A program made the position numbers and the translations under genes. Under the pieces are notes generated by a model, which ran no database searches, was not told where the DNA came from, and was given only the letters and a program-made list of their open reading frames with translations. DNA of 64,000 bases from the NCBI RefSeq assembly GCF_001194135.2, contig NC_068982.1, positions 163,872,095 through 163,936,094 on the forward strand, written 5' to 3'. Position 1 is the stretch's first letter, and every line of letters begins with the position of its first letter. Source of the stretch: Octopus bimaculoides. Lineage: Eukaryota. Below, piece by piece: positions 1 through 64,000 of this stretch.

Positions 1-2208
1 ATATATATATATATATATACACATATATATACACATATATATATATACATGTTTGTATGCATGTGTGTATGTATGCATGGATATGTGTGTATGTGTATAA
101 TTATATGGTGAAATGAAATTGTGCTGATGGAAAATTCATAGCACTATCCTTGCTGCAATGAAAATATTTTATTTACGAGAGCTTCATAGGTGAATAGTTG
201 CTTTCAAAGTTATAATACAGTTTCTTCAAGTTTACCTAAGCTTATATAATAACACATCAAGATCAAAAGTAAGCGATGAATGATAGGACACACAGTTAAT
301 ACTTTAGAGCTACTTCAAGATGTTAGAAAATGCACTTCTATAAAGCCCCAACCCAGCACGTCAAATTATACTCTCAATACAAACATATACACACACAAAC
401 ACATACATACAAACATACACACACACTCACACATACATACACATTTACGTACATACATACATACATATATACATACATTGATATGATTTTGGGACGATTG
501 AGAGAATTTCCAGTGGACTTGTGAAATGAACCAGTTCTATAAGAAAGTTAGTGATGATTTATTATGTGAAGAGGATGAAAGACGGTTTAGATGCTACATA
601 TTTCTGCTGCATATATTTTTCAACTACAGCAGCATGATATGTTATTGGAAAACAGGATAACCATACAGTAAAAATTAGTATGAAAAACACAAAGAATATC
701 TCAGAAAGAAGTATTTAGAAATCAACAATGAAAAAGACTCTTACAGCATGGTGACACCTCTTCAACCAGGTTGTCCAAGAGAAATTTGGTAAGGTGGAGC
801 AAAACTGTTTTCAGGCTCCAGGAGATGTAGGCTTCTTAAAATTTAAGGACGCCATGAGGCTATTTAGTATTATTATTTTTTTTGTGTGTGGGGGCTCAGT
901 AGATAGACCACAAGCCATTCCTTGGATCACTGAACCCTAGATCAATGTACTGGCTCAATCCCACTCTCAAGAGCCCTGGACATAGTTGCAACTTATTATC
1001 CAACTCCACAAATCACAAAGTTTAATAACATTTTCTTATACATCTTGGTATTGGTGGAAAGCCTGATCAAAAATTAGAGAATGTTTCAATTCATAATGTA
1101 GTTTCCCTGTATATCTCAAACATTTAAATCAAACATTTAAATCAAACATTTAAATCAGCTTATAATGAAGAAATAACAGGTCAAACAAAATTTAAATCAG
1201 TTTCTAGCTGTGGACTTCCCATCTTTCCTATGGAACATGCTGTTCTACTATATAAGTCTTAAAACATGTGCACCATACTTCAGTGACTAAATTTATGAGG
1301 GGAATTTGGCTGTTATACTGAGTGATTAAATCGAAACTCCCTTGTTTACATAGACCAGCAGACATGGCAGAGACATGTATTTTCAGCCATCTTAGTTCTG
1401 CCTTGAATTTACACAGAAAGGATTTTGGTTTGCAACTGTTAAATGATCAATAAAATAGGTACTAGTTATATATATATATTGTCAGTAGTTCATATATCCA
1501 AAAAAGAAGCATTAGAGTAGTAATATATTTTTAAAGAAGTTAAATGTTATGGCTAACAGCTATCATAGAGTGACCATTGGTTTTGCAGTAATCTTTATGT
1601 ATAAATGGCAATGTCTGTCTGTCTGTTTGTCTGTTACCATCTTGGTGTCCAAACCAGCAAACCAATCTTCAATAAACTTTGTGTATATGTTGAACTAACA
1701 TCCAGTTCAATTACAGGCTAATTGGATTTCAATAAAAATCAATAATGGATCGACTACGGGGGTTGGGCTATTACATGATAAAATGAGTGGGGTGCAATAG
1801 TGTTAGGTTTAGGGAAATGTGGCATAATGAGGGTGGCTGATATAAGGGAGGTGGAGGCGACAGGAAGAGATAGACACACAAGGAATGTGAGAGACAGACA
1901 GGGGCAGAGTGGGAGAGACAGAATTTTAATACTTTGTTCTTTCATTTCTTCCTATCACTTAATGCATACGCTTTTAGTGAATTAACTGTCATATACTCAG
2001 TCAAAACTTTTACAATATGTCCAACAACAAATGTTAAACAAGTGAAAGGTAAAGTGATTTTATATTTGTTTAAGATTTTATAATAAAGATTTATTAAAAT
2101 TTACCAATGTACTGAAACAATACAATACATATAATGTCTTTCCTTTTCTTCCATAGATAAATAGCCCCTCGTTTTCCATATATATAAAAGAGAGTTTGTA
2201 TGTGTGTA

Positions 2209-2495
2209 TCATCATGATCATCATTGTTTAACGTCTGCTTTCCATGCTAGCATGGGTTGGACGATTTGACTGAGGACTGGTGAAACCAGATGGCTACACC
2301 AGGCTCCAATCTGATTTGGCAGAGTTTCTACAGCTAGATGCCCTTCCTAACGCCAACCACTCTGAGAGTGTAGTGGGTGCTTTTACGTGCCACCCGCACG
2401 AAGGCCAGTCAGGTGGTACTGGCAATGGCCACGCTCAAATGGTGTATTTTATGTGCCACCCACACAAGAGCCAGTCCAGGGGCACTGGCAACGAG
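2209..2495 (-). mobile_element. 3' end of an RTE-type LINE or RTE-tailed SINE
   Basis: Minus strand ends in ...gcatggaaagcagacgttaaacaatgatgatcatgatga, an (ATG)n-type tail. A diverged second copy is at 10764-10930. Confidence 0.6.
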
Positions 2496-3672
2496 TGTGT
2501 GCATATCTTCCTTATGCATTTGAAAACTGAGGTGCTGATTTTACATACTGGTTTGAGAAAAATAAGTTATATTTTAGTCTTTTACTCCACACAATTGGAA
2601 TTATGTTTAATTAAAATAACTCTATATCAGATCTTAATTTTGGTGACAAGTTAGTAGATAGAGTCTTCTAATAATAGTTTTGTAGCACTAGTGTTATTTT
2701 TCTAAACTTTAATTTATTTGGTGATTAATAAAAATAATTACTAGCAATGCTAGCACCTGTAACTTACTAGACTCAACTCTATAACAAAAATTATCGTATC
2801 TGTAAAAAGAAACAATATTAGATAGAGCTTAATTAAAATCATTAAAAGTTTTAAAAGTTCATTATAGGATTTTAAAATATTTTTGTCTGTCAATTATGGT
2901 TATCGCCATAAAATAATTAATTCTTCTCATATATTTTGTGAAGATATTGTAGTAATTAAAAAGAAAAAAACGTTATTTTGTATTTTCAAGAATCTAGGAT
3001 TGGTAAAAAAAATTCAACTTTTAGTCAATAAAATTTGAATAAACATTTTAAAATCTTGAAATAAAAAAGAAAGAATAGTACAGACTCTAAAGAAAAACCA
3101 GAATTTTAATACATATACCTATATTAGTACTCAGAATGTTAGTATTAATACAGCATTGCAGTCAGAATTGCAGCTAACTGAATTAATGGATTTATAGGCC
3201 CACACTAAACATGAGATATGAATCATGCTGTATTCATCTCCTTAGCTGTGAATATGTATCAGATTTATCATAGAGCTCACCATAAAAATATGGTTTACTT
3301 TATAATTGACAAATGGTTTGTTTTGCTGTTTAAATCCTTCCTTGAATATAATTTGGAAAAGAATAGGAGTTATTGATTTTCCTTAGATAAACCACAATAA
3401 CTAATCCCCTGGGTAATTTTGTATCCTTTTGACTGAATCTGTTTTGAAACTCCCACTGTGTATGCTTATATTGGATTTATTCAAGGGAAATGTGTTAAAT
3501 ACAACCCTTTTGATTTATAATATGAGATGTATTAGTCTTCTTATGACTGGTATTGGCTTAAGGGACATGTCACGTACAAGTATGGTAAAATCAGGAATTT
3601 GAGGAAATTGATGAAGTGTAGTGGTAAGAGTTAGTCCATGGTTTGAACAATAAAGTTTTGGGCCTTGCTATT

Positions 3673-3746
3673 TGTTGTGTGAAAGTAGAACACCCTTATT
3701 TGGTTGGCTCCTAATGGACTGTGCCACAATAAAAATGGACTTGCGC

Positions 3747-3788
<42 letters not shown>

Positions 3789-3800
3789 CGACCTTGAAAA
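3673..3800 (+). repeat. 5' LTR head, containing a (GA)n run
   Basis: tgttgtgtgaaagtagaacaccc...gagtcggcgaccttgaaaa aligns with 6125-6223. Confidence 0.8.
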
Positions 3801-3978
3801 GAACTGTGTTGTTCAGTGTTGAATCAATGATTGGTGCGGATAGGTTATCCTTTATTGAAGGTCCTCCCTAGTGGGGTTACCTATTGTTGGAACTGTTAAA
3901 CCATTGTTGATTGGCTGTTGTATTGTTTGGTTTTGCTTTTATTTTCTCCTTCAGTTGGGGCGAAAATAGCAGTAAGCA

Positions 3979-5322
3979 ATGGAAGTGTTGCAAACATGTG
4001 TTGAGAGCTATGCTTCAGTAGCAGGTTGTGAGAATATAACAGCCACTGTTAACCAGCTGGAAGTGAAGGAAGTATCTGTGGATTTAGAAATATTAAAAAG
4101 CAGCAAGGAATTAATTCAAAGAGAGAGAGAGAGAGGTCAAGACTAAAATTGACCACACCTGGAAGATGTAACAAGAAGGAAAAATAAAAAAATGGTGGTG
4201 TATAGAATCCTATCACTTACAAGCAAGAAAATAGAGATAGCCAGTGAGGAAGCAATAGAAGAGTGCTTGGAAGAAATAAAGAGCGACATTAATTTTTCTG
4301 CAGAGGGAGAAAATTCGGCACAGTGGAGGTGCACGGTCCTACCATAGAGAACGCAGTAAAACATTCCTCTACAACATTGAAAACAGAAGAATGGGCACTC
4401 CTGCTAACCTATGTCGGTAAATGAGTGAGGATTGGCTGGGTGCCCCCTGAGATTGCCGAGATGTGGCTGCTTGCAGCAATCTTAACGGGAACAAAAGAGG
4501 TCCCAGGAGTGCTGCAGGTAAGTCGGACAAAGCAAGTGAACTGTTGGGGATATGGCCTGGAAGTTATAATCCAGGCCACCTCACTGGACTTGCAAGAAAT
4601 TGTAGAAGAAATAGAGCTACCAGACGAAGTAAAGCTGCGTGTGGTGGTGGTGGAGGGAAAACCTCCTATCTGCTTCCATTGCAGAAAGAGGGGGCACATA
4701 AAGGCGAGCTGCCCCTTTTATAACAACTAGATACCAGCGGAGGAGAAGCAAGAAGAGAACAACAACAGAGGAGAGAAGATAGAGGAAACTATAGAAAAAG
4801 CAAATGTGAAAAGCAGAGACGAGGGATTCCAGGAGATATAAAATAAAAAGAGGAAGGACCTAAAAAATTCTTCTCCCCGAAGAACCCGAAGAAGAAGAAA
4901 AAGAAAGAAGTAAGTAGCATATAAGCACCCACACAGTCTACCACACCGCCGCAAACACCCAAGAAAACCACAGACATCCCAGAATCTCCAGATAAGCATA
5001 CACTAGTAGAAGCACATATAGACACACAAGCAGAGACACAAACATCACAGGCCAGTCATAGAAGAAGGGCGTATCTGACAAAATATTGTGACGTGCATGG
5101 CCATTGAAAAAAAAAATTGTAAAAATCAAATTGATAATAAGAGTTGAACTGCCTGAAGAGTGGTGCGTACCGGGTATGAAATGCATATTAATAGACATGA
5201 ACAGTTATAAAAAATTAAAAGGAATTTTTGGCAATGACTTAGACCCACCAGGGCGAGAGATGAGATATGATTCTCTACCTCCCGTGGTAGAATTTGAACA
5301 TTTGAGACAATATATGATCTAA
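3979..5322 (+). pseudogene. Tx1/L1-type ORF1-like protein, copy A (frameshifted): RRM-like region, CCHC knuckle, K/E-rich linker, conserved C-terminus
   Basis: Translated blocks include SYASVA, RKFGTVEVH, EWALLLTYVGK, VRIGWVPPEI, WGYGLEV, GKPPICFHCRKRGHIKASC (knuckle at 4671-4712) and RYDSLPPVVEF...* (stop 5320-5322). No ORF2 follows. Confidence 0.75.
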
Positions 5323-5339
5323 TACGGTAATTCTAATTT

Positions 5340-6070
5340 GATAAACATTGGTGTAATTGTTCGTTTGTTATAGAGTGCTAGATACAATTGTGTCAGATAA
5401 TGGCACACAATTCACGGCAAAGGAGTTCAAAAATTTCTGTAAGTCAATCCAGATGAAGCATGTGTTAACATCGCTATAACATCCAAGGTCAAATGAGTTA
5501 GCGGAAAGATTTGTCAACAGATTCAAGAGAGCCTTAAGAAAGACCAGATGGGAAGATTTTGAAGATAGAAATATGACAAAGTTTACAGAATAACATCGAA
5601 TCCAAATACAGAGTCGGGTAGGTCACCTGCAGATTTGATGTTCTCCAGAAAGATTCGTTCTGTGTTTGACAAATTGTTGCCGAGTAGGAAACGGAAAATT
5701 CAAAATTCAGGAAGTAAAACTAAATTTTCTAATACAGGTGACAAAGTGTATTCTAAAATGTATAAAAATGGAAAACAAGTCTGGGAACAAGGTAATTTAA
5801 CTGGACGTCTGGGTAATGTGATGTACATGGTAAAAGGACCAAAATATGAACACAGAAGGCATTTTAACCAATTAAAGAAAGGATACACCAAAAATCAAGA
5901 AAGGTGAGATGAGTCAATGGATATATGGTAAGATATGTTCGAGGTCCCAGAAACACAAGTGAAAGCAGAACCGACACGTAGGTCGAACAGGAAAAGAAAA
6001 CAAAGAGATATGATGGAAATTAATGCCAGGAGAAAGAGATATGCCAGTTTCTCTCCAAGGAAATAAAATT
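5340..6070 (+). pseudogene. Ty3/gypsy integrase core and C-terminus remnant
   Basis: DTIVSDNGTQFTAKEFKNFC...HPRSNELAERFV, followed by SPADLMFSRKIRSVFDKL...WEQG...RRHFNQL, with stops and frameshifts. Confidence 0.85.
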
Positions 6071-6113
6071 AATAAAAAAAAAGAATAAATAAAAAAAGGA
6101 CAAAGCCAATCTC

Positions 6114-6124
6114 AAATGGGGAAG
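6114..6124 (+). other. Polypurine tract of the gypsy element
   Basis: aaatggggaag lies immediately 5' of the TGTTG that starts the 3' LTR at 6125. Confidence 0.75.
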
Positions 6125-6223
6125 TGTTGTGTGGAAGTAGAACACCCCTATTTTGTTGGCGCCTAATAGACTGTGCCACAATATAAATGGACATGCGTAG
6201 AGAGAGTCGGTGAGCTGTGTAAA

Positions 6224-7781
6224 TCTGCGTCGTATTTGAGTGAGTAGAAGTGTGAGTACTGCAGTTGTTGGCCTGTTATTTTCTGAATTGATGCATTGTT
6301 GTTGTTGAATTTGTTGGGATCTTTATTTGTCTTCCCCATTTGTGGGTGAAGTAGTGAGCGGTGGACCGGTGCAGGTGGGCAGTTGTGCTGCAGTGACTGG
6401 TGGGGCTGCTGCGAGTCAGTGAAGTGGAAGTTGGGGACGGGAATTTCGAGAGGTGTAGCGACTTGTTGAAGGAGGGAGACTGTCTTGGGCTGGCACCTCC
6501 CAGGGAAGTTATTGAGAGTGCCGAGAGGGGAGCTATTATCTGTGGAGTGTTGAAGATGGCAGCGAGGAAGTTCGGCACGGTGGGGGTGCACTTTGCAAGC
6601 GAAAATGAAGCGGAGAAGTACTCCACTGTGGCCTTGAGGTCGGCTGAGTGGGCACTTCTACCTACATACTGTGGCAAACGTACGGCCAGAGTAAGGATAG
6701 GTAGAGTTCCCCCTGAAATTGACGAGGCATGGCTGGTGGCAGCCATCCTCTACCATACAGAAGAAGATGTAGAAATTTTGAAAATGTCCAAAACTACGCA
6801 GGTGAACTGATGGGGATATGGTCTAGAGGTCACAGTCCATATAAGCCTACCAGACCTCCATAAGATTGTGGAAGAGCTGGTTTTGCCGGATGAAACTAGA
6901 TTGAGGATTGTTGTGGTGGTTAGACCTCCAATATGTTTTTTGTGTGGAGTAAGGGGACACATGAAGGCTAAGTGTCCCCAGAAACACGAGGAAGAAATAA
7001 TAGAAAAAGAAATTCAAGAAGAAGAGAGTACAGCTGTAGAGGAGGAGAAAATGGAGGAGCAATTTACGGTGGTGAAAAGAAAAAAGAACTTAGAATCACC
7101 ACCAAAATTCTCTAAAGAGAAAAAAAAAGAAAGACAAACGAAGAGGAGAACAAGAAAGAACAGAGAAAATGGAAAATCAAATGAACAATCAAGTGAAGTG
7201 CGAACGTACGAACCGTCGCCTTCAACTAGCAAGGAAGAAGGAATACGAAAGAAGAAAGAAAACGAAAGAGACAGCGAAGTAGAGACAGAGGCAATTATAA
7301 CGGACAAAAAAAAGCGGTGAAGGATATCAGAGAACGATGCCTGCAGGAAGAAACTTGAGAAACTTCATAGCATATGAAAAAGCGTCGAAATTGAAAAGAG
7401 GGTAACAAAAATGAAGAATGTTATCAAAATAAAATTGGCAAACCATGAAGGTAAGAAGGGAGAGAGAAAGAGGGGAGAGGTTAGTAGAACTATTTGGAAA
7501 AAATAGAGTTGAAATATCACCACTTCAGTATAGATACGACGAGCTGCCGCCTGTTGTAATTTTTGACGATATAGTACAGTATTCGTTGTAATTTTGTGTT
7601 AAAAAAAAGATACAAGACTGTAAAGTAAAACTATAATTTAAAAACAGTAAAATAAAACCACATGCTTTCATCACATTGATAATTCATCCGATATGTATTT
7701 ATATGTACCCCAATGTCTTGTTTTGTCTGTCTTTGTGGTGTCCCCTCTTTATAAAGGCCATGTGCCTAAATAAAAGAAATA
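6224..7781 (+). mobile_element. ORF1-only (HAL1-like) non-LTR element, copy B, apparently full length
   Basis: Has a 12-bp TSD, an A-rich 3' end (cctaaataaaagaaata), a single ORF1-like reading frame, and no endonuclease or RT. Confidence 0.7.
6370..7591 (+). pseudogene. Tx1/L1-type ORF1-like protein, copy B
   Basis: ORF-track frames 6400-6810 and 6868-7320 are the same frame, split by one TGA at 6808-6810. The knuckle CFLCGVRGHMKAKC is at 6934-6975. After a frameshift the C-terminus reads RYDELPPVVIFDDIVQYSL* (stop 7589-7591). Confidence 0.75.
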
Positions 7782-7942
7782 GAGCTGTGTAAAGCTGATT
7801 GTTGCGTATTGTCGAGTGTAATTACAAGTATTGTGTATCTTGAGTAGAACGATTTGCGAGGACGTTATTTATCATCCCGTTATATCGTACGTAGAAAGTG
7901 TGATACAACACTATTCTTTTGAAAATATGAAATAGAGCAAAT

Positions 7943-8148
7943 AAGGTGATGAGGTGGCAGAATCGTTACCATGTTGGGAAGAAATTTGCAGCATTTCATC
8001 TGAGCTCAAATTTTACCAAGGTTGATTTTGCCTTTCATCCTCTTGGGGTCAATAAAATAAGTACCAATTAAGCACTGAGGTCAATGTAATTGACATTCTC
8101 TTTCCCATTCCCTCTAATTGCTGGCCTTGTGCCAAAAATTTGAAACCA
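7943..8148 (+). mobile_element. tRNA-derived SINE, family A, CpG-decayed
   Basis: aagg...ggcagaatcgtta head, ttgcctttcatcc core and gtgccaaaaatttgaaacca tail. Same family as 42425-42742 and 49651-49864. Confidence 0.75.
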
Positions 8149-8831
8149 ATATGGATTAGAGCAAAGTAGCCTTGTTGCTTTGGTTATAGTCTACAACAAC
8201 TGACTTATTCCAACCCTCTTATGAATCCTCCTATGTATAAACGGATTGATAAAGGACCTGGATCGTCAAAAAAATACCAATCAGCATATAAAAGGGAAAT
8301 ATCTGACCTTGTACTGACATGTGATATAAAAGGTTTATGTAGATACCTTAATTTTGAGAGATGGTAGTAGAAAATATATGAGACATGGAAATACTAGTTA
8401 CTCACTGCCCCACCCCAATATAACAGAATAGGCTACAGCAATACCAAATAAACACAAAAGAGGAAATCAAATTGACTTTTAAAACACAGCTGAGCCAACT
8501 AGATGAAATGTTGCAAGTTTTAGAATACAGAGAAAGAATCTTTATTCCAGACAACTATTAGCCATGTTAGTACAAAATTGATAAGGAAAACGTTAATGGT
8601 GGTTAAAGTGAAAGTCAGGATAATGATAAGAAAGAGGAAGGAGTGGTTGATTATAATAATGATGATGATAAAAAATATTCACACACTCATGTGCACTCGC
8701 ACATGCATATGCACACAGACACTCAGACGCACACGCACACATAGAGACACACACACACACACACACACACATTGGTCACTAATGTTTCCTCAATACAAAG
8801 TGCACACATGTCCACCCATTTGTTAATATAT

Positions 8832-9047
8832 TGGTTTCAAATTTTGGCACAAAGCCAGTAATTCTGGAAAAGTGGGATAAGGCAATTACATTGACCTCAG
8901 TGCTCAACTGCTATTTGTTTTATTGTCTCCAAAAGGATGAAAGGAAAAGTTGATCTCAGCAAAATTTTAATTCTGAATGTAAAGATGAATGAAATGCCAC
9001 TAAGCATTTTGCCTAATGTGCCAACAATTCTGCTAGCTTGCTACCTT
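8832..9047 (-). mobile_element. tRNA-derived SINE, family A
   Basis: Reverse complement of the family A layout (tggtttcaaattttggcac...ctacctt). Confidence 0.7.
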
Positions 9048-9539
9048 ATCATAAGCTAATATATTAACAAACTAACGTACTCCCATACACTTAGTGCACA
9101 AACTTTAAGATGCATAATGTTAAAAAACACAGTATACTTCAAAGCCAGGCAAAACAAATCCTCCCAGAGGTGAACAAAAATGACAGATCAATATTTCACT
9201 GCTGTCCTGAAATACGTGCAGAAAGTGTAAAATCTATATGCTAATGTGCATGTGTATAGTATAAATAGTATATATTGTATAAATACAATGAGCAATATAA
9301 AAAAGACAGCACAAGAGGAAAAAAGTTTGATAAATAAGGTATTAAGTAAAAAGATCTGTCTTAAAACATCACTGTAAAACTACACAAACATAGATGCACA
9401 CATTGACATCTACACACTAGAAATGAGCTAACAGTGCTGGCTCAGATAAGTGAAGCTCTGAACATATGAAAGGAAATTCTTGGTAACGAAGGCTGATAAA
9501 AAAATATTTAAGATCTATAAAATAATAATCATAGTTACA

Positions 9540-9699
9540 GGCACAGGAGTAGCTGTGTAATAAGTAACTTGCTTAGAAACCACATGGTTCCAAGTTCAGT
9601 CCCCCTGCGTGGCACCTTGGGCAAGTGTCTTCTACTATAGCCTCGGGCCAATCAAAGCCTTGTGAGTGGATTTGGTAGACGGAAACTGAAAGAAGCCCG

Positions 9700-9738
<39 letters not shown>

Positions 9739-9960
9739 TGTGTGTGTGTGTGTGTGTGTGTGTGTTTGTTTGTGTGTCTGTGTTTGTCTCCCCAAATCGC
9801 TTGACAACCGATGTTGGTGTGTCTACGCCCCCGTAACTTAGCAGTTTGGCAAAAGAGACCGATAAAATAAGTACTAGGCTTACAAAGAATAAGTCCTGGG
9901 GTCTATTTGTTCGGCTAAAGGTGGTGCTCCAGCATGGCCTAAATTAAATGAATGAAAAAG
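9540..9960 (+). mobile_element. tRNA-derived SINE, family B, with internal (TA)n(TG)n
   Basis: Head with B-box-like ggttccaagttcagtcc, CORE-like accttgggcaagtg motif, and 3' part ...aataagtactaggc...ggtgctccagcatgg. Confidence 0.75.
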
Positions 9961-10327
9961 AAAAAAGAAGAATAGTTAAATATTTGTTGCTACACTCTGC
10001 ATGTGAGTTTGCATTAGAAATCTAGTTAGTACACTTGTGATTGAAGTTAATGTCATGAAAAAAGAAGAAAAAAACAAACAAAAAAACAAAAAACACGTAG
10101 TAATTAAATCATGAAATAGATATAGAAGAAACAGCTTAAATAGTTGTGACCACATATTTCTGATGCAATGTTCAATACAAAACTACACCGTGTGAGTCAG
10201 TGCAGTGGATAACCATAGTACACTCGAAGGTAAAAAAACATTATAATATTATGTAATGACCATTGTAAAGTTATACTTCACTTCAGCACAAAATTTAATC
10301 TCTTCTCAACAAGGGGGCTGTTGCATA

Positions 10328-10760
10328 GGTGCTGAATGGCTGTGTGGCTAAGAAGCTTGTGTTGTAACCATGTTATTTCAGGTTCAGTCCTACTGCATAG
10401 CATGTAGGGTACATGTCTTCTACTATAACCCCAGTGGGATGGGCAACCAATGCCTCATGAGTGAATTTGCTAGACCAAAGCTTATTTGATATACGTGTGT
10501 GTGTGTGTATGCACACACGCGTGTGTGTATGTATGTGTTTTTGTTTGAGCATGTGTGTTTCTGATTGTTCCCCCATTGCTTGACAATCGGTGTTGGTTTG
10601 TTTACATCCCCATAACTTTGAGACTTAGTAGTTCAGCAAAAAGAAAAGATTATCGAAATAATAAGTATGACCCAAAAAATATGTATTAAGTTCGATTTGT
10701 TCGAACAAGCCTTTCAAAGTAGTACCCTAACATGGCAGTAGTCCAACGACTGAAACAAGA
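10328..10760 (+). mobile_element. tRNA-derived SINE, family B, diverged copy
   Basis: Aligns colinearly with 9540-9960. Confidence 0.65.
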
Positions 10761-10763
10761 TAT

Positions 10764-10930
10764 ATCATCATCGTCATCCTTTTACGCCTTTTTTCATGCT
10801 AGCATGGGTTGGATTTGATAGGAGCTAATGAACCAGAGGACTACACCAAGCCCTACTATCTGCTTTGGCATGATCTCTACAGCTGCATACCCTTCCTAAT
10901 ACCAACAACTTTACAGCATATACTGGGTGC
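10764..10930 (-). mobile_element. RTE-type 3' end, diverged copy
   Basis: catcatc...catgctagcatgggttgga...cccttcctaa matches 2209-2495. Confidence 0.55.
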
Positions 10931-11224
10931 CTTTTTACTATATATTACGGAAGATTTTGGATTGAGACAAAATTCTGCGTTATCTGTCCATATAGAAAAG
11001 TAAAATTTCAGCTTCATAAAAATATATATGTAAAATAAATATTCGGTATGACAAGCAAACATACGCATTGAAACAATATATATTCAATGATATTTAAATA
11101 ATAAATTTGTACATACAGGATTGGTTCGTCACATCAGATGTGCAAATATTAAAGCTCACAAGAGTATATAGAAAGTTCAAAGGGAGAATTACGAGTTAAA
11201 ATCCAAATGTAAAAATTAACGTAT

Positions 11225-11315
11225 ACATCCTACGGCCGTTTCAGGAACATTGTGGTAAGAGTAGATATCGATTTAAAATCCATTCCAGTATCGCTATTTC
11301 CTTCATCAGAAATAC
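11225..11315 (-). ncRNA. Type I hammerhead ribozyme motif (left arm)
   Basis: Minus strand reads tttCTGATGAaggaa...ttcctGAAACGGCCGTAggatgt, with a perfect palindromic stem III ACGGCCGT. Confidence 0.65.
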
Positions 11316-11379
11316 CAATATCTGGTATGGACCATATTTGGTACTTCGACATCTTTGATGTGATCCATACGAGATATTA

Positions 11380-11470
11380 GTATCTCTGATGAAGGAAATA
11401 GCGATACTGGAATGGATTTTAAATCGATATCTACTCTTACCACAATTTTCCTGAAACGGTCGTAGGATGT
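11380..11470 (+). ncRNA. Type I hammerhead ribozyme motif (right arm)
   Basis: CTGATGA at 11386-11392, stem II aggaaa/tttcct, GAAA at 11453-11456, near-palindromic stem III ACGGTCGT, GTA cleavage triplet at 11462-11464, stem I gtatct/ggatgt. Confidence 0.65.
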
Positions 11471-11716
11471 ATCTGTTAATTTTCGCATTTGGATTTTAAC
11501 TCGGAATTCTCCCTTTGAACTTTCCATATATTCTTGTGTGCTTTAATATTAGCAGATCTGATGTGACGAACCGATCCTGTATGTACAAATTTATATGATT
11601 ATACCGAGAAACATTCTGTTGTGCCTTAGGCAAGTGGTCTTTATTTTAGACTCCAGTTGATCAATATACTGTGTGGAATTTGGTTTGGATGATGGAAGCT
11701 GAGTGGAAACTCACTT

Positions 11717-11756
<40 letters not shown>

Positions 11757-12590
11757 AAGACATGTGCGCGCGCCCACACACACGTGCACATACAGACACA
11801 CACACACTGAACATGTACAGCTTACACATACATGAAAATCCTTGCTCTTGAATGAAATTCTATATTTGCTTTAGAGTGACTTATGTATACTCACCCATTA
11901 CTGTTAATCTGTAACTGTATTGTTGGAAGCCTGTAACCAGCGAAGCTATTGCTAACTAATTATGATATAGAATGTGTAAATAAGAGGAAGCAAAGCAATG
12001 ATAAAAAAAAAACTCCACAAACTCTGTTCAGTCCAAGCGAATCCATTTCATTGATGTTACGGTGTTCAGGCCAATGTGTCACTTCATTTGTCATTGGGCA
12101 CAGACTTGGACACTGCAGCTCATTATGAGAGAAAGGAAGAAAAAAGTGGAGGATCTATCTCAGTGTCTTCGCTCACGACTGATGAATTATATATTGACAA
12201 GAATACAGAATAAAAAAAAAGAAAAGTATTGGTTATTGAATAGCCAAAGAAGCCAATTTTTAAGGTTCTTGGAGAATTTGGAATTGTATTAGCTATTGTG
12301 TGTAATTAAATTTTTGATATTTTCTTGAAAGCTAAATGGAATGAATTTAAATTGAATAAATTTAGTGAAAAGTGTTCCTTAATTTTACTCAATTAGTTCA
12401 AAGATGAACTAGAAGAGTAACGAAACTAGGCGAGACAATATTCTTTTAACACACTAAATAAGTTTACAATTTTTTCGGCTATTTTCTCTTTTTTTATTCA
12501 TTCATTATTTATTTATTCATTTATCATTTGTTCACCCTCAGAGAATTGCAGAAGTCAGGTTTCAAAATTGCATACACTACTCTTCCCCAC

Positions 12591-12657
<67 letters not shown>

Positions 12658-12930
12658 TTATTTATATTTCATTATTTCACATGCCGTTAAATGCAGTGGA
12701 TTGTCAGAATCAGTAAAGCACTGGATAAAATGCATTGTGGCATATTACTCTCTCCTTTTACACCTAGAGTTCAAACCTGCCAAGGTACATTGTCATTTGT
12801 TCTTCTGTGGTTCATAGGTCGATAAAATAAGTAATCCTTAAATCCTTTACCACCCACCAAATTCAGCTCTACTCTGTGTTTATGAGAACTATCGTTATTT
12901 AACTTGATGCGTGGTATAGCGGTTTTCGTT

Positions 12931-13593
12931 GGCTGTTCAAGTGCGTTCTTTTAAATAGAAAAACAGTTAGTATGAATCACCATAAGACATTTTTGTGTAT
13001 AAATATATTGTTTATTCTGTGTTCACCTTTTGTGGTGGAAGAATGTAGTATGATACAAAGATATGTGTGTTTACATACAAAGAAAATTTTGCTTTTTGCT
13101 TTTGCATTGAAAGAAGTAACATAATATTTGTATTACAGTATGTATGCATGTGTGTAATGGGAAGCCATTTTGAGAAAGTGTGTGTGATAAAATACCTTCG
13201 TTTACAAACCATATATCTTGTGTCGAGGTGAATAGACATGTGAGTCGCACGTGGAAGATTGCGCGTGGAGCTGCAGAGAAGATATGTGTCTTTGACCAAA
13301 GCCTGACAGGAACTGAGGCAAATTCTACAGTAGACCCAGAACGAGGCTGTTCAAGTGCGTGATATTAAATAGAAAAACAGTATGAATCACCATAAGACAT
13401 TTTTGTGTATAGATATATTGTTTATTCTGTGTTCACCTTTTGTGGTGGAAGAATGTAGTATGATACAAAGATATGTGTGTTTACATACAAAGAAAGTTTT
13501 GATTTTTGCTTTTGCACTGAAAGAAGTAACATAATATTTGTATTACAGTATGTATGCATGTGTGTAAAGAGAAGTCATTTTGAGAAAGTGTGT
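12931..13593. repeat. About 250-bp direct repeat (12931-13183 and 13345-13593) around a 161-bp spacer
   Basis: Near-identical blocks ggctgttcaagtgcg...ttttgagaaagtgtgt. Confidence 0.85.
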
Positions 13594-13734
13594 AGCTTTG
13601 CCACATAGCCTCCTGCTAGACTTGAAAAAGTCAAGAAAAGGTAAAGAGATGGCGCATGTAAACATGCAGTGTAGAAAAGCAGGTAAGAACATGGAATACA
13701 AGCAGAAGAATGCAATACAACAAAAAATGAGAAA

Positions 13735-15712
13735 TCCAAGTGTCTGGTTTTTCTCGGAGAGTACTTGTTAGGCTTCGAGCGCAGGGCAAAGGTGAGTGGA
13801 TAGTGGTCTGTAAAAATCGTGAATTGGCGTCCCTCGAGTATGTGCCAGAAATGTTTGACTGCTAAATACATAGCTAACAGCTCCCGTCCGAAAGTGCTGT
13901 AGTGAGTTTCAGCTGGTTTAAGCTGCCGAGAGAAAAAGGCAAGAGGCTGGAGTTGTTGCTGGTGAAATTGCTGTAACACCACGCCTATGGCGGTGTTGGA
14001 TGCATCCACTACAAAGGAAAAGCTGAACGTCCACGACAGGGTGGGAAAGAAGTGGTGCCTGAGTGAGTTGCTGCTTTGCTGTGTTGAAGGAGTCTAGCTG
14101 GGTGGAGTCCAACGCTATCGGCTCATTCCTCTTTTTGCTATTCCGAAGGAGCGTGTTTAGCGGATATAGGATTTCAGCTGAGTGAGGAACAAAGCACCGA
14201 TAGAAGTTGAAAAGTCCCAAGAAATGTCGGAGCTGACGTAACGAGGTGGATGGAGGTAACTTCTCAGGCAGTGGCGATATGCCTTCGGGGCTGATGATGT
14301 GACCTAGGAAGGTCAAAGAAGATGCGCTGAAGACATATTTGGTAGGGTTGATCCGCACTTGGTAAGTTTTGAATCGCTCGAACAGCTGACGTATATGATG
14401 GAGATGTTCCTCGGGTGAGGCGCTAGCTATCAAGATGTCGATGTACGCATAGATGATGCCTAAGTCTCGGACGACTTCGTTTATGAACCTTTGAAATGTA
14501 ATGGCTGAATTCCGCAAACCAAATGGCATAGTTAGGAATTCGAAGGCGCCAAAAGGAGTGGTCACGGCAGTCTTTGGAATATCCTCTGGATTTATCTGAT
14601 GGTATGACTTAACCAAGTCGAGTTTGGTGAATACTCTGCAGTTGTGGTGAGATGACGCAAAATCCTGATTGTGGGGTATTGGGTATCTGTCAGGCACCGT
14701 GATGGAGTTTAATCTCCTGTAGTCACCAGTGAACCGCCAGTCCTCGGATCGCTTTGGAACCATGTGCAAGAGTGGTGCCCAGGGGCTATTAGAGAGGCGG
14801 ATGTTGCCCAACTGGACCATGTGGTTAAATTCCGCCTTTAGCTTCTTCGAGAAGAGGCGGCGAGGGCGAGAAAAAACCGGAGCACCTTTAGTTTCGATGA
14901 AATGGGTGGTGGTGTGAATTGGAGTAGCAGTAAAAAAAATTAGGTTAGTCAGCTCCGGATATGAGTTTATGAGTGCATGGTATAGGTCGTCTGTGGCAAC
15001 AATGAAAAAGACTAGACTAACCGCAGGGGTTAATGGCCTTTTACCTGGGATAGAAAGTTCTGTGGTCGCGTCCCATAAGCACCGAGTGCGCATGTCCACA
15101 AGCAGGTGAAAGTGGTGCAAAAAGTCTGCACCTAATATTAGGTAAGGGAGATCTGCGACTGTAAAAATCCACTTGAAGTCACGTCGCAGATCTAAATCCA
15201 ACGAACGAGATATCTGGCCGAAAGTTGGAATCGGTGAATGGTTCACCGCCTGTAGAGTCACTGGTGATAACAGCTGCAGAGAATGTGCCGTGCTGGTTGG
15301 TCGTTTTCCTGTTGAGAAAAAGTACAGGGTTTGGGCACGTTTACGTGCTGAATCTTGAAAACTTGGCATGGTATCCGCATATGGATAAATGAGCAGAGGA
15401 CGAGCGACGGCGAGGTGAGAAGGAGCGATCGAAAGAACGCCGTATGGATGAACGTAACCTGCAAGTGCGAAGGAGCTGCGTTTCTCTCGTTAATTCAGCT
15501 ATCGCCTTTAGGATAGCAGCCGAAGCAAAGTCCTTATCAGTGGAAACTGACGCTACTGGTGGGTATACAGCGGTATCCGGTGGTACTGGGGTCGGCTTGG
15601 TGGTGTTGCCGGTATACTCTATGATTCTGTCGGCGGTGGAGGCTGTTTGCTCGACGTGAGTCGTCTCCACCATAGAGGTTAGGATGGCTTGAACGTTAGA
15701 GTGCAACCGGAG
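13735..15712 (-). pseudogene. Ty3/gypsy gag-pol fragment (gag C-terminus, partial protease, RT, RNase H; no integrase)
   Basis: gag ...CGYHAKF; ILGADFL; [28 protein letters not shown] and YID(D)IL with one Asp lost; RNase [19 protein letters not shown] and FTDHYPL. Confidence 0.9.
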
Positions 15713-15769
15713 AAAAATAGTTGTTTCAATAAAGCACAATCAGCAGGTGCATTTTGGGCCAATTCCTAA

Positions 15770-15915
15770 TGGTTCGGAAAAAAAGGTCGATAGAATAAGT
15801 ACTGGGCTTAAAAAAGAATAAGTCCTGGGGTTGTTTTGTTTGATTAAACCCTCTTAAGTGTGTTCCAGCATGGCCTCAGTCAAGTAACTGAATCAAGTAA
15901 AAGAATAAAAGAAAA
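15770..15915 (+). mobile_element. SINE family B, 3' half
   Basis: ggttcgg...gatagaataagtactgggc...ccagcatggcc...aagtaaaagaataaaag. Confidence 0.65.
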
Positions 15916-18900
15916 ATTTCTATAACTTTTTTTTTTAGATATAATGTGTATAGGACAAAATTATCTAATGTGTTCTTAATTTTTGAGATGGTAGGATAAT
16001 ACTTGGGAGTTTAGACAGCTATTTCTACCAAGTAAGACAATCATTTAGAGGTCCCCTTAATAGTTTTTCACTCTTCTGTTGGTGAAAGTTGCTTAAATGG
16101 CAACCATCCTGTTCTCCTTTTCATCTATAGTTCATTTCAAATTACAATATTTTAACGTGTATAAGAAACTTCCTGAGTTTGGGGCGCTTAAAATTTAGAA
16201 AAAAAACTTTTGTAAGGGATTATAATACTATCTATGTATAAGAAAATCCCATATATTTTGAATCTAATTTTTGATTAGAAAAAGGGTTCCTTATACACGT
16301 TAAAATACGGTACATTGCTCAGTGTTTCCCTTCTTTAAGATACTAGAGTTTGTTATGCACAAAGATTGTCTTGTTTTTATCTCTTGAAAACCTTTGTTGG
16401 CTCATTTTTGTTCTATATTTTGAAGAACAGTGAGGTCAGCCAAACTTATAGAATACTAGATAATTAAATATGTCTACAGTTCAGTGTTTTGACAGACAGT
16501 GAAGACTACCAAGCCTGGAGACTTATGGATAGGTAAATAGTCTCACAGTCTCACAGTTCTGTTTTGAAGATCCAGTGAGATGACAAAACTGGTAGAATAC
16601 TGTCTCTACAGGTTTTAATCTATCTTCTCACATTCAGAACAGCATTATGCTTCATCTGTCAAGAATTGATAAAATAGTAACATACTTTTTTGTACTTATG
16701 TATGTAATACCAGATTTACATATAGTGAGGCCTTATGCAAAAAAGCTTAGCAGACCTTTGCTAAAAAAATTCCACTGGAAGGTTTCAAAAAGGAAAATTG
16801 AAAACATATAGGCTATTTAATTATTTTGAGGCCACTGCATATTGTGAGACCTTAAGCTGCAGCTTGTTTATTTGTGCCTAAATCCATCACTGCATGAATG
16901 CTTATATTTTCTTTAGTTTAGTACTTTCATATTATTTCTCAAGAACTCTCAAGAAATCTGATATGGAATATAACAGTTGGTGGAATGGAAGAAGTTAGAA
17001 GTAGTGGAGATTGTTAGGCAAATTTCATGCAGGAAATAATAAATCATTTTCTTATAACAATACTGGAATCATTTCAGTCAAGTCTACATCAGCTTATCAT
17101 GAAGACTGACTGTCTGCCTGCACAGTCAATCAAAATCCTTATTTACATACAGCAGAGGATTGTGGATTGTAGAGATAACAGAAATAGTAAAACATCGAAG
17201 CAGATGTATTTCAGTATTTAGACACATCGTTTTGGTGTGAAGTTCAAATCTTATTAGAATCTAGTGTGTCAGTCAGTTGCTAAAATAATTATCCTTTATA
17301 TACTTGTACTTAAAAAAAAAGCTAATATCATTATAATAATAGAGTGGTATCTTGGCCTAGTCATTACAGTGTCTAGTAAAATGCCTTGCTGTATTTCTTC
17401 TGACATTTTATGCTCAAATCCCATTGCACTTAATCTTTTTGGGGTTGATAACGAAAGTATCATTTGAGTATTTTTAATTGAAAAAAACCCTTCCTCACTC
17501 AAAGAGGCTGGTAGTGGCCTTAAATCTGTGTTAACATTGTACAAGACTCAAACTGTAAAACTGAAGCAACATTTCCAACAGAGAAAAAAAGCTAAGCAAC
17601 TATTTCACTCACGTTTGTGAAACCAAAAATAAAAGCAAATGAAATGTAATATTGCTACTGAAGTTAAGGAGAGACATGAAATAAAACATAAAATCTGATA
17701 CAGATCTTAACCCTCCAAGAAACACTGGAAAGTCCTTTTTAAGAATAATAAGATATGAATAACTATAAACTTGTTCACTGCAAAGATTATATATGAGTAC
17801 TTAAAATGAAAAGCTTAGACTAAATAAACAACAACTAAAGACTGGTATGGAGTGCCAACAACTTTATAACATCTCACTGAGAATGCTGCTTGCCAGTGGT
17901 GCAAGACAAAGATCCCCAAATACCACACCATTTACAAAAAGACAAAAGAATCTGCTATCAATAAAGCGTAGGTTGTGTAAAAGTCAAATGCGAAGATATT
18001 AGCCACATAATTGCCAATTAAAAGAATGCCCTTTAGAAACATCTTCACATGTGGCATGGTGTGGTAATCAGAGCAGTCTGGAATAGAGTGAGAAAGGAAA
18101 AAAGGACAACAAATGATGACAGGGAAAAATAGCATTGGTGGAATTCTAAGAATTAAATCAACCAAACTGATATTATTGTCTGCAACTACAAAATAAAGAT
18201 ATACCCTATTGTGGAAATCAGCTGCTCCCTTGACATCATGTAGGGAGAAAAATACAGGTAAAGGAGTCCTGCTTGATCATTGAAGAGGAGGCTGCAAATC
18301 AAGGGCACAAAAATATACTTTCACTTTTACACCCATTACACTGTGTAACAAAATTAACATTTTTTTTTTTGTCTTTGATCAGTAAGTGTTATTTTTTATT
18401 TGCTTCTATCCAGAAATCAAAGGAAATGACTATTATTCCCTTCAAACTTTGCTTTTGTGACCTGGACATCAATGTTTTGAACCTGACCTATTTTCCATTA
18501 CATTTCAGACAGACTCAGCACTGAGTTGCTATAGTAGAAATATGGTTATTGCAAATACTCTGCTCAGTACCACAGGTTTGCTTGTCAGTTGCTTGACCTT
18601 AACTATTTGAGCATATCTCTTAGTGGCTGACAATATGTATATCTCTGATCATGAGCAAGAGTTGTGGGGGGAGTATCATAGCCATGTGTTGAAAGGGATT
18701 CTTTGGGGTTTGAATACATGTAACAAAAGCAACGTTTGAAGGAAATAGCCATTTTTCATACTTTCTAGGGATAAGCAAATAGAATATAACAGCTGCTACC
18801 CGAGGAAAAATGTCATGTTACACAGTGATATTATTGAAGTGGTAAGATAGGCATCAACTGGCTGGATCAAAGCATAGCTGAACATGAATTCTTGGATAAA

Positions 18901-19314
18901 GAAAGTAGCTTTATAACAATCTACAAGACCTTAGCTTTTAAAAAGTAAATGCTTGCACATAAGTTGCCCATTTCTCATAGAAAAATGGTTTCTAGTACAA
19001 CAATACAACTGAGCATAGGTTGGTTAAATAAACTTCAAAACTCTGATCAAGAAGAGAAAAAAAACAACACAGATAGACAGATAATACATATGTGCTTACA
19101 TACATACAGACAGACAGACTGAGAGACATAGACACAAATACAGAAACGCACACACAGACATGACTTCTATAGCAACAGCAGCATTACAGTATGCCAAAGA
19201 CTTGAGTGAAGAATATAGGTTTCATATAGAAAATTACAGCAGACTTGATGACGTCATAACCAGACATAACAAGACAGTCATGTGCTTATCATCTCTATCA
19301 TCATTTAAACTCTG

Positions 19315-19560
19315 ACATTGGCTGCTTAGGAAGCTTGCACGAGGTTGCTTCACCTCTAGAAGTAGCAGCAAAATGTCTCTCAAATCACTCATTACCAACT
19401 TGAAAAAAGAAGGAATATATTGGATAATGTATTCCAAGATAGAATATAAATAAAAGAAAAACAACAGCAATAGATAAGACAGAATGATCACAGCTGGAAT
19501 GCTTTTTATTCATTGGTCGGCTTGATCAGACCTGACCTTGGGCTAAACAACAATAACAAC
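19315..19560 (+). mobile_element. Retroposon 3' end with (CAA)n tail
   Basis: Ends gacctgaccttgggctaaacaacaataacaac. A related diverged copy is at about 61620-61815. Confidence 0.45.
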
Positions 19561-19789
19561 TGATTGCTTTCTACTTTCCTTTCATACTTTTATCCACCCA
19601 CATACATACACATAGAACACAAACACACACAAACACACAAACACACACACACACACACTTATACCATAGACCAAGATATATACAAATATTGATATTTGTA
19701 AACTTACTGAACATTCATACATCATTCTTAATGTAACAGACCATCAATAAAGTTGGCCTATCTGTCTGAATGCTTGTATATATTATTAT

Positions 19790-19828
<39 letters not shown>

Positions 19829-20282
19829 CCACACACACATATATAAATATACATACACACATATATATATATATACATACATATATATGTATGTACAAAC
19901 ACGCACACACACACTCATATATATACATACAAACACACTTGGACATATATATATATATATATACACACATATATAGNNNNNNNNNNNNNNNNNNNNNNNN
20001 NNNNNNNNNNNNNNNNNNNNNNNNNNNNNNNNNNNNNNNNNNNNNNNNNNNNNNNNNNNNNNNNNNNNNNNNNNNNNNNNNNNNNNNNNNNNNNNNNNNN
20101 NNNNNNNNNNNNNNNNNNNNNNNNNNNNNNNNNNNNNNNNNNNNNNNNNNNNNNNNNNNNNNNNNNNNNNNNNNNNNNNNNNNNNNNNNNNNNNNNNNNN
20201 NNNNNNNNNNNNNNNNNNNNNNNNNNNNNNNNNNNNNNNNNNNNNNNNNNNNNNNNNNNNNNNNNNNNNNNNNNNNNNNNNN

Positions 20283-20317
<35 letters not shown>

Positions 20318-20403
20318 ATATATATATATATATCTATATCACATTTATAATACATATACTATATATCAAATATATAGTACATATGATATACACACACACA
20401 CAG

Positions 20404-20435
<32 letters not shown>

Positions 20436-20894
20436 CAAAGAGAGTGAGAGGGAGAGGGAGAGAGACAGAAAGAGAGAAGGTGTCGAGACTAGACTTTCCT
20501 ATTTAAAAAGAAAATGTTATATTTATATTGAATAAGTAAAATGAAAACTGAAAGCAATGAATATTTTATTAGAAATATATATTATTTTATGTGAAAGCGG
20601 TTAGACTATGTGTTAGTTATAAACACTGATTAGATTCCACGTCTTTTAATTTGGCTGCAAAATTAGTAACATAAACACTCTCCATTCAGAAAAGCAGCAA
20701 TAGCAATATCAGTAAATTCGTTTTTCCGTTTCCTAGTTTGGGTAGAAGGGGTAGTATCCTGGTACCCAGTATCCTTTTCAAACTCTTTCTAGTCGGGGGT
20801 CATAATGATATATACGCATAGGTGAAATTACTGTCTTTTACCTTCAGTCCGAATCATTACAGGTGAAATATAATGCGTGGAAGTTAGTATGTAC

Positions 20895-21050
20895 GTGTTT
20901 ATCTTTTATATTTTACTTGTTTCAGTTATTAGACTGCGGCCATACTGAAGCACCGCCTTGAAGAATTTATAGTCGAACTTATCAATCCCAGTACTTATTA
21001 TTTTAAATTTGTAAAGCCTTTTTGTTCCGAACCGCTAGGTTACGGGGAAA
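20895..21050 (-). mobile_element. SINE family B, 3' half
   Basis: ttttacttgtttcag...gcaccgcc...agtactta...ccgaaccgctaggttacgggg. Confidence 0.65.
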
Positions 21051-21364
21051 AACTTAAGCTCTGTCGCTCTCCAAGTCTGTGGAATACGTTGTACCATCTT
21101 GGCGTTAACGAATAGGCCAAAAAGGTATAGATCGTTGTGCACAATTTTTCAGCACTACAATAGAATTATTGCGTGAGTGGTTCAATTGTTCATTTTATAT
21201 TAATCACTATTGCGTCTCATTGTAGACACAAGTGTTGGGTAAATTGACTGAACGGACGGAACCTCATACGTCGAAATCGACAAGTGAGAGAGGGAGAGGT
21301 AGATAGAGTGAGTGAGAGAAAGTCATACATACATACATACATACATACATACATACATACATAC

Positions 21365-21460
21365 ATGGGGAGAATTCACAAAAAAACAAAAGACGGAGAC
21401 AGGTGGTGTAGAAAACAAACAGATGTATTAGTATAACGCTTAGGAATTGAAAAAGTCTAC
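21365..21460 (-). mobile_element. Possible Penelope-like terminal repeat fragment
   Basis: ggggagaattcacaaaaaaacaaaagac...ggtggtgt resembles PLE terminal repeats from memory only. Confidence 0.3.
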
Positions 21461-23417
21461 ACACATACGTACATTTTTGAGAAATTAGACGTCTCAAAAT
21501 CAGAAAGGAGAAAGCTGATTCGAAGATTACAGATCTAATCCATTACTGGAACTGTGGAAATCTGTAAAATTTTCAAGAAGTTTATTATTTAACTATATAT
21601 GAGCATGTATAGATGTGCAAGTATATGCATGAGAATATATACGTAAAACAAAACATACAAATCTGCACGTATACATACATACATACATACATACATACAT
21701 ACATGCATACAAAAGTACCCTGTTGTTGATATTGAAATTTCCAATGAAGGAGCCTTGGATCTAGGTTAGAAACCGGTACTTTCTCTATTGGCAAGGAATC
21801 TTGAAATAAAACTGAATAATCACATACATTAATGCATACATACAGGCATACATATATTCTTGTTTCCATACATAACAATAATTACTGGTGTACTTAGTTT
21901 GCTTAGTAAATTCCTAAGTGACGGGTCTGGAAAATCTGGAAAACTGAAAATATGAAACATTATTACTCAAGTGTAAATGTAAATTTGTTTTTGTTATCCA
22001 TATTCAAACGATGGAGCTTTGTGTGTTTGTTAGAAACCAACTCCTTCCTTATAGAAATACTTCAAATAATTAAAAATTGAAGAGAACATACATACATACA
22101 TACATGTTGGTTTCTAATTTAAACACATACGCCAAAAATACATTATTTGGTTTGTTACAGGTATCATGATCAAGGTACTGTTGGAGTTTTGCTAGGTGAA
22201 CATGATGCAGATTTTACGTATTTTGTATGTAGCCATACTGATGAAGTATATCTATATAAAACCTATATGAATATATCACATTTGTGTGTATGAAAGATGG
22301 GATAGATTAAGAAGAATAACAGCTGGGGGCGAACTTTGGCTTTCATGCGTCTGGAGTCAATAAATCAAATCGTGGTAATATACTCTGAGTAGATTTAATC
22401 GTTTATATGATACTCTTCATTATGAAATTCTAGTTTTGTGCTGATATATGAAATCATTGAATGTTCGTGTGTGTATTTACATGCACACACGCACGCGCGC
22501 ACGCACACAGAGTTACTGTTACTTGTACGTATAATAGACTCTTGTATGTGTATATGCTTAACTCAAAGTGAATTGTGTGGATAGCCTTCAGATTAAATTT
22601 CTGTTAATTTGGCCACTATTAAAGATAACGTCAATAAATCCCATTCACTCTCTGCACATTTCAGTGTATGAGGTCAATAGTAATTGGCCCTTTAGTAAAT
22701 GAAAGGTTAAATAATTGACTAGTTGTTGCTGTTTATTAGACTCCAGTAACCGCTCTTTGAACAGACTTGTGATCAAAGGAGTTTCAACTGCAACAATCAC
22801 GTTAGTTTTCTCAGCCACAGTATATCATAGACTACACTTTTGAGTACGTCGTTTTTTTTTTTATGATGGTACGAGGAAAATTTTGGTTACTATTTCTTGT
22901 AATTCAAGCAATCAAGCCGTGGCTCCAACGTTATTGTTTAACTCAAGATTAACACTGGTCAAGTAGAGTCAGGAGTAAAGGCATTCAAGTCATCCAGTAT
23001 TTTGTTCAGAAATGATGTATCTAGGGCTATATCATCTAATGTATCTGTTGCTTAGTATGTATGTATGTGAAGCTGCGTGTGAATGATATAACAACACCAA
23101 GCAAACATTTAATAGTAAATTTTATTTCACCGCATAAGTAATATTGAGGTTGGTCATGAATTAGAAAGTTCCAGAACAGGTCAACACAATTGAAGAAATA
23201 AATCAGTAGTATTCATAAATAATTGATTACAAAAGTTCTATACTGAGATTTGTCAAGACAGTAAATATATATACAGTAGATTCATTTCGGTCAACTAAAC
23301 CGACGTATCCAAGGTGAGCAGATAGTCGTAGAAATGACTATTATAAACGGCAAGAGAGTATGTGTAGCAAGTCGGCAGATTATAACGCACTCTGAAAGTT
23401 GGCGCTAAAAACAAGCC

Positions 23418-23493
23418 TTTATATAACCCTTGTAGGGAAATGTTCCAGAAGGATCGAGATTGATCTATCACGCGAAGTCTGGCTGCTGATTGG
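23418..23493 (-). promoter_or_regulatory. Pol II promoter module P1: CCAAT - GCGTG - HSE-like - TATA, pointing left
   Basis: Minus strand: CCAATCAGC (23493-23485), GCGTG (23473-23469), ctcGATccTTCtgGAA (23458-23443), TATATAAA (23425-23418). Local sequence is CpG-rich and not an obvious repeat. Confidence 0.6.
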
Positions 23494-24394
23494 CAAATAA
23501 TTCGACCTCTCACTTGAACAAGGCTGTGCTATGCCATGACATAAACTTCGTAATTTGCCGACTCGGTTTCGAGTCTTGTTAAATGTCCTTCCATCGAATT
23601 ACTGCCTGGTGGGAAGGGAAGTGATCACCCGCAGGAAAAATCAGGCTGTGAATGAAGGAAATGTGACTAGTATTCTATCAAATCGAACGCCCACATAATG
23701 GATTCGCAAATGACTATTGCTATCAGAGTATGTAAGAGAATTAAACAATTAAATTATTTGAAATGTTATACAGTAGTATTATAACCTCAAAGAGTTCAGT
23801 ATGTGTTGGTCTCTTTGATGTTTAAGACAAATATAATTAATCTTGTTTTAGTGTAGAGCAGGGAACTGATTGCCTGCAGGAAAAATTTCGCATGCGTTCA
23901 AATTTGAATCCGCCCACCAAGAAAGTTCTTTAACACCTACCTAAAAAAATAGTTTTAAGTTTAAGACTAAAAGAGTAATTTAATTTATTTTAAATACTCC
24001 ATAAAGCATAAAGAAATTGCTTTTAATAGTAATATTTGTTTTGTGATATTATTAATTAGTCGGAATACATATGGAGTAATGACGTAATAATCACTATTGC
24101 AACCAATTACTATTCAGCATTTGTTCTTCCTCTTTAATACCTCAAAATTCGCATCGCTTGTGGGAATTTATTCTGTCTTATTAGGTATTGATGTCTGTGA
24201 TAAGCAGTCAGTGTGAATTTAAGCTTTGTCCAGGTTAGTTGTCGTCTACGTAATTGCAAATTAAGTGCAATGATTTCGAATGCTGGCAACATTTATGGTT
24301 AAGTTGCCTATTTTAATTAAAGGTTTTAAATCAATATTGTAAAGGGCATAAAAGTAACCTCTTTTGTAATCGTTTTAATATTAAGAAAAGACAA

Positions 24395-25600
24395 AATGCT
24401 AGCGGAGAAAATTCTTTGCTCAATGGAAAATGGGCGGATAATTTTTTTTTTTTCCTCAGAAATAAATGGAAAGTGTATGTTTTAAATTTATAAAGATTCG
24501 GTTGTAGTTAAAAAAGCATACAATCTTGAACATGATTATTTGACCAACCATAAAGAATACTAAAAGTGAAACGAGCTTTGCATTTAAACAAACTAACATT
24601 TCTAAAAGAATTTTATGCAAACAGCAATCTACTTTTTTAAAAAGGAACCTATTAAGGAAAATTCCTCTGCAATGTGAGCACATCTAAAACGAATTTCTTA
24701 AAGAGTGTATGTTGCTATTGCACAAATTTTAACTCTAGAAAAGTTAAATTGAGTAGATTAACTGTCAGGAGGATAATTTCTGAACGTATAAAAGACATGA
24801 AATTGAGTTTTATTCGATAGTTGCAAGGTGAGACAACAGATATAATAAATCCGAAACAAGAGAAACAATTAGTCGGCAAATTAATGAATAGAAATTTACT
24901 TGCCTTAAAATCGATATATGAAACTATCAGAGAGGATTTTTTTTTCTGAAGTTAAATTAACAATAAATTATCTTGATTTAATCGTGGAGAAACTTAGAGG
25001 TGCAGTTATGGTCGGTGCTAAATATAGAGTCGGATTTCAAAAAGGACATTCTTCAATCGAGAGAGAATTGGTGAATTGTCAGCCAGATTCTAATATCTTA
25101 AATAGTGTCATTTCTTTAGTCACCAATATAATTTTTGGTTTATTCTCCCTTAGAATTAACAATGTAATGAAAATGATAACAAAATGCATTAAATCAATAA
25201 AAGACAGGAAATGAACATAGAATTTAAAGACATTTTGAAGGATCCCGAAATATGAATGTTCATTGCCAAAACTGACAATATATGTTCAAGCAATTCTAAG
25301 AACTGTAAGATGAAATGACTCTTTATGATGTTAAAGGCGTTCACATTATGGAATCAAAGGACAACACATGTTTATATGAATTTGGCATTTTTACTGATAT
25401 CACTAACCAGATAAATGATTCATGTTTGAAATAACAAGGCTGAAATCAGTGTCTCAGGATCACTGATTCAGTCCTTGTATCAATACCAAGAACTTTGAGT
25501 CAATGCTGTGATTGTTTGTAACTCACCTGAGACCATTCGAACATTGAGACGTTACATTTTCCAGCACTCGTTGAAAGAACAGAAAACAGAATCGAGATTG
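24395..25600 (+). pseudogene. Decayed hAT transposase (GTF2IRD2/SPIN-like), internally deleted
   Basis: BED-like W..FFF..EINGKC...YNL..DYLTNH; LSRLTVRRI...GETTDI; FFTDITNQIN...QG.NQ; HFPAL. Confidence 0.6.
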
Positions 25601-27026
25601 GAATAATTTTTCACTAGTTTCAATCATAAGATTATGACTGACTATGACTGAGCCTGTTCATTTCTGCCTGGAACTTATTTTATCGGTCTAAAATTTTTGG
25701 ATCACTAATTTATGCAGTTTGACGCTACATCGGCAAACATAAACACTCGCACATCTAATTATCCACCCGTCTATCCGTCCGCCCATTCATTCCATGTGAT
25801 AAATCCCTCAACTGATTGAAGTGAGAAGACATGCCTTAGCAATCGATATAAGGCTTGTATCATTTTAACAGTATTTCTTTAATGTTCATCAATACGGTCA
25901 ACGTGTTTCCGTGTTCAAAAAGAATAGCAAAACCTGTTATAATGTTCGATGAGTAAATCTGGCATTGGAAACAAAACTTTGTATCCCATTTCTCCTTATT
26001 GCTCTAAGCAAGTTTAAGGGTTAATCCGAACCTATAAATGAAATATATCTACTTTTGACAAATCATGCATTAGAAATTGCAACACTACTTTCTACTGTGT
26101 TGACGATTTGAATTGATTTTCTCGACATAAAAAGTAGTCAAGAGCCACCTGCGTTGCTTGGATTACAGAGATAGCAAAACAGCAACAACAGCCGTGACAG
26201 CAATGAATACAACGACGAAAATAATAACAGTGTCATTAACATCGTCGTTATAATATTCTCGATGTTATCACATTGAGAATATTATTAAGTCACTCTATCT
26301 CTTAGAAATAGCAGCAGAATAACCCTCAAAGAACACCTTCCATGAAGACTTAGTAAAGCACGCGTTGGATAACGTGGATGGGCTACCTATCTAGTTTTTT
26401 GACTTGCAATACACAACAGATAAATCTTTGTCATATTACATTATAGCGTCTTAAATATGGAAATGATGCACTGCGTAATGTAAATCTTTCAAGACACTCT
26501 TACGAAAGGGGGCTGATCACGGATAGAATAAGTTTGAACATAGGTTTCCTCGATTAGGGTATACTTATATGCATGTATGCGCATGTATTATGTATCAATG
26601 TTTGTATATATTCATATCTACTTGTTTCTGAACGTATATATGTATATACGTCTGTATGTATGTGTGTAGTCATCTACATGTGCGGGTGTAAACACACTCA
26701 CACTTTCTCATATACACACTTTTTCTTATTAATATTTAGCAGAAGCAACAGAATGACTCAAAGGTTGAGAGTTTCGTGCACTGGCACTTATCAAGCTAGT
26801 TACAAATCGAAGGGCTGTAAAATTTATATACTGGTGATAATAGTAGTTATACATGTATATTCACTCAGATTTGAGTACGCGAGAGTGTATGTATGCATAT
26901 TTAAGAACACTTATGCGCCTATGTGTATATACTCTTGTTTCGCTTTATGTAGATATATCTATGCGTGTGCATATATGTATATGTGTGTGTACGTGTGAAT
27001 CCATAATCATGCATGTACGACCGTGA

Positions 27027-27060
<34 letters not shown>

Positions 27061-27849
27061 NNNNNNNNNNNNNNNNNNNNNNNNNNNNNNNNNNNNNNNN
27101 NNNNNNNNNNNNNNNNNNNNNNNNNNNNNNNNNNNNNNNNNNNNNNNNNNNNNNNNNNNNNNNNNNNNNNNNNNNNNNNNNNNNNNNNNNNNNNNNNNNN
27201 NNNNNNNNNNNNNNNNNNNNNNNNNNNNNNNNNNNNNNNNNNNNNNNNNNNNNNNNNNNNNNNNNNNNNNNNNNNNNNNNNNNNNNNNNNNNNNNNNNNN
27301 NNNNNNNNNNNNNNNNNNNNNNNNNNNNNNNNNNNNNNNNNNNNNNNNNNNNNNNNNNNNNNNNNNNNNNNNNNNNNNNNNNNNNNNNNNNNNNNNNNNN
27401 NNNNNNNNNNNNNNNNNNNNNNNNNNNNNNNNNNNNNNNNNNNNNNNNNNNNNNNNNNNNNNNNNNNNNNNNNNNNNNNNNNNNNNNNNNNNNNNNNNNN
27501 NNNNNNNNNNNNNNNNNNNNNNNNNNNNNNNNNNNNNNNNNNNNNNNNNNNNNNNNNNNNNNNNNNNNNNNNNNNNNNNNNNNNNNNNNNNNNNNNNNNN
27601 NNNNNNNNNNNNNNNNNNNNNNNNNNNNNNNNNNNNNACCCTGCATTGCCCGGGTTAAAGAGAATAATGAAATTTAAAAACGCTGTCTAGATTACGCAGG
27701 TTTCAACTGCTAGTAGCTGAGATACCAACTTTCTACATTAACAACTCTCCAACCCATGCCAGCATGGAACATAGACGTTAACTGAAATGGTAAAAGAAAG
27801 TTTTCAACTCATATGTATATAAAGTAAATACACGTCATTAAAAACACGT

Positions 27850-28530
27850 TTTGTGTAGCTTATTTGGTCACCAAAAAAACAAACAGGTACAGATTATAAA
27901 CAATGAAAGGCCGGTTTTGGTGATTCATTTGACAGAGGTATTAGAGAGCCAATTCGATGATAAACCTGACCTTGGATCTTGAAAGTTTGCATAAAATCTG
28001 GCGCAGTTAAATTTCTTGTGGCTCCAAATGATGTCAACTGTAGTGCAGCATTGTATTGTCTAATTTTGTTTTGGAAGTGCTTGATCAGTTGATGACAACA
28101 GTTTCTTCAATGGCTCTGGAGGTTGGGGGATTGCAGGGAGTTTAACCTTTCCACCACTGCAGCACAGTGCAGGTGTCTCTCCAGGCCACCTCCTTGCTTT
28201 ATGATGTATGCACTCAGTTGTCATTGCACCAATGGAAACTCTAGTGTCATCTGCATAATGAACTACTGGATCATATTTGAAAGCTGCTTCATAGAAGTTG
28301 CTACCTTGAGCTGTTGCAACTGCTCTTCGTACTGCAGTGGAGATCCTATTCCTTGTCAGCCGTGCATACCTCTGTTCATTAGTTTGTGATGCTCTGGCTT
28401 TTGTAGTGCACAGTCTGTTCGTCTCTTGGTATGCTTCCCTTTTTGTAGCTGTCTCTCTTTCCTTGGACACAGACATTCTTTTGGCTGACCTTGACATTGT
28501 AGACAAATTTGATACTTTCTTTCCAGGCAT
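27850..28530 (-). pseudogene. Helitron RepHel N-terminal fragment
   Basis: AAFKYDP...IGAMTTEC...GETPALCCSGGKVKLP...PPEPL; after a frameshift IRQYNAALQLTSFGA...FKIQGQVYHRIGSL. A possible A|TC 5' end is at 28787. Confidence 0.85.
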
Positions 28531-29186
28531 GGTAATATAGGTATACAAAAATACATGGGTTCTGCAGATAGTAAACAATGAAAATAACTGGGTAACGGAA
28601 ATTATATTTCTTAATACAACGGACGGAAAGTAAATTAGAAATTTTTACGGAAAATAAAGAACTGTACGGGCTGAAGCGAAATTTGTGATTGAACCAAAGA
28701 GCCAGTATCGAAGGAACCAGATAAAGAGATATAGAGAGATAAAGGTAGATAGAGGTGGATAGAGAGGTATAGATAGAGAGATATAGATGTCACTGACGCA
28801 AGAAAATATGTTGAAAAACTTTCAAAGACGTGAATCTAATATCAAAAGTAACATTTAAAATTGTTTTTATGACCAATGGATGTAAGGAAGACAATTTCTG
28901 AAAGTTACTTCGTAAAAAAAGTTACCTCTGTACGCCACGTAACCCAGGAACGGGTTTTTTCTGCCCGTTACTCATTATGTGAAAACTTTTAAGAGTCTAA
29001 AACCACCCCTGGAACATAAATAATGTATGTTTCCAGTTTGGAGAAAATCAGTTGAAAAATACGCCGTTATAATCTTTTATACACACACAGAGACTGTATA
29101 GATAAATACATGTATGTATGTATACTGTTTTGTCTGGGGAGAGTCATTCTCTTTTAGTGCCTTATAAATCCAAATCCCAAAACGAA

Positions 29187-29269
<83 letters not shown>

Positions 29270-29794
29270 NNNNNNNNNNNNNNNNNNNNNNNNNNNNNNN
29301 NNNNNNNNNNNNNNNNNNNNNNNNNNNNNNNNNNNNNNNNNNNNNNNNNNNNNNNNNNNNNNNNNNNNNNNNNNNNNNNNNNNNNNNNTATATATACATA
29401 CATACACATACGTATTTGCTGTGTATATATTCACTGGCACTCTCATACATGTGTGTGTAAGTATGCACAATTTTTCCCTATTTATTTATTTATTTATTTA
29501 TGTATTTATTTATTGCACAGCGAAATGGGCAAAATATTTGAAAAATATAAATTATCTGCGTGACATTGTAATTGTTTTTATAATTTGTTCCAGAACTATC
29601 CCGGGAAATACTATCATCACCTCTATATAAATTTACTATACTATGTAATAATATAGAAATTCTATTATCACCTGTATATATGTTTATAACACCTCGAGTT
29701 GTAATTAATTTGATAAGTGCTAACGCACAAAACTCTCAGCCCTTGAGTCACTCTGTTGTTTCTGCAAAATATGAATAAAAAATATGTATATATT

Positions 29795-29960
29795 CTTTTA
29801 TTCTTTTACTTGTTTCATTCATTTGACTACGGTCGCACTGGAGCACCGCATTTAGTGGAACAAATCGACCCCAGGACTTATTTTTTGCAACCGTAGTAAT
29901 TATTCTATCGGTATCTATTGCCGAACCGCTAGGTGACGGAGTTGTAAACACACCAACATC
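29795..29960 (-). mobile_element. SINE family B, 3' half
   Basis: ttttattcttttacttgtttca...ggagcaccgc...ccaggactta...ccgaaccgctagg...aacacaccaacatcgg. Confidence 0.7.
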
Positions 29961-32000
29961 GGAGACGACGGAAGGCCCGTAGGTTCCTCCGACGAAGGGG
30001 TAGGGTGGAGGGGTGGAAAAGGAGGGGAAAGGGTGTGTGGTTAGGGGGTTGGCGTGGGGAAGGAGTGACGGTGGTGGTGTGATCAATTCCACGAGCGTGG
30101 ACAAGGGCGGTTTGGACAAGGGTTGAGGGGTATCCTCGATGCATGAACAGGCGGGCAAGGTACTGGGATTGGGTCTCAAAATCCTGGTCCCGGCTGCACA
30201 AGCGTCGGATGCGGAGGAACTGGGAGTAGCGGATTGCCCGTTTGGTGTGGAAGGGATGGGAGGAGGAAAAGTTGCAGTAGAAGTGGGAATCTGTGAGTTT
30301 GAAGAAGGCGGAGATGGTGAGAGAGTGGGAGGGGTGGTAAATGGTAAGAGAGATATCGAGGATGTTAACGGAGGTGTTAGAAATAGTAGAAGTGAATTGG
30401 AGAGCGGGTGGAAGTTAGAGAGGAAGTTATACAGTCATCTATGTAGCGATCGTATAGCTCTGGAGTCGGCCCGGAGAATTGGAAAAATGCTTGGGCTTCA
30501 ATGTGACCAACAAAGAGGTTGGCGAAATTGGAGCCCATTCTCGTTCCTATTCGCGACCCCAGACTGCTTTTGGTAGGTTTCTCCGGTGAACGTAAAGCAG
30601 TTGAGGGCGAGGACGAGCTCTGCCAGGCGAAGAAGGGTGGAGGTGCTGGGTGTGGGATCAGGGCAACGGTCGAGGAAATATTGGAGGTTTAAGAGACTGT
30701 CGTTGTGGGGAATCACCATGTACAGGAATTTGATGTCCAAGGTGAAGACGAGGTGTGAGGGGCCGGGAGGGAAGGAAAAGGAATTGAAGAGGCGAAGGGC
30801 GTGATTAGTGTCGTGTATTTGGGATGAGAGGGCAGCAACAATGGGAACACGATGCAGTCAAGGTATTTGGAAATAAGTTCGGTGGGGCAGTTACAGGGAG
30901 AAACAATGGGGCGGCCAGGGTTGTTGGGTTTATGTATTTTGGGAAGGAAATAGAGGGTGAAAGTACGGTGTGTTCGGACGATGAGGTTCGTGGCGGTGGG
31001 GGAGGAGAGCAGAAGAGGAGATGAGGTCATGGATGGTGGAGGACACTCGCTGTTGGTAAGAAGAGGTTTGCCGGTTTGATGGTGATGTCGTTGCGGCGAC
31101 GAAGGTCGCGAAGGGCGACCAATTCAGCACGGGTGTGGTTGGCTCGGCGGGAACTTTTTGAAATTGAATCGCTCGACTAACGCATNNNNNNNNNNNNNNN
31201 NNNNNNNNNNNNNNNNNNNNNNNNNNNNNNNNNNNNNNNNNNNNNNNNNNNNNNNNNNNNNNNNNNNNNNNNNNNNNNNNNNNNNNNNNNNNNNNNNNNN
31301 NNNNNNNNNNNNNNNNNNNNNNNNNNNNNNNNNNNNNNNNNNNNNNNNNNNNNNNNNNNNNNNNNNNNNNNNNNNNNNNNNNNNNNNNNNNNNNNNNNNN
31401 NNNNNNNNNNNNNNNNNNNNNNNNNNNNNNNNNNNNNNNNNNNNNNNNNNNNNNNNNNNNNNNNNNNNNNNNNNNNNNNNNNNNNNNNNNNNNNNNNNNN
31501 NNNNNNNNNNNNNNNNNNNNNNNNNNNNNNNNNNNNNNNNNNNNNNNNNNNNNNNNNNNNNNNNNNNNNNNNNNNNNNNNNNNNNNNNNNNNNNNNNNNN
31601 NNNNNNNNNNNNNNNNNNNNNNNNNNNNNNNNNNNNNNNNNNNNNNNNNNNNNNNNNNNNNNNNNNNNNATGTGGAGTGGAGTGGTGGATGCGGGATTGG
31701 GAGGGGTTGGGGAAGCTGAAGGTGAGGGTATCGGGGGTGTAGGAGGGGAAGGGTTGAGGAGTCGGTAGAATTTTTTTGTTTTTGTGTGTGAGGAAATTGT
31801 AGAGTTTGTAGTTGAGATAAAGAAGGAAGCGGAGAATGAGTTGGGTGAAGGGTGGAGGGTAGGGGGAGGAGAGGAAAAAGTAAGCTTGGGGAAGTCGGTG
31901 GTCAAGAGAGTGAAGGAGGGAGCAGGTGGAACGGATGGTGGCACGGATGAGGAGGCGGGAAGTGCAGGAGAAGGGCTCTGAACAGTTTTCATCTACCAAA
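29961..32000 (-). pseudogene. Penelope-like element RT fragment (GIY-YIG region absent; gap at 31186-31669)
   Basis: YFLPKIHK...GRPIVS, MDIKFLY..IPH, LAELVL..NCFTF, RYIDD at 30434-30448, then LFMHRGYP. Confidence 0.9.
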
Positions 32001-32403
32001 TGTCATTCATAAGATATTGGTGACCCTGAAAGTATGGTAGAAAACCCATGTTCAAAACGTCGTGAAGTAGACTCGAGCACGCAGCTACCTGTTTATATAT
32101 ATTGTACAAATAGGATAAATAATGCATTTGACTTATGCATATTTCGTTAAATAAACAGCAATTAAACTCGTTTAATACTTCTGTATCGGCATGTTTAATT
32201 AGTATGATAGTGAGGTACACGTAAAGAATAGAGAAACCAAACTAAGCTTCCAGCCTCGTATGTAGCCATCTTTTGACTGAAGATGTTAAAATAGGATTGT
32301 GGTTAGTGTGTCTACATGTCAATAAAATAAAACATTGTCGAGGTAACTCGAAGCCGAATCCCTGTATATGCGGTCAGGTATCACGAGGAAATCACCATAG
32401 TTT

Positions 32404-32501
32404 CACGTGGTCGGTTTATTAACCAACCAATCAGCGTGAAGCGATGGCGTGGACAGGTTTCCTCGAACATTCTAGAATTTGACTTCCAGTCCCCTATAAA
32501 A
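32404..32501 (+). promoter_or_regulatory. Pol II promoter module P2: E-box, CCAAT, GCGTG, perfect heat-shock element, TATA
   Basis: CACGTG 32404-32409; CCAATCAGC 32427-32435; GCGTG 32447-32451; cGAAcaTTCtaGAAt 32464-32478 (three nGAAn units); TATAAAA 32495-32501. A CpG-rich unique segment follows to about 33030. Confidence 0.7.
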
Positions 32502-33907
32502 CCCGTTCGACACGCATTTTTACCGGTCAGCCGACCCAAGAAGGTGGTTGAGACAGATGGCACAGATAGATGATGATAGAAACCTCCGTCGCCACGAATA
32601 TAGCACAATTGTTTCTAGTTACAATGGGCAAGTCGTATGTTGCCGTATCAATAGCTTGCCGTAAACGTCAAGCAGTATCTCTCTCCAAGTTGGCAATCAT
32701 TGCTGCCGTCAGCTGTGAAAGGCCAACGCAGTTTGTCTTTATTTGCGGTAATTAAATCTGTTAAATGTCCGCGGGTGTTGTTCAGTTACTTCTACTCGCA
32801 GCCCGAGAAACGTATTTTCATTCATCAACTGAACCAGCTACCACAGTAGCCAACAACAGTCATACCCATGCGACAACATCAACACAAAACCACCGTTGAC
32901 TAGGAGAGTGTGAACTGATAGCGAGTTGGATAATGAAGTGGCTATACTGTAACGATTTGTGCGTATCAAGAAGCAATCAATGGTGACGATTATTATATAA
33001 AAAGTGTGTTTGCATTGGAAGGAAGAGATGGAAGTAATTTTATTCATTTATGTATATATTTTCGTATTTTCATTTTTAATATAGTTGTTTCTGCAGTCTG
33101 TAAAAATAGATATTTTTTAAAACTGAATTGTTTTTGTGCATATATGTTTACAATAACTTATCGAATGAATATTGATAGTGTTTTAACGGTGTTAATTAAA
33201 AATTGGTTTCTTTATATACTTTGTTAAAATTTCGATTTCTTATTAATTAGTTGGAAGTTTTATATATGATTTTTGTGTGTTTATGTATGTCTAAACAAAT
33301 TTATTGAATAATGCTAATGTATTATCAGTGCCAAGTTTTTGTTTATGGAGAATAGGTTTTCGTACTATAAGACAGGGATTCAGTTATTGTCTATTTTTAT
33401 GGGCAGCAACAACGAAATTGATTAAAAGAACACACATCTTTAGTTTACCTGGTTTGTCTCTTTGCTGTCTTCGGCTTGTTAAAAACAGCAGTTAAATTTC
33501 TCTCAAATAAAACCTTACACCCTTAAGAAAGGAAGAAACGAAAACTATCACAACTAATATGACTTTGATATTCTGCTCAGTGCTAAATAACAATAACCAG
33601 GTAAAATGACAATAAAAATTATAGTTTTATAGTTTTTACGCACACACACGCATACGTAGAGATGGAGTATGTTTATCAATTCTTCTTGTTCTTGTTCTAG
33701 TTGTTGTTGTTGTTGTTGCTGCTGCTGTATTTATGTTGACCACGTCATACCACATGCTTCGCAATTTCTATTGTTTTAGATAAAAGCCTTTTATATTCTA
33801 CTGTTTGCTTTAGTTTTCTTACTGTAGAGATCGTATATCTATTGGCAATAATAATTAATTTTTCATGCTTTTGTCTCTCCAATCTTTGCAGCAAATCTGA
33901 GAAAAAA

Positions 33908-33947
<40 letters not shown>

Positions 33948-34624
33948 ATATGACGATATCTGTCATTTTTTTTTTGTGTGGAGAATCTTGTGTTTTAACA
34001 TTCATTTTATTTCTATCACGTAGACATTTGTCATAGCTATTAAATCTATTTAATTCATTGATGAGCACTTATGTAGTGTTACTAGTATGTTTGGGTGGAT
34101 TAGAATGTATTTTGTAAAAACTGTATCGGAAACTGTACAAGGTGATTGTCCTCTACATTTAACTTCTGTGGACCCACACGTGATTATGTAGTTCAGTGGT
34201 TCTTGCATGAATATGATGAATCCTTATAATATTTTGAAGAGTAGCAAAATCACAAAAGTCGAAGCAAAAAAAATATTTCCGTGAAAGTAATAATAAATGT
34301 TATTCATTCTTTTCACAACAGAATTTGTTGAAGTACATTTAATAGAAGTAATTTAACACTTAATTAAAGAGACAAGCTGATTCAGTATGGTATTTAACAG
34401 CTTCAAGTCTTGTTATACAATTACGTACACCAAAGCAAAAAGATACAACAGAACTTTAGAGAATTATATAAAGATTATTTTGTAAGAGGATTTAGTGATA
34501 CAAGAGGCCAGGTTCATAGCTTAGTAAGCATCAGTTTCTATTTAAGCTGTGTGCATACCAGCATTTTCTCTATTTCACTGTTATGCATTAAAACCTAAAT
34601 CCTTGGTGAAACGATAAACACATT

Positions 34625-36235
34625 TACGAAATGTAATGAAAACCTTAACTTTGGACAAGTTTAGAAGATGCCTCCTCTTTAGGTTTCATTTTCAGTAAGC
34701 TGCACCTTGAGTTATACTCCTGTTGCAAAATGTTTCTTAAATTGGTTTTGTGTTTGTAAATGTTAAAAATCAGGATTCATATGTGTTGTAGCAAAGAGAA
34801 ACTCTTTCATCTCTGTATTTCTAGCAATTGGTTTTCTCACCATAGCCATAAGCTATAATGCACGTACAGATTCAATAAGCTTATTGAAATTATTACTGTG
34901 ATGTAAGTTTGAAATTTAAATAAACTGTTTTTGAAATTTATTGATGTTGACCAAACCCTCATACATAGTATGACTGTCAATACTAAATGAAATTCCTACC
35001 CAATTACACCTTTCAGCATCTTCTGTTGGAATGCACCGATTGAATTCTGTCGTTAATTTTCTTTAATGTTTTCAGATATTCTACACAACATTAAAATCAT
35101 TACCATTATCTTCTTTTAATAAATTGACTGCTGGGAAATATGCAGATTTTCAGTGCTTCACTTTCCTTTTCCACAATTTGAGCTTTTCTTTAAATGCATG
35201 TATTTTCTTCATTAAAGTAATAATCGTCTGATCGCAGTTATGTATAGAGATAATTAAGTTATTAAATTCTGAAAAAATCTTGGGAAGACAATTTAACTGA
35301 AGCGGCCACTTGTAATTGTCTTGAAATTAAAGGATGATTAAAAAAAATCTGTTTCACTTCATTGTAAAGTAGTGTTAGAACTTTGCTGCGGAACTTTTCC
35401 GCGAGATAAACATTTGATCTTTGCTAAATAATCGCTCGCGTTCATATTCAGAACTGATTGAAAAGTAAAAATCACTGAAGAGACTGTTATTGTGAGATAC
35501 TAATTTTATAAAGCTTACAATTTGAACAACGTCCTTTGACATTAAACTAATTCTAACGATATATTTGAAACAAGCCTTTTCTCTAAAAAACAGTAGAATA
35601 GTGAACGACGATTAATATACCCTACTTTTCCTCAAAACCCTTGCGAGCACGTATCACTGCTGCTGCAGTGTCGGTGCATACGCCGACACTAGTCATTATA
35701 GCCTAGAAACTGCTTACTAAAATAGAATTCTATCATTTCAAAATATCATTTTCAGCAGTCGAAACACAAAATGGTTTCCAGAATGAAATCCTTTTCTATG
35801 CCATTTTCGCTGGGCTGTCGTATATAAGCCATAAATTGGACGACTTGCTTTTATTACGGAAATGAATTGCTTTCTTAAGCTCTCTCGAAAAATCACAAAT
35901 ACTTCTACAAAGCGTATAGTTTGAAAATGGAACCTACTTTAGCATCTTAGCAATATTATCTTCACATGTAATATGGCTATGTCAATGGTTGCTGAGTTTA
36001 CAAGATCCTCTCAAATTGTGTAGAGTTTCTTTGATTTTGCAACCCTCAAGAAACAGTGTAATATTCATGTAGTTTATTTCTAAAGAAAATATCGCAGTTG
36101 TTTGAATCTCTGAACTGTCGTCATTTAACAGCTTTCTTTTCTTTTATTACAAAATCGTTGCCTTTCTTCTCCAAATGCCTTTGAAATTTATGTATCAGTG
36201 ATTTGTTACTTAATATTTCACAACATATCAAACAT
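34625..36235 (-). pseudogene. Decayed hAT transposase, Buster/Charlie type (ZBED5/SCAND3-like)
   Basis: CEILSNKSL...RHL; VPFSNYTL.RSI.D; GVCTDTA; LSRGKV; KIHAFKEKLKLW...FP; dimerisation region FATT...KT..RN.L. Many stops. Confidence 0.75.
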
Positions 36236-37189
36236 TATGGTTAAATCATTCTATTCGTTGTAATAAATGCAAAGCTTAAATAAAAAAAAATGTCTTTGCA
36301 GTGCCGTTTTAACAATATGGATATATCAGTTAACAGCTTCATATGATAATATAATTATTATTAAGTAGCATGATTAGAATAATTAATTTAAATAAAGCAA
36401 ATATAAAGTAATAATGCATTTCCCAAAATAGATGACAAAACAACATAGTTCTTTCCGTCACGAATTTCGACTTTGAGTTTACTAAGAAGGCTGCATTAAT
36501 ATTGCATGAATAAGACGAATCCTTACAAAAATATTCTAGAGAAAAGCAGCCATATATGTTTACTCGGAGCCGTGGAATCGATGACTTCATCAGAGAAAAA
36601 ACAAACAAACAGCAAAACTTTTGTGCTTTCTCCCTTTTTTTCCTAATAAAAGCTATTTTTCATAATTTCGTAAATACATGAATTTAAAGAAAGCAAACTC
36701 TTATTCATGAAAAAAACAAAACGAAACAAAACAACAAAAACTCTCAATTATAATGCATATATTTTATCGTTTGAACCTAAAAGAAAGGTCAGCTTAACCC
36801 CTTTATGTAACTATTCTAAACGTTCAAAAAGTTTATAGTTTGATGAATTTTTAACAGTAAATTCATCTTCATGTTTTGGGGATAAATAAAAACAATAAAA
36901 CATTTTTGCTGATTAATTCTAGAATGAAAGTAGTGATATATAGCAGCAACGAAAAAAACTTAATCATTCAAAAAATGCCCAGTGACACATTGAAAAACTT
37001 TGCGATCCAATTTTGAGTCACGAACCTGATGTAGTCCAATATGGAATTCGAAAGTCTGGTCGCAGACCACATGTATGAAGTCTCATAGGAGAGGAGATAT
37101 TGTGTTGGCAGCTTCGCGCTGATTTATATCCTCAAGTTTATCGGTGAAACATTGCTTCCTCTTGTAACAAGACATGTCTTGCAAACAAC

Positions 37190-37585
37190 TCGCACATGCA
37201 AGTGCTATACTAGTCGAGAACTCAGCATACCGGAAGCCAGCAAGTGTATGGGGTCATCAGGAGAGAATGCGCGCCGTTTCGGGGCCTACCTCTCGACGGC
37301 ATCAATGCGCACCGGCCCCCCTCACTGATATGAGGCCCCTCTTGCTAGATCATCTTGTTATTAAAAACAAAGCTCAATATTTCTCTAGCCATCGCTCATC
37401 GTCTCTTTTTAACCAAATCCAGTGACTAGCCTTCTCCACTGTAGTTTGGATATCACTCATGGTGGTATTTACCTTACAATGAGTTAGGCCTAACGATAAC
37501 AGCAGTCGTCTCACACTGTGTCCTACAAACCCTGTACATTCAACTTCAAAGATGATCTCTCTCAATTTGTGTCCATTATTCACCA
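37190..37585 (-). mobile_element. 3' fragment of a HERO-like (RLE) non-LTR retrotransposon
   Basis: FEVECTGFVGHSVRRLLLSLG...VEKASHWIWLKRDDERW followed by a GC-rich 3' UTR containing ccgaaac...ctgatga. Confidence 0.65.
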
Positions 37586-38329
37586 GAGATTTCGGCTCTT
37601 ATACATAGATGCCCTACTTTGCCTTTTAATTGCATTGATGTCCTACTAAAATCTGTTTAGTTAACTTTACATCGATATTCCACTTTGTTTTTTTAAATAC
37701 ATCGTTGAACTGTTTCCTCTCTTCATGTACCTTTCCCTTCATTTAGTTAGAAGTAAGACAGCTATTAGGTAGCTGTTAGTGCATCATTTACTACATGAAC
37801 ATTCCTCAAAGCTGATATGACAATAAGTGAGTGATATTGGTTTGCCCGAGCTTGTTGACATTTTTACCTTAGATCTAAATCTGGATCTGTGTCAGTGACA
37901 AAGCGTAGCTTTTGAACGCCCAGTGCGGTAGCCAAATTAGCTGTTCTTCTTAAATATGACAACAAACATATGCCTAAATAGGAGACATTCTGTGCAATTC
38001 GCACACCCTGCACACTCCACGTTTCGCCTTTGAACTTCCTGATTTTTCCCTGCATATATTTGGTAATCAAATTCCGGTTTATCGAAATCCATTAGACATC
38101 TTTCCCGGATAACAAAAACCACGAGTACCACGTTTAATGTGACATTAGTCGAAGAACTACAGTTACCAATACTTCCAGTTATGCATATAACAGCATAAGT
38201 TTATTCTTCCTTTTATAGACGTTGATTTGAGAGAGATTTGGCTATTGATTCTAGCAGGTTGTGCGACCACTAGAGTCTTCTATGTTGGCTCGAATGAATG
38301 CTTGCCAAATTACTTCTGTTGATGTTTAC

Positions 38330-39340
38330 TCTAAAGGTGGAAAGCCATGTGAAAGAAAGTATTTTTTCTTTGGTCTTCCAAAACGCACCGAATTTATTGA
38401 TAACTCTCGTCGCGTGGTATTGTAATGTTGTTTGTAGCGCTTCTTCTTCATGAATCTGAAATGGATTCCATTCATTTCTATATTTGTGGAAAGCTCCATG
38501 ACATTTTCATGTATGAACTTTATTGAAGTGTTTTGTGTAGTCCATAAATTGTAAACATTCTTACTTTCTTCTAATCCTCGTTCACTCACTCGTTGATGAG
38601 TTAAGGGTTTTGTTTGTGCTTTACATTTCCGTTACAATCTCATTGTTCTCCAATATTTCTTTCTTTGTATAAAATGTGTTGTTTTCCTCATGATGACTTT
38701 AAGGTAGAAGTTTGATTATACGGTTCATAAAGCAATTTCTTTTGCGAAACCCACACTCAATAACATCTAACTTCTAAAGGTATTGATATGAAAATAAAAT
38801 CCAAGAATTCTTCTGGTGTTTTATCTCTGTCACATATCTTATTAAATAATTTAGGTATTAATTCAATACTGGATTCGCCATGGGCATTTAGAAATTTTAT
38901 GGAGCCTATTACAGTGCTGTTAGAGCTTTTATCTATCTTAATGCATTTCAATGCATTCCCAATCACTTCTTCTAAGATGAGAAGTCCTTTCAAATTCTTT
39001 GTGATTTGGAATTTGACATTTCTCTCATCCTGAATCATGCTTTTAATATACTCGATCCATCTTTTGAAATTTTATTACTTTTTCAAGTTGATATTAGTCT
39101 TTTCTTTATTGATACTTGTATTCGTTTAGTTCAGCTTAAATTTCTTTGTTGTGTTGAAGTATTTCCAGAAATTTCGCCTTTGGTCAGGACTGCTTTGTCA
39201 GAGTACTTTTTGCAATTACTTTTTAACATAGCAACATTCACACATATTCGCCCATCTGCACATATACTCCCACCACACACACATATACACAAATACATCT
39301 TACGAATACGATTCTTAGCTGAAAGTAGGAAAGGCTTGGT
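38330..39340 (-). pseudogene. Highly decayed RTE-clade LINE RT fragments
   Basis: ILEEVIGNALKCIK...LIPKLFNKI...FIFISIP; ERGLEESKNVY; GSICADGR. Confidence 0.6.
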
Positions 39341-39689
39341 ACAAATGAATCGAATTATCAAGTCTTGGGTGGAATAGTAATAATAATGCTGGTTTCAAAT
39401 TTAGGCACAAGGGCGTAAATTTTTGAGGGGAGGGAGAGTAGTCAATATTATTTACCTCAATACTTTACTAACACTTTATTTTAACGACTCAAAAGGATGA
39501 AAGGCAAAGCGGACCGGGGGGGGGGGTTAATAGAGAGTGTAAACTGAGTGTAAACAGACATTTTCTGACGTTTTAATAACATATTTTCTCTCTCGCTTCT
39601 GCGTTGCTCCAGTTGACTCAGCAGTCAAAAATGTGTTGTACCTGTTGTTGAATGGGGCCAACTTTCTCACATTCGGGGTGCCACGCTGA

Positions 39690-39800
39690 TTCTCTGTGAA
39701 GGATTCAGCCACTTGCACGGTAATTTCACGAACAGGTTGTTCCGTTGATCGATTCACACAGGAACACTCGTCGTCGTAACCTATAAAGTGGCCAGTTATG
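39690..39800. mobile_element. Interspersed repeat, family C fragment
   Basis: gccacttgcacggtaatttcacga...ttccgttgatc...gtcgtcgtaacc matches 41812-41955. Confidence 0.55.
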
Positions 39801-39838
39801 TAAACGTGCATGCACACACAAGCACGCGTACGCACACA

Positions 39839-39920
<82 letters not shown>

Positions 39921-40570
39921 AATATATAGACAGCCAATGACACTCTCCTGTTGATACTTCTGGCTTATCACCAACCGTTGTTGTTGGCTTGTATGTTCGT
40001 TACTTGAGACACTGTACATCACTCGAAAACTTATTCGTAATCCTATTTGTTCGTGATGAGAGGCGTTCGTAAACCGAGGTTCCACCGTATATAATATTGT
40101 ATAATTATGTTATTGATGGCTGCAGGAAATATCGCTTGAGTGCTTGCACTGAAATATAATATAATATAATATAATATAATATAATATAATATCTATATTA
40201 ATAAAGGCAAAATGCTGTCTGTCTGTCTGGGACCGCTGTATCGCAGTCTACATTTGCTCTACATAGACATATTATACCATTTTGGAATCATTTACTTCTT
40301 GAACATCCAGCATTGGGATCTGATTTAAAAGCATTTGGGTTGCTATTTCTAGTAGGTAAAGTTTGGCTGATTTACGATATCTTAGTTGGCGTTTATCAGC
40401 TGTCGTCAGAGATCAAGGGGGAGACATCCACTTCGTTAATTTTACGTCGAGATAAGAACTTTGGGACAAATTGGCCAACAGTTGGAAATCAACTTGGAAC
40501 TGGAACAATAGAATGATCGCATTACAGAGTTATTTCTTATCCGGCCGTAACCTTTGATTAAACACCATCG

Positions 40571-40818
40571 GGGCATATAGCGAAGTGGTTAAGAGTGCGG
40601 GCTACTAACCCCAAGATTCCGAGTTCGATACCAAGCAGTGACCATAATAATAATAATAATAATAACAATAACATCGAAAAATACCTTAGGAATGAGAACC
40701 CAGGTTCGAAATTTCTGCAAGACACCTGATGAAAGCTGGAGGGTATATCTGCCGAAATGTTGTGTCAACAACAAACAGGATGAGGACAAATATAATATCC
40801 GTCAAATGTAAATAATGT
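40571..40818 (+). mobile_element. tRNA-headed SINE-like element with (TAA)n linker and hammerhead-bearing tail
   Basis: A box tagcgaagtgg 40578-40588, B box gttcgatac near 40623, anticodon-like arm, (TAA)n, then gacacCTGATGA...GAAAtgttgtgtc. Confidence 0.65.
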
Positions 40819-41186
40819 TGTCTTTGATTGTTTAAGCAACAATAGTAGTAGAGAAAGGAGGTGGAGAAGAAGAAGGAGAAGAAGAAGAAAAAATGCGGGA
40901 TTCTTCTTCTTCTTAGACAATCAATGACAAGAATTCATATCAAACTAGCTACTGCTAGAACTCACAGGATTAAAAAAGAGAGCCAGAGACAGACTAAAAA
41001 AAGGAAAATATCTCTTGCATTTGAAAACTATGGAAATATGTTTAAAAAACATTTCATTTAATTTTTCCACAATTTAACTGTTTTTCATACTTTACTCTAA
41101 GTTGAAAAAATCATAAAGACTGAAACCGGTACTAAAATGTTGTTCATGATAAAATTATTTTAGCATTGTCTATCTTGTCTAATTTT

Positions 41187-41287
<101 letters not shown>

Positions 41288-41582
41288 AATACAGTGTACA
41301 TTTAAACACATAAGAGGTATCCATCATAGGATTCCTTCACGCTAGAAAGAACACCTAATGTTCCAAACCTCTATTGGGGATAAAATTTCGAAAGGAATGA
41401 AATGAAAGTAAAAACATTTACCATCTAGTTCCTGGACCAATTGGTTTCTGATTTTTATTTTAGCAAATAAAATAATTTGTTAGGTGAAATCTTCGTCAAC
41501 AGGAACACCCAAGATTAAACATATATACACGAGGCAATCAATTATATGCCTCATGCTTATACATTCTAACCGCGCAGCTTCT

Positions 41583-41641
41583 CGTCGGCAGTAAATAAAA
41601 TGCCAACGTTAAAAGTTCGAAAATTTTATTTACTGCCGACG
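41583..41641. repeat. Perfect 19-bp inverted repeat with 21-nt loop
   Basis: cgtcggcagtaaataaaat ... attttatttactgccgacg. Confidence 0.9.
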
Positions 41642-41811
41642 TATGTATGTATATATGATTTTATATTATGAAATATTTTTATTTTCAAACAAATTCATCT
41701 ATCTTTCGACTTTTAAATTTAGTTTTAAGGTGAAAGACAAAATTTGCTAATATAATTAAGCAAATTTTGTCATTCAAAATATTTATTACGATTGTTTGTG
41801 AGTGTATTTTT

Positions 41812-41955
41812 TATGTGTCACACTGAATCTCCCAGAACTACGTTAAATGTACACGTGTCTGTGGAGTGCTCAGCCGCTTGCACGTTAATTTCACGAGCAA
41901 GCTGTTCCGTTGTTCGCATCAGCTTGGACTTTTGTCGTCGTAACCGACAGAATGC
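41812..41955. mobile_element. Interspersed repeat, family C fragment
   Basis: Matches 39690-39800. Confidence 0.55.
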
Positions 41956-42424
41956 TTCTTTTCCTTATTTTGATATGTACATGTGAATTCTTTTTGTTTT
42001 GTAGTTTCCTTCAAACGATAATAAATTTCGTTATTTCGTGCTGCTTTATGTTTATGTGAAGCTGTTTAATTTGCACTCAAATTCAAATGAAAATGCAATA
42101 ATGTATACAAATCTTCTATAATACAATTGTTATTTATTCCAGTTGAATATTGGCTAATAACTCATTTTATATAGCAAAACTAAATCTAAATTTAAAATAA
42201 TATCTCATTTCGGCGAATTTACTTGTAATAATAGTAATTTTGAGAGAAAATTCCATCAGCTTTATGTAAGAATATTTTGCTGAATTGTGTCTCGAACACA
42301 TTAAATACAGTTCAAGACACAATAAGAAACGGTCACAGCTTCAAAGGCGTGAAAGAATTGTGATTGCCTCTCCTTTAACGCCAAGTGAAATAACCCGAAC
42401 TTATCTCAGTATTTAACAACAGTT

Positions 42425-42742
42425 AAGGCAGCGAGCTGGCAGAATCGTTAGCACGCCAGACAAAATACTTAGCGGTATTTCGTCCATCTTTACCTTCTGA
42501 GTTCAAATTTCGCCGGGGTCGACTTTGCCTTTCATCCTTCAGGGGTCGACTTTGCCTTTCATCCTTCAGGGGTCGACNNNNNNNNNNCAGGGGTCGACTT
42601 TGCCTTTCATCCTTCAGGGGTCGACTTTGCCTTTCATCCTTCAGGGGTCGATAAAATAAGTACCATTCAAATACTGGAGTCGATTACATCGACTTACCAG
42701 CTTTCCTCGAAATTGCTGGTCTTGTGCCAAAATTTGAAACCA
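42425..42742 (+). mobile_element. SINE family A with an internal 27-bp tandem expansion
   Basis: Intact head aaggcagcgagctggcagaatcgttagcacgcc. The unit aggggtcgactttgcctttcatccttc repeats across 42515-42650 and spans a 10-N gap. Confidence 0.8.
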
Positions 42743-45269
42743 ATATTTGAAGTCATTTAGGACAAGAATTATTAGCAAACTTTGTTTTCTTCTTTAATTC
42801 TTGATATAAACGAAACATCAACTTAGCATTAAAAGAACTAATAATACTTTATCCTCTGGCTATGAAGTCTATAGACATACTTTTTGCATGCTAACTAAAC
42901 ACTGTCATTATGATTGTTTGCAAAAATTCTTTGTCTCTGATCATTCCTTTCCCGTCGGCTTCCAGAACATCTCCGTTTTTTAGACTCATTAGTTTTCTCG
43001 GCATTATAGCAATAAATCTATGGTATATGTAAAGATTCTTTTCTATATTAATAAGTCCTAAAACTTATTGGACAGAAGCTATTCGAACATTCGTATGTTC
43101 TCAGGTTAAACTTTCCGCCATCCAACTGCTGTTAATGTTTTGCATACCAGGTGACCAGGAAAATTTCTCTATACAGATTATAACTTAGAAAAAAAATCCA
43201 ACTGTGCGTTTATTAAACATTCTTTCATCTTCGAGCACTAGCTTTTTTTTAGAATTTTCAATTCCACCATTGATAGTTGTTAAAAGACATTCAGTACTAC
43301 GTTCATCTTCCAAAAATTATGCACTTCATTTCTCGTCAAATTTACAATTTTTAACTGTGGCTGCTGATAGAATAATGTCTCACTAAAATGCACGCAGCCA
43401 CTGGTGAATATAAATAACATTAGTTTGTTTTGTAGTCAAACGTTCCATAATTGCTAGATAGTTTAATTTATCAATTTTAAAGCAGCTGCAATTTATTTAA
43501 AAAAAGTTAATTAATTTAAACAAAACATTTATATTCATAGCAAGTTTCGTAAATATACAAGGGAATTGTATTTTGTAGAATATATAAACAAAAATGAAAG
43601 ACTGAAATATTTTAAAACACAGATGGCTTACAATTTTTGTACATCTAAGGATTTGAACAACGAAACAGTACATGAAATTAGCGTAAAAGTATTTAGTATG
43701 TTGTTCAGATATATGTGACATACCTCTTCCCCACTGCAAAACTGAAATATATACATGACTTTACTACACACATGTACATGAATATTTATACATATAGATA
43801 TTTATATCTATACCTATACACATATATACTGGACTCACGCGCGCACATGTGCACACATCACTTGCATATTCAGATAGCACACACATACACATCACATATA
43901 TTTGTAATGATAAACGCAATTAGGGGCATAACAAATGTGGGATGGACAAATGGTAAGATACTAGATAATGTGCTTGCAGATCATTAGTTCAAATCTGCTG
44001 CAGTTAATCCTATGTGCTTTAGAGAAGAATACTTCATTTTATATTACCTTACCAAAAATTACTATCGGTTTCGGGAACAGAAATTGGATTTATTGGGGTT
44101 TATTACCCGGTAGATTGCATTTATTGCCCAAATGATTGAATAACTAGTATGGTACTTGTATTTACAACTGTTTCAGCTAGTTTGATGTATAGTATAGATA
44201 TGCTTCATGGTTGCTTGAATCTGATGGGAAAACGTTTTGTAATTCGTAGGATAGCATTGTAGCCTTCACATTCAATGTTACTGCTACTTCTACATGTAAT
44301 TTCAGATGTTAGTTGTAGTTTACATTGGATAAACGTTTATGTCTCTCGAACGGCTCAAAGATGTAACCTAGTTTCGCTTATAAAACACGCCTTTCTTAAA
44401 TACTATTTGTTTAAGTCTCAAATCTTATGCCAACATACACAATGACTTATCACACAAAATCTATGATTTATAAGAGTGACTATGTTATTCTCATCGATCT
44501 TCGCTGAATAACAGAAGTGATTTGGCTTCATGGAATAATTAGAATTCCATAACAAACTCTGGAATCTTATGCCGAAAGCTAACCTCATTTTTCATACGTT
44601 CGTCAGGAAAACACACACTCATATACACTCGCACACACAAGAAAAAAACTATTACTATAATGCTAATCAGACGATGAGAAGAAATAGTATCGAAGTGAAG
44701 TCATTCCTTAATATAAGATATATCACAGACATATATCTTACGGCAGTCAATGAAAAACATGCTATACTGTCTTTCTGTCAGTGTTAAAACTTTAACCATT
44801 AAGTTTCGGCGAAAATTTGCAAGATCTAAAAGTTCATCTGATTTAATCGGTTTATTTATGTATGGATTTTACCACAGACATCATGTCATTTACATATTGA
44901 AGGCTCCTTATCTTGTTGAAAAATATTGAAATAAATATTGAGGATGACATAATCAGACCAATTCCTCGTTTGACAATAATCGAATAGCCAAAGTTTCTAT
45001 TGATTTTCTTTTAAATAATATTGTTATATCTATGTCTATTTTCCATGCTCATAGTTGAATACAATTGTGTAGTTTTATGGTATTGTTTCTGAGTGCAGTC
45101 TCAGAGTATAATGGCATGGAACGGTATTACTTTCAAAATTATAGTAGAATGGTGATAGTAGAATGGTGATAATAGAATTGAAAGCAGGGTTTGGATGTTA
45201 GCATTTCTTTATTACTATGAGCTAAGAAAGAATTCCTTCGTTTTACATATTAATGCCACTTCTTGTAGT

Positions 45270-45620
45270 AGTGAGTCATCAGACCCCGTGGAACCAAAAC
45301 ACTCCTTTCCCTGGAAGTACGTCCCGACTGACGTACTTTCTCCAATCTGCTTATTCTGTTGGTGTTATAGAGATCTCTATTTCCCGGAGCTGACTGGTCG
45401 TGTGTCACTTCTCATCACTTAGGTACTCCTGACTCACTTGTTTCTTTGCCTGTCGTCGACGCGCTAGACTCCATTCAAACCAGTCCTTTGTTCCAGAGCG
45501 TCATCCCTTTGAAATTCTCATTCTATCCTTATCTTTCTTGCAAACATCGATTTGCAACTGCTCTAGAATAACGTTAACTGTATCGATCTCACCGGTTTTA
45601 AAGACTACTGCCATTTCTTT
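45270..45620 (-). mobile_element. Possible 3' end of an L1/Tx1-like LINE
   Basis: GC-richer island with weak resemblance to Tx1 ORF2 C-termini and 3' UTR. No diagnostic motif. Confidence 0.3.
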
Positions 45621-46782
45621 CAGAACTAACCAACAAGAAAATGTCTTGAACACGGTGTTGTGCTAGAATCAGGGATACGAATGATCAAATCCCCACAAAC
45701 TGCTCAGTACCCGATTGATTGAAGCCAATACAGCCGGTATAAAGTTACAATAATACAAGAACTATAGAAATGCGAACTGTGTCTACAACACTGGTTTGTT
45801 TCCTTCTTGACTGTTAAATATATATATATATATATATATATATAAGATTGAACCAGAGACAGAATAAATGCTGAAAAAATTTTAATTTGTTCTACAATCT
45901 CTCGACTTTGCCAGCTGCAGGCCATACACAATTTTACGACCGTGTAATTTATGAAATAATCTATTTAATAAGATTTATGATTACCAAGAAACTGTTTGAC
46001 AGTTGAATTTTACTTTCTAATTCCTACATTCTCATAATCACATCAATTAAAATTTTGCATTAGACAGTTAAGCTTGTTTTGACTAGTAAATAACCAACAT
46101 CTCTGTGACTATTTCCTCCATTTCTCACTTCTTTTCGCAAACTTTTCATCTCTTCCTCCCACTCACATTTTATAATACGCCCCTCTCTCTCCCTCACTCT
46201 CTTACTCTTTCCTTCTCTCCAACTTTCAATTTTCTGCTTTTCTTTTTATTTCTCTTTATTTCTATATTTTCTGCTCTTTTTCATCTCTATTTACCTAGTT
46301 TCTGTTCGTTTTTCTCATTATCTTACATCTCCATCAATATTGCAAAAACTACACTAACAAACTTATAAATAACTGGTTGTCTTATAAACAGACAATGTAT
46401 GTGTATGTCAACCCCATCTATCTTTGTATATATCAATCTATCATATAGTTATTCACATGTCTTCCTTTCTAGCTTTGTCCATATATNNNNNNNNNNNNNN
46501 NNNNNNNNNNNNNNNNNNNNNNNNNTATATATATATATATCTACCACTTTAAAAGTTTTTTATCCCTAAATTTCTCTTTCAATTTTTAAAAAAATTTCCC
46601 ATCTCTCCATCTTTGTTTCTTTCTATATGTTTGTCTTTTCTTCTCTTTTTTTCTCATTCTATATCCTTCGCTACACCGAAAAAAAATGCTAAAATCTACA
46701 ATACATCTACATAGACAACTATATCTCTTCTAAACAGACGGTATATGTGTGCACTTCTACTTCCTTTTCTCTTTTCTACCTT

Positions 46783-46784
<2 letters not shown>

Positions 46785-46820
<36 letters not shown>

Positions 46821-46830
46821 NNNNNNNNNN

Positions 46831-46913
<83 letters not shown>

Positions 46914-47040
46914 CTCTGTCTGTTTGTCCGTCTGTCTGTTTGTCTCTCTGTCTGTCCGTCTGCCTGTCTGTCTGTCTGTCCGTCTGTCTGTCTGTCTGTC
47001 TGTCCGTCTATCTATCTAGATAGATAACTACCTACCTACC
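46785..47040. repeat. Compound (TCTA)n(TCTG)n microsatellite
   Basis: Directly visible; includes a 10-N gap. Confidence 0.95.
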
Positions 47041-49650
47041 TACCAGTCAGAGTTAGACAGACATACTTTCTCCACTCTGGTTTTTCTGTTACTATTACAG
47101 GGATTTCGATCCTTATAATTGGTAGCGTGCCATCTCTCTCCTCTCAGGCATTCCCGATTACTGTAAAGACACTCCAGACTCCACACAAACTAGTTCTTTT
47201 TCTCGAGCGTCAGTCCTCTGAAATTCTTAGCCTATGATGGAAGGCGTTCGAATAATGATCATCCCGTTTTGTTTTTATTCAGACGTAGTGCATTTTGGAT
47301 TATACTATCATACGTGTCCCTCGGTGTTTAAGAAGGAAGTGTCTGAGATGAGGTTGCTGCTAATTCTAGTGGACTGTCATTTATTCACCCTCATTGACTT
47401 TCCTAGAAGTTACAGAAATTAAAACGAAAACCATATAAATATAAATGTATCTTAAAAACAAAAATGATATAATTCTTGCTTTGGAAAACTTTTTATGGTA
47501 ACGGAATTTTATGTTCATTGAATCTTCTCACTCATCCAAACTTATATTCCTCATTGGTTTTTTTTTATTACCCCGTTCATAGGTGTTAGATAAAAGAAAA
47601 AAAAATGTCACACCATTAGTATCATTTGTTCTCAAAGAGTCAGATCTCAAATTATATGCCGAATAGTATATAGTGCAGATATTTACTATTTGGCACAACC
47701 ATCATTCTCTTCAAATAAATACTGATTAATTATTTAGGATGCAAGATTTATAGGAGAGAGAGGAATAAGACTGTATGATGTTTATGCCTTCGTCAAAGGT
47801 ATTAACATCGATAAGTGAAGTGAATCAACTTCAATCAGAACTTATCTTCTTTCAATTAAGTATTCAAATTCTGTTTAGATATATAATGATTTATCCAAAT
47901 GTTATAAGACAGCAATTCGTTGTAGAAAACGTATAGTCGATTGTTTTTATCCCTGCGAACAAATTGTTTGTATTTGAATCGAGTACAAAGGAATAGCAGA
48001 CTTAGTCATCTTAAGTGTAAGTTGAACTTAACTTGCATACAGACAATAATTATTGTGTAGCCTTAAGCAAAAGCTGTATGATTTTAATATATTATAATTT
48101 GTCTGCTTTGTATATTACCTACAACTTGCAGTTATTGTAAATTAGCTCTAATGCCGATGCTACAATTGGCAGGAAAAATATTTAGTATATTTAATCGGGT
48201 CAATACATCATTGGTGCTTATTTTATTAAAATAAAATTGAATGTCGGTTCCTACTACTTCCCCACTGTATTGTTTATGTTTAAATATTCAAATACATAAA
48301 GGTTTCTTTTATAGGCATATGTTGCTCCTAGTTTTGAAGGGCGGCTTTGGATTGTATCATGTGAAAGCCACATACATACCCATTACTAAAAAAGTGGTGC
48401 TTTTTGCCTCTACCAATCATTGAAATAGATATAAGATGTTTACCTCTGTTATATTACAGATCTGTTATAAGTAATAAATAATCGGATGTATTGTTTATGT
48501 AGATAGAAGGGATAATTATCCTGGAATGGTTTCTCATTGATTCCACTAAGTTCAAAGGAAGAGCTGAATTTAGCAGTACCCCAATGAAACTCGCATTTGT
48601 TTGTTACATTCAGGAATTATACCATTATGCCGAACCTAGAAAGTATCAGACACACCCACATTAGGCGGCCTCTTGTTTGATACGAGCCTAATAACTTGTT
48701 TCCGCTATAATAAATTGAGGAAAGAAAGATAAAGTTAATATTAGCGAGATCTGAACTAAAACATTAAGGTACAACGTTAAATGCTGTAAAGCAATTAAGT
48801 TCGTAATGTCATCGTGTTTTACCGCTGCAACTTCCTCCGATTTAATAACGAATTTTAATATTAACACAGCTACTAATGCGTTGAGTGAATTGGAATTTAT
48901 GCACTAACAGTAATTATTTTATCATTCTAATAGAGACGAAAACAAATTTAAAGTCAATACAGTCGGGATTTGAACTCAGGATTTGAAGTGCTGCACTGAA
49001 TACCACGAAGCAATAAATTCGGCGCTTAATTCGTTTATCCTCTCGCACACGCGATGATAACTTATTTAGACATAATAGTACGACTGTAATTGCAAAGACG
49101 AGATTGTATGATATTCATACCTCTCTTAAGGAGATTAGCGATATACGTTGAAGGTTATAAATCAAATTTGGATTACATATTTTATTATCTTTGAAATTAC
49201 TTCTTTGGCTGAAGTGTTCCTCTTCTCAACTGTTTTCTTAAACAAATAATGGAAAGTTATTTAGAGTAAAGATTTTATATAAGGTGGAAGATTGGTGTTA
49301 TTCTGCAAGGGTCATTCTACTTTGAAGTTCAGTGGGTACATACAATCAGAATAAATATGAACCTGCTCGTGAAAACTATTAACCAACTATCAACCAAGTT
49401 AAAAAGATCGTTTAATTCATAGTCGGCAATGAATACTACACTTCTAACGAATGCATGTGTGAAACAATAAACACAAAGTCCCATACTGTACAGTGCACCC
49501 AACCCTCTCATCAAATAGCAATTGCTTACACTGGCTCACGATGCAAATTTATACTGGAGGGATATAGATCAGCTACACTATGGTTCACTTTGTTTTGGAA
49601 CGGTGCAATTGTATAAAGGTGATATAATGAACTAAATATAAGTTGTACAT

Positions 49651-49864
49651 AAGGCGGTGAGCTGGCAGAACCGTTAGGACTCCAGGCAAAATGCTTATCA
49701 GCATTTTGTGGTCTTTACGTTCTGAGCTCAAATTCCACCGAGACCAGCTTCGTATTTCATCCTTTCGGGGTCGATGAAATAATTACCAGTTATGCACTGG
49801 GGTCGATATAAGCAACTTGAATCCTCCCCTGAAATTGCTGGTCTTGTGTCAAAATTTGAAACCA
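49651..49864 (+). mobile_element. tRNA-derived SINE, family A
   Basis: aaggcggtgagctggcagaaccgttag...catcctttcggggtcgat...aaatttgaaacc. Confidence 0.8.
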
Positions 49865-50632
49865 CGATAATTTGAAACCACTATAGTCGACAATAAATAC
49901 TACGCTTCTAACGAATATATGTTTGAAACATTAGCATAAAGCCATACGTTTATAGGAAGTATGTAGCCTGTTGATTCGAGCGCAGTATTTAACTGGAACT
50001 TATTGTTACCAATCTCTGGAGGTATTAAATGATAACTCAACCTCTGCAGAACTTAAACTCAGGCGGGACAGAGACGTAAATAAATAGCACAAGGCAATTT
50101 TGTCTGGCACACTACTCATTCTTCCCTCATAGCACTTTCCATGAAATGAAAAACGATTTCAAAAATTGGTTGAAAGACTATAGTTTATGGGAAATAGGTA
50201 TACTTAATTTAATATACTCCTCCTGTTTATCATTAATACTATTTCTTATTATCTCCTAGATATATGAAATCTGAAGTAGACCATGGCGTAGTTTGAAACC
50301 TGAGTGCAAAAGGACCCATTTAAATACTGTAAAATTTTAGTCCAGTGCTTTACTGCTTTTGCCACTCAGTGACCTCATCAAATAAATAATGAGAATATAA
50401 ACGATTGTTATCGATTCTTCGGTGCCAATACAGACATTTTGCAATAAATTTCTGAACTCAGAAAATTTATTTTTCTTAACTTTATAAGGTAAAAAATAAA
50501 ATAAAATAATGAAATAATGATTTAACTATGGATAACTCGACTTCTGTATTTGTTTGATTTGTTTTTTTAACACACAGATACATCTATATGTGTGTATGTA
50601 TTCAAGAATATGCATGTGTACACACAGACATA

Positions 50633-50694
<62 letters not shown>

Positions 50695-50785
50695 TATATA
50701 TGTGTGTATATATACACGCACACATTCATGTAAATATATATGTTACGTAAATTACTGATCTGTTTCTTTCTTTCTCTATTTTCTC

Positions 50786-50836
<51 letters not shown>

Positions 50837-50953
50837 ATCTATGTATAAATATATGTATATATGTATATATGTATTAATGTATAAATATATGTATTAGTGT
50901 ATAAATATATTTATGTATGTATGTATCTATGTATAAATATATGTATGTATGTA

Positions 50954-51010
<57 letters not shown>

Positions 51011-52425
51011 GCATACATATATATATGTAAGCACACGTGTGTGCGTGCGTGAAATAGTTTAAACTTTTTTTCCTTTAACGATTTTTCTTTCTTTCACTGT
51101 TATTGACCCTTGCACTTCGCACCGAGAAAGCTAAACAAAAATAAGACGTAAAAATAAATTGCTTAAAAGAAAGAATCAAACAATTACCAGAATTATTATC
51201 TTTTCTTTTCTTTCATTGAAATTCTACATAGAAAATGTATGACAAAATAAAAGAAAAGCATAACGTCAACTCCAGCATGAAAAAATAAATAAATATCTTC
51301 CCCCACCACACCACTAAAATGCTAACGAAACGAAAAATACTGATGATACGGAACAAAAGACATATTTCAATACAGGGAAAAAATGGCGGAACTATAGAAA
51401 AATGGGAAGATTGATTTCACGTCAAAAGAAGATGTTGGAAATAAGTGTTGATCAGGCAACAAGCGGAGGGTTGACAGAGAAATGTCAGATTTGAAGTAAT
51501 TGTTTTATGTGTGCGTATATATGTGTGCATGCGAGTGTGTATGTGTGTGTATGTGTGCGTGTGTGTGTGTGTGTGTTTGTGTTTGTGTGTTTGTGAGTAG
51601 GGGGCGTTGAAGTTATGTTTAAAAAAGAAAATTATTATTCACAGTCATAAGGTTAAGAACAAGCTCCTTGGGATGAAAATAATTTGTTGTAAAGAGCTAT
51701 ATGTATCAATGGGTAGAATGTATGTGTTAGTGTGTTTTGTGTTTTGTGTGTGTGTATATATACATACGCATGTGTGTAATATTCAACGGAAAGTATGTTC
51801 CACCAAACCTGGCTACACACACACGCACACACACATATTCACACATATACACTCGCTCATACACGTACACACGCGCTCTCATATAAGAAAGAAAATCTTA
51901 GTGCATGATGTAGAGATAATGTTCATTAGACATCATTTGTTGATTCTTTCCACTGCTACTCCGAGTTTCTCGCACGTATGCTTTGTCAGACAATTTCAAG
52001 CAAACTTCATTCTAAGATGTATCAAGTTCATCAGTCTCCAAATGTATGCATAAGAGAGAGCTATTTGTTTGTGAGTAGATGAAGGGATCTTTCTTCCTCT
52101 CCCTCTGTCTCTGTGTGTCTGTCTGTCTCTCTATATATACATACATATATGTACTGTATATAAATGTATATATGTATGTATATGTGAGAAATATGTATAC
52201 AAACACACACACACATGTATATATATTTATATATGTGTGTGTATCATGTATATTCATGCTAACAGTAATACGTAGCATACATGCATATATACAAGCATAC
52301 ACATATATGTGTGTATATATATATATATCTGAAAAAAATATGTGACACTTATTTAGTAGCCATGATAAATTCCTCTATTTGCATAATATCGAGGTCTCTT
52401 TCTTTCTTTTGTTGCCATTCCTGTC

Positions 52426-52467
<42 letters not shown>

Positions 52468-52473
52468 TATATA

Positions 52474-53007
52474 CAAGGTTATTCAAAAAGAATGAACCGA
52501 TTTCATTACGCAATATTTTAATGAGGAAAATCAATAGAAAACTCCAGTTAAGTCACAAGTATTTACTCACAATCAACTTTTATTTCCTATCGTACAAGTG
52601 TTCAATGTGGCCACCACCTGCAGCACGGGTGACGTCAAAGCGATAAGAGAATTACTCCCAGACGCGTGTCAGTAGATCACGATCCACTGAGTTGATCGCT
52701 GTTGTTATTCGATGTTAGTGGGTAGCGGTAGAGCATAAACGCGATCTTTTACATATCTGTACAAGAAAAGATCACACATGGTGAGGTGTGGGGATCTAGC
52801 AGGCGAAGCACAAAGAGCATCTGGGAGAAATTCTCTTATCGCATTGATGCTACCGTTGCTGCAGGCGGTGGCCACATTGAATACTTGTAAGACAGAAAAT
52901 AAAAGTTGATTGTGAGTAAATACTTGTGACTTAGCTGGAGTTTTCTATTGCTTTCCCTTATTGAAATATTGCGGAAAGAAATCGGTTTTTTTTTTTAAAT
53001 GACCTTG
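52474..53007. mobile_element. TA-flanked MITE derived from a Tc1/mariner-superfamily transposon, with arms of about 190 bp
   Basis: TA|caaggttattcaaaaag ... aaatgaccttg|TA. Minus strand encodes PARSPHLTMCDLFL..YVKDRVY...RITTAINSVDRDLLTRVWE*FSYRFDVTRAAGGGHIEHL. Confidence 0.8.
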
Positions 53008-53022
53008 TATATATGTTTATAT

Positions 53023-53095
53023 GGTCGATTTGCTCGACTAAAAGGCGGTGCTCCAGCATGGACACAGTCAAAAGACTGAAACAAGTAAAAGAGTA
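53023..53095 (+). mobile_element. SINE family B, extreme 3' end
   Basis: ggtcgatttgctcgactaaaaggcggtgctccagcatgg...gaaacaagtaaaagagt. Confidence 0.7.
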
Positions 53096-54111
53096 TATAT
53101 ATATATATATATATATNNNNNNNNNNNNNNNNNNNNNNNNNNNNNNNNNNNNNNNNNNNNNNNNNNNNNNNNNNNNNNNNNNNNNNNNNNNNNNNNNNNN
53201 NNNNNNNNNNNNNNNNNNNNNNNNNNNNNNNNNNNNNNNNNNNNNNNNNNNNNNNNNNNNNNNNNNNNNNNNNNNNNNNNNNNNNNNNNNNATATAATTA
53301 TATTAAGAGACCAGCATGTTTGATATTATTAATTTAACGTATAAATTGCCTATAAATGTTTATAGCATGCTGGCTACCTGATAAAAATCATTAACGTGAT
53401 TTTTATCCTTATATCCTATATATATATATAAATAAATTTCAAATATCATTGCAATACAATGGTATCACTTTCCAGCCAAATAAAGCAGCACCATAAAGGT
53501 AGAATTATGAATTAGAAATAGTGGTACAAAAATGCACCAATGTTTGCTGGAAGTAGCAGTCGATAACGATACGACGCTATGTAAAGTTTCACTGAAATGT
53601 ATACTGGCAAAGATGTATGCGGGTAGCGAACTTAAAATAAATTTTCGTCTTACCTCTAGGAAGAACATCGGAAAAATGGACCACCTAAAATGGATAAACT
53701 AGGAACCGAGTTTCGGACGTTCCAAAATATGTTTATTGTCGTAAGTTTGATTAGTCCTCATCAGCTAGATTCACCTGAGACGAAATTTTCAAATATCGCT
53801 ACATCTTGCCAGTATATTCGGCTGAACGCCAGGTCGTTAACAGAGATCTGTGAAAAGGTTTTCTATAAAAATATTAAGTATCATTGAAATACAATAGTAT
53901 CACTTTCCAGTCAAATAAAGCTCCGTAAAGGAAAAATTATCAATAAGTAGTGGTATACATTTCAGCGAAGCTTTACATAGCGTCGTATCGTTATCGACTG
54001 CTATTTCCAGTAAACATTGGTGCCTTGTTGTACCACTAAGAAATAGTGGTAAGACGGCTTTAAGGACTTTTTTTTAGCATATAAAGGATCCATATAGTGA
54101 TCTCTCATATT

Positions 54112-54172
<61 letters not shown>

Positions 54173-56783
54173 TGTATATATATATATATATACATATACA
54201 TACATACATGCATACATACATACATATATATATATATACATATGCCTACGTACATACATATCTACAGTCACGTTGAGTTTAGGACTTCATCAGGATTTTA
54301 ACTAGAACTTGAATTGACATAAGTAAATACAATAAAGTATTGTATTTATTCATCTTTGCGAGATCGATGAGATAAAGAACAAATATCGGAGTCAATACAA
54401 TCTAGAAAACATCTGGTTTTGTGCCTATGTAAGAAATCATTGTATGCTTATTTCACTAAACATTTGTGTTGTTTGTGTATATAGTTGATTGTAGGTGAAA
54501 GGGTAAAAGAAACACGACTCATGAGTTGCTACTGTAAGAAGTATCAAAATAGTCAGTTGTCCTCAGACAGAAATGTTGGCCCGAAAGATTGCAACAAAGT
54601 GTGCATAATAAATATCCAAGGTCCAGGTAGTATCGGTAAATCTAGAGTGACTGACTAAGTTTATCATTCAAGATCAGGTTTATACAAGAGACGGGCTCCT
54701 ACAGAGTTTCCGTGAACAGAATATAACGTAAAAGGTTCGGTAGAAGACTATTCCCCATGGCTGTTAGGATATGGTGGAGGGCAATTACCCAAGGCTCTGT
54801 GTAGTGATAAAATATGGAATTAAGTAATGGCGAAAGACGCTTTTTAACTATTGGAAATAGTTGGAAATGCCTGCTTCCAACCGTGTTTTTAAGCTCCCTC
54901 ACTGGCTGTTTAATAATAGCAGCGACTGTTGTTTTCCCCTGTTTAATACTGTGTTTGGATAGCTTTTCTTGAGCAGATGTTATGATACAATGATAAATGA
55001 TAGAGACTTTTCTAGCAACTACATCTGTAGCTCGAAAATGCAAATATAAGATATCAGCTGGGCATGCTGTTTATATATATTTTTTATCTCATTAGATATT
55101 ATTTTCTAAAACAATGAGACATGCAAATTTGTACTACTTCAACGTTTGATCTGTAGTTTACTTACATCTTTATTGTGATGTAGCTGACGTAACGTCAGAT
55201 ATTAACATGTGATTTTAAAATAAAAATAAAAAGAGCGTTGTCGAGAATTCTTATTGTTGTTTAGAACAATCCCGAGGAGCTGAATTGTTATGAAAAGAAT
55301 TCCAGCTGAGATCATCTCAGCTTTTCATATTAGCATACAATTATATTGTCTATTTTCTCCTTGTCGTTTGTTAGAGACGTTGGAGCGATACAAAAGATAT
55401 TTGGCTTATATTTCTCGCAGGTCGAACTACTATACAGAGGTTCTTTTACCGAACCTTTGCAAGGAGTTTGTTGAGGGAGATGTATAAATTTTTATAGAGT
55501 AGGGTGAAGAGTCTGTCTGTCTATTTGTCTCCCATTTCTAAATTGGATATATATATATATATANNNNNNNNNNNNNNNNNNNNNNNNNNNNNNNNNNNNN
55601 NNNNNNNNNNNNNNNNNNNNNNNNNNNNNNNNNNNNNNNNNNNNNNNNNNNNNNNNNNNNNNNNNNNNNNNNNNNNNNNNNNNNNNNNNNNNNNNNNNNN
55701 NNNNNNNNNNNNNNNNNNNNNNNNNNNNNNNNNNNNNNNNNNNNNNNNNNNNNNNNNNNNNNNNNNNNNNNNNNNNNNNNNNNNNNNNNNNNNNNNNNNN
55801 NNNNNNNNNNNNNNNNNNNNNNNNNNNNNNNNNNNNNNNNNNNNNNNNNNNNNNNNNNNNNNNNNNNNNNNNNNNNNNNNNNNNNNNNNNNNNNNNNNNN
55901 NNNNNNNNNNNNNNNNNNNNNNNNNNNNNNNNNNNNNNNNNNNNNNNNNNNAAAAAAAAAAGACTAATCATCGTCTCAGACTGTAGTTGTTAGAGTCTTG
56001 GGTAAAACTGTACTGGTTTTTCGCATTTGGAAGGAGACACTTGAGAGGACACTGGTGCCAAACTTTATTGGCCTTTAAGAAAAACTATTTCCTGGGAACT
56101 GAAGCCGAGATCTGTTCTGAAAACCAACTGAAATTGGCTCGTTTTATACTTGAAATATTTAATTCTTCTTTTCTTAATTGAAACGCTATGTACAGCACCG
56201 CCGTAAATTTATGCTTTTTCTGCTGCTATGGTGTTCATTTTTCTTAAGAGTATTTGTTTGTGCTCTTAGTGTAAAACAAGATCGTGATCTACTGACACTG
56301 CATTCTTTCTTATTAATTAACGCTGATACTTAACGTGATATATTTGTAACAACCTCATTTAATTTTGAAATAAGCATATAAAGAAAATAAGGATTTAACT
56401 GGTAAAATAGCCATCTCTGATAAACAAGGAAAATATGGCACAATCGATATTAAAATTTCAGCTAAAAGCAAATGATTTCCCAAGCAAATGCTTTGATCAA
56501 AAGAACCATATTCTTCGATATGACGTATCAATAACAAAAGTTATTTTTAACTGGAAATCTGGGGGAAAAACATCTATGAGATAAACAACTCTGCCAAATA
56601 TAATAAACTGTTACCAAAGTGATTCTGACATATATCATACTCAACAGAAAATATAAAAATTATTTCTGATTATCTTTTTTTTTGTTATTAGCCTTTTTTT
56701 AATATATATTTTAGCTGTCAATTCCAGAGAATAAGATTCAAAATGAATTGAGAAGAATAAGGAATTCTTTGAATGAGAAATCC

Positions 56784-56851
<68 letters not shown>

Positions 56852-57484
56852 TAACAGTAAGGAAATGATCTTGATGATGAAGAATGATAAAAAGAATATG
56901 TTACTAAGTATAATAATAAATAACAATGATACCATGACAAATAAGTGTAAGAATGGATTTACTTACGTAGGTTAAATTTAGGTTTTGTATTGCCTTGGAC
57001 AAGAGAATTCTTTTGATGTATTTATCGTCTAAGAATCCTGTAATGAAAAAAAAACGTGAATAATGTTTACTACCGAATTTAGAGGAAATACTTTTGACAT
57101 TCACTCATAAAAGAGTCGTTCATAGAAAATTAACCCTATGTCAACATACTGTATGAACATCATTACAAAACATTAGGTAACATTATTAATATTTGTTTAT
57201 TAACTTTCTACAATCACCGTCTAACATGTAGCAATACTGCATAACAGCATCTATGCAATCCTTCTTGAGATTTCATGAAAACTTATTTAAAAGATAAGCG
57301 CTTGGATGATTCATAACGGAAGTAGATGATTCATAACGGAAGTGGCAATCCCATCACAAATCGCACCAGTTTCTTAGGGTTAACAATTTCTATGGTTACT
57401 TTATCTTCTTCGCAGTGAGGATCATATACACGAAAGTAATTGTTGTATACAGTGCACAGGTACACTACAACTATGACAAAAAAA

Positions 57485-57646
57485 AATACCATTAGGTGTA
57501 CTGTTGGCGGATTTTAGGAAGTATGGAAGTTTTGAAGGATGTAGTGTCTCGACAGCTAACGACCGATGTGGGTAGTTTATTTCAAGCTTCAACAATTCTG
57601 AGCGTAAAAAACTGTTTCCGAAAGTCATGGATGCTGTGTTGTTTTG
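57485..57646 (-). mobile_element. CR1/L2-type LINE ORF2 C-terminal fragment
   Basis: KQHSIHDFRKQFFTLRIVEA*NKLPTSVVSCRDTTSFK matches the R..FF..RVV..WN.LP..VV C-terminal pattern. Confidence 0.65.
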
Positions 57647-58275
57647 CCAGACAAATCCTCCTCATCAATCATCATCATCTATCCACTACAACTATTGTAG
57701 TAGATACTGTCATCATTATAATCATCATCGTTTGTTTAACGCCTGTACTTTTCGTGTCGCACACAGGTTGCAGTCTTGTATTTTACCAGTTTTCTTGATT
57801 TTGTGCTATATTTTTACGGGACTATGTATTTATCGTTAGATTTGACCTTGCTATTACTTCACATGTCTTCATCGGTGGCCTTTGTTCTAAAAACGACTCT
57901 TTTCTCTCTCCGTATTCCTTATTTATTCACATGTCATCACCATATTCTCACGTTCATCAATTTTGCGTACATCAACTAATGAAGTCAATGGCCATTCACT
58001 GTCATATCACAAACACTCCACTTTTACAAATGGTTTCTTTCAAGTTTCTACAGTATTTTTTCATTCAATGCTTAAGCCGTATCACACGCATTATGCAGGT
58101 TTTTTTTTATAGTTTTATATTTTATACATAGAGAAACATAATATGGTTAAGAGATAACACTGCCTTAAATACCTCTAACTCCTATTTTATCAGTAACAGT
58201 TGCATGACAACCAGCTCCAGTACAAATTGTGTACATACATATATTCGTACATACATACAAACGTACATACATATG

Positions 58276-58321
<46 letters not shown>

Positions 58322-58322
58322 A

Positions 58323-58390
<68 letters not shown>

Positions 58391-58635
58391 GTCTACCTGT
58401 CTACCTGTCTACCTGTCTGCCTGTCTGTCTGTCGGTCTGTGTGTCTGTCTGTCTGCTTGCCTACCTGTCTGCTTTTCTGTCTGTCCATCTGCTCTCCCAC
58501 TTGCCTGCCTGCCTGTCTACCTGTCTGTCTGTCTGTCTATCTATCTCCATCCATCCATCCATCCATCCATCCATCCATCCATCCATCCATCCATACATAC
58601 ATACATACATACATACATACATACATACATACATG
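58276..58635. repeat. Compound tetranucleotide array (TCTA, TCTG, TCCA, TACA)
   Basis: Directly visible. Confidence 0.95.
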
Positions 58636-59296
58636 CATACAACTTAACAGCTAACCAACTTTCTGATAATTGTAGGGAACAACTTAAGGAGCTCTTACAC
58701 TTCATTTCATAAGTCTTCTTACTATTAATTACTCCTGTAAATCTAGTGATGAGTATTGCTTATTATTATTATCAAATAAAGTGACGTTGTCAGTAAAATT
58801 AATGTGAAGAGAGAGAACGTAAATTAGTAGGTATGACAAATATCACTAGATCTGGCAGTAAACAAAGAATAAAAGAAATTGATGAAATATGATTCTTATA
58901 ATTATATATCAAAGGTTGATGAAGTGACAAAATCAGTATAGTTTTAGACTAAATACTATTCAATACTTAGTCCCATTCTTCTAATTTCTGAGTTCAACTC
59001 GTGCGTGGGTTGATTTAGTCTTTCATCATTCTGGCGTTAATACATTAAGTACTAATCATGTACTGACTTCGATTCATTGTAAAATATAGGTACAGTATAT
59101 TTGATTTTTAAGGAGGCTAACTCTGTTATTGATTCAATGTTTATTTGAGTATGGACTATTTTCTTCATTTTGTATATACATCATCCTGGTTGCCGACACA
59201 ACGCACTGATCGTTTGTCTCCAATCGCTTGTGAGCTACGCTACGAATTGAATTTGGAAACGATATTAGTGGTTACTTTAGAAAAATGCTGTTCTCT

Positions 59297-59370
<74 letters not shown>

Positions 59371-60999
59371 ATCCACGCAGAATTGTCTCAAACTCTTCAC
59401 TGTAACTTTTGTAATTAAATTAAAACAGCGTTGGATGAGACAGTCTGCACTTCATATACACTATTTTTCTTTATATTTCACAAGTAAAAGATAATTATTT
59501 GTAATCCTAAGAAGCTTAACTATAGTTACAGTATGGTTTGGTAGAAAATTAACTGATAATATTTCTGAAAATGTGTGACTAACAAATGCTAAGAATACTG
59601 ATCTGGTTAAAAGATATCATTAGACTCACTAAAGAAAATCCCACACATAAGACATAACAGGATAAAACATGAAAAACATAAAATAACAACTAAAGAGACC
59701 CCTTTTCATTATAATATGTTATACTAATTAATTTTCGAAGACTATTTGCCATAAAAGCCTGTACTATTTACCAAATTTCAGTTATTTCGATTCTCTACAG
59801 TTGAGTTACTTTCTAACTCACTTCACCATCTTAATCCTCATCTTTCCATCTCATAGATTTCTAAAATCTTTGCTGTCAGTTAAGTAGGACAAAAGAAATG
59901 TGGGAAGCACATTTCAGTTCTAATGATTTAATACAGACTTTTAAAGAATTTACGACTATAATTTTTATCTGGCCATTATGACTCGTGGCAATAATACGCA
60001 GAATGTTGTGCATTTACTGTGAGAATTAGTTGCACTATTAAATAGGATTGCACTAAATCTATGCCTGCTTTTATTACCTGCCCTATTATCATTTGGTGCC
60101 AGATACCAATGAAATTTAAATATGTAAATGAAGCAATCAATGAAGCAATTCCATTTAATGAGACCGAAGATTCATTATATTGGCTAAGGATGAAAAAAGA
60201 TAATGATCTGTGGTAAAACCATGTCTCGAAGTATCCTCATATAATTAGAGGATATATGTAAAAATCTGTTAATCGAAATTAATTGCTCTGACAGTTGTGC
60301 AGTTCGTCTTATCTTTGAAGACATTCTGTTTCCATTGTATTCTTTAAAAATCATTTTCCTGTGGTACTTTTCAAGGTTTAATTGATTAGAAATGCACCTG
60401 ATTAGAATTTGATCAGATGATATTCTAGTTATATTTAACATAGAATTCATTGAAATATTTCATTCAGACGTTATATTTAGTTTAGAATGATAGAATTGAG
60501 GTTTCAAACCAATATATTTCTGCATTTCATTTATGGAAACACATCTAATGTTGCAGTATAAAAATTCAATTTAAAATATGAATTTGTATCAAAATTCCTA
60601 CAAAGCAAGACTATATATGTATTCATATATGGAACTTATTCGGTTTGTGTTTTACTGTAACTTATCACTTACACAATTATTGCACCTATCGTTCAACAAG
60701 TAAAAGTAAGTTAACACTTTTCTCACTAGTGAATTCAGTATATTTCTGAGCAGTAATAGGATGACGTATCTTTACATTAAAACACATAAGTATATTCCAT
60801 ATTGAAGTATAGCATCTTGTATTGTGCAGATTTGGTGCATCAGTAATGGTTTGATGCAATACTTTAAGATCACACAGCTGTAACGGTCGCAATTCGTTAG
60901 AGTATTCCTATAATAAAATTCATACTATGAATCCTCGATTGTATTTTTTAACACAATGTAGAGTAAATGAAAATTTAAGGAGAATCCTAACGATAGCAT

Positions 61000-61370
61000 C
61001 ACCACTAACATTAAGGACGAAACACGCTAGCTCCTCACGGATGAAAATGATGTCGTCAAAATATGGTCTGAGTGCTGCAAAGAGCTTTACAATCACAAAT
61101 TCAAACATGACAGCAACATCCTAGAGAATTCCAGCAACAACAATAGAGAATTTGGGGACACTCCAATTCTCAAGGAGGAAGTCGAAGAGGTAGTGCGTAT
61201 GCTCAAAGATGAGTAGTCCCCTCGCTTTCTTCTTTACCGATATCAAGTACCTATTACGCATGATAGAGAACAGAGACCAGTGGCAACGACTGACTACGAA
61301 AGCGTCTAGAGTGGCAGCCCAATGACTGGCTGCATCAGTTAAGGTATCGTGATGTTAATGATGATGACGA
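61000..61370 (+). mobile_element. Internally deleted RTE-clade LINE
   Basis: NIKDE...LLTDENDVVKIWSECCKELYN...PILKEEVEEVVRMLKD..SP, joined to a 3' end with a (GAT)n tail. Confidence 0.7.
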
Positions 61371-61406
61371 CACATATCTCTATATATATATCTATCAATC
61401 AACCAG

Positions 61407-61461
<55 letters not shown>

Positions 61462-62023
61462 GTCAGTCTGTCTGTCAATCTGTCTGTCGGTTTGTCTGTC
61501 TGTTTGTGTGTACGTGTGTGTGTGTGTGTGAATGTGTGTGTGTGTGTGAGTATGCATGTGTGTGTTTGTGTGTGTGATAGTGGCTCGAGCTTGATAAATG
61601 GTTTGCCTCACGATTTTTTATATAATCACTTGGCTCTTAAGAAATACCACCTAAATCATTACACCCACTATCTTGAAAAGAGTGCCACAGTGGATAATGT
61701 TGTACCAGAAGCACAGCACTCGTGCAAAAAAGACTGTATGGTTATGGTTGGAACGTTCTTGATGAAAAGTCTTATGAGTCTGAACTGTCCTACACCGAAA
61801 CAACATCAACGACGACGATGATAACGGCGAAGACGACTACAACAATGACGACGACGTCTCTGTTGTTGTGGTTGTTTAACAACTTCTGGCTGCCTTTAAA
61901 TTTGGAACCACATATTGAAATCCAAGACTGAAGTGCGGTATGGAAAAGGATAGAAACAAGAATGTGAACTAAAAAATACAGATCAGACGATGTTTTTGAT
62001 TAGGAAAAGTGCACCTTTTCCCA

Positions 62024-62062
<39 letters not shown>

Positions 62063-62384
62063 CATATATATATGAATATAAAGAAGTTGGTGGTATATTG
62101 ATTATAGAAGTAATGTTAATGTTTTTGATGGAGAAGGAACAGTACTGGAGCGGGTGTTTGCTTGCCTGACTGTCTGCATCGTGTTTACACACACACACAC
62201 ACACACACACATGTGTTTTTGCGTATATAATACATAATGCCTATATATATNNNNNNNNNNNNNNNNNNNNNNNNNNNNNNNNNNNNNNNNNNNNNNNNNN
62301 NNNNNNNNNNNNNNNNNNNNNNNNNNNNNNNNNNNNNNNNNNNNNNNNNNNNNNNNNNNNNNNNNNNNNNNNNNNNNNNNNNNN

Positions 62385-62415
<31 letters not shown>

Positions 62416-64000
62416 GTGTGTGTATATATTTGCACACAGACAGCACATACAGTATATTGAAGATAAGAGGACAAAGATTCTTTGATCAGTTATCTTCTCT
62501 GCCATAAGCTTTACACAAGGAAAGTAGCTGGAGTAACAAAAACAAAAAAACAACAGCAGTAAAACAACAGCAGTAAAACAACAGCAGTAAAACAACAGCA
62601 CAAACAATAACTCTTAGAAAGACAAAGCGTATGAAGAAGATAATGCGTATTAAAAAAAAAATAACAACCTAAAACAAATTTCATCTTGTGAATAATTACT
62701 TTTAAACATTGACTGGGGGTTTCCATTAACACCAGTCAATGCGATATATCACTTCTTTAGTGAAAAGCCGAGGCACAATATTCCTGATTCAGTTTTATAT
62801 TTAGTGAAAATTATGGAGAAATCTTTCCTTACATGAGCAGACAATTACTTTTATTGGATTAAATTTTTCATTCATCTAATGTTAAGTTATTTATGATTAA
62901 CATTTTAATCTTAACTTAGTTTAATTAAATGAAAAAATTAAATATGTAATTAAATTTAAAAAATAATTCATAAATGTGTTTCCAATAACCTGTGAATATT
63001 TTCAATAGAATTTAAAATATTCTAATATAATTTTGGCATCCTTTCTTTAGAATCAATTATAGATTTTTCTTGTGTTTTAAAAATAAAAATTATATATATA
63101 TATTACTGCCCTATCTCTCAGTAGTTGTGTAATAGAATACACAGACATAGGGTATCAAATGGATAACTTTGTTTAATATGAAAGTCACAAAGTAGTGAAA
63201 TGATAACTAAGAGAGAAACTGAAAAGAATCTGATGTATATTTTCTGACCATCACTCTCCCACTTCCTCACCCAGTAAAAGAAAAATCTCTCAATAATTCA
63301 ATGAAGTAAATGTGCACACATGTTCAATGAAACTTCGATATAATTTTGCTTTAGATGTTGTAATTAAACTTGACAACAGTCCTGGTGTTCAGAAATCAAC
63401 AAATATTGCAATAATTACTTTAAGTCTCTCAACAAGAATAGTTTTAATGAAAATTCAAGTCAGACAATTTAAACAATTTCCTTTCAGTAAAGAGTGTTTG
63501 AATTGAAGGAGGGGAGNNNNNNNNNNGGGGGGGAAGACCGATGTTTCATATTACGGCATCAAAATTGGAAGAGAAACCACACAAACAGAAGCTCACCATA
63601 GATCTTTATCGTAAAAGCTAAGAAGAGACGAGAAAAATTAAATAAAAGTATTCACTAAAGCTATCTAAACTGATACTTGAATTCATTTTTCTCTTTTTCT
63701 TAATTAGAGATCTTTAGATTTCCAAAGAACTGTTTAAATATCAGCTTTGGACATTAAATCTTTACAGAGAAGTAGAAGGAGAAGAAGGAAAACTTGAAGA
63801 AAAATGAGGAATAATTTACGGGCTTAAAACATCATCTTTCTGTTTGGATTTGATTAAAATCTGCTGCAAATAATTTGAATATAATCTAATAACGATTTCT
63901 TTCAAATTGGGTGCTAGTCGGCGGAATCAGTATCTCACATGTAATTATTGCATTAAGCTGAGAGCCGCGAATGGCCGAATCAATGAGGTATCGAACAAAT

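What the first reader, a model, noticed from the sequence alone, without database searches (positions are those of the whole stretch)
3673..7910. Two distinct ORF1-only (HAL1-like) Tx1-type elements at the same site in both LTRs of one gypsy provirus
Seen in sequence: the provirus is one insertion (CTATT TSD, TGTTG/CAACA termini, LTR heads about 90% identical). In the 3' LTR, a 1558-bp element is bracketed by a 12-bp duplication (gagctgtgtaaa) and ends in an A-rich tail. It encodes only an RRM-like plus CCHC protein. In the 5' LTR, LTR homology stops at the same position (about 3800) and a second element with a homologous ORF begins. The two ORFs are far more diverged than the LTR heads, and many differences are synonymous (for example ggcctggaagtt versus ggtctagaggtc, both GLEV). 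Established knowledge: reverse transcription makes the two LTRs identical at integration; Tx1-clade LINEs include sequence-specific inserters, some into other transposons; ORF1-only HAL1 elements exist for L1. Inference: two subfamilies of a non-autonomous, ORF1-encoding element hit the same LTR site independently after integration. That would be an LTR-targeting parasite of a gypsy family, needing an autonomous partner to supply endonuclease and RT. I do not know of this combination being described in molluscs.
Basis: partly seen in the sequence, partly recalled or inferred. Interest (0 to 1): 0.85.

Follow-up and report, generated by a model that had tools for sequence, protein, structure and literature searches.

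The report
ORF1-only LINE copies inside gypsy LTRs
An old, gutted gypsy-type retrotransposon in an octopus genome carries a LINE-derived copy encoding an RNA-binding ORF1 protein just after the promoter of each end repeat; the two copies belong to anciently separated subfamilies, which hints at, but does not prove, a preference for that LTR spot.

Summary
Bases 3673-7910 are one degenerate Ty3/gypsy insertion: CTATT duplication, TGTTG...CAACA ends, LTR heads 90% identical. Of its own genes, only the integrase C-terminus survives.

The 3' LTR holds a 1558-bp unit between exact 12-bp repeats. The 5' LTR loses high identity at the matching point, and a homologous unit follows.

The ORF is a LINE Type-I ORF1, not a gag. 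It has two tandem RRMs (AlphaFold pLDDT 86.6), one CCHC knuckle and a conserved C-terminal motif. In Octopus vulgaris, O. sinensis and Argonauta hians, relatives sit upstream of an APE-RT ORF2 that aligns end to end with human L1 ORF2p.

The 3' copy keeps the 3'-terminal module of those full-length LINEs but has no ORF2, so it is HAL1-like. An independent ORF1-only copy with a 15-bp duplication lies in non-LTR DNA in O. vulgaris. The 5' copy is cut just after ORF1, so its ORF2 status is unknown.

The two copies are saturated at synonymous sites (pS 0.73, pN 0.30). They were therefore acquired separately.

LTR targeting is not shown: other family members sit in a microsatellite, in unique DNA or in head-to-tail arrays. 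"Same site" holds only to within about 50 bp. A recombination route during reverse transcription remains open.

The parts
3668..3672 (.). Left copy of the 5-bp target-site duplication (CTATT) of the gypsy insertion
   Evidence: Read directly; matches 7911-7915 (flanks).
3673..3792 (+). 5' LTR head: U3 with a TATA/AATAAA-like box at about 3728-3735, an expanded (GA)n at 3755-3785, then GAGAGTCGGCGA. There is no U5 tail and no PBS after it.
   Evidence: 82 bp at 90.2% to 6125-6206. The global alignment carries identity to 3792 = 6214. The LTR tail was not found in the 5' half.
3793..3850 (+). Zone of uncertain origin between the LTR head and the LINE 5' UTR. The 5' boundary of the 5' LINE copy lies somewhere in it.
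   Evidence: The counterpart of the 12-mer matches at only 8/12, with indels. There is weak similarity to the start of the LTR tail (274/5000 shuffles) and none to the start of X3. The MAFFT alignment does not settle it.
3851..5322 (+). 5' LINE copy (X5): 5' UTR plus a broken ORF1 (about 3966-5322). It ends at the ORF1 stop, so the 3' UTR and 3' module are missing and ORF2 status is unknown.
   Evidence: The 5' UTR is similar to that of the L010 LINE copy (0/1000 shuffles). blastx to family proteins gives a best hit of 46% (P0008). It has at least 5 in-frame stops and at least 2 frame changes.
5323..5356 (.). Non-homologous joint between the end of X5 and the integrase remnant
   Evidence: No similarity to the X3 3' UTR or to the integrase of L001.
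5357..6060 (+). Broken remnant of the gypsy pol gene: only about the last third of integrase (end of the core domain plus the C-terminus)
   Evidence: Pfam rve 4.2e-06 and rve_3, both below cut-off. 58% and 41% identity to the integrase ORFs of the L001 gypsy. At least 2 stops and at least 1 frame change.
6114..6124 (+). Polypurine-tract-like run (aaatggggaag) abutting the 3' LTR
   Evidence: Read directly.
6125..6223 (+). 3' LTR head: U3 with TATAAA at 6182-6187, then the left copy of the 12-bp repeat (6212-6223), which starts 30 nt after the first T of the TATA box
   Evidence: That the repeat starts at the predicted transcription start is inference.
6224..7781 (+). 3' LINE copy (X3): a complete ORF2-less unit with 5' UTR, broken ORF1 (about 6349-7591), a 190-nt 3' UTR carrying the family's 3' terminal module, and AATAAA
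   Evidence: Flanked by exact 12-bp repeats (15/16 over 16 nt). ORF1 is 75% identical to P0001. The 3' module aligns with full-length LINEs L008, L009 and L012 and with the ORF1-only L011. No ORF2 in the window. At least 3 stops, 1 frame change and one in-frame deletion of about 28 codons.
7782..7793 (+). Right copy of the 12-bp repeat (target-site duplication of X3)
7794..7910 (+). 3' LTR tail (U5) ending in CAACA
   Evidence: Head plus tail comes to 216 bp. The related gypsy in L001 has an insert-free 3' LTR of similar size that also carries CAACA at about the same distance.
7911..7915 (.). Right copy of the 5-bp target-site duplication (CTATT)

Best explanation
Bases 3673-7910 are one old Ty3/gypsy provirus. 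It has lost U5, PBS, gag, protease, RT, RNase H and most of integrase.

Each LTR carries a copy of a LINE-derived element about 30-90 nt downstream of its TATA box, around the predicted transcription start. The protein of this element is a Type-I ORF1p: an N-terminal helical part, two tandem RRMs, one CCHC knuckle, a K/E-rich linker and a conserved C-terminal motif. The family's autonomous members in octopods carry an L1-like ORF2 (APE endonuclease, RT, zf-RVT).

The 3' LTR copy is an ORF2-less, HAL1-like derivative. It keeps the 5' UTR, ORF1 and the 3' terminal module of the full-length LINEs. It was inserted by target-primed reverse transcription, leaving a 12-16-bp duplication, and must have used a partner's ORF2 protein in trans.

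The 5' LTR copy comes from a different, anciently separated subfamily, so it was acquired separately. The most likely route (inferred, not shown) is a second target-primed insertion within about 50 bp of the same LTR point. A later deletion from just after ORF1 to mid-integrase would then have removed the rest.

The shared spot is best explained by a local preference of these elements or their partner endonuclease for this promoter-proximal LTR stretch, or by better survival or expression of copies placed behind the LTR promoter. A family-wide strict LTR specificity is not indicated. All reading frames at this locus are broken, so nothing here is functional now.
For: One insertion:
- 5-bp duplication, TG..CA ends, PPT-like run and 90% identical heads.

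ORF identity:
- AlphaFold model pLDDT 86.6, pTM 0.71, with two beta-alpha-beta-beta-alpha-beta units.
- Top PDB fold matches are all tandem-RRM proteins. No capsid-like match in the viral library.
- zf-CCHC is weak in the window copies and above cut-off in relatives.
- The RRM+CCHC combination is the published Type I ORF1p (PMC5203782).

Family is a LINE:
- ORF1 is followed by ORF2 in L003 (Exo_endo_phos).
- L009 has an intact 1132-aa ORF2 with Exo_endo_phos + RVT_1 + zf-RVT. It aligns over residues 3-867 with human L1 ORF2p, E 2.5e-71.
- L008 and L012 also carry ORF2.

The 5' UTR belongs to the LINE, not to the LTR:
- The X3 and X5 5' UTRs match the L010 LINE 5' UTR (0/1000 shuffles each).

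X3 is an ORF2-less unit inserted by target-primed reverse transcription:
- Exact 12-bp repeats, 15/16 over 16 nt.
- 3' terminal module shared with full-length LINEs.
- No ORF2 in the window.
- Independent precedent: L011 in O. vulgaris is a 1.73-kb ORF1-only unit with an intact ORF1, the same 3' module and a 15-bp duplication at 14/15.

Separate acquisition:
- pS 0.73 and pN 0.30 between the two ORF1s, against 10% divergence of the heads.
- The best family hits differ: X5 46% to P0008, X3 75% to P0001.
Against: - The 3' junction of the 5' copy is gone, so neither a duplication nor an insertion mechanism can be shown for it.
- The 12-mer counterpart upstream of the 5' copy matches at only 8/12 with indels, while the head is 90% identical. 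Under a plain insertion, this stretch should be LTR-like.
- The 5' boundary is uncertain by about 50 bp.
- The 5' end lacks U5 and PBS. The same 'LTR head -> ORF1-like -> truncated pol -> complete 3' LTR' layout recurs in L001 from another organism. Three separate post-integration events at each locus is less economical than one recombination event.
- Other family copies are not in LTRs.
- Similarity between the sequence after the left repeat and the sequence after the right repeat continues weakly beyond the 12-mer (158/5000 shuffles). A simple duplication does not predict this.
- The window comes from a gapped draft assembly, so a chimeric join inside a repeat cannot be excluded.
Confidence: 0.5

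Rival explanations
1. Recombinant reverse transcription. The LINE unit first entered the R/U5 border of an LTR of this gypsy lineage. From then on it was transcribed from the LTR promoter as an R-bearing RNA.

Inside a gypsy particle, minus-strand synthesis switched from the gypsy RNA (within pol) to such an RNA of another subfamily and ran to its 5' R. The strand end then paired with R of the plus-strand strong-stop DNA and copied U3.

The integrated product is U3-R-ORF1unit-(joint)-partial pol-PPT-complete 3' LTR, formed in one cycle. On this reading the 5' copy was never inserted into this provirus after integration.
For: - It explains in one step the missing U5 and PBS, the non-homologous joint right after ORF1, the normal TG..CA ends and the 5-bp duplication.
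- It predicts that identity between the LTRs should drop at the U3/R border rather than after the 12-mer. That is what is seen: 90% up to 3792, then 8/12.
- The 12-mer starts 30 nt after the TATA box, at the predicted transcription start.
- The same layout occurs in L001: 82-bp heads at 88%, ORF1-like residues fused in frame to mid-RT, an insert-free 3' LTR, and an integrase 58% identical to the window's.
- A third ORF1-end-next-to-RNase-H scrap was seen in L010, by eye only.
Against: - It needs a non-homologous template switch plus a strand transfer on a 12-nt, imperfectly matching R. Both are rare.
- Nothing shows that the LINE-derived RNA is packaged in gypsy particles.
- It still presupposes earlier insertions of two subfamilies at the same LTR point elsewhere in the genome.
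- L001 was found through the fused ORF, so it is not an unbiased sample.
- The L010 case is unverified and lies next to an assembly gap.
Confidence: 0.27
2. The ORF1-like gene is this gypsy lineage's own gag substitute. On this reading the lineage captured a LINE ORF1, so that 'LTR head - leader - ORF1 - pol' is the native order, and the 3' LTR copy is a secondary event.
For: The ORF1 unit sits in the gag position, downstream of the 5' LTR head and upstream of pol remnants, in both the window and L001. No other gag is present at either locus.
Against: - The 5' UTR and ORF1 are shared with bona fide LINEs that carry APE-RT ORF2s and have no LTRs.
- The fold is tandem RRM, not a capsid.
- There is no PBS or U5 between the LTR head and the unit.
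- The 3' copy is bounded by a duplication inside the LTR.
- None of 148 family proteins carries protease, RT or integrase domains.
Confidence: 0.05
3. Assembly artefact. On this reading the contig joins different genomic repeat copies through the shared LTR head or ORF1 sequence, and the two-subfamily arrangement does not exist in the animal.
For: The window is a draft scaffold with many N gaps. Repeats of this kind are prone to chimeric joins.
Against: - There is no gap inside 3673-7910.
- The two heads differ at 10% of positions and the ORF1 units at more than 33%, so there is little exact sequence to mis-join on.
- The matching 5-bp duplication and TG..CA ends tie the two outer borders together.
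Confidence: 0.06

Closest known systems
HAL1 ('half-L1') elements of mammals
   Same: A non-autonomous derivative of an L1-type LINE that keeps ORF1 and the LINE ends, has lost ORF2 and depends on a partner's ORF2 protein (definition from PMC5753468). X3 and the L011 unit have this layout.
   Different: The ORF1 here is Type I (two RRMs plus CCHC), not the coiled-coil/RRM/CTD Type II of mammalian L1. The host is a cephalopod. Amplification as an ORF1-only family is shown only by two unrelated copies (X3 and L011), not by a census.
Tx1-group LINEs (Tx1L of Xenopus and relatives) with target-specific insertion
   Same: They belong to the L1 superclade, have an RRM/CCHC-type ORF1 (PMC5203782) and are known for target-specific insertion (PMC3747384). 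From my own knowledge, Tx1L inserts into another transposon. Two copies near one LTR point, one copy inside an (ATT)n tract (L008) and head-to-tail arrays (L009) all fit that style.
   Different: Clade membership was not tested because the tools hold no reference RT sequences. No common target sequence was found among the copies examined.
Type I ORF1p of non-LTR retrotransposons (Khazina and Weichenrieder classes, as cited in PMC5203782)
   Same: At least one RRM followed by a CCHC knuckle, encoded upstream of ORF2.
   Different: This protein has two tandem RRMs, and an extra conserved C-terminal motif (...Y..LK..F..D...PPVV.F...) after a K/E-rich linker. No Pfam family matches that motif.
Defective recombinant retroviruses formed by template switching during reverse transcription (transduction-type products)
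   Same: Foreign RNA replaces the 5' internal region, a non-homologous joint lies within pol, and the outer ends and duplication are normal. This matches the left half of the locus and L001.
   Different: Classical products keep two complete LTRs and a PBS, whereas here the 5' LTR lacks U5 and PBS. The foreign RNA is itself a retroelement. No evidence of packaging exists.

Membership tests
Type I LINE ORF1p | At least one RRM domain | tested here: met
   AlphaFold model on a 13-sequence alignment: pLDDT 86.6, two RRM-type units. Foldseek PDB hits are tandem-RRM proteins, E 4e-5 to 1e-3. The model is of relative P0003, which is 41-49% identical to the window copies.
Type I LINE ORF1p | CCHC zinc knuckle after the RRM | tested here: met
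   CX2CX4HX4C is present in both copies. Pfam zf-CCHC scores 19.3 and 17.6 bits, just below the 20.8 cut-off. It is above cut-off in relatives P0008 and P0149.
Type I LINE ORF1p | Encoded upstream of an endonuclease/RT ORF2 in a non-LTR element | tested here: met
   Met for relatives L003, L008, L009 and L012. Not met for the window copies themselves.
L1/Tx1 superclade of LINEs | ORF2 with an N-terminal APE endonuclease, an RT and a C-terminal zinc motif, closest to L1 ORF2p | tested here: met
   L009 ORF2 has Exo_endo_phos + RVT_1 + zf-RVT. Against human L1 ORF2p it scores E 2.5e-71 over residues 3-867, against 1e-24 for R2. This applies to relatives, whose ORF1 is 30-37% identical to the window copies.
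Tx1 clade | RT phylogeny placing ORF2 with Tx1 reference elements | not testable with these tools
   No Tx1 reference sequences are available through the tools, and the window copies have no ORF2.
Tx1 clade | Sequence-specific insertion into one repeated target | tested here: inconclusive
   Two copies lie within about 50 bp of one LTR point. Other copies lie in (ATT)n, in unique DNA or in arrays, with no shared target.
HAL1-like ORF1-only non-autonomous LINE derivative | ORF1 kept, ORF2 absent, LINE 5' and 3' ends kept | tested here: met
   Met for X3 and for L011. Cannot be told for X5, whose 3' part is missing.
HAL1-like ORF1-only non-autonomous LINE derivative | Amplified as an ORF1-only family with its own copies and duplications | not testable with these tools
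   This needs a genome-wide census. Only two ORF1-only copies from different subfamilies and species were seen.
Ty3/gypsy LTR retrotransposon (the host provirus) | Direct LTRs with TG..CA ends and a 4-6-bp target duplication | tested here: met
   TGTTG..CAACA ends, CTATT duplication and heads 90% identical. The 5' LTR is incomplete.
Ty3/gypsy LTR retrotransposon (the host provirus) | PBS after the 5' LTR and PPT before the 3' LTR | tested here: inconclusive
   A PPT-like run is present at 6114-6124. No PBS is present because U5 and the leader are missing.
Ty3/gypsy LTR retrotransposon (the host provirus) | pol order RT - RNase H - integrase | tested here: inconclusive
   Only an integrase remnant survives (rve below cut-off). 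It is 58% identical to the integrase of the L001 element, whose order is RVT_1 - RT_RNaseH - Integrase_H2C2/rve.
Retroviral-type Gag | All-helical capsid fold upstream of the knuckle | tested here: not met
   The model is alpha/beta with tandem RRMs. No Gag or capsid match in BFVD. No Gag family in Pfam.

The most novel reading that the evidence does not exclude
A lineage of LINE-derived ORF1 units lives inside the promoter-proximal R/U5 border of gypsy LTRs. The units are transcribed from the LTR promoter and are repeatedly carried into new chimeric proviruses (LTR head - ORF1 unit - partial pol - LTR) by template switching inside gypsy particles. This would be a standing LINE-LTR partnership seen in octopus and in at least one other eukaryote (L001), not just nested junk.
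Probability: 0.15. Interest if true: 0.8.

Novelty: new variant of a known kind. Interest (0 to 1): 0.5.

Why it matters
If the census bears it out, cephalopods hold HAL1-like, ORF1-only derivatives of a Type-I-ORF1 LINE family. So far that layout is documented for mammalian L1.

Purifying selection on ORF1 across subfamilies (pN well below pS) argues that ORF1p is needed in cis even when ORF2p comes from a partner.

Two old subfamilies sitting at one LTR spot, together with the recurring ORF1-pol chimeras, would give a concrete case for studying how LINEs and LTR elements exploit each other's promoters or replication. It would also help annotate octopus genomes, where these ORFs are currently listed as 'uncharacterized CCHC-type proteins' or are fused into host gene models.

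If the census is negative, this locus is simply an unusual nested insertion.

Tried and rejected
- **First structure model.** The 6-sequence alignment gave pLDDT 36 and was unusable. It was replaced by a 13-sequence model.
- **Genomic context look-ups.** P0003, P0005 and a window ORF were not on record.
- **Profile protein searches.** The word-index searches returned only 3-4 hits each.
- **Related-locus searches.** P0149 in viral contigs found nothing. P0011 in metagenomes gave four matches confined to its repetitive Q/T/H-rich linker, which I judged spurious. The LTR-head pattern in metagenome contigs found nothing.
- **LTR tail in the 5' half.** Searched for and not found above chance.
- **ORF as gag.** Considered and rejected (see rivals).
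- **Possible LTR head upstream of the L010 copy.** It shares the 8-mer TGTTGTGT, but similarity is at chance level (632/1000 shuffles) and there is no second copy in the locus.
- **Shared target between L011 and the L009 inter-unit segment.** It looked possible by eye, but blastn gave only low-complexity matches.
- **(GA)n as a common target.** (GA)n tracts lie near some copies (window 5' LTR, L008, L009, L011), but at variable distances of hundreds to thousands of bases. This was dropped.
- **DNA-level homology of the L001 LTR or ORF1 unit with the window.** Only a 62-bp integrase stretch matched.
- **Fixing the 5' boundary of X5.** Multiple alignment did not settle it.

Full report
**Observation.** CTATT|TGTTG opens the element at 3668-3677 and CAACA|CTATT closes it at 7906-7915. 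The two LTR heads (3673-3754 and 6125-6206) are 82 bp at 90.2% identity. After a (GA)n expansion in the 5' copy, identity continues to 3792, which matches 6214.

GAGCTGTGTAAA occurs exactly twice in the window, at 6212-6223 and 7782-7793. The repeat reaches 16 nt at 15/16. It brackets a 1558-bp unit that ends in AATAAAAGAAATA.

Between the two halves lie a broken remnant of the last third of an integrase (Pfam rve and rve_3 below cut-off) and a polypurine-like run that abuts the 3' LTR. No other copy of the LTR or of the ORF lies in the 64 kb.

**What the ORF is.** Both units encode one long, now broken, reading frame. It has an N-terminal part, a middle part ending in CX2CX4HX4C, a K/E-rich linker and a C-terminal motif (...RYD.LPPVV.F...).

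A profile of the conserved part finds 722 cluster representatives at E<=0.001 among 1.84 billion proteins. The named ones come from Octopus bimaculoides, O. sinensis, O. vulgaris and Argonauta hians. None of 148 members carries protease, RT, integrase or endonuclease domains.

With a 13-sequence alignment, AlphaFold gives pLDDT 86.6 and two beta-alpha-beta-beta-alpha-beta units. The best PDB matches are all tandem-RRM proteins: Hsh49, raver1, SFPQ/NONO, U2AF65 and hnRNP A1 UP1. The viral library gives no capsid-like match. Two RRMs plus a CCHC knuckle is the published Type I ORF1p of non-LTR elements (PMC5203782).

**The family is a LINE.** Genomic context could be fetched for several relatives.
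- L009 (O. vulgaris) holds three head-to-tail units of about 5.28 kb. Each has the ORF1 followed by an ORF2. One ORF2 is intact at 1132 aa, with Exo_endo_phos, RVT_1 and zf-RVT. It aligns over residues 3-867 with human L1 ORF2p (E 2.5e-71), against 1e-24 for R2.
- L012 (A. hians) has ORF1 plus an ORF2 that is 52% identical to that of L009.
- L008 (O. sinensis) has an intact 615-aa ORF1 and a degenerate ORF2. The element lies inside an (ATT)n tract.
- L003 (unknown eukaryote, ENA) has ORF1 followed 11 bp later by an APE domain whose best PDB match is the L1 endonuclease.
- L002 shows an APE-like ORF2 start about 400 bp after ORF1. This was seen by eye only.

The family therefore belongs to the L1/Tx1 superclade. 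Tx1-clade membership could not be tested.

**The 3' LTR copy is an ORF2-less derivative.** After the ORF1 stop, X3 has about 190 nt and no ORF2-like sequence. No ORF2-like sequence exists anywhere in the window. Its last roughly 50 nt align with the 3' ends of the full-length LINEs L008, L009 and L012. Its 5' UTR matches that of another O. bimaculoides copy, L010 (0/1000 shuffles). It thus keeps both LINE ends and ORF1, which is the HAL1 layout (PMC5753468).

An independent example is L011 in O. vulgaris. It is a 1.73-kb unit with an intact 379-aa ORF1, no ORF2 and the same 3' module. A 15-bp duplication (14/15) flanks it, in sequence that is not an LTR. ORF1-only units of this family therefore do insert by target-primed reverse transcription, and not only into LTRs.

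X3 is inactive: at least three in-frame stops, one frame change and one in-frame deletion of about 28 codons.

**The 5' LTR copy.** X5 has the LINE 5' UTR (0/1000 shuffles against L010) and the whole ORF1. The ORF1 carries at least five stops and at least two frame changes.

X5 stops within about 30 nt after the ORF1 stop, where a non-homologous joint leads into the integrase remnant. Its 3' UTR, any duplication, the LTR's U5, the PBS, gag and most of pol are all missing. The LTR tail is not detectable in the 5' half. Whether X5 ever had an ORF2 cannot be told.

Its 5' boundary is also soft. High LTR identity ends at 3792. The counterpart of the 12-mer matches at only 8/12, with indels. Alignments place the start of the LINE 5' UTR anywhere between 3793 and 3850. 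'Same site' is therefore true only to within about 50 bp.

**Two separate acquisitions.** Over 169 codons compared as they stand, pS is 0.73 (saturated) and pN is 0.30. The LTR heads differ by only 10%. X5 is closest to P0008 (46%) and X3 to P0001 (75%).

The two units therefore come from subfamilies that diverged under purifying selection long before this provirus integrated. Reverse transcription makes both LTRs of a provirus identical, so the units cannot be the two LTR copies of one unit.

**Mechanism.** For X3, what is shown is a duplication-flanked insertion of an ORF2-less LINE derivative into the LTR. Its left repeat starts 30 nt after the first T of TATAAA, which is the predicted transcription start. 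That coincidence is inference from the sequence.

For X5, the simplest route is a second insertion near the same point followed by a deletion of several kilobases. I give this 0.5.

The main rival (0.27) is recombination during reverse transcription. An LTR-promoted RNA carrying R and the ORF1 unit serves as acceptor for a template switch from pol. The strand then pairs through R with the plus-strand strong-stop DNA and copies U3. The result is a provirus whose 5' end is U3-R-unit without U5 or PBS.

This rival explains three things: the missing U5 and PBS, the drop of identity at the U3/R border rather than after the 12-mer, and the parallel found in L001. In L001, in an unrelated eukaryotic contig, 82-bp LTR heads (88% identical) flank an ORF1-like segment fused in frame to the middle of a gypsy RT, followed by RNase H, integrase and an insert-free 3' LTR. 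The ORF1-like segment scores hhalign probability 97%. The integrase is 58% identical to the window's.

A third ORF1-end-next-to-RNase-H scrap was seen by eye in L010, beside an assembly gap.

The rival still presupposes that both subfamilies sat at this LTR point elsewhere. Either way, an association of these units with the promoter-proximal part of this LTR is implied. What remains open is whether that association comes from endonuclease or target preference, from homology between LINE ends and the target, or from selection for copies behind a promoter. Weak similarity continuing beyond the 12-mer on both sides of X3 (158/5000 shuffles) is unexplained.

**Rejected readings.** The unit is not the gypsy's gag. 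Its 5' UTR and ORF1 are shared with LTR-less LINEs, the fold is RRM rather than capsid, and there is no PBS. An assembly artefact is unlikely: there is no gap inside the element, the halves are too diverged to mis-join, and the outer borders match. It cannot be excluded on a gapped draft.

**Comparison and novelty.** The closest known kinds are four:
- HAL1: same layout, but a different ORF1 type and a different host.
- Tx1-group LINEs: same superclade and known target specificity (PMC3747384), but membership and specificity are untested here.
- Type I ORF1p: membership met.
- Transduction-type recombinant proviruses: this resembles the left half of the locus.

I rate it a new variant of a known kind. 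The double occupancy and the recurring ORF1-pol chimeras are the unusual part, and they rest on very few loci.

**Limits.** All context loci were reached through annotated or called ORFs, so they are a small and biased sample. No census of the source genome was possible. The clade, the targeting and the route of the 5' copy remain open. All proposed follow-up is descriptive.

Noticed in passing
L009 4400-20000 (O. vulgaris OX597840.1): Three head-to-tail units of about 5.28 kb of the full-length LINE, with inter-unit segments 95-97% identical. One ORF2 is intact at 1132 aa (APE + RT + zf-RVT). The 5' UTR contains an internal poly(A) run.
   Followed up: partly
L008 9720-15400 (O. sinensis CM016872.1): A full-length LINE of the family with an intact 615-aa ORF1, flanked on both sides by an (ATT)n microsatellite. 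This suggests insertion into the repeat.
   Followed up: partly
L011 7905-9666 (O. vulgaris OX597833.1): A 1.73-kb ORF1-only unit with an intact ORF1 and a 15-bp duplication (14/15). Upstream flank has a 148-nt inverted repeat (7674-7820, 76%), perhaps a MITE-like element. The 3' UTR holds short TTGTAAAGTT-type tandem repeats.
   Followed up: partly
L001 7200-12110 (ENA ERZ21867824 ctg120020l): A gypsy provirus of a related lineage in an unknown eukaryote, with an ORF1-like segment fused in frame to mid-RT and a 5' LTR reduced to an 82-bp head. Both flanks are the same satellite of about 23 bp.
   Followed up: partly
L010 13560-13930 (O. bimaculoides CM046628.1): After a 2.1-kb assembly gap, a second ORF1 C-terminal-motif-like stretch is followed by a gypsy RNase-H-like scrap. 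Seen by eye in translations only. A Helitron-like N-terminal region lies further downstream at about 16130-16560.
   Followed up: no
window 3755-3785 vs 6200-6208: The (GA)n tract is about 30 nt long in the 5' LTR but only about 8 nt in the 3' LTR: a microsatellite expansion just upstream of the insertion zone.
   Followed up: partly
window 13575-15739 (- strand): A second, unrelated LTR-retrotransposon pol fragment: a 483-aa ORF with RVT_1 (5.5e-26), followed by RT_RNaseH (1.1e-23).
   Followed up: partly
window 28060-28578 (- strand): A 172-aa ORF with a ...CCSGGKVKLP... motif that resembles Helitron N-terminal regions. This is from memory; there was no Pfam hit.
   Followed up: no
window, about 19.9-20.3, 27.0-27.6, 29.3-29.4, 31.2-31.7, 55.5-55.9 and 62.3-62.5 kb: Runs of N (assembly gaps), mostly next to microsatellites. 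The window comes from a gapped draft scaffold.
   Followed up: no
window 41827-41946 (- strand): A 40-aa stretch 75% identical to residues 183-222 of P0087, an LDL-receptor-class-A protein model. Possibly a host exon or another repeat.
   Followed up: no
proteins P0023, P0087, P0005: Public gene models fuse this ORF1 to host domains (WD40 in P0023, LDLa in P0087) or to the C-terminal motif of a neighbouring copy (P0005). Database annotations of this family are unreliable.
   Followed up: partly

What the first reader, a model, noticed from the sequence alone, without database searches (positions are those of the whole stretch)
23418..32501. Twin divergent promoter modules with identical spacing of CCAAT, GCGTG, heat-shock element and TATA
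Seen in sequence: P1 (minus, 23493-23418) and P2 (plus, 32427-32501) both read CCAATCAGC-N11-GCGTG-N10-[16-mer]-N17-TATA. The 16-mers are ctcgatccttctggaa and ctcgaacattctagaa (13/16 identical), while the spacers themselves are largely unrelated. P2 has a perfect three-unit HSE; P1 has an imperfect one. Established knowledge: nGAAn arrays bind HSF1, CCAAT binds NF-Y, and RCGTG is the bHLH-PAS (HIF/ARNT-type) core. Inference: four elements conserved at fixed spacing over diverged spacers points to selection on an old inverted duplication, giving a head-to-head pair of stress-inducible transcription units. No heat-shock protein ORF is visible after either TATA, so the products may be long-intron genes with non-coding first exons or stress-induced non-coding RNAs.
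Basis: partly seen in the sequence, partly recalled or inferred. Interest (0 to 1): 0.75.

Follow-up and report, generated by a model that had tools for sequence, protein, structure and literature searches.

The report
Two old heat-shock-promoter repeat copies
The two "twin promoters" are real, but they are two decayed copies of a roughly 0.55 kb repeat present about 100 times in this genome, most likely solo LTRs of a retrotransposon that carries an HSP70-style promoter, and not a pair of host stress genes.

Summary
Both sites read CCAATCAGC-N11-GCGTG-N10-16mer-N17-TATA at the stated coordinates. This gives 2 hits against 0 expected.

The interpretation mostly does not hold. Genomic contigs of the source organism and three relatives cover each module, plus about 300-400 bp downstream of it, at 16-80 times single-copy depth. 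The flanks are single copy. P1 and P2 are only about 60% alike, yet each has tens of relatives elsewhere that are at least 80% alike. They are therefore separate insertions from different subfamilies, not a local inverted duplication.

Each unit has LTR architecture. It starts with TGTAG/TGTCG. It then carries a shared upstream element, CCAAT, GCGTG, an HSE and TATA. About 250-300 nt later come AATAAA/ATTAAA and a GGTGTTGTT block, and then about 100 nt more. P2 has TGTCG...CGACA ends and a 4-bp direct repeat, a combination found at 0.3% of control placements.

No chaperone coding sequence, paralogous exon, Rfam family or protein homologue was found. RNA is absent or at background. One relative has lost P1's HSE and TATA at the same locus.

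Heat inducibility is untested. This is an ordinary finding: a new member of the known class of transposable elements that carry heat-shock elements.

The parts
32336..32875 (+). P2 repeat unit (LTR-like, 540 bp). Ends TGTCG...CGACA, flanked by the direct repeat ACAT (32332-35 and 32876-79).
   Evidence: Depth is 12-78 times single copy over 32342-32854 in organism A and in species B, C and E. The flanks 32000-32329 and 32855-33025 are single copy. The same geometry gives such a hit in 0.3% of 2911 control placements.
32346..32360 (+). Upstream shared element ACTCGAAGCCGAATC, 81 nt before CCAAT.
   Evidence: Alignment. The distance is identical in P1.
32405..32410 (+). CACGTG palindrome (E-box-like). 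P1 has CAAGTG here. Many paralogs have an inverted ATTGG immediately after it.
   Evidence: Sequence. Loose-end consensus sequences.
32427..32435 (+). CCAATCAGC (NF-Y-type CCAAT box).
32447..32451 (+). GCGTG core.
   Evidence: Paralogs read CGCGTG, CGCATG or GGCGTG.
32460..32477 (+). Heat-shock element TCCtcGAAcaTTCtaGAA (3 perfect units and 1 imperfect).
   Evidence: Paralogs have TTCtaGAAtcTTC in the same register.
32495..32501 (+). TATAAAA box. The inferred transcription start lies near 32525-32530.
   Evidence: The start site is inferred only.
32513..32569 (+). Variable segment just after the TATA box. It is rich in indels among the copies.
   Evidence: Depth dips to 12 times single copy, and replaced segments appear as joints.
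32751..32782 (+). Poly(A) signal block: ATTAAA (32751-56), about 18 nt, then GGTGTTGTT (32774-82).
   Evidence: The paralog consensus is GCGATAATAAAATCT|GTTAAATG.
23016..23583 (-). P1 repeat unit (LTR-like, about 570 bp). It starts TTTAAC, a decayed form of the family's TGTAGC, and ends ATACA. The 3' end could lie as far as 23005.
   Evidence: Depth is 6-43 times single copy over 23010-23581, with single-copy flanks. Contigs of three species stop at 23578-23581. The next letters there read CTACA on the plus strand and are then unrelated.
23560..23574 (-). Upstream shared element ACTCGAAACCGAGTC.
23485..23493 (-). CCAATCAGC.
23469..23473 (-). GCGTG.
23438..23455 (-). Imperfect heat-shock element GATccTTCtgGAAcaTTT.
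23418..23425 (-). TATATAAA box.
23407..23462 (.). Segment holding the HSE and TATA box that is missing from the orthologous contig of species E.
   Evidence: contig record 29. Its positions 3654 and 3655 join window positions 23463 and 23406.
23090..23126 (-). Poly(A) signal block: AATAAA (23126-21), about 22 nt, then GGTGTTGTT (23098-90).
   Evidence: This is the part of P1 with the highest copy number, 43 times single copy.

Best explanation
P1 and P2 are two separately inserted, old copies of one dispersed repeat family with units of about 0.55 kb. They belong to different subfamilies.

Each unit is built like a retroviral-type long terminal repeat (LTR). It starts with TGTAG or TGTCG. Next comes a U3-like part of about 190 bp holding the promoter: a shared upstream element, one or two CCAAT boxes, a GCGTG core, a heat-shock element and a TATA box. 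An R-like part of about 250-300 nt follows, ending in AATAAA/ATTAAA and a GU-rich block. A U5-like tail of about 100 nt ends in ...ACA. At this locus both copies stand alone in single-copy DNA, so they are most likely solo LTRs.

The fixed spacing of the motifs over unrelated spacers was preserved by selection on the element's own promoter in its active lineages, not by selection on this host locus. When active, such a promoter would let HSF and NF-Y drive element transcription under heat or proteotoxic stress. A solo copy would at most produce a short polyadenylated read-out of about 250 nt.

Shown: the multi-copy status, the boundaries, the motif content and the lack of detectable RNA. Inferred: the LTR class, the start and poly(A) sites, and heat inducibility.

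My confidence that this is a dispersed repeat and not a locus-specific promoter pair is about 0.9. My confidence that it is specifically an LTR is about 0.6.
For: Copy number: summed contig depth is 1400-4400 against a single-copy level of 50-56 over 32342-32854, and 360-2330 over 23010-23581. Three related species give similar ratios, and the flanks are single copy.

Subfamilies: P1 and P2 align only as conserved blocks with a global z-score of 4.2, and blastn at E<0.01 does not link them. Each nevertheless recruits tens of contigs at 80% identity or more.

Termini: paralogs of both subfamilies begin TGTAG with unrelated upstream letters (loose ends after 23578 in species C and E, loose ends before 32348 and 32356). 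P2 has TGTCG...CGACA plus ACAT/ACAT, a combination seen in 0.3% of control placements.

Internal architecture: TATA is followed 256 nt (P2) or 299 nt (P1) later by ATTAAA or AATAAA and then GGTGTTGTT. The paralog consensus keeps AATAAA.

The family keeps the HSE, GCGTG and CCAAT.

Decay: changes among the copies are dominated by C>T and G>A. Species E lacks the HSE and TATA of P1.

No gene: no chaperone coding sequence, no shared exons between the two downstream flanks, no Rfam hit and no protein homologue for the P2 ORF.

RNA: 0 reads at 95% identity in three runs. At 80% identity only 10-23 reads per 12 million were found, on both strands and over the promoter as well. Sixteen RNA assemblies of the organism hold none of the k-mers of either transcribed part.
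Against: No full-length element was seen, meaning paired LTRs around gag-pol with a primer-binding site and a polypurine tract. The genome itself could not be searched with these tools.

P1 lacks clean TG...CA ends and a convincing target-site duplication.

The ACAT before P2's TGT also appears before TGTAG in one group of paralogs. P2's 4-bp direct repeat could therefore be partly coincidence or a target preference.

The 3' boundaries are blurred because alignments stop at 32837-32854 and at 23005-23062.

Two family members within about 9 kb is unexpected for about 100 copies in a large genome, unless more diverged copies are far more numerous or the region is a trap for insertions.

P2 keeps an intact module and a high CpG content: its U3-like part has an observed/expected ratio of 1.39 against 0.67 for the window. 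Residual activity is therefore not excluded.
Confidence: 0.6

Rival explanations
1. The units are copies of another kind of mobile or dispersed repeat, not LTRs. Candidates are a non-autonomous DNA element or an unclassified repeat that captured an HSP70-type promoter. In this reading the resemblance to an LTR is superficial.
For: The multi-copy status and defined 5' end fit any transposable element. No paired LTRs, primer-binding site or gag-pol were seen next to either copy. P1 has no clean target-site duplication.
Against: A complete promoter followed by a poly(A) signal inside one roughly 0.55 kb unit, with TG...CA ends and a 5-bp terminal inverted repeat, is the signature of an LTR. There are no long terminal inverted repeats, no Helitron TC...CTRR ends and no poly(A) or simple-repeat tail of the SINE or LINE type.
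Confidence: 0.2
2. The units are a dispersed family of self-contained small genes. Each would make a heat-inducible, polyadenylated non-coding RNA of about 250-300 nt, and the family would have spread by DNA duplication.
For: Each unit holds a promoter, a transcribed stretch without a conserved ORF and a poly(A) signal. The best-conserved parts are the promoter and the poly(A) block.
Against: No such RNA was found in any RNA data set of the organism. There is no Rfam match. The copies decay like neutral sequence, with a CpG transition bias and loss of the promoter in one species. Sharp TGTAG ends with unrelated flanks point to insertion, not segmental duplication.
Confidence: 0.08
3. One reading: a head-to-head pair of host stress-inducible transcription units, derived from an old inverted duplication and kept by selection at this locus.
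For: The divergent orientation and identical motif spacing are as described. P2's module is intact and rich in CpG. Both copies are present at the orthologous loci of several related species.
Against: Each copy has tens of closer relatives elsewhere. The two downstream flanks of 23 and 31 kb share no exons. There is no chaperone coding sequence. A poly(A) signal lies 250-300 nt downstream of each TATA. No transcripts were seen. P1's HSE and TATA are deleted in species E. The orientation rests on unverified scaffolding across three gaps.
Confidence: 0.04
4. P1 and P2 are the two inverted terminal repeats of a single DIRS-like retroelement lying between them, as in Dictyostelium DIRS-1, whose repeats carry a heat-shock promoter.
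For: The units form an inverted pair about 9 kb apart with degenerate retroelement-like ORFs between them. DIRS-1 repeats are reported to hold an active heat-shock promoter (PMC2685390, citing Zuker et al. 1984, PMC345129).
Against: The two arms are only about 60% alike, while each has closer relatives elsewhere. Both promoters point outward, not inward. No reverse transcriptase or tyrosine-recombinase domain was detected among the internal ORFs. About 340 nt of single-copy DNA separates P2 from the nearest internal ORF.
Confidence: 0.02

Closest known systems
ONSEN (ATCOPIA78), the heat-activated Ty1/copia retrotransposon of Arabidopsis
   Same: HSE-like sequences sit in the U3 part of the LTR, so the host's heat-shock factors drive the element. 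Copies can confer heat responsiveness on neighbouring genes (PMC13602373; PMC6927752 introduction).
   Different: ONSEN is a plant element with known full-length copies and shown heat induction. Here only isolated units were seen, in an animal genome. The superfamily is unknown, induction is untested, and a CCAAT box and TATA box are arranged as in animal HSP70 promoters.
DIRS-1 of Dictyostelium discoideum
   Same: It is a repetitive retroelement whose terminal repeats contain an active heat-shock promoter (PMC2685390, citing PMC345129 and PMC368762). The repeats occur in inverted orientation.
   Different: DIRS repeats are the two near-identical ends of one element that encodes a tyrosine recombinase. 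Here the two copies belong to different subfamilies, point outward, have TG...CA-type ends, and no such genes were detected.
Helitron-borne heat-shock elements in Caenorhabditis
   Same: A transposable-element family spreads HSF binding sites through a genome. [quoted passage not shown]
   Different: In Caenorhabditis the HSEs lie in dense clusters inside DNA transposons and act as enhancers. Here there is one HSE inside a complete CCAAT-HSE-TATA core promoter, with its own poly(A) signal, in an LTR-like unit.
Divergent heat-shock gene pairs, such as Drosophila Hsp70Aa/Ab and C. elegans hsp-16 pairs (recalled from my own knowledge)
   Same: Head-to-head orientation of two HSE/TATA promoters.
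   Different: Those pairs are each other's closest paralogs and drive chaperone coding sequences. Neither holds here.

Membership tests
LTR of an LTR retrotransposon (solo LTR) | Dispersed, multi-copy, with single-copy flanks | tested here: met
   Depth is 16-80 times single copy in four species, and the flanks are at single-copy depth.
LTR of an LTR retrotransposon (solo LTR) | 5'-TG...CA-3' ends forming a short inverted repeat | tested here: inconclusive
   P2 has TGTCG...CGACA, and paralogs of both subfamilies start TGTAG. P1 has TTTAAC...ATACA, which is decayed. The 3' ends of the paralogs were not seen.
LTR of an LTR retrotransposon (solo LTR) | Target-site duplication of 4-6 bp | tested here: inconclusive
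   P2 has ACAT/ACAT. Together with its ends this occurs in 0.3% of control placements. However, ACAT also precedes TGTAG in one group of paralogs. P1 has no clean duplication.
LTR of an LTR retrotransposon (solo LTR) | U3-R-U5 layout: a TATA promoter and a poly(A) signal within the same unit | tested here: met
   TATA is followed 256 or 299 nt later by ATTAAA or AATAAA and then GGTGTTGTT. The layout is conserved between subfamilies and in the paralog consensus. This rests on sequence only; the start and cleavage sites were not mapped.
LTR of an LTR retrotransposon (solo LTR) | Full-length elements exist: two direct LTRs flanking gag-pol, with a primer-binding site and a polypurine tract | not testable with these tools
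   The organism's genome is not in any searchable collection. There is no second copy in direct orientation in the window. Loci of relatives of the window's Gypsy fragment lack the unit.
HSF-dependent heat-shock promoter (HSP70 type) | At least 3 contiguous inverted nGAAn units in 5-bp phase close to a TATA box | tested here: met
   P2 has 3 perfect units and 1 imperfect, ending 17 nt before TATA. P1 has only 2 perfect and 2 imperfect. Paralogs have TTCtaGAAtcTTC.
HSF-dependent heat-shock promoter (HSP70 type) | Drives a chaperone or other stress gene | tested here: not met
A poly(A) signal follows within 300 nt.
HSF-dependent heat-shock promoter (HSP70 type) | Heat-induced transcription and HSF binding | not testable with these tools
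   No heat-shock data set could be identified. The available RNA data show no transcripts or only background.
Divergent paralogous gene pair from a local inverted duplication | The two copies are each other's closest relatives and have paralogous gene bodies | tested here: not met
   The copies are about 60% alike, while each has tens of copies elsewhere at 80% or more. There are no shared exons.
DIRS-like element with inverted terminal repeats | Near-identical inverted repeats flanking reverse-transcriptase and tyrosine-recombinase genes | tested here: not met
   The arms are about 60% alike. There are no Pfam hits for the internal ORFs.
bHLH-PAS (HIF/ARNT) response element | An RCGTG core that is bound and required for induction | not testable with these tools
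   Only the 5-mer is present. It is moderately kept among paralogs as CGCGTG, CGCATG or GCGTT.

The most novel reading that the evidence does not exclude
The family is, or recently was, a heat-shock-factor-driven retrotransposon of this animal lineage. Its roughly 100 dispersed LTR copies, P2 among them with an intact CCAAT-HSE-TATA module and undecayed CpGs, would still fire on heat stress. They would then seed heat-inducible promoters or short RNAs across the genome. That would be an animal counterpart of ONSEN or of the Caenorhabditis Helitron heat-shock elements.
Probability: 0.3. Interest if true: 0.5.

Novelty: new member of a known kind. Interest (0 to 1): 0.28.

Why it matters
As a pair of host genes the finding would have been notable, but that reading fails.

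What remains is a repeat family that carries a textbook heat-shock promoter. Such families are known to tie transposon activity to stress and to spread heat-responsive regulatory modules near host genes in plants, nematodes and Dictyostelium.

If this family is heat-inducible, it would give a handle on stress-triggered transposon activity and on regulatory rewiring in this lineage.

For annotation the practical point is simpler. These sites should be masked as repeats and not called as promoters of unknown stress genes.

Tried and rejected

A gene downstream was looked for and not found:
- tblastn of the left-flank ORF pieces against the right flank found only simple repeats and one SINE-like repeat.
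- Chaperone probes found nothing.
- The P2 ORF MMIETS...ICGN has no homologue among 5.8 billion proteins.
- Reading the ORF pieces by eye showed only transposon fragments.

A structured RNA gene was looked for: no Rfam match on either unit.

A 54-58 nt mini-intron (GCG|GTAA...CGCAG|) that would keep the P2 ORF open was rejected. Most paralogs read GCGATAATAAA with no GT, P1 has no matching ORF, and no RNA read shows the joint.

The idea that the units are inverted repeats of one DIRS-like or Penelope-like element lying between them was rejected. The arms belong to different subfamilies, point outward, and are separated from the internal ORFs by single-copy DNA.

Attempts to fetch other family members failed:
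- A spaced-motif scan of metagenome contigs gave two GC-rich chance hits.
- Loci of relatives of the window's Gypsy fragment come from another organism and lack the unit.

Attempts to find a gap-free copy of the locus through four window ORFs failed, because none is on record.

A comparison of how well the P2 unit and its flanks are conserved between orthologs was inconclusive, because the difference table was truncated.

Full report
**Observation.** Both modules are in the sequence exactly as described. The strict spaced pattern CCAATCAGC-N11-GCGTG-N10-CTCGAnCnTTCTnGAA-N17-TATA, allowing up to three mismatches, hits only 23493-23422 (minus) and 32427-32498 (plus). Dinucleotide shuffles give 0.00 expected. 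A loose CCAAT...HSE...TATA pattern hits the same two sites against 0.05 expected. The similarity is therefore homology and not chance. P2 carries TCC-GAA-TTC-GAA in perfect 5-bp phase. P1 carries GAT-TTC-GAA-TTT. Alignment adds a shared element, ACTCGAARCCGARTC, exactly 81 nt upstream of CCAAT in both. It also adds a shared downstream block described below.

**Assembly gaps.** The three gaps inside the finding's span (27061-27637, 29270-29388, 31186-31669) all lie between the modules. Two of them abut (TA)n or (AC)n microsatellites. Independent genomic contigs of the same organism match 22110-24800, 32000-32460 and 32586-33680 without a single difference. Contigs of two related species span the whole P2 unit. 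The modules are therefore sound. The 8.9 kb spacing and the head-to-head orientation depend on scaffolding that I could not check, because four look-ups for a gap-free copy of the locus found nothing. The ORFs that the ORF listing reports across the gaps are artefacts of runs of X.

**What lies downstream.** No ORF of 90 residues or more follows either TATA box. Probes for HSP70, small HSP, DNAJ, HSP90, ubiquitin and HSP10 find nothing in the window. The 23 kb downstream of P1 and the 31 kb downstream of P2 share no coding pieces apart from simple repeats and one SINE-like repeat. Neither unit matches any Rfam family. The only sizeable ORF in the P2 unit has no homologue among 5.8 billion proteins.

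**The decisive result: copy number.** I laid genomic contigs of the source organism (A) and of three related species (B, C, E) on the two regions at 80% identity or more.
- For P2, summed depth rises from the single-copy level of 50-56 to 1400-4400 over 32342-32854, which is 25-78 times single copy. It dips to 12 times over 32513-32569. It returns to single copy on both sides, at 32000-32329 and 32855-33025.
- For P1, depth is 16-19 times single copy over the promoter (23370-23549), 6-10 times over 23190-23369 and 24-43 times over 23010-23189. The flanks are again single copy.
- The ratios are similar in the other species.

Each module is thus the most conserved part of a dispersed repeat of about 0.55 kb with tens of copies.

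**P1 and P2 are not sister copies.** They align only in blocks, with a global z-score of 4.2 against shuffles, and blastn at E<0.01 does not link them. Each nevertheless has tens of relatives elsewhere at 80% identity or more. They belong to different subfamilies and were inserted separately, so a local inverted duplication is excluded. Orthologous copies, or their k-mers, are present in all related species sampled. Both insertions are therefore older than those species splits.

**Anatomy of the unit: the 5' end.** The 5' end is sharp.
- Contigs of three species that match P1 stop at 23578-23581. The letters beyond read CTACA on the plus strand, which is TGTAG on the unit's strand, and are then unrelated to one another.
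- Paralogs of P2 read ...ATAT|TGTAGCGAGGAT and ...ACAT|TGTAGTGGTGAT.
- P2 itself starts TGTCG at 32336 and has CGACA at 32871-32875. That is a 5-bp terminal inverted repeat, flanked by ACAT on both sides.
- With the same search geometry placed 2911 times across the window, TG...CA with a 4-bp direct repeat turns up in 5.5% of placements. Adding a 5-bp terminal inverted repeat reduces this to 0.3%.
- P1's ends are decayed (TTTAAC...ATACA) and it shows no clean duplication.

**Anatomy of the unit: the inside.**
- The first 190 bp or so hold the promoter. It comprises the upstream element, CACGTG or an inverted ATTGG in many copies, CCAATCA, (C/G)GCGTG, the HSE and TATA.
- A variable stretch follows.
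- Then, 256 nt (P2) or 299 nt (P1) after TATA, comes ATTAAA or AATAAA, followed about 20 nt later by GGTGTTGTT. This is the standard arrangement of a poly(A) hexamer and a GU-rich downstream element.
- The consensus of 8-17 paralogs per species reads GCGATAATAAAATCT|GTTAAATG here. The hexamer is therefore the conserved feature, and not the GT that could pass for a splice donor in P1 and P2.
- About 100 nt more lead to the end.

A promoter, a transcribed segment, a poly(A) signal and TG...CA ends within one repeated unit make up the U3-R-U5 layout of a long terminal repeat. Standing alone in single-copy DNA, both copies are best read as solo LTRs.

**Why the motifs are conserved.** Other family members keep CCAATCA, GCGTG and an in-phase TTCtaGAAtcTTC at the same places. 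More decayed copies have lost them, for example CCGATCAG, CTAAACAG and GCGTT. This fits selection on the element's own promoter in its active lineages, followed by neutral decay after insertion. Three observations support decay at this locus:
- Differences among copies are dominated by C>T and G>A.
- In species E the orthologous contig joins 23463 directly to 23406, which removes the HSE and TATA of P1.
- P1's own HSE is imperfect.

My count of 31 of 34 matches in the motifs against 5 of 38 in the spacers is striking. It is also circular, because the motif limits were drawn from the matches themselves.

**Transcription.**
- Three RNA-seq runs of the organism, about 12 million reads sampled from each, give no read at 95% identity on 32000-33680.
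- At 80% identity, which also admits paralogs, only 10-23 reads are laid. They fall on both strands and over the promoter as well, and none shows a joint. This is background, not a transcription unit.
- Sixteen RNA assemblies of the organism, from several studies, hold none of the sampled k-mers of either transcribed part.
- Low-depth RNA contigs of species B and E cover 22944-23101 and 22676-22929, just beyond P1's poly(A) block. Their origin is unclear.
- No heat-shock data set could be identified, so inducibility is untested.
- P2 keeps an intact module and many CpGs: its U3-like part has an observed/expected ratio of 1.39 against 0.67 for the window. Residual activity therefore cannot be excluded.

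**Surroundings.** The region is dense in repeats.
- A Ty3/Gypsy pol fragment lies at 13.5-15.7 kb.
- Zinc-knuckle ORFs lie at 4.4-7.3 kb.
- Degenerate retroelement-like ORFs lie between the two units.
- A 140-nt inverted repeat lies at 26.7 and 29.7 kb.
- SINE-like repeats are present, along with many microsatellites.

None of these is connected to the two units.

**Comparison with known systems.** The closest functional parallels are ONSEN, whose LTRs carry HSEs (PMC13602373; PMC6927752), DIRS-1, whose terminal repeats hold an active heat-shock promoter (PMC2685390, citing PMC345129), and the Helitron-borne HSEs of Caenorhabditis (PMC6927752). Membership in the LTR class is supported by copy number, layout and P2's ends. 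It is not proven, because full-length elements could not be sought. Membership in the class of divergent heat-shock gene pairs, or of DIRS-like inverted repeats, was tested and failed.

**Verdict.** The promoter reading is plausible, but it belongs to a transposable element. The twin-gene interpretation is not supported. This is a new member of a known kind and of modest interest.

Noticed in passing
window 26711-26855 (+) and 29650-29790 (-): An inverted repeat of about 140 nt at 85% identity. It brackets about 3 kb that holds gap 27061-27637 and an ORF at 28060-28578 (minus) with a CCSGGKVKLP motif. From memory that motif recalls the N-termini of Helitron proteins, but there is no Pfam hit. 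The repeat could be the ends of a DNA transposon or two copies of a short repeat.
   Followed up: partly
window 8770-9060 (-) and 42420-42760 (+): Two copies of a SINE-like repeat. The second carries a 27-bp tandem array (GGGGTCGACTTTGCCTTTCATCCTTCA, 42515-42651) broken by a 10-N gap.
   Followed up: partly
window 13578-15739 (-): A Ty3/Gypsy gag-pol fragment with a reverse transcriptase domain (RVT_1, E=5.5e-26) and an RNase H part. It forms a GC-rich island (0.46) and has 2661 homologues at E<=1e-10. It is truncated and unrelated to the two units.
   Followed up: yes
window 4425-4727 (+) and 6811-7317 (+): Two similar ORFs with a CCHC zinc knuckle in a purine-skewed block with higher GC content (4-8 kb). 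They are probably tandem or nested fragments of a retroelement gag.
   Followed up: partly
window 29748-31999 (-): Degenerate retroelement-like ORFs, including FLPKIHKPNNPGRPIVS, which from memory resembles a reverse transcriptase motif of Penelope-like elements. They are interrupted by gap 31186-31669 and have no Pfam hit.
   Followed up: partly
window 23407-23462: The orthologous contig of related species E lacks these 56 nt, which hold P1's HSE and TATA box. This rests on one assembled contig.
   Followed up: partly
window 22676-22929 and 22944-23101: Low-depth contigs from RNA runs of related species E and B, at 94-96% identity, lie just beyond P1's poly(A) block. They could be read-through, intronic RNA or DNA carry-over. 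There is no counterpart in RNA of the source organism.
   Followed up: no
window 22470-22559 and 33482-33538: Short stretches at very high copy number, about 370 and 40 times single-copy depth. The second is followed by an A-run in the paralogs and is likely the tail of another retroposon.
   Followed up: no
window 32336-32526: P2's promoter part is unusually rich in CpG, with an observed/expected ratio of 1.39 against 0.67 for the window. Paralogs differ from it mainly by C>T and G>A changes, so this copy appears less decayed than most.
   Followed up: partly
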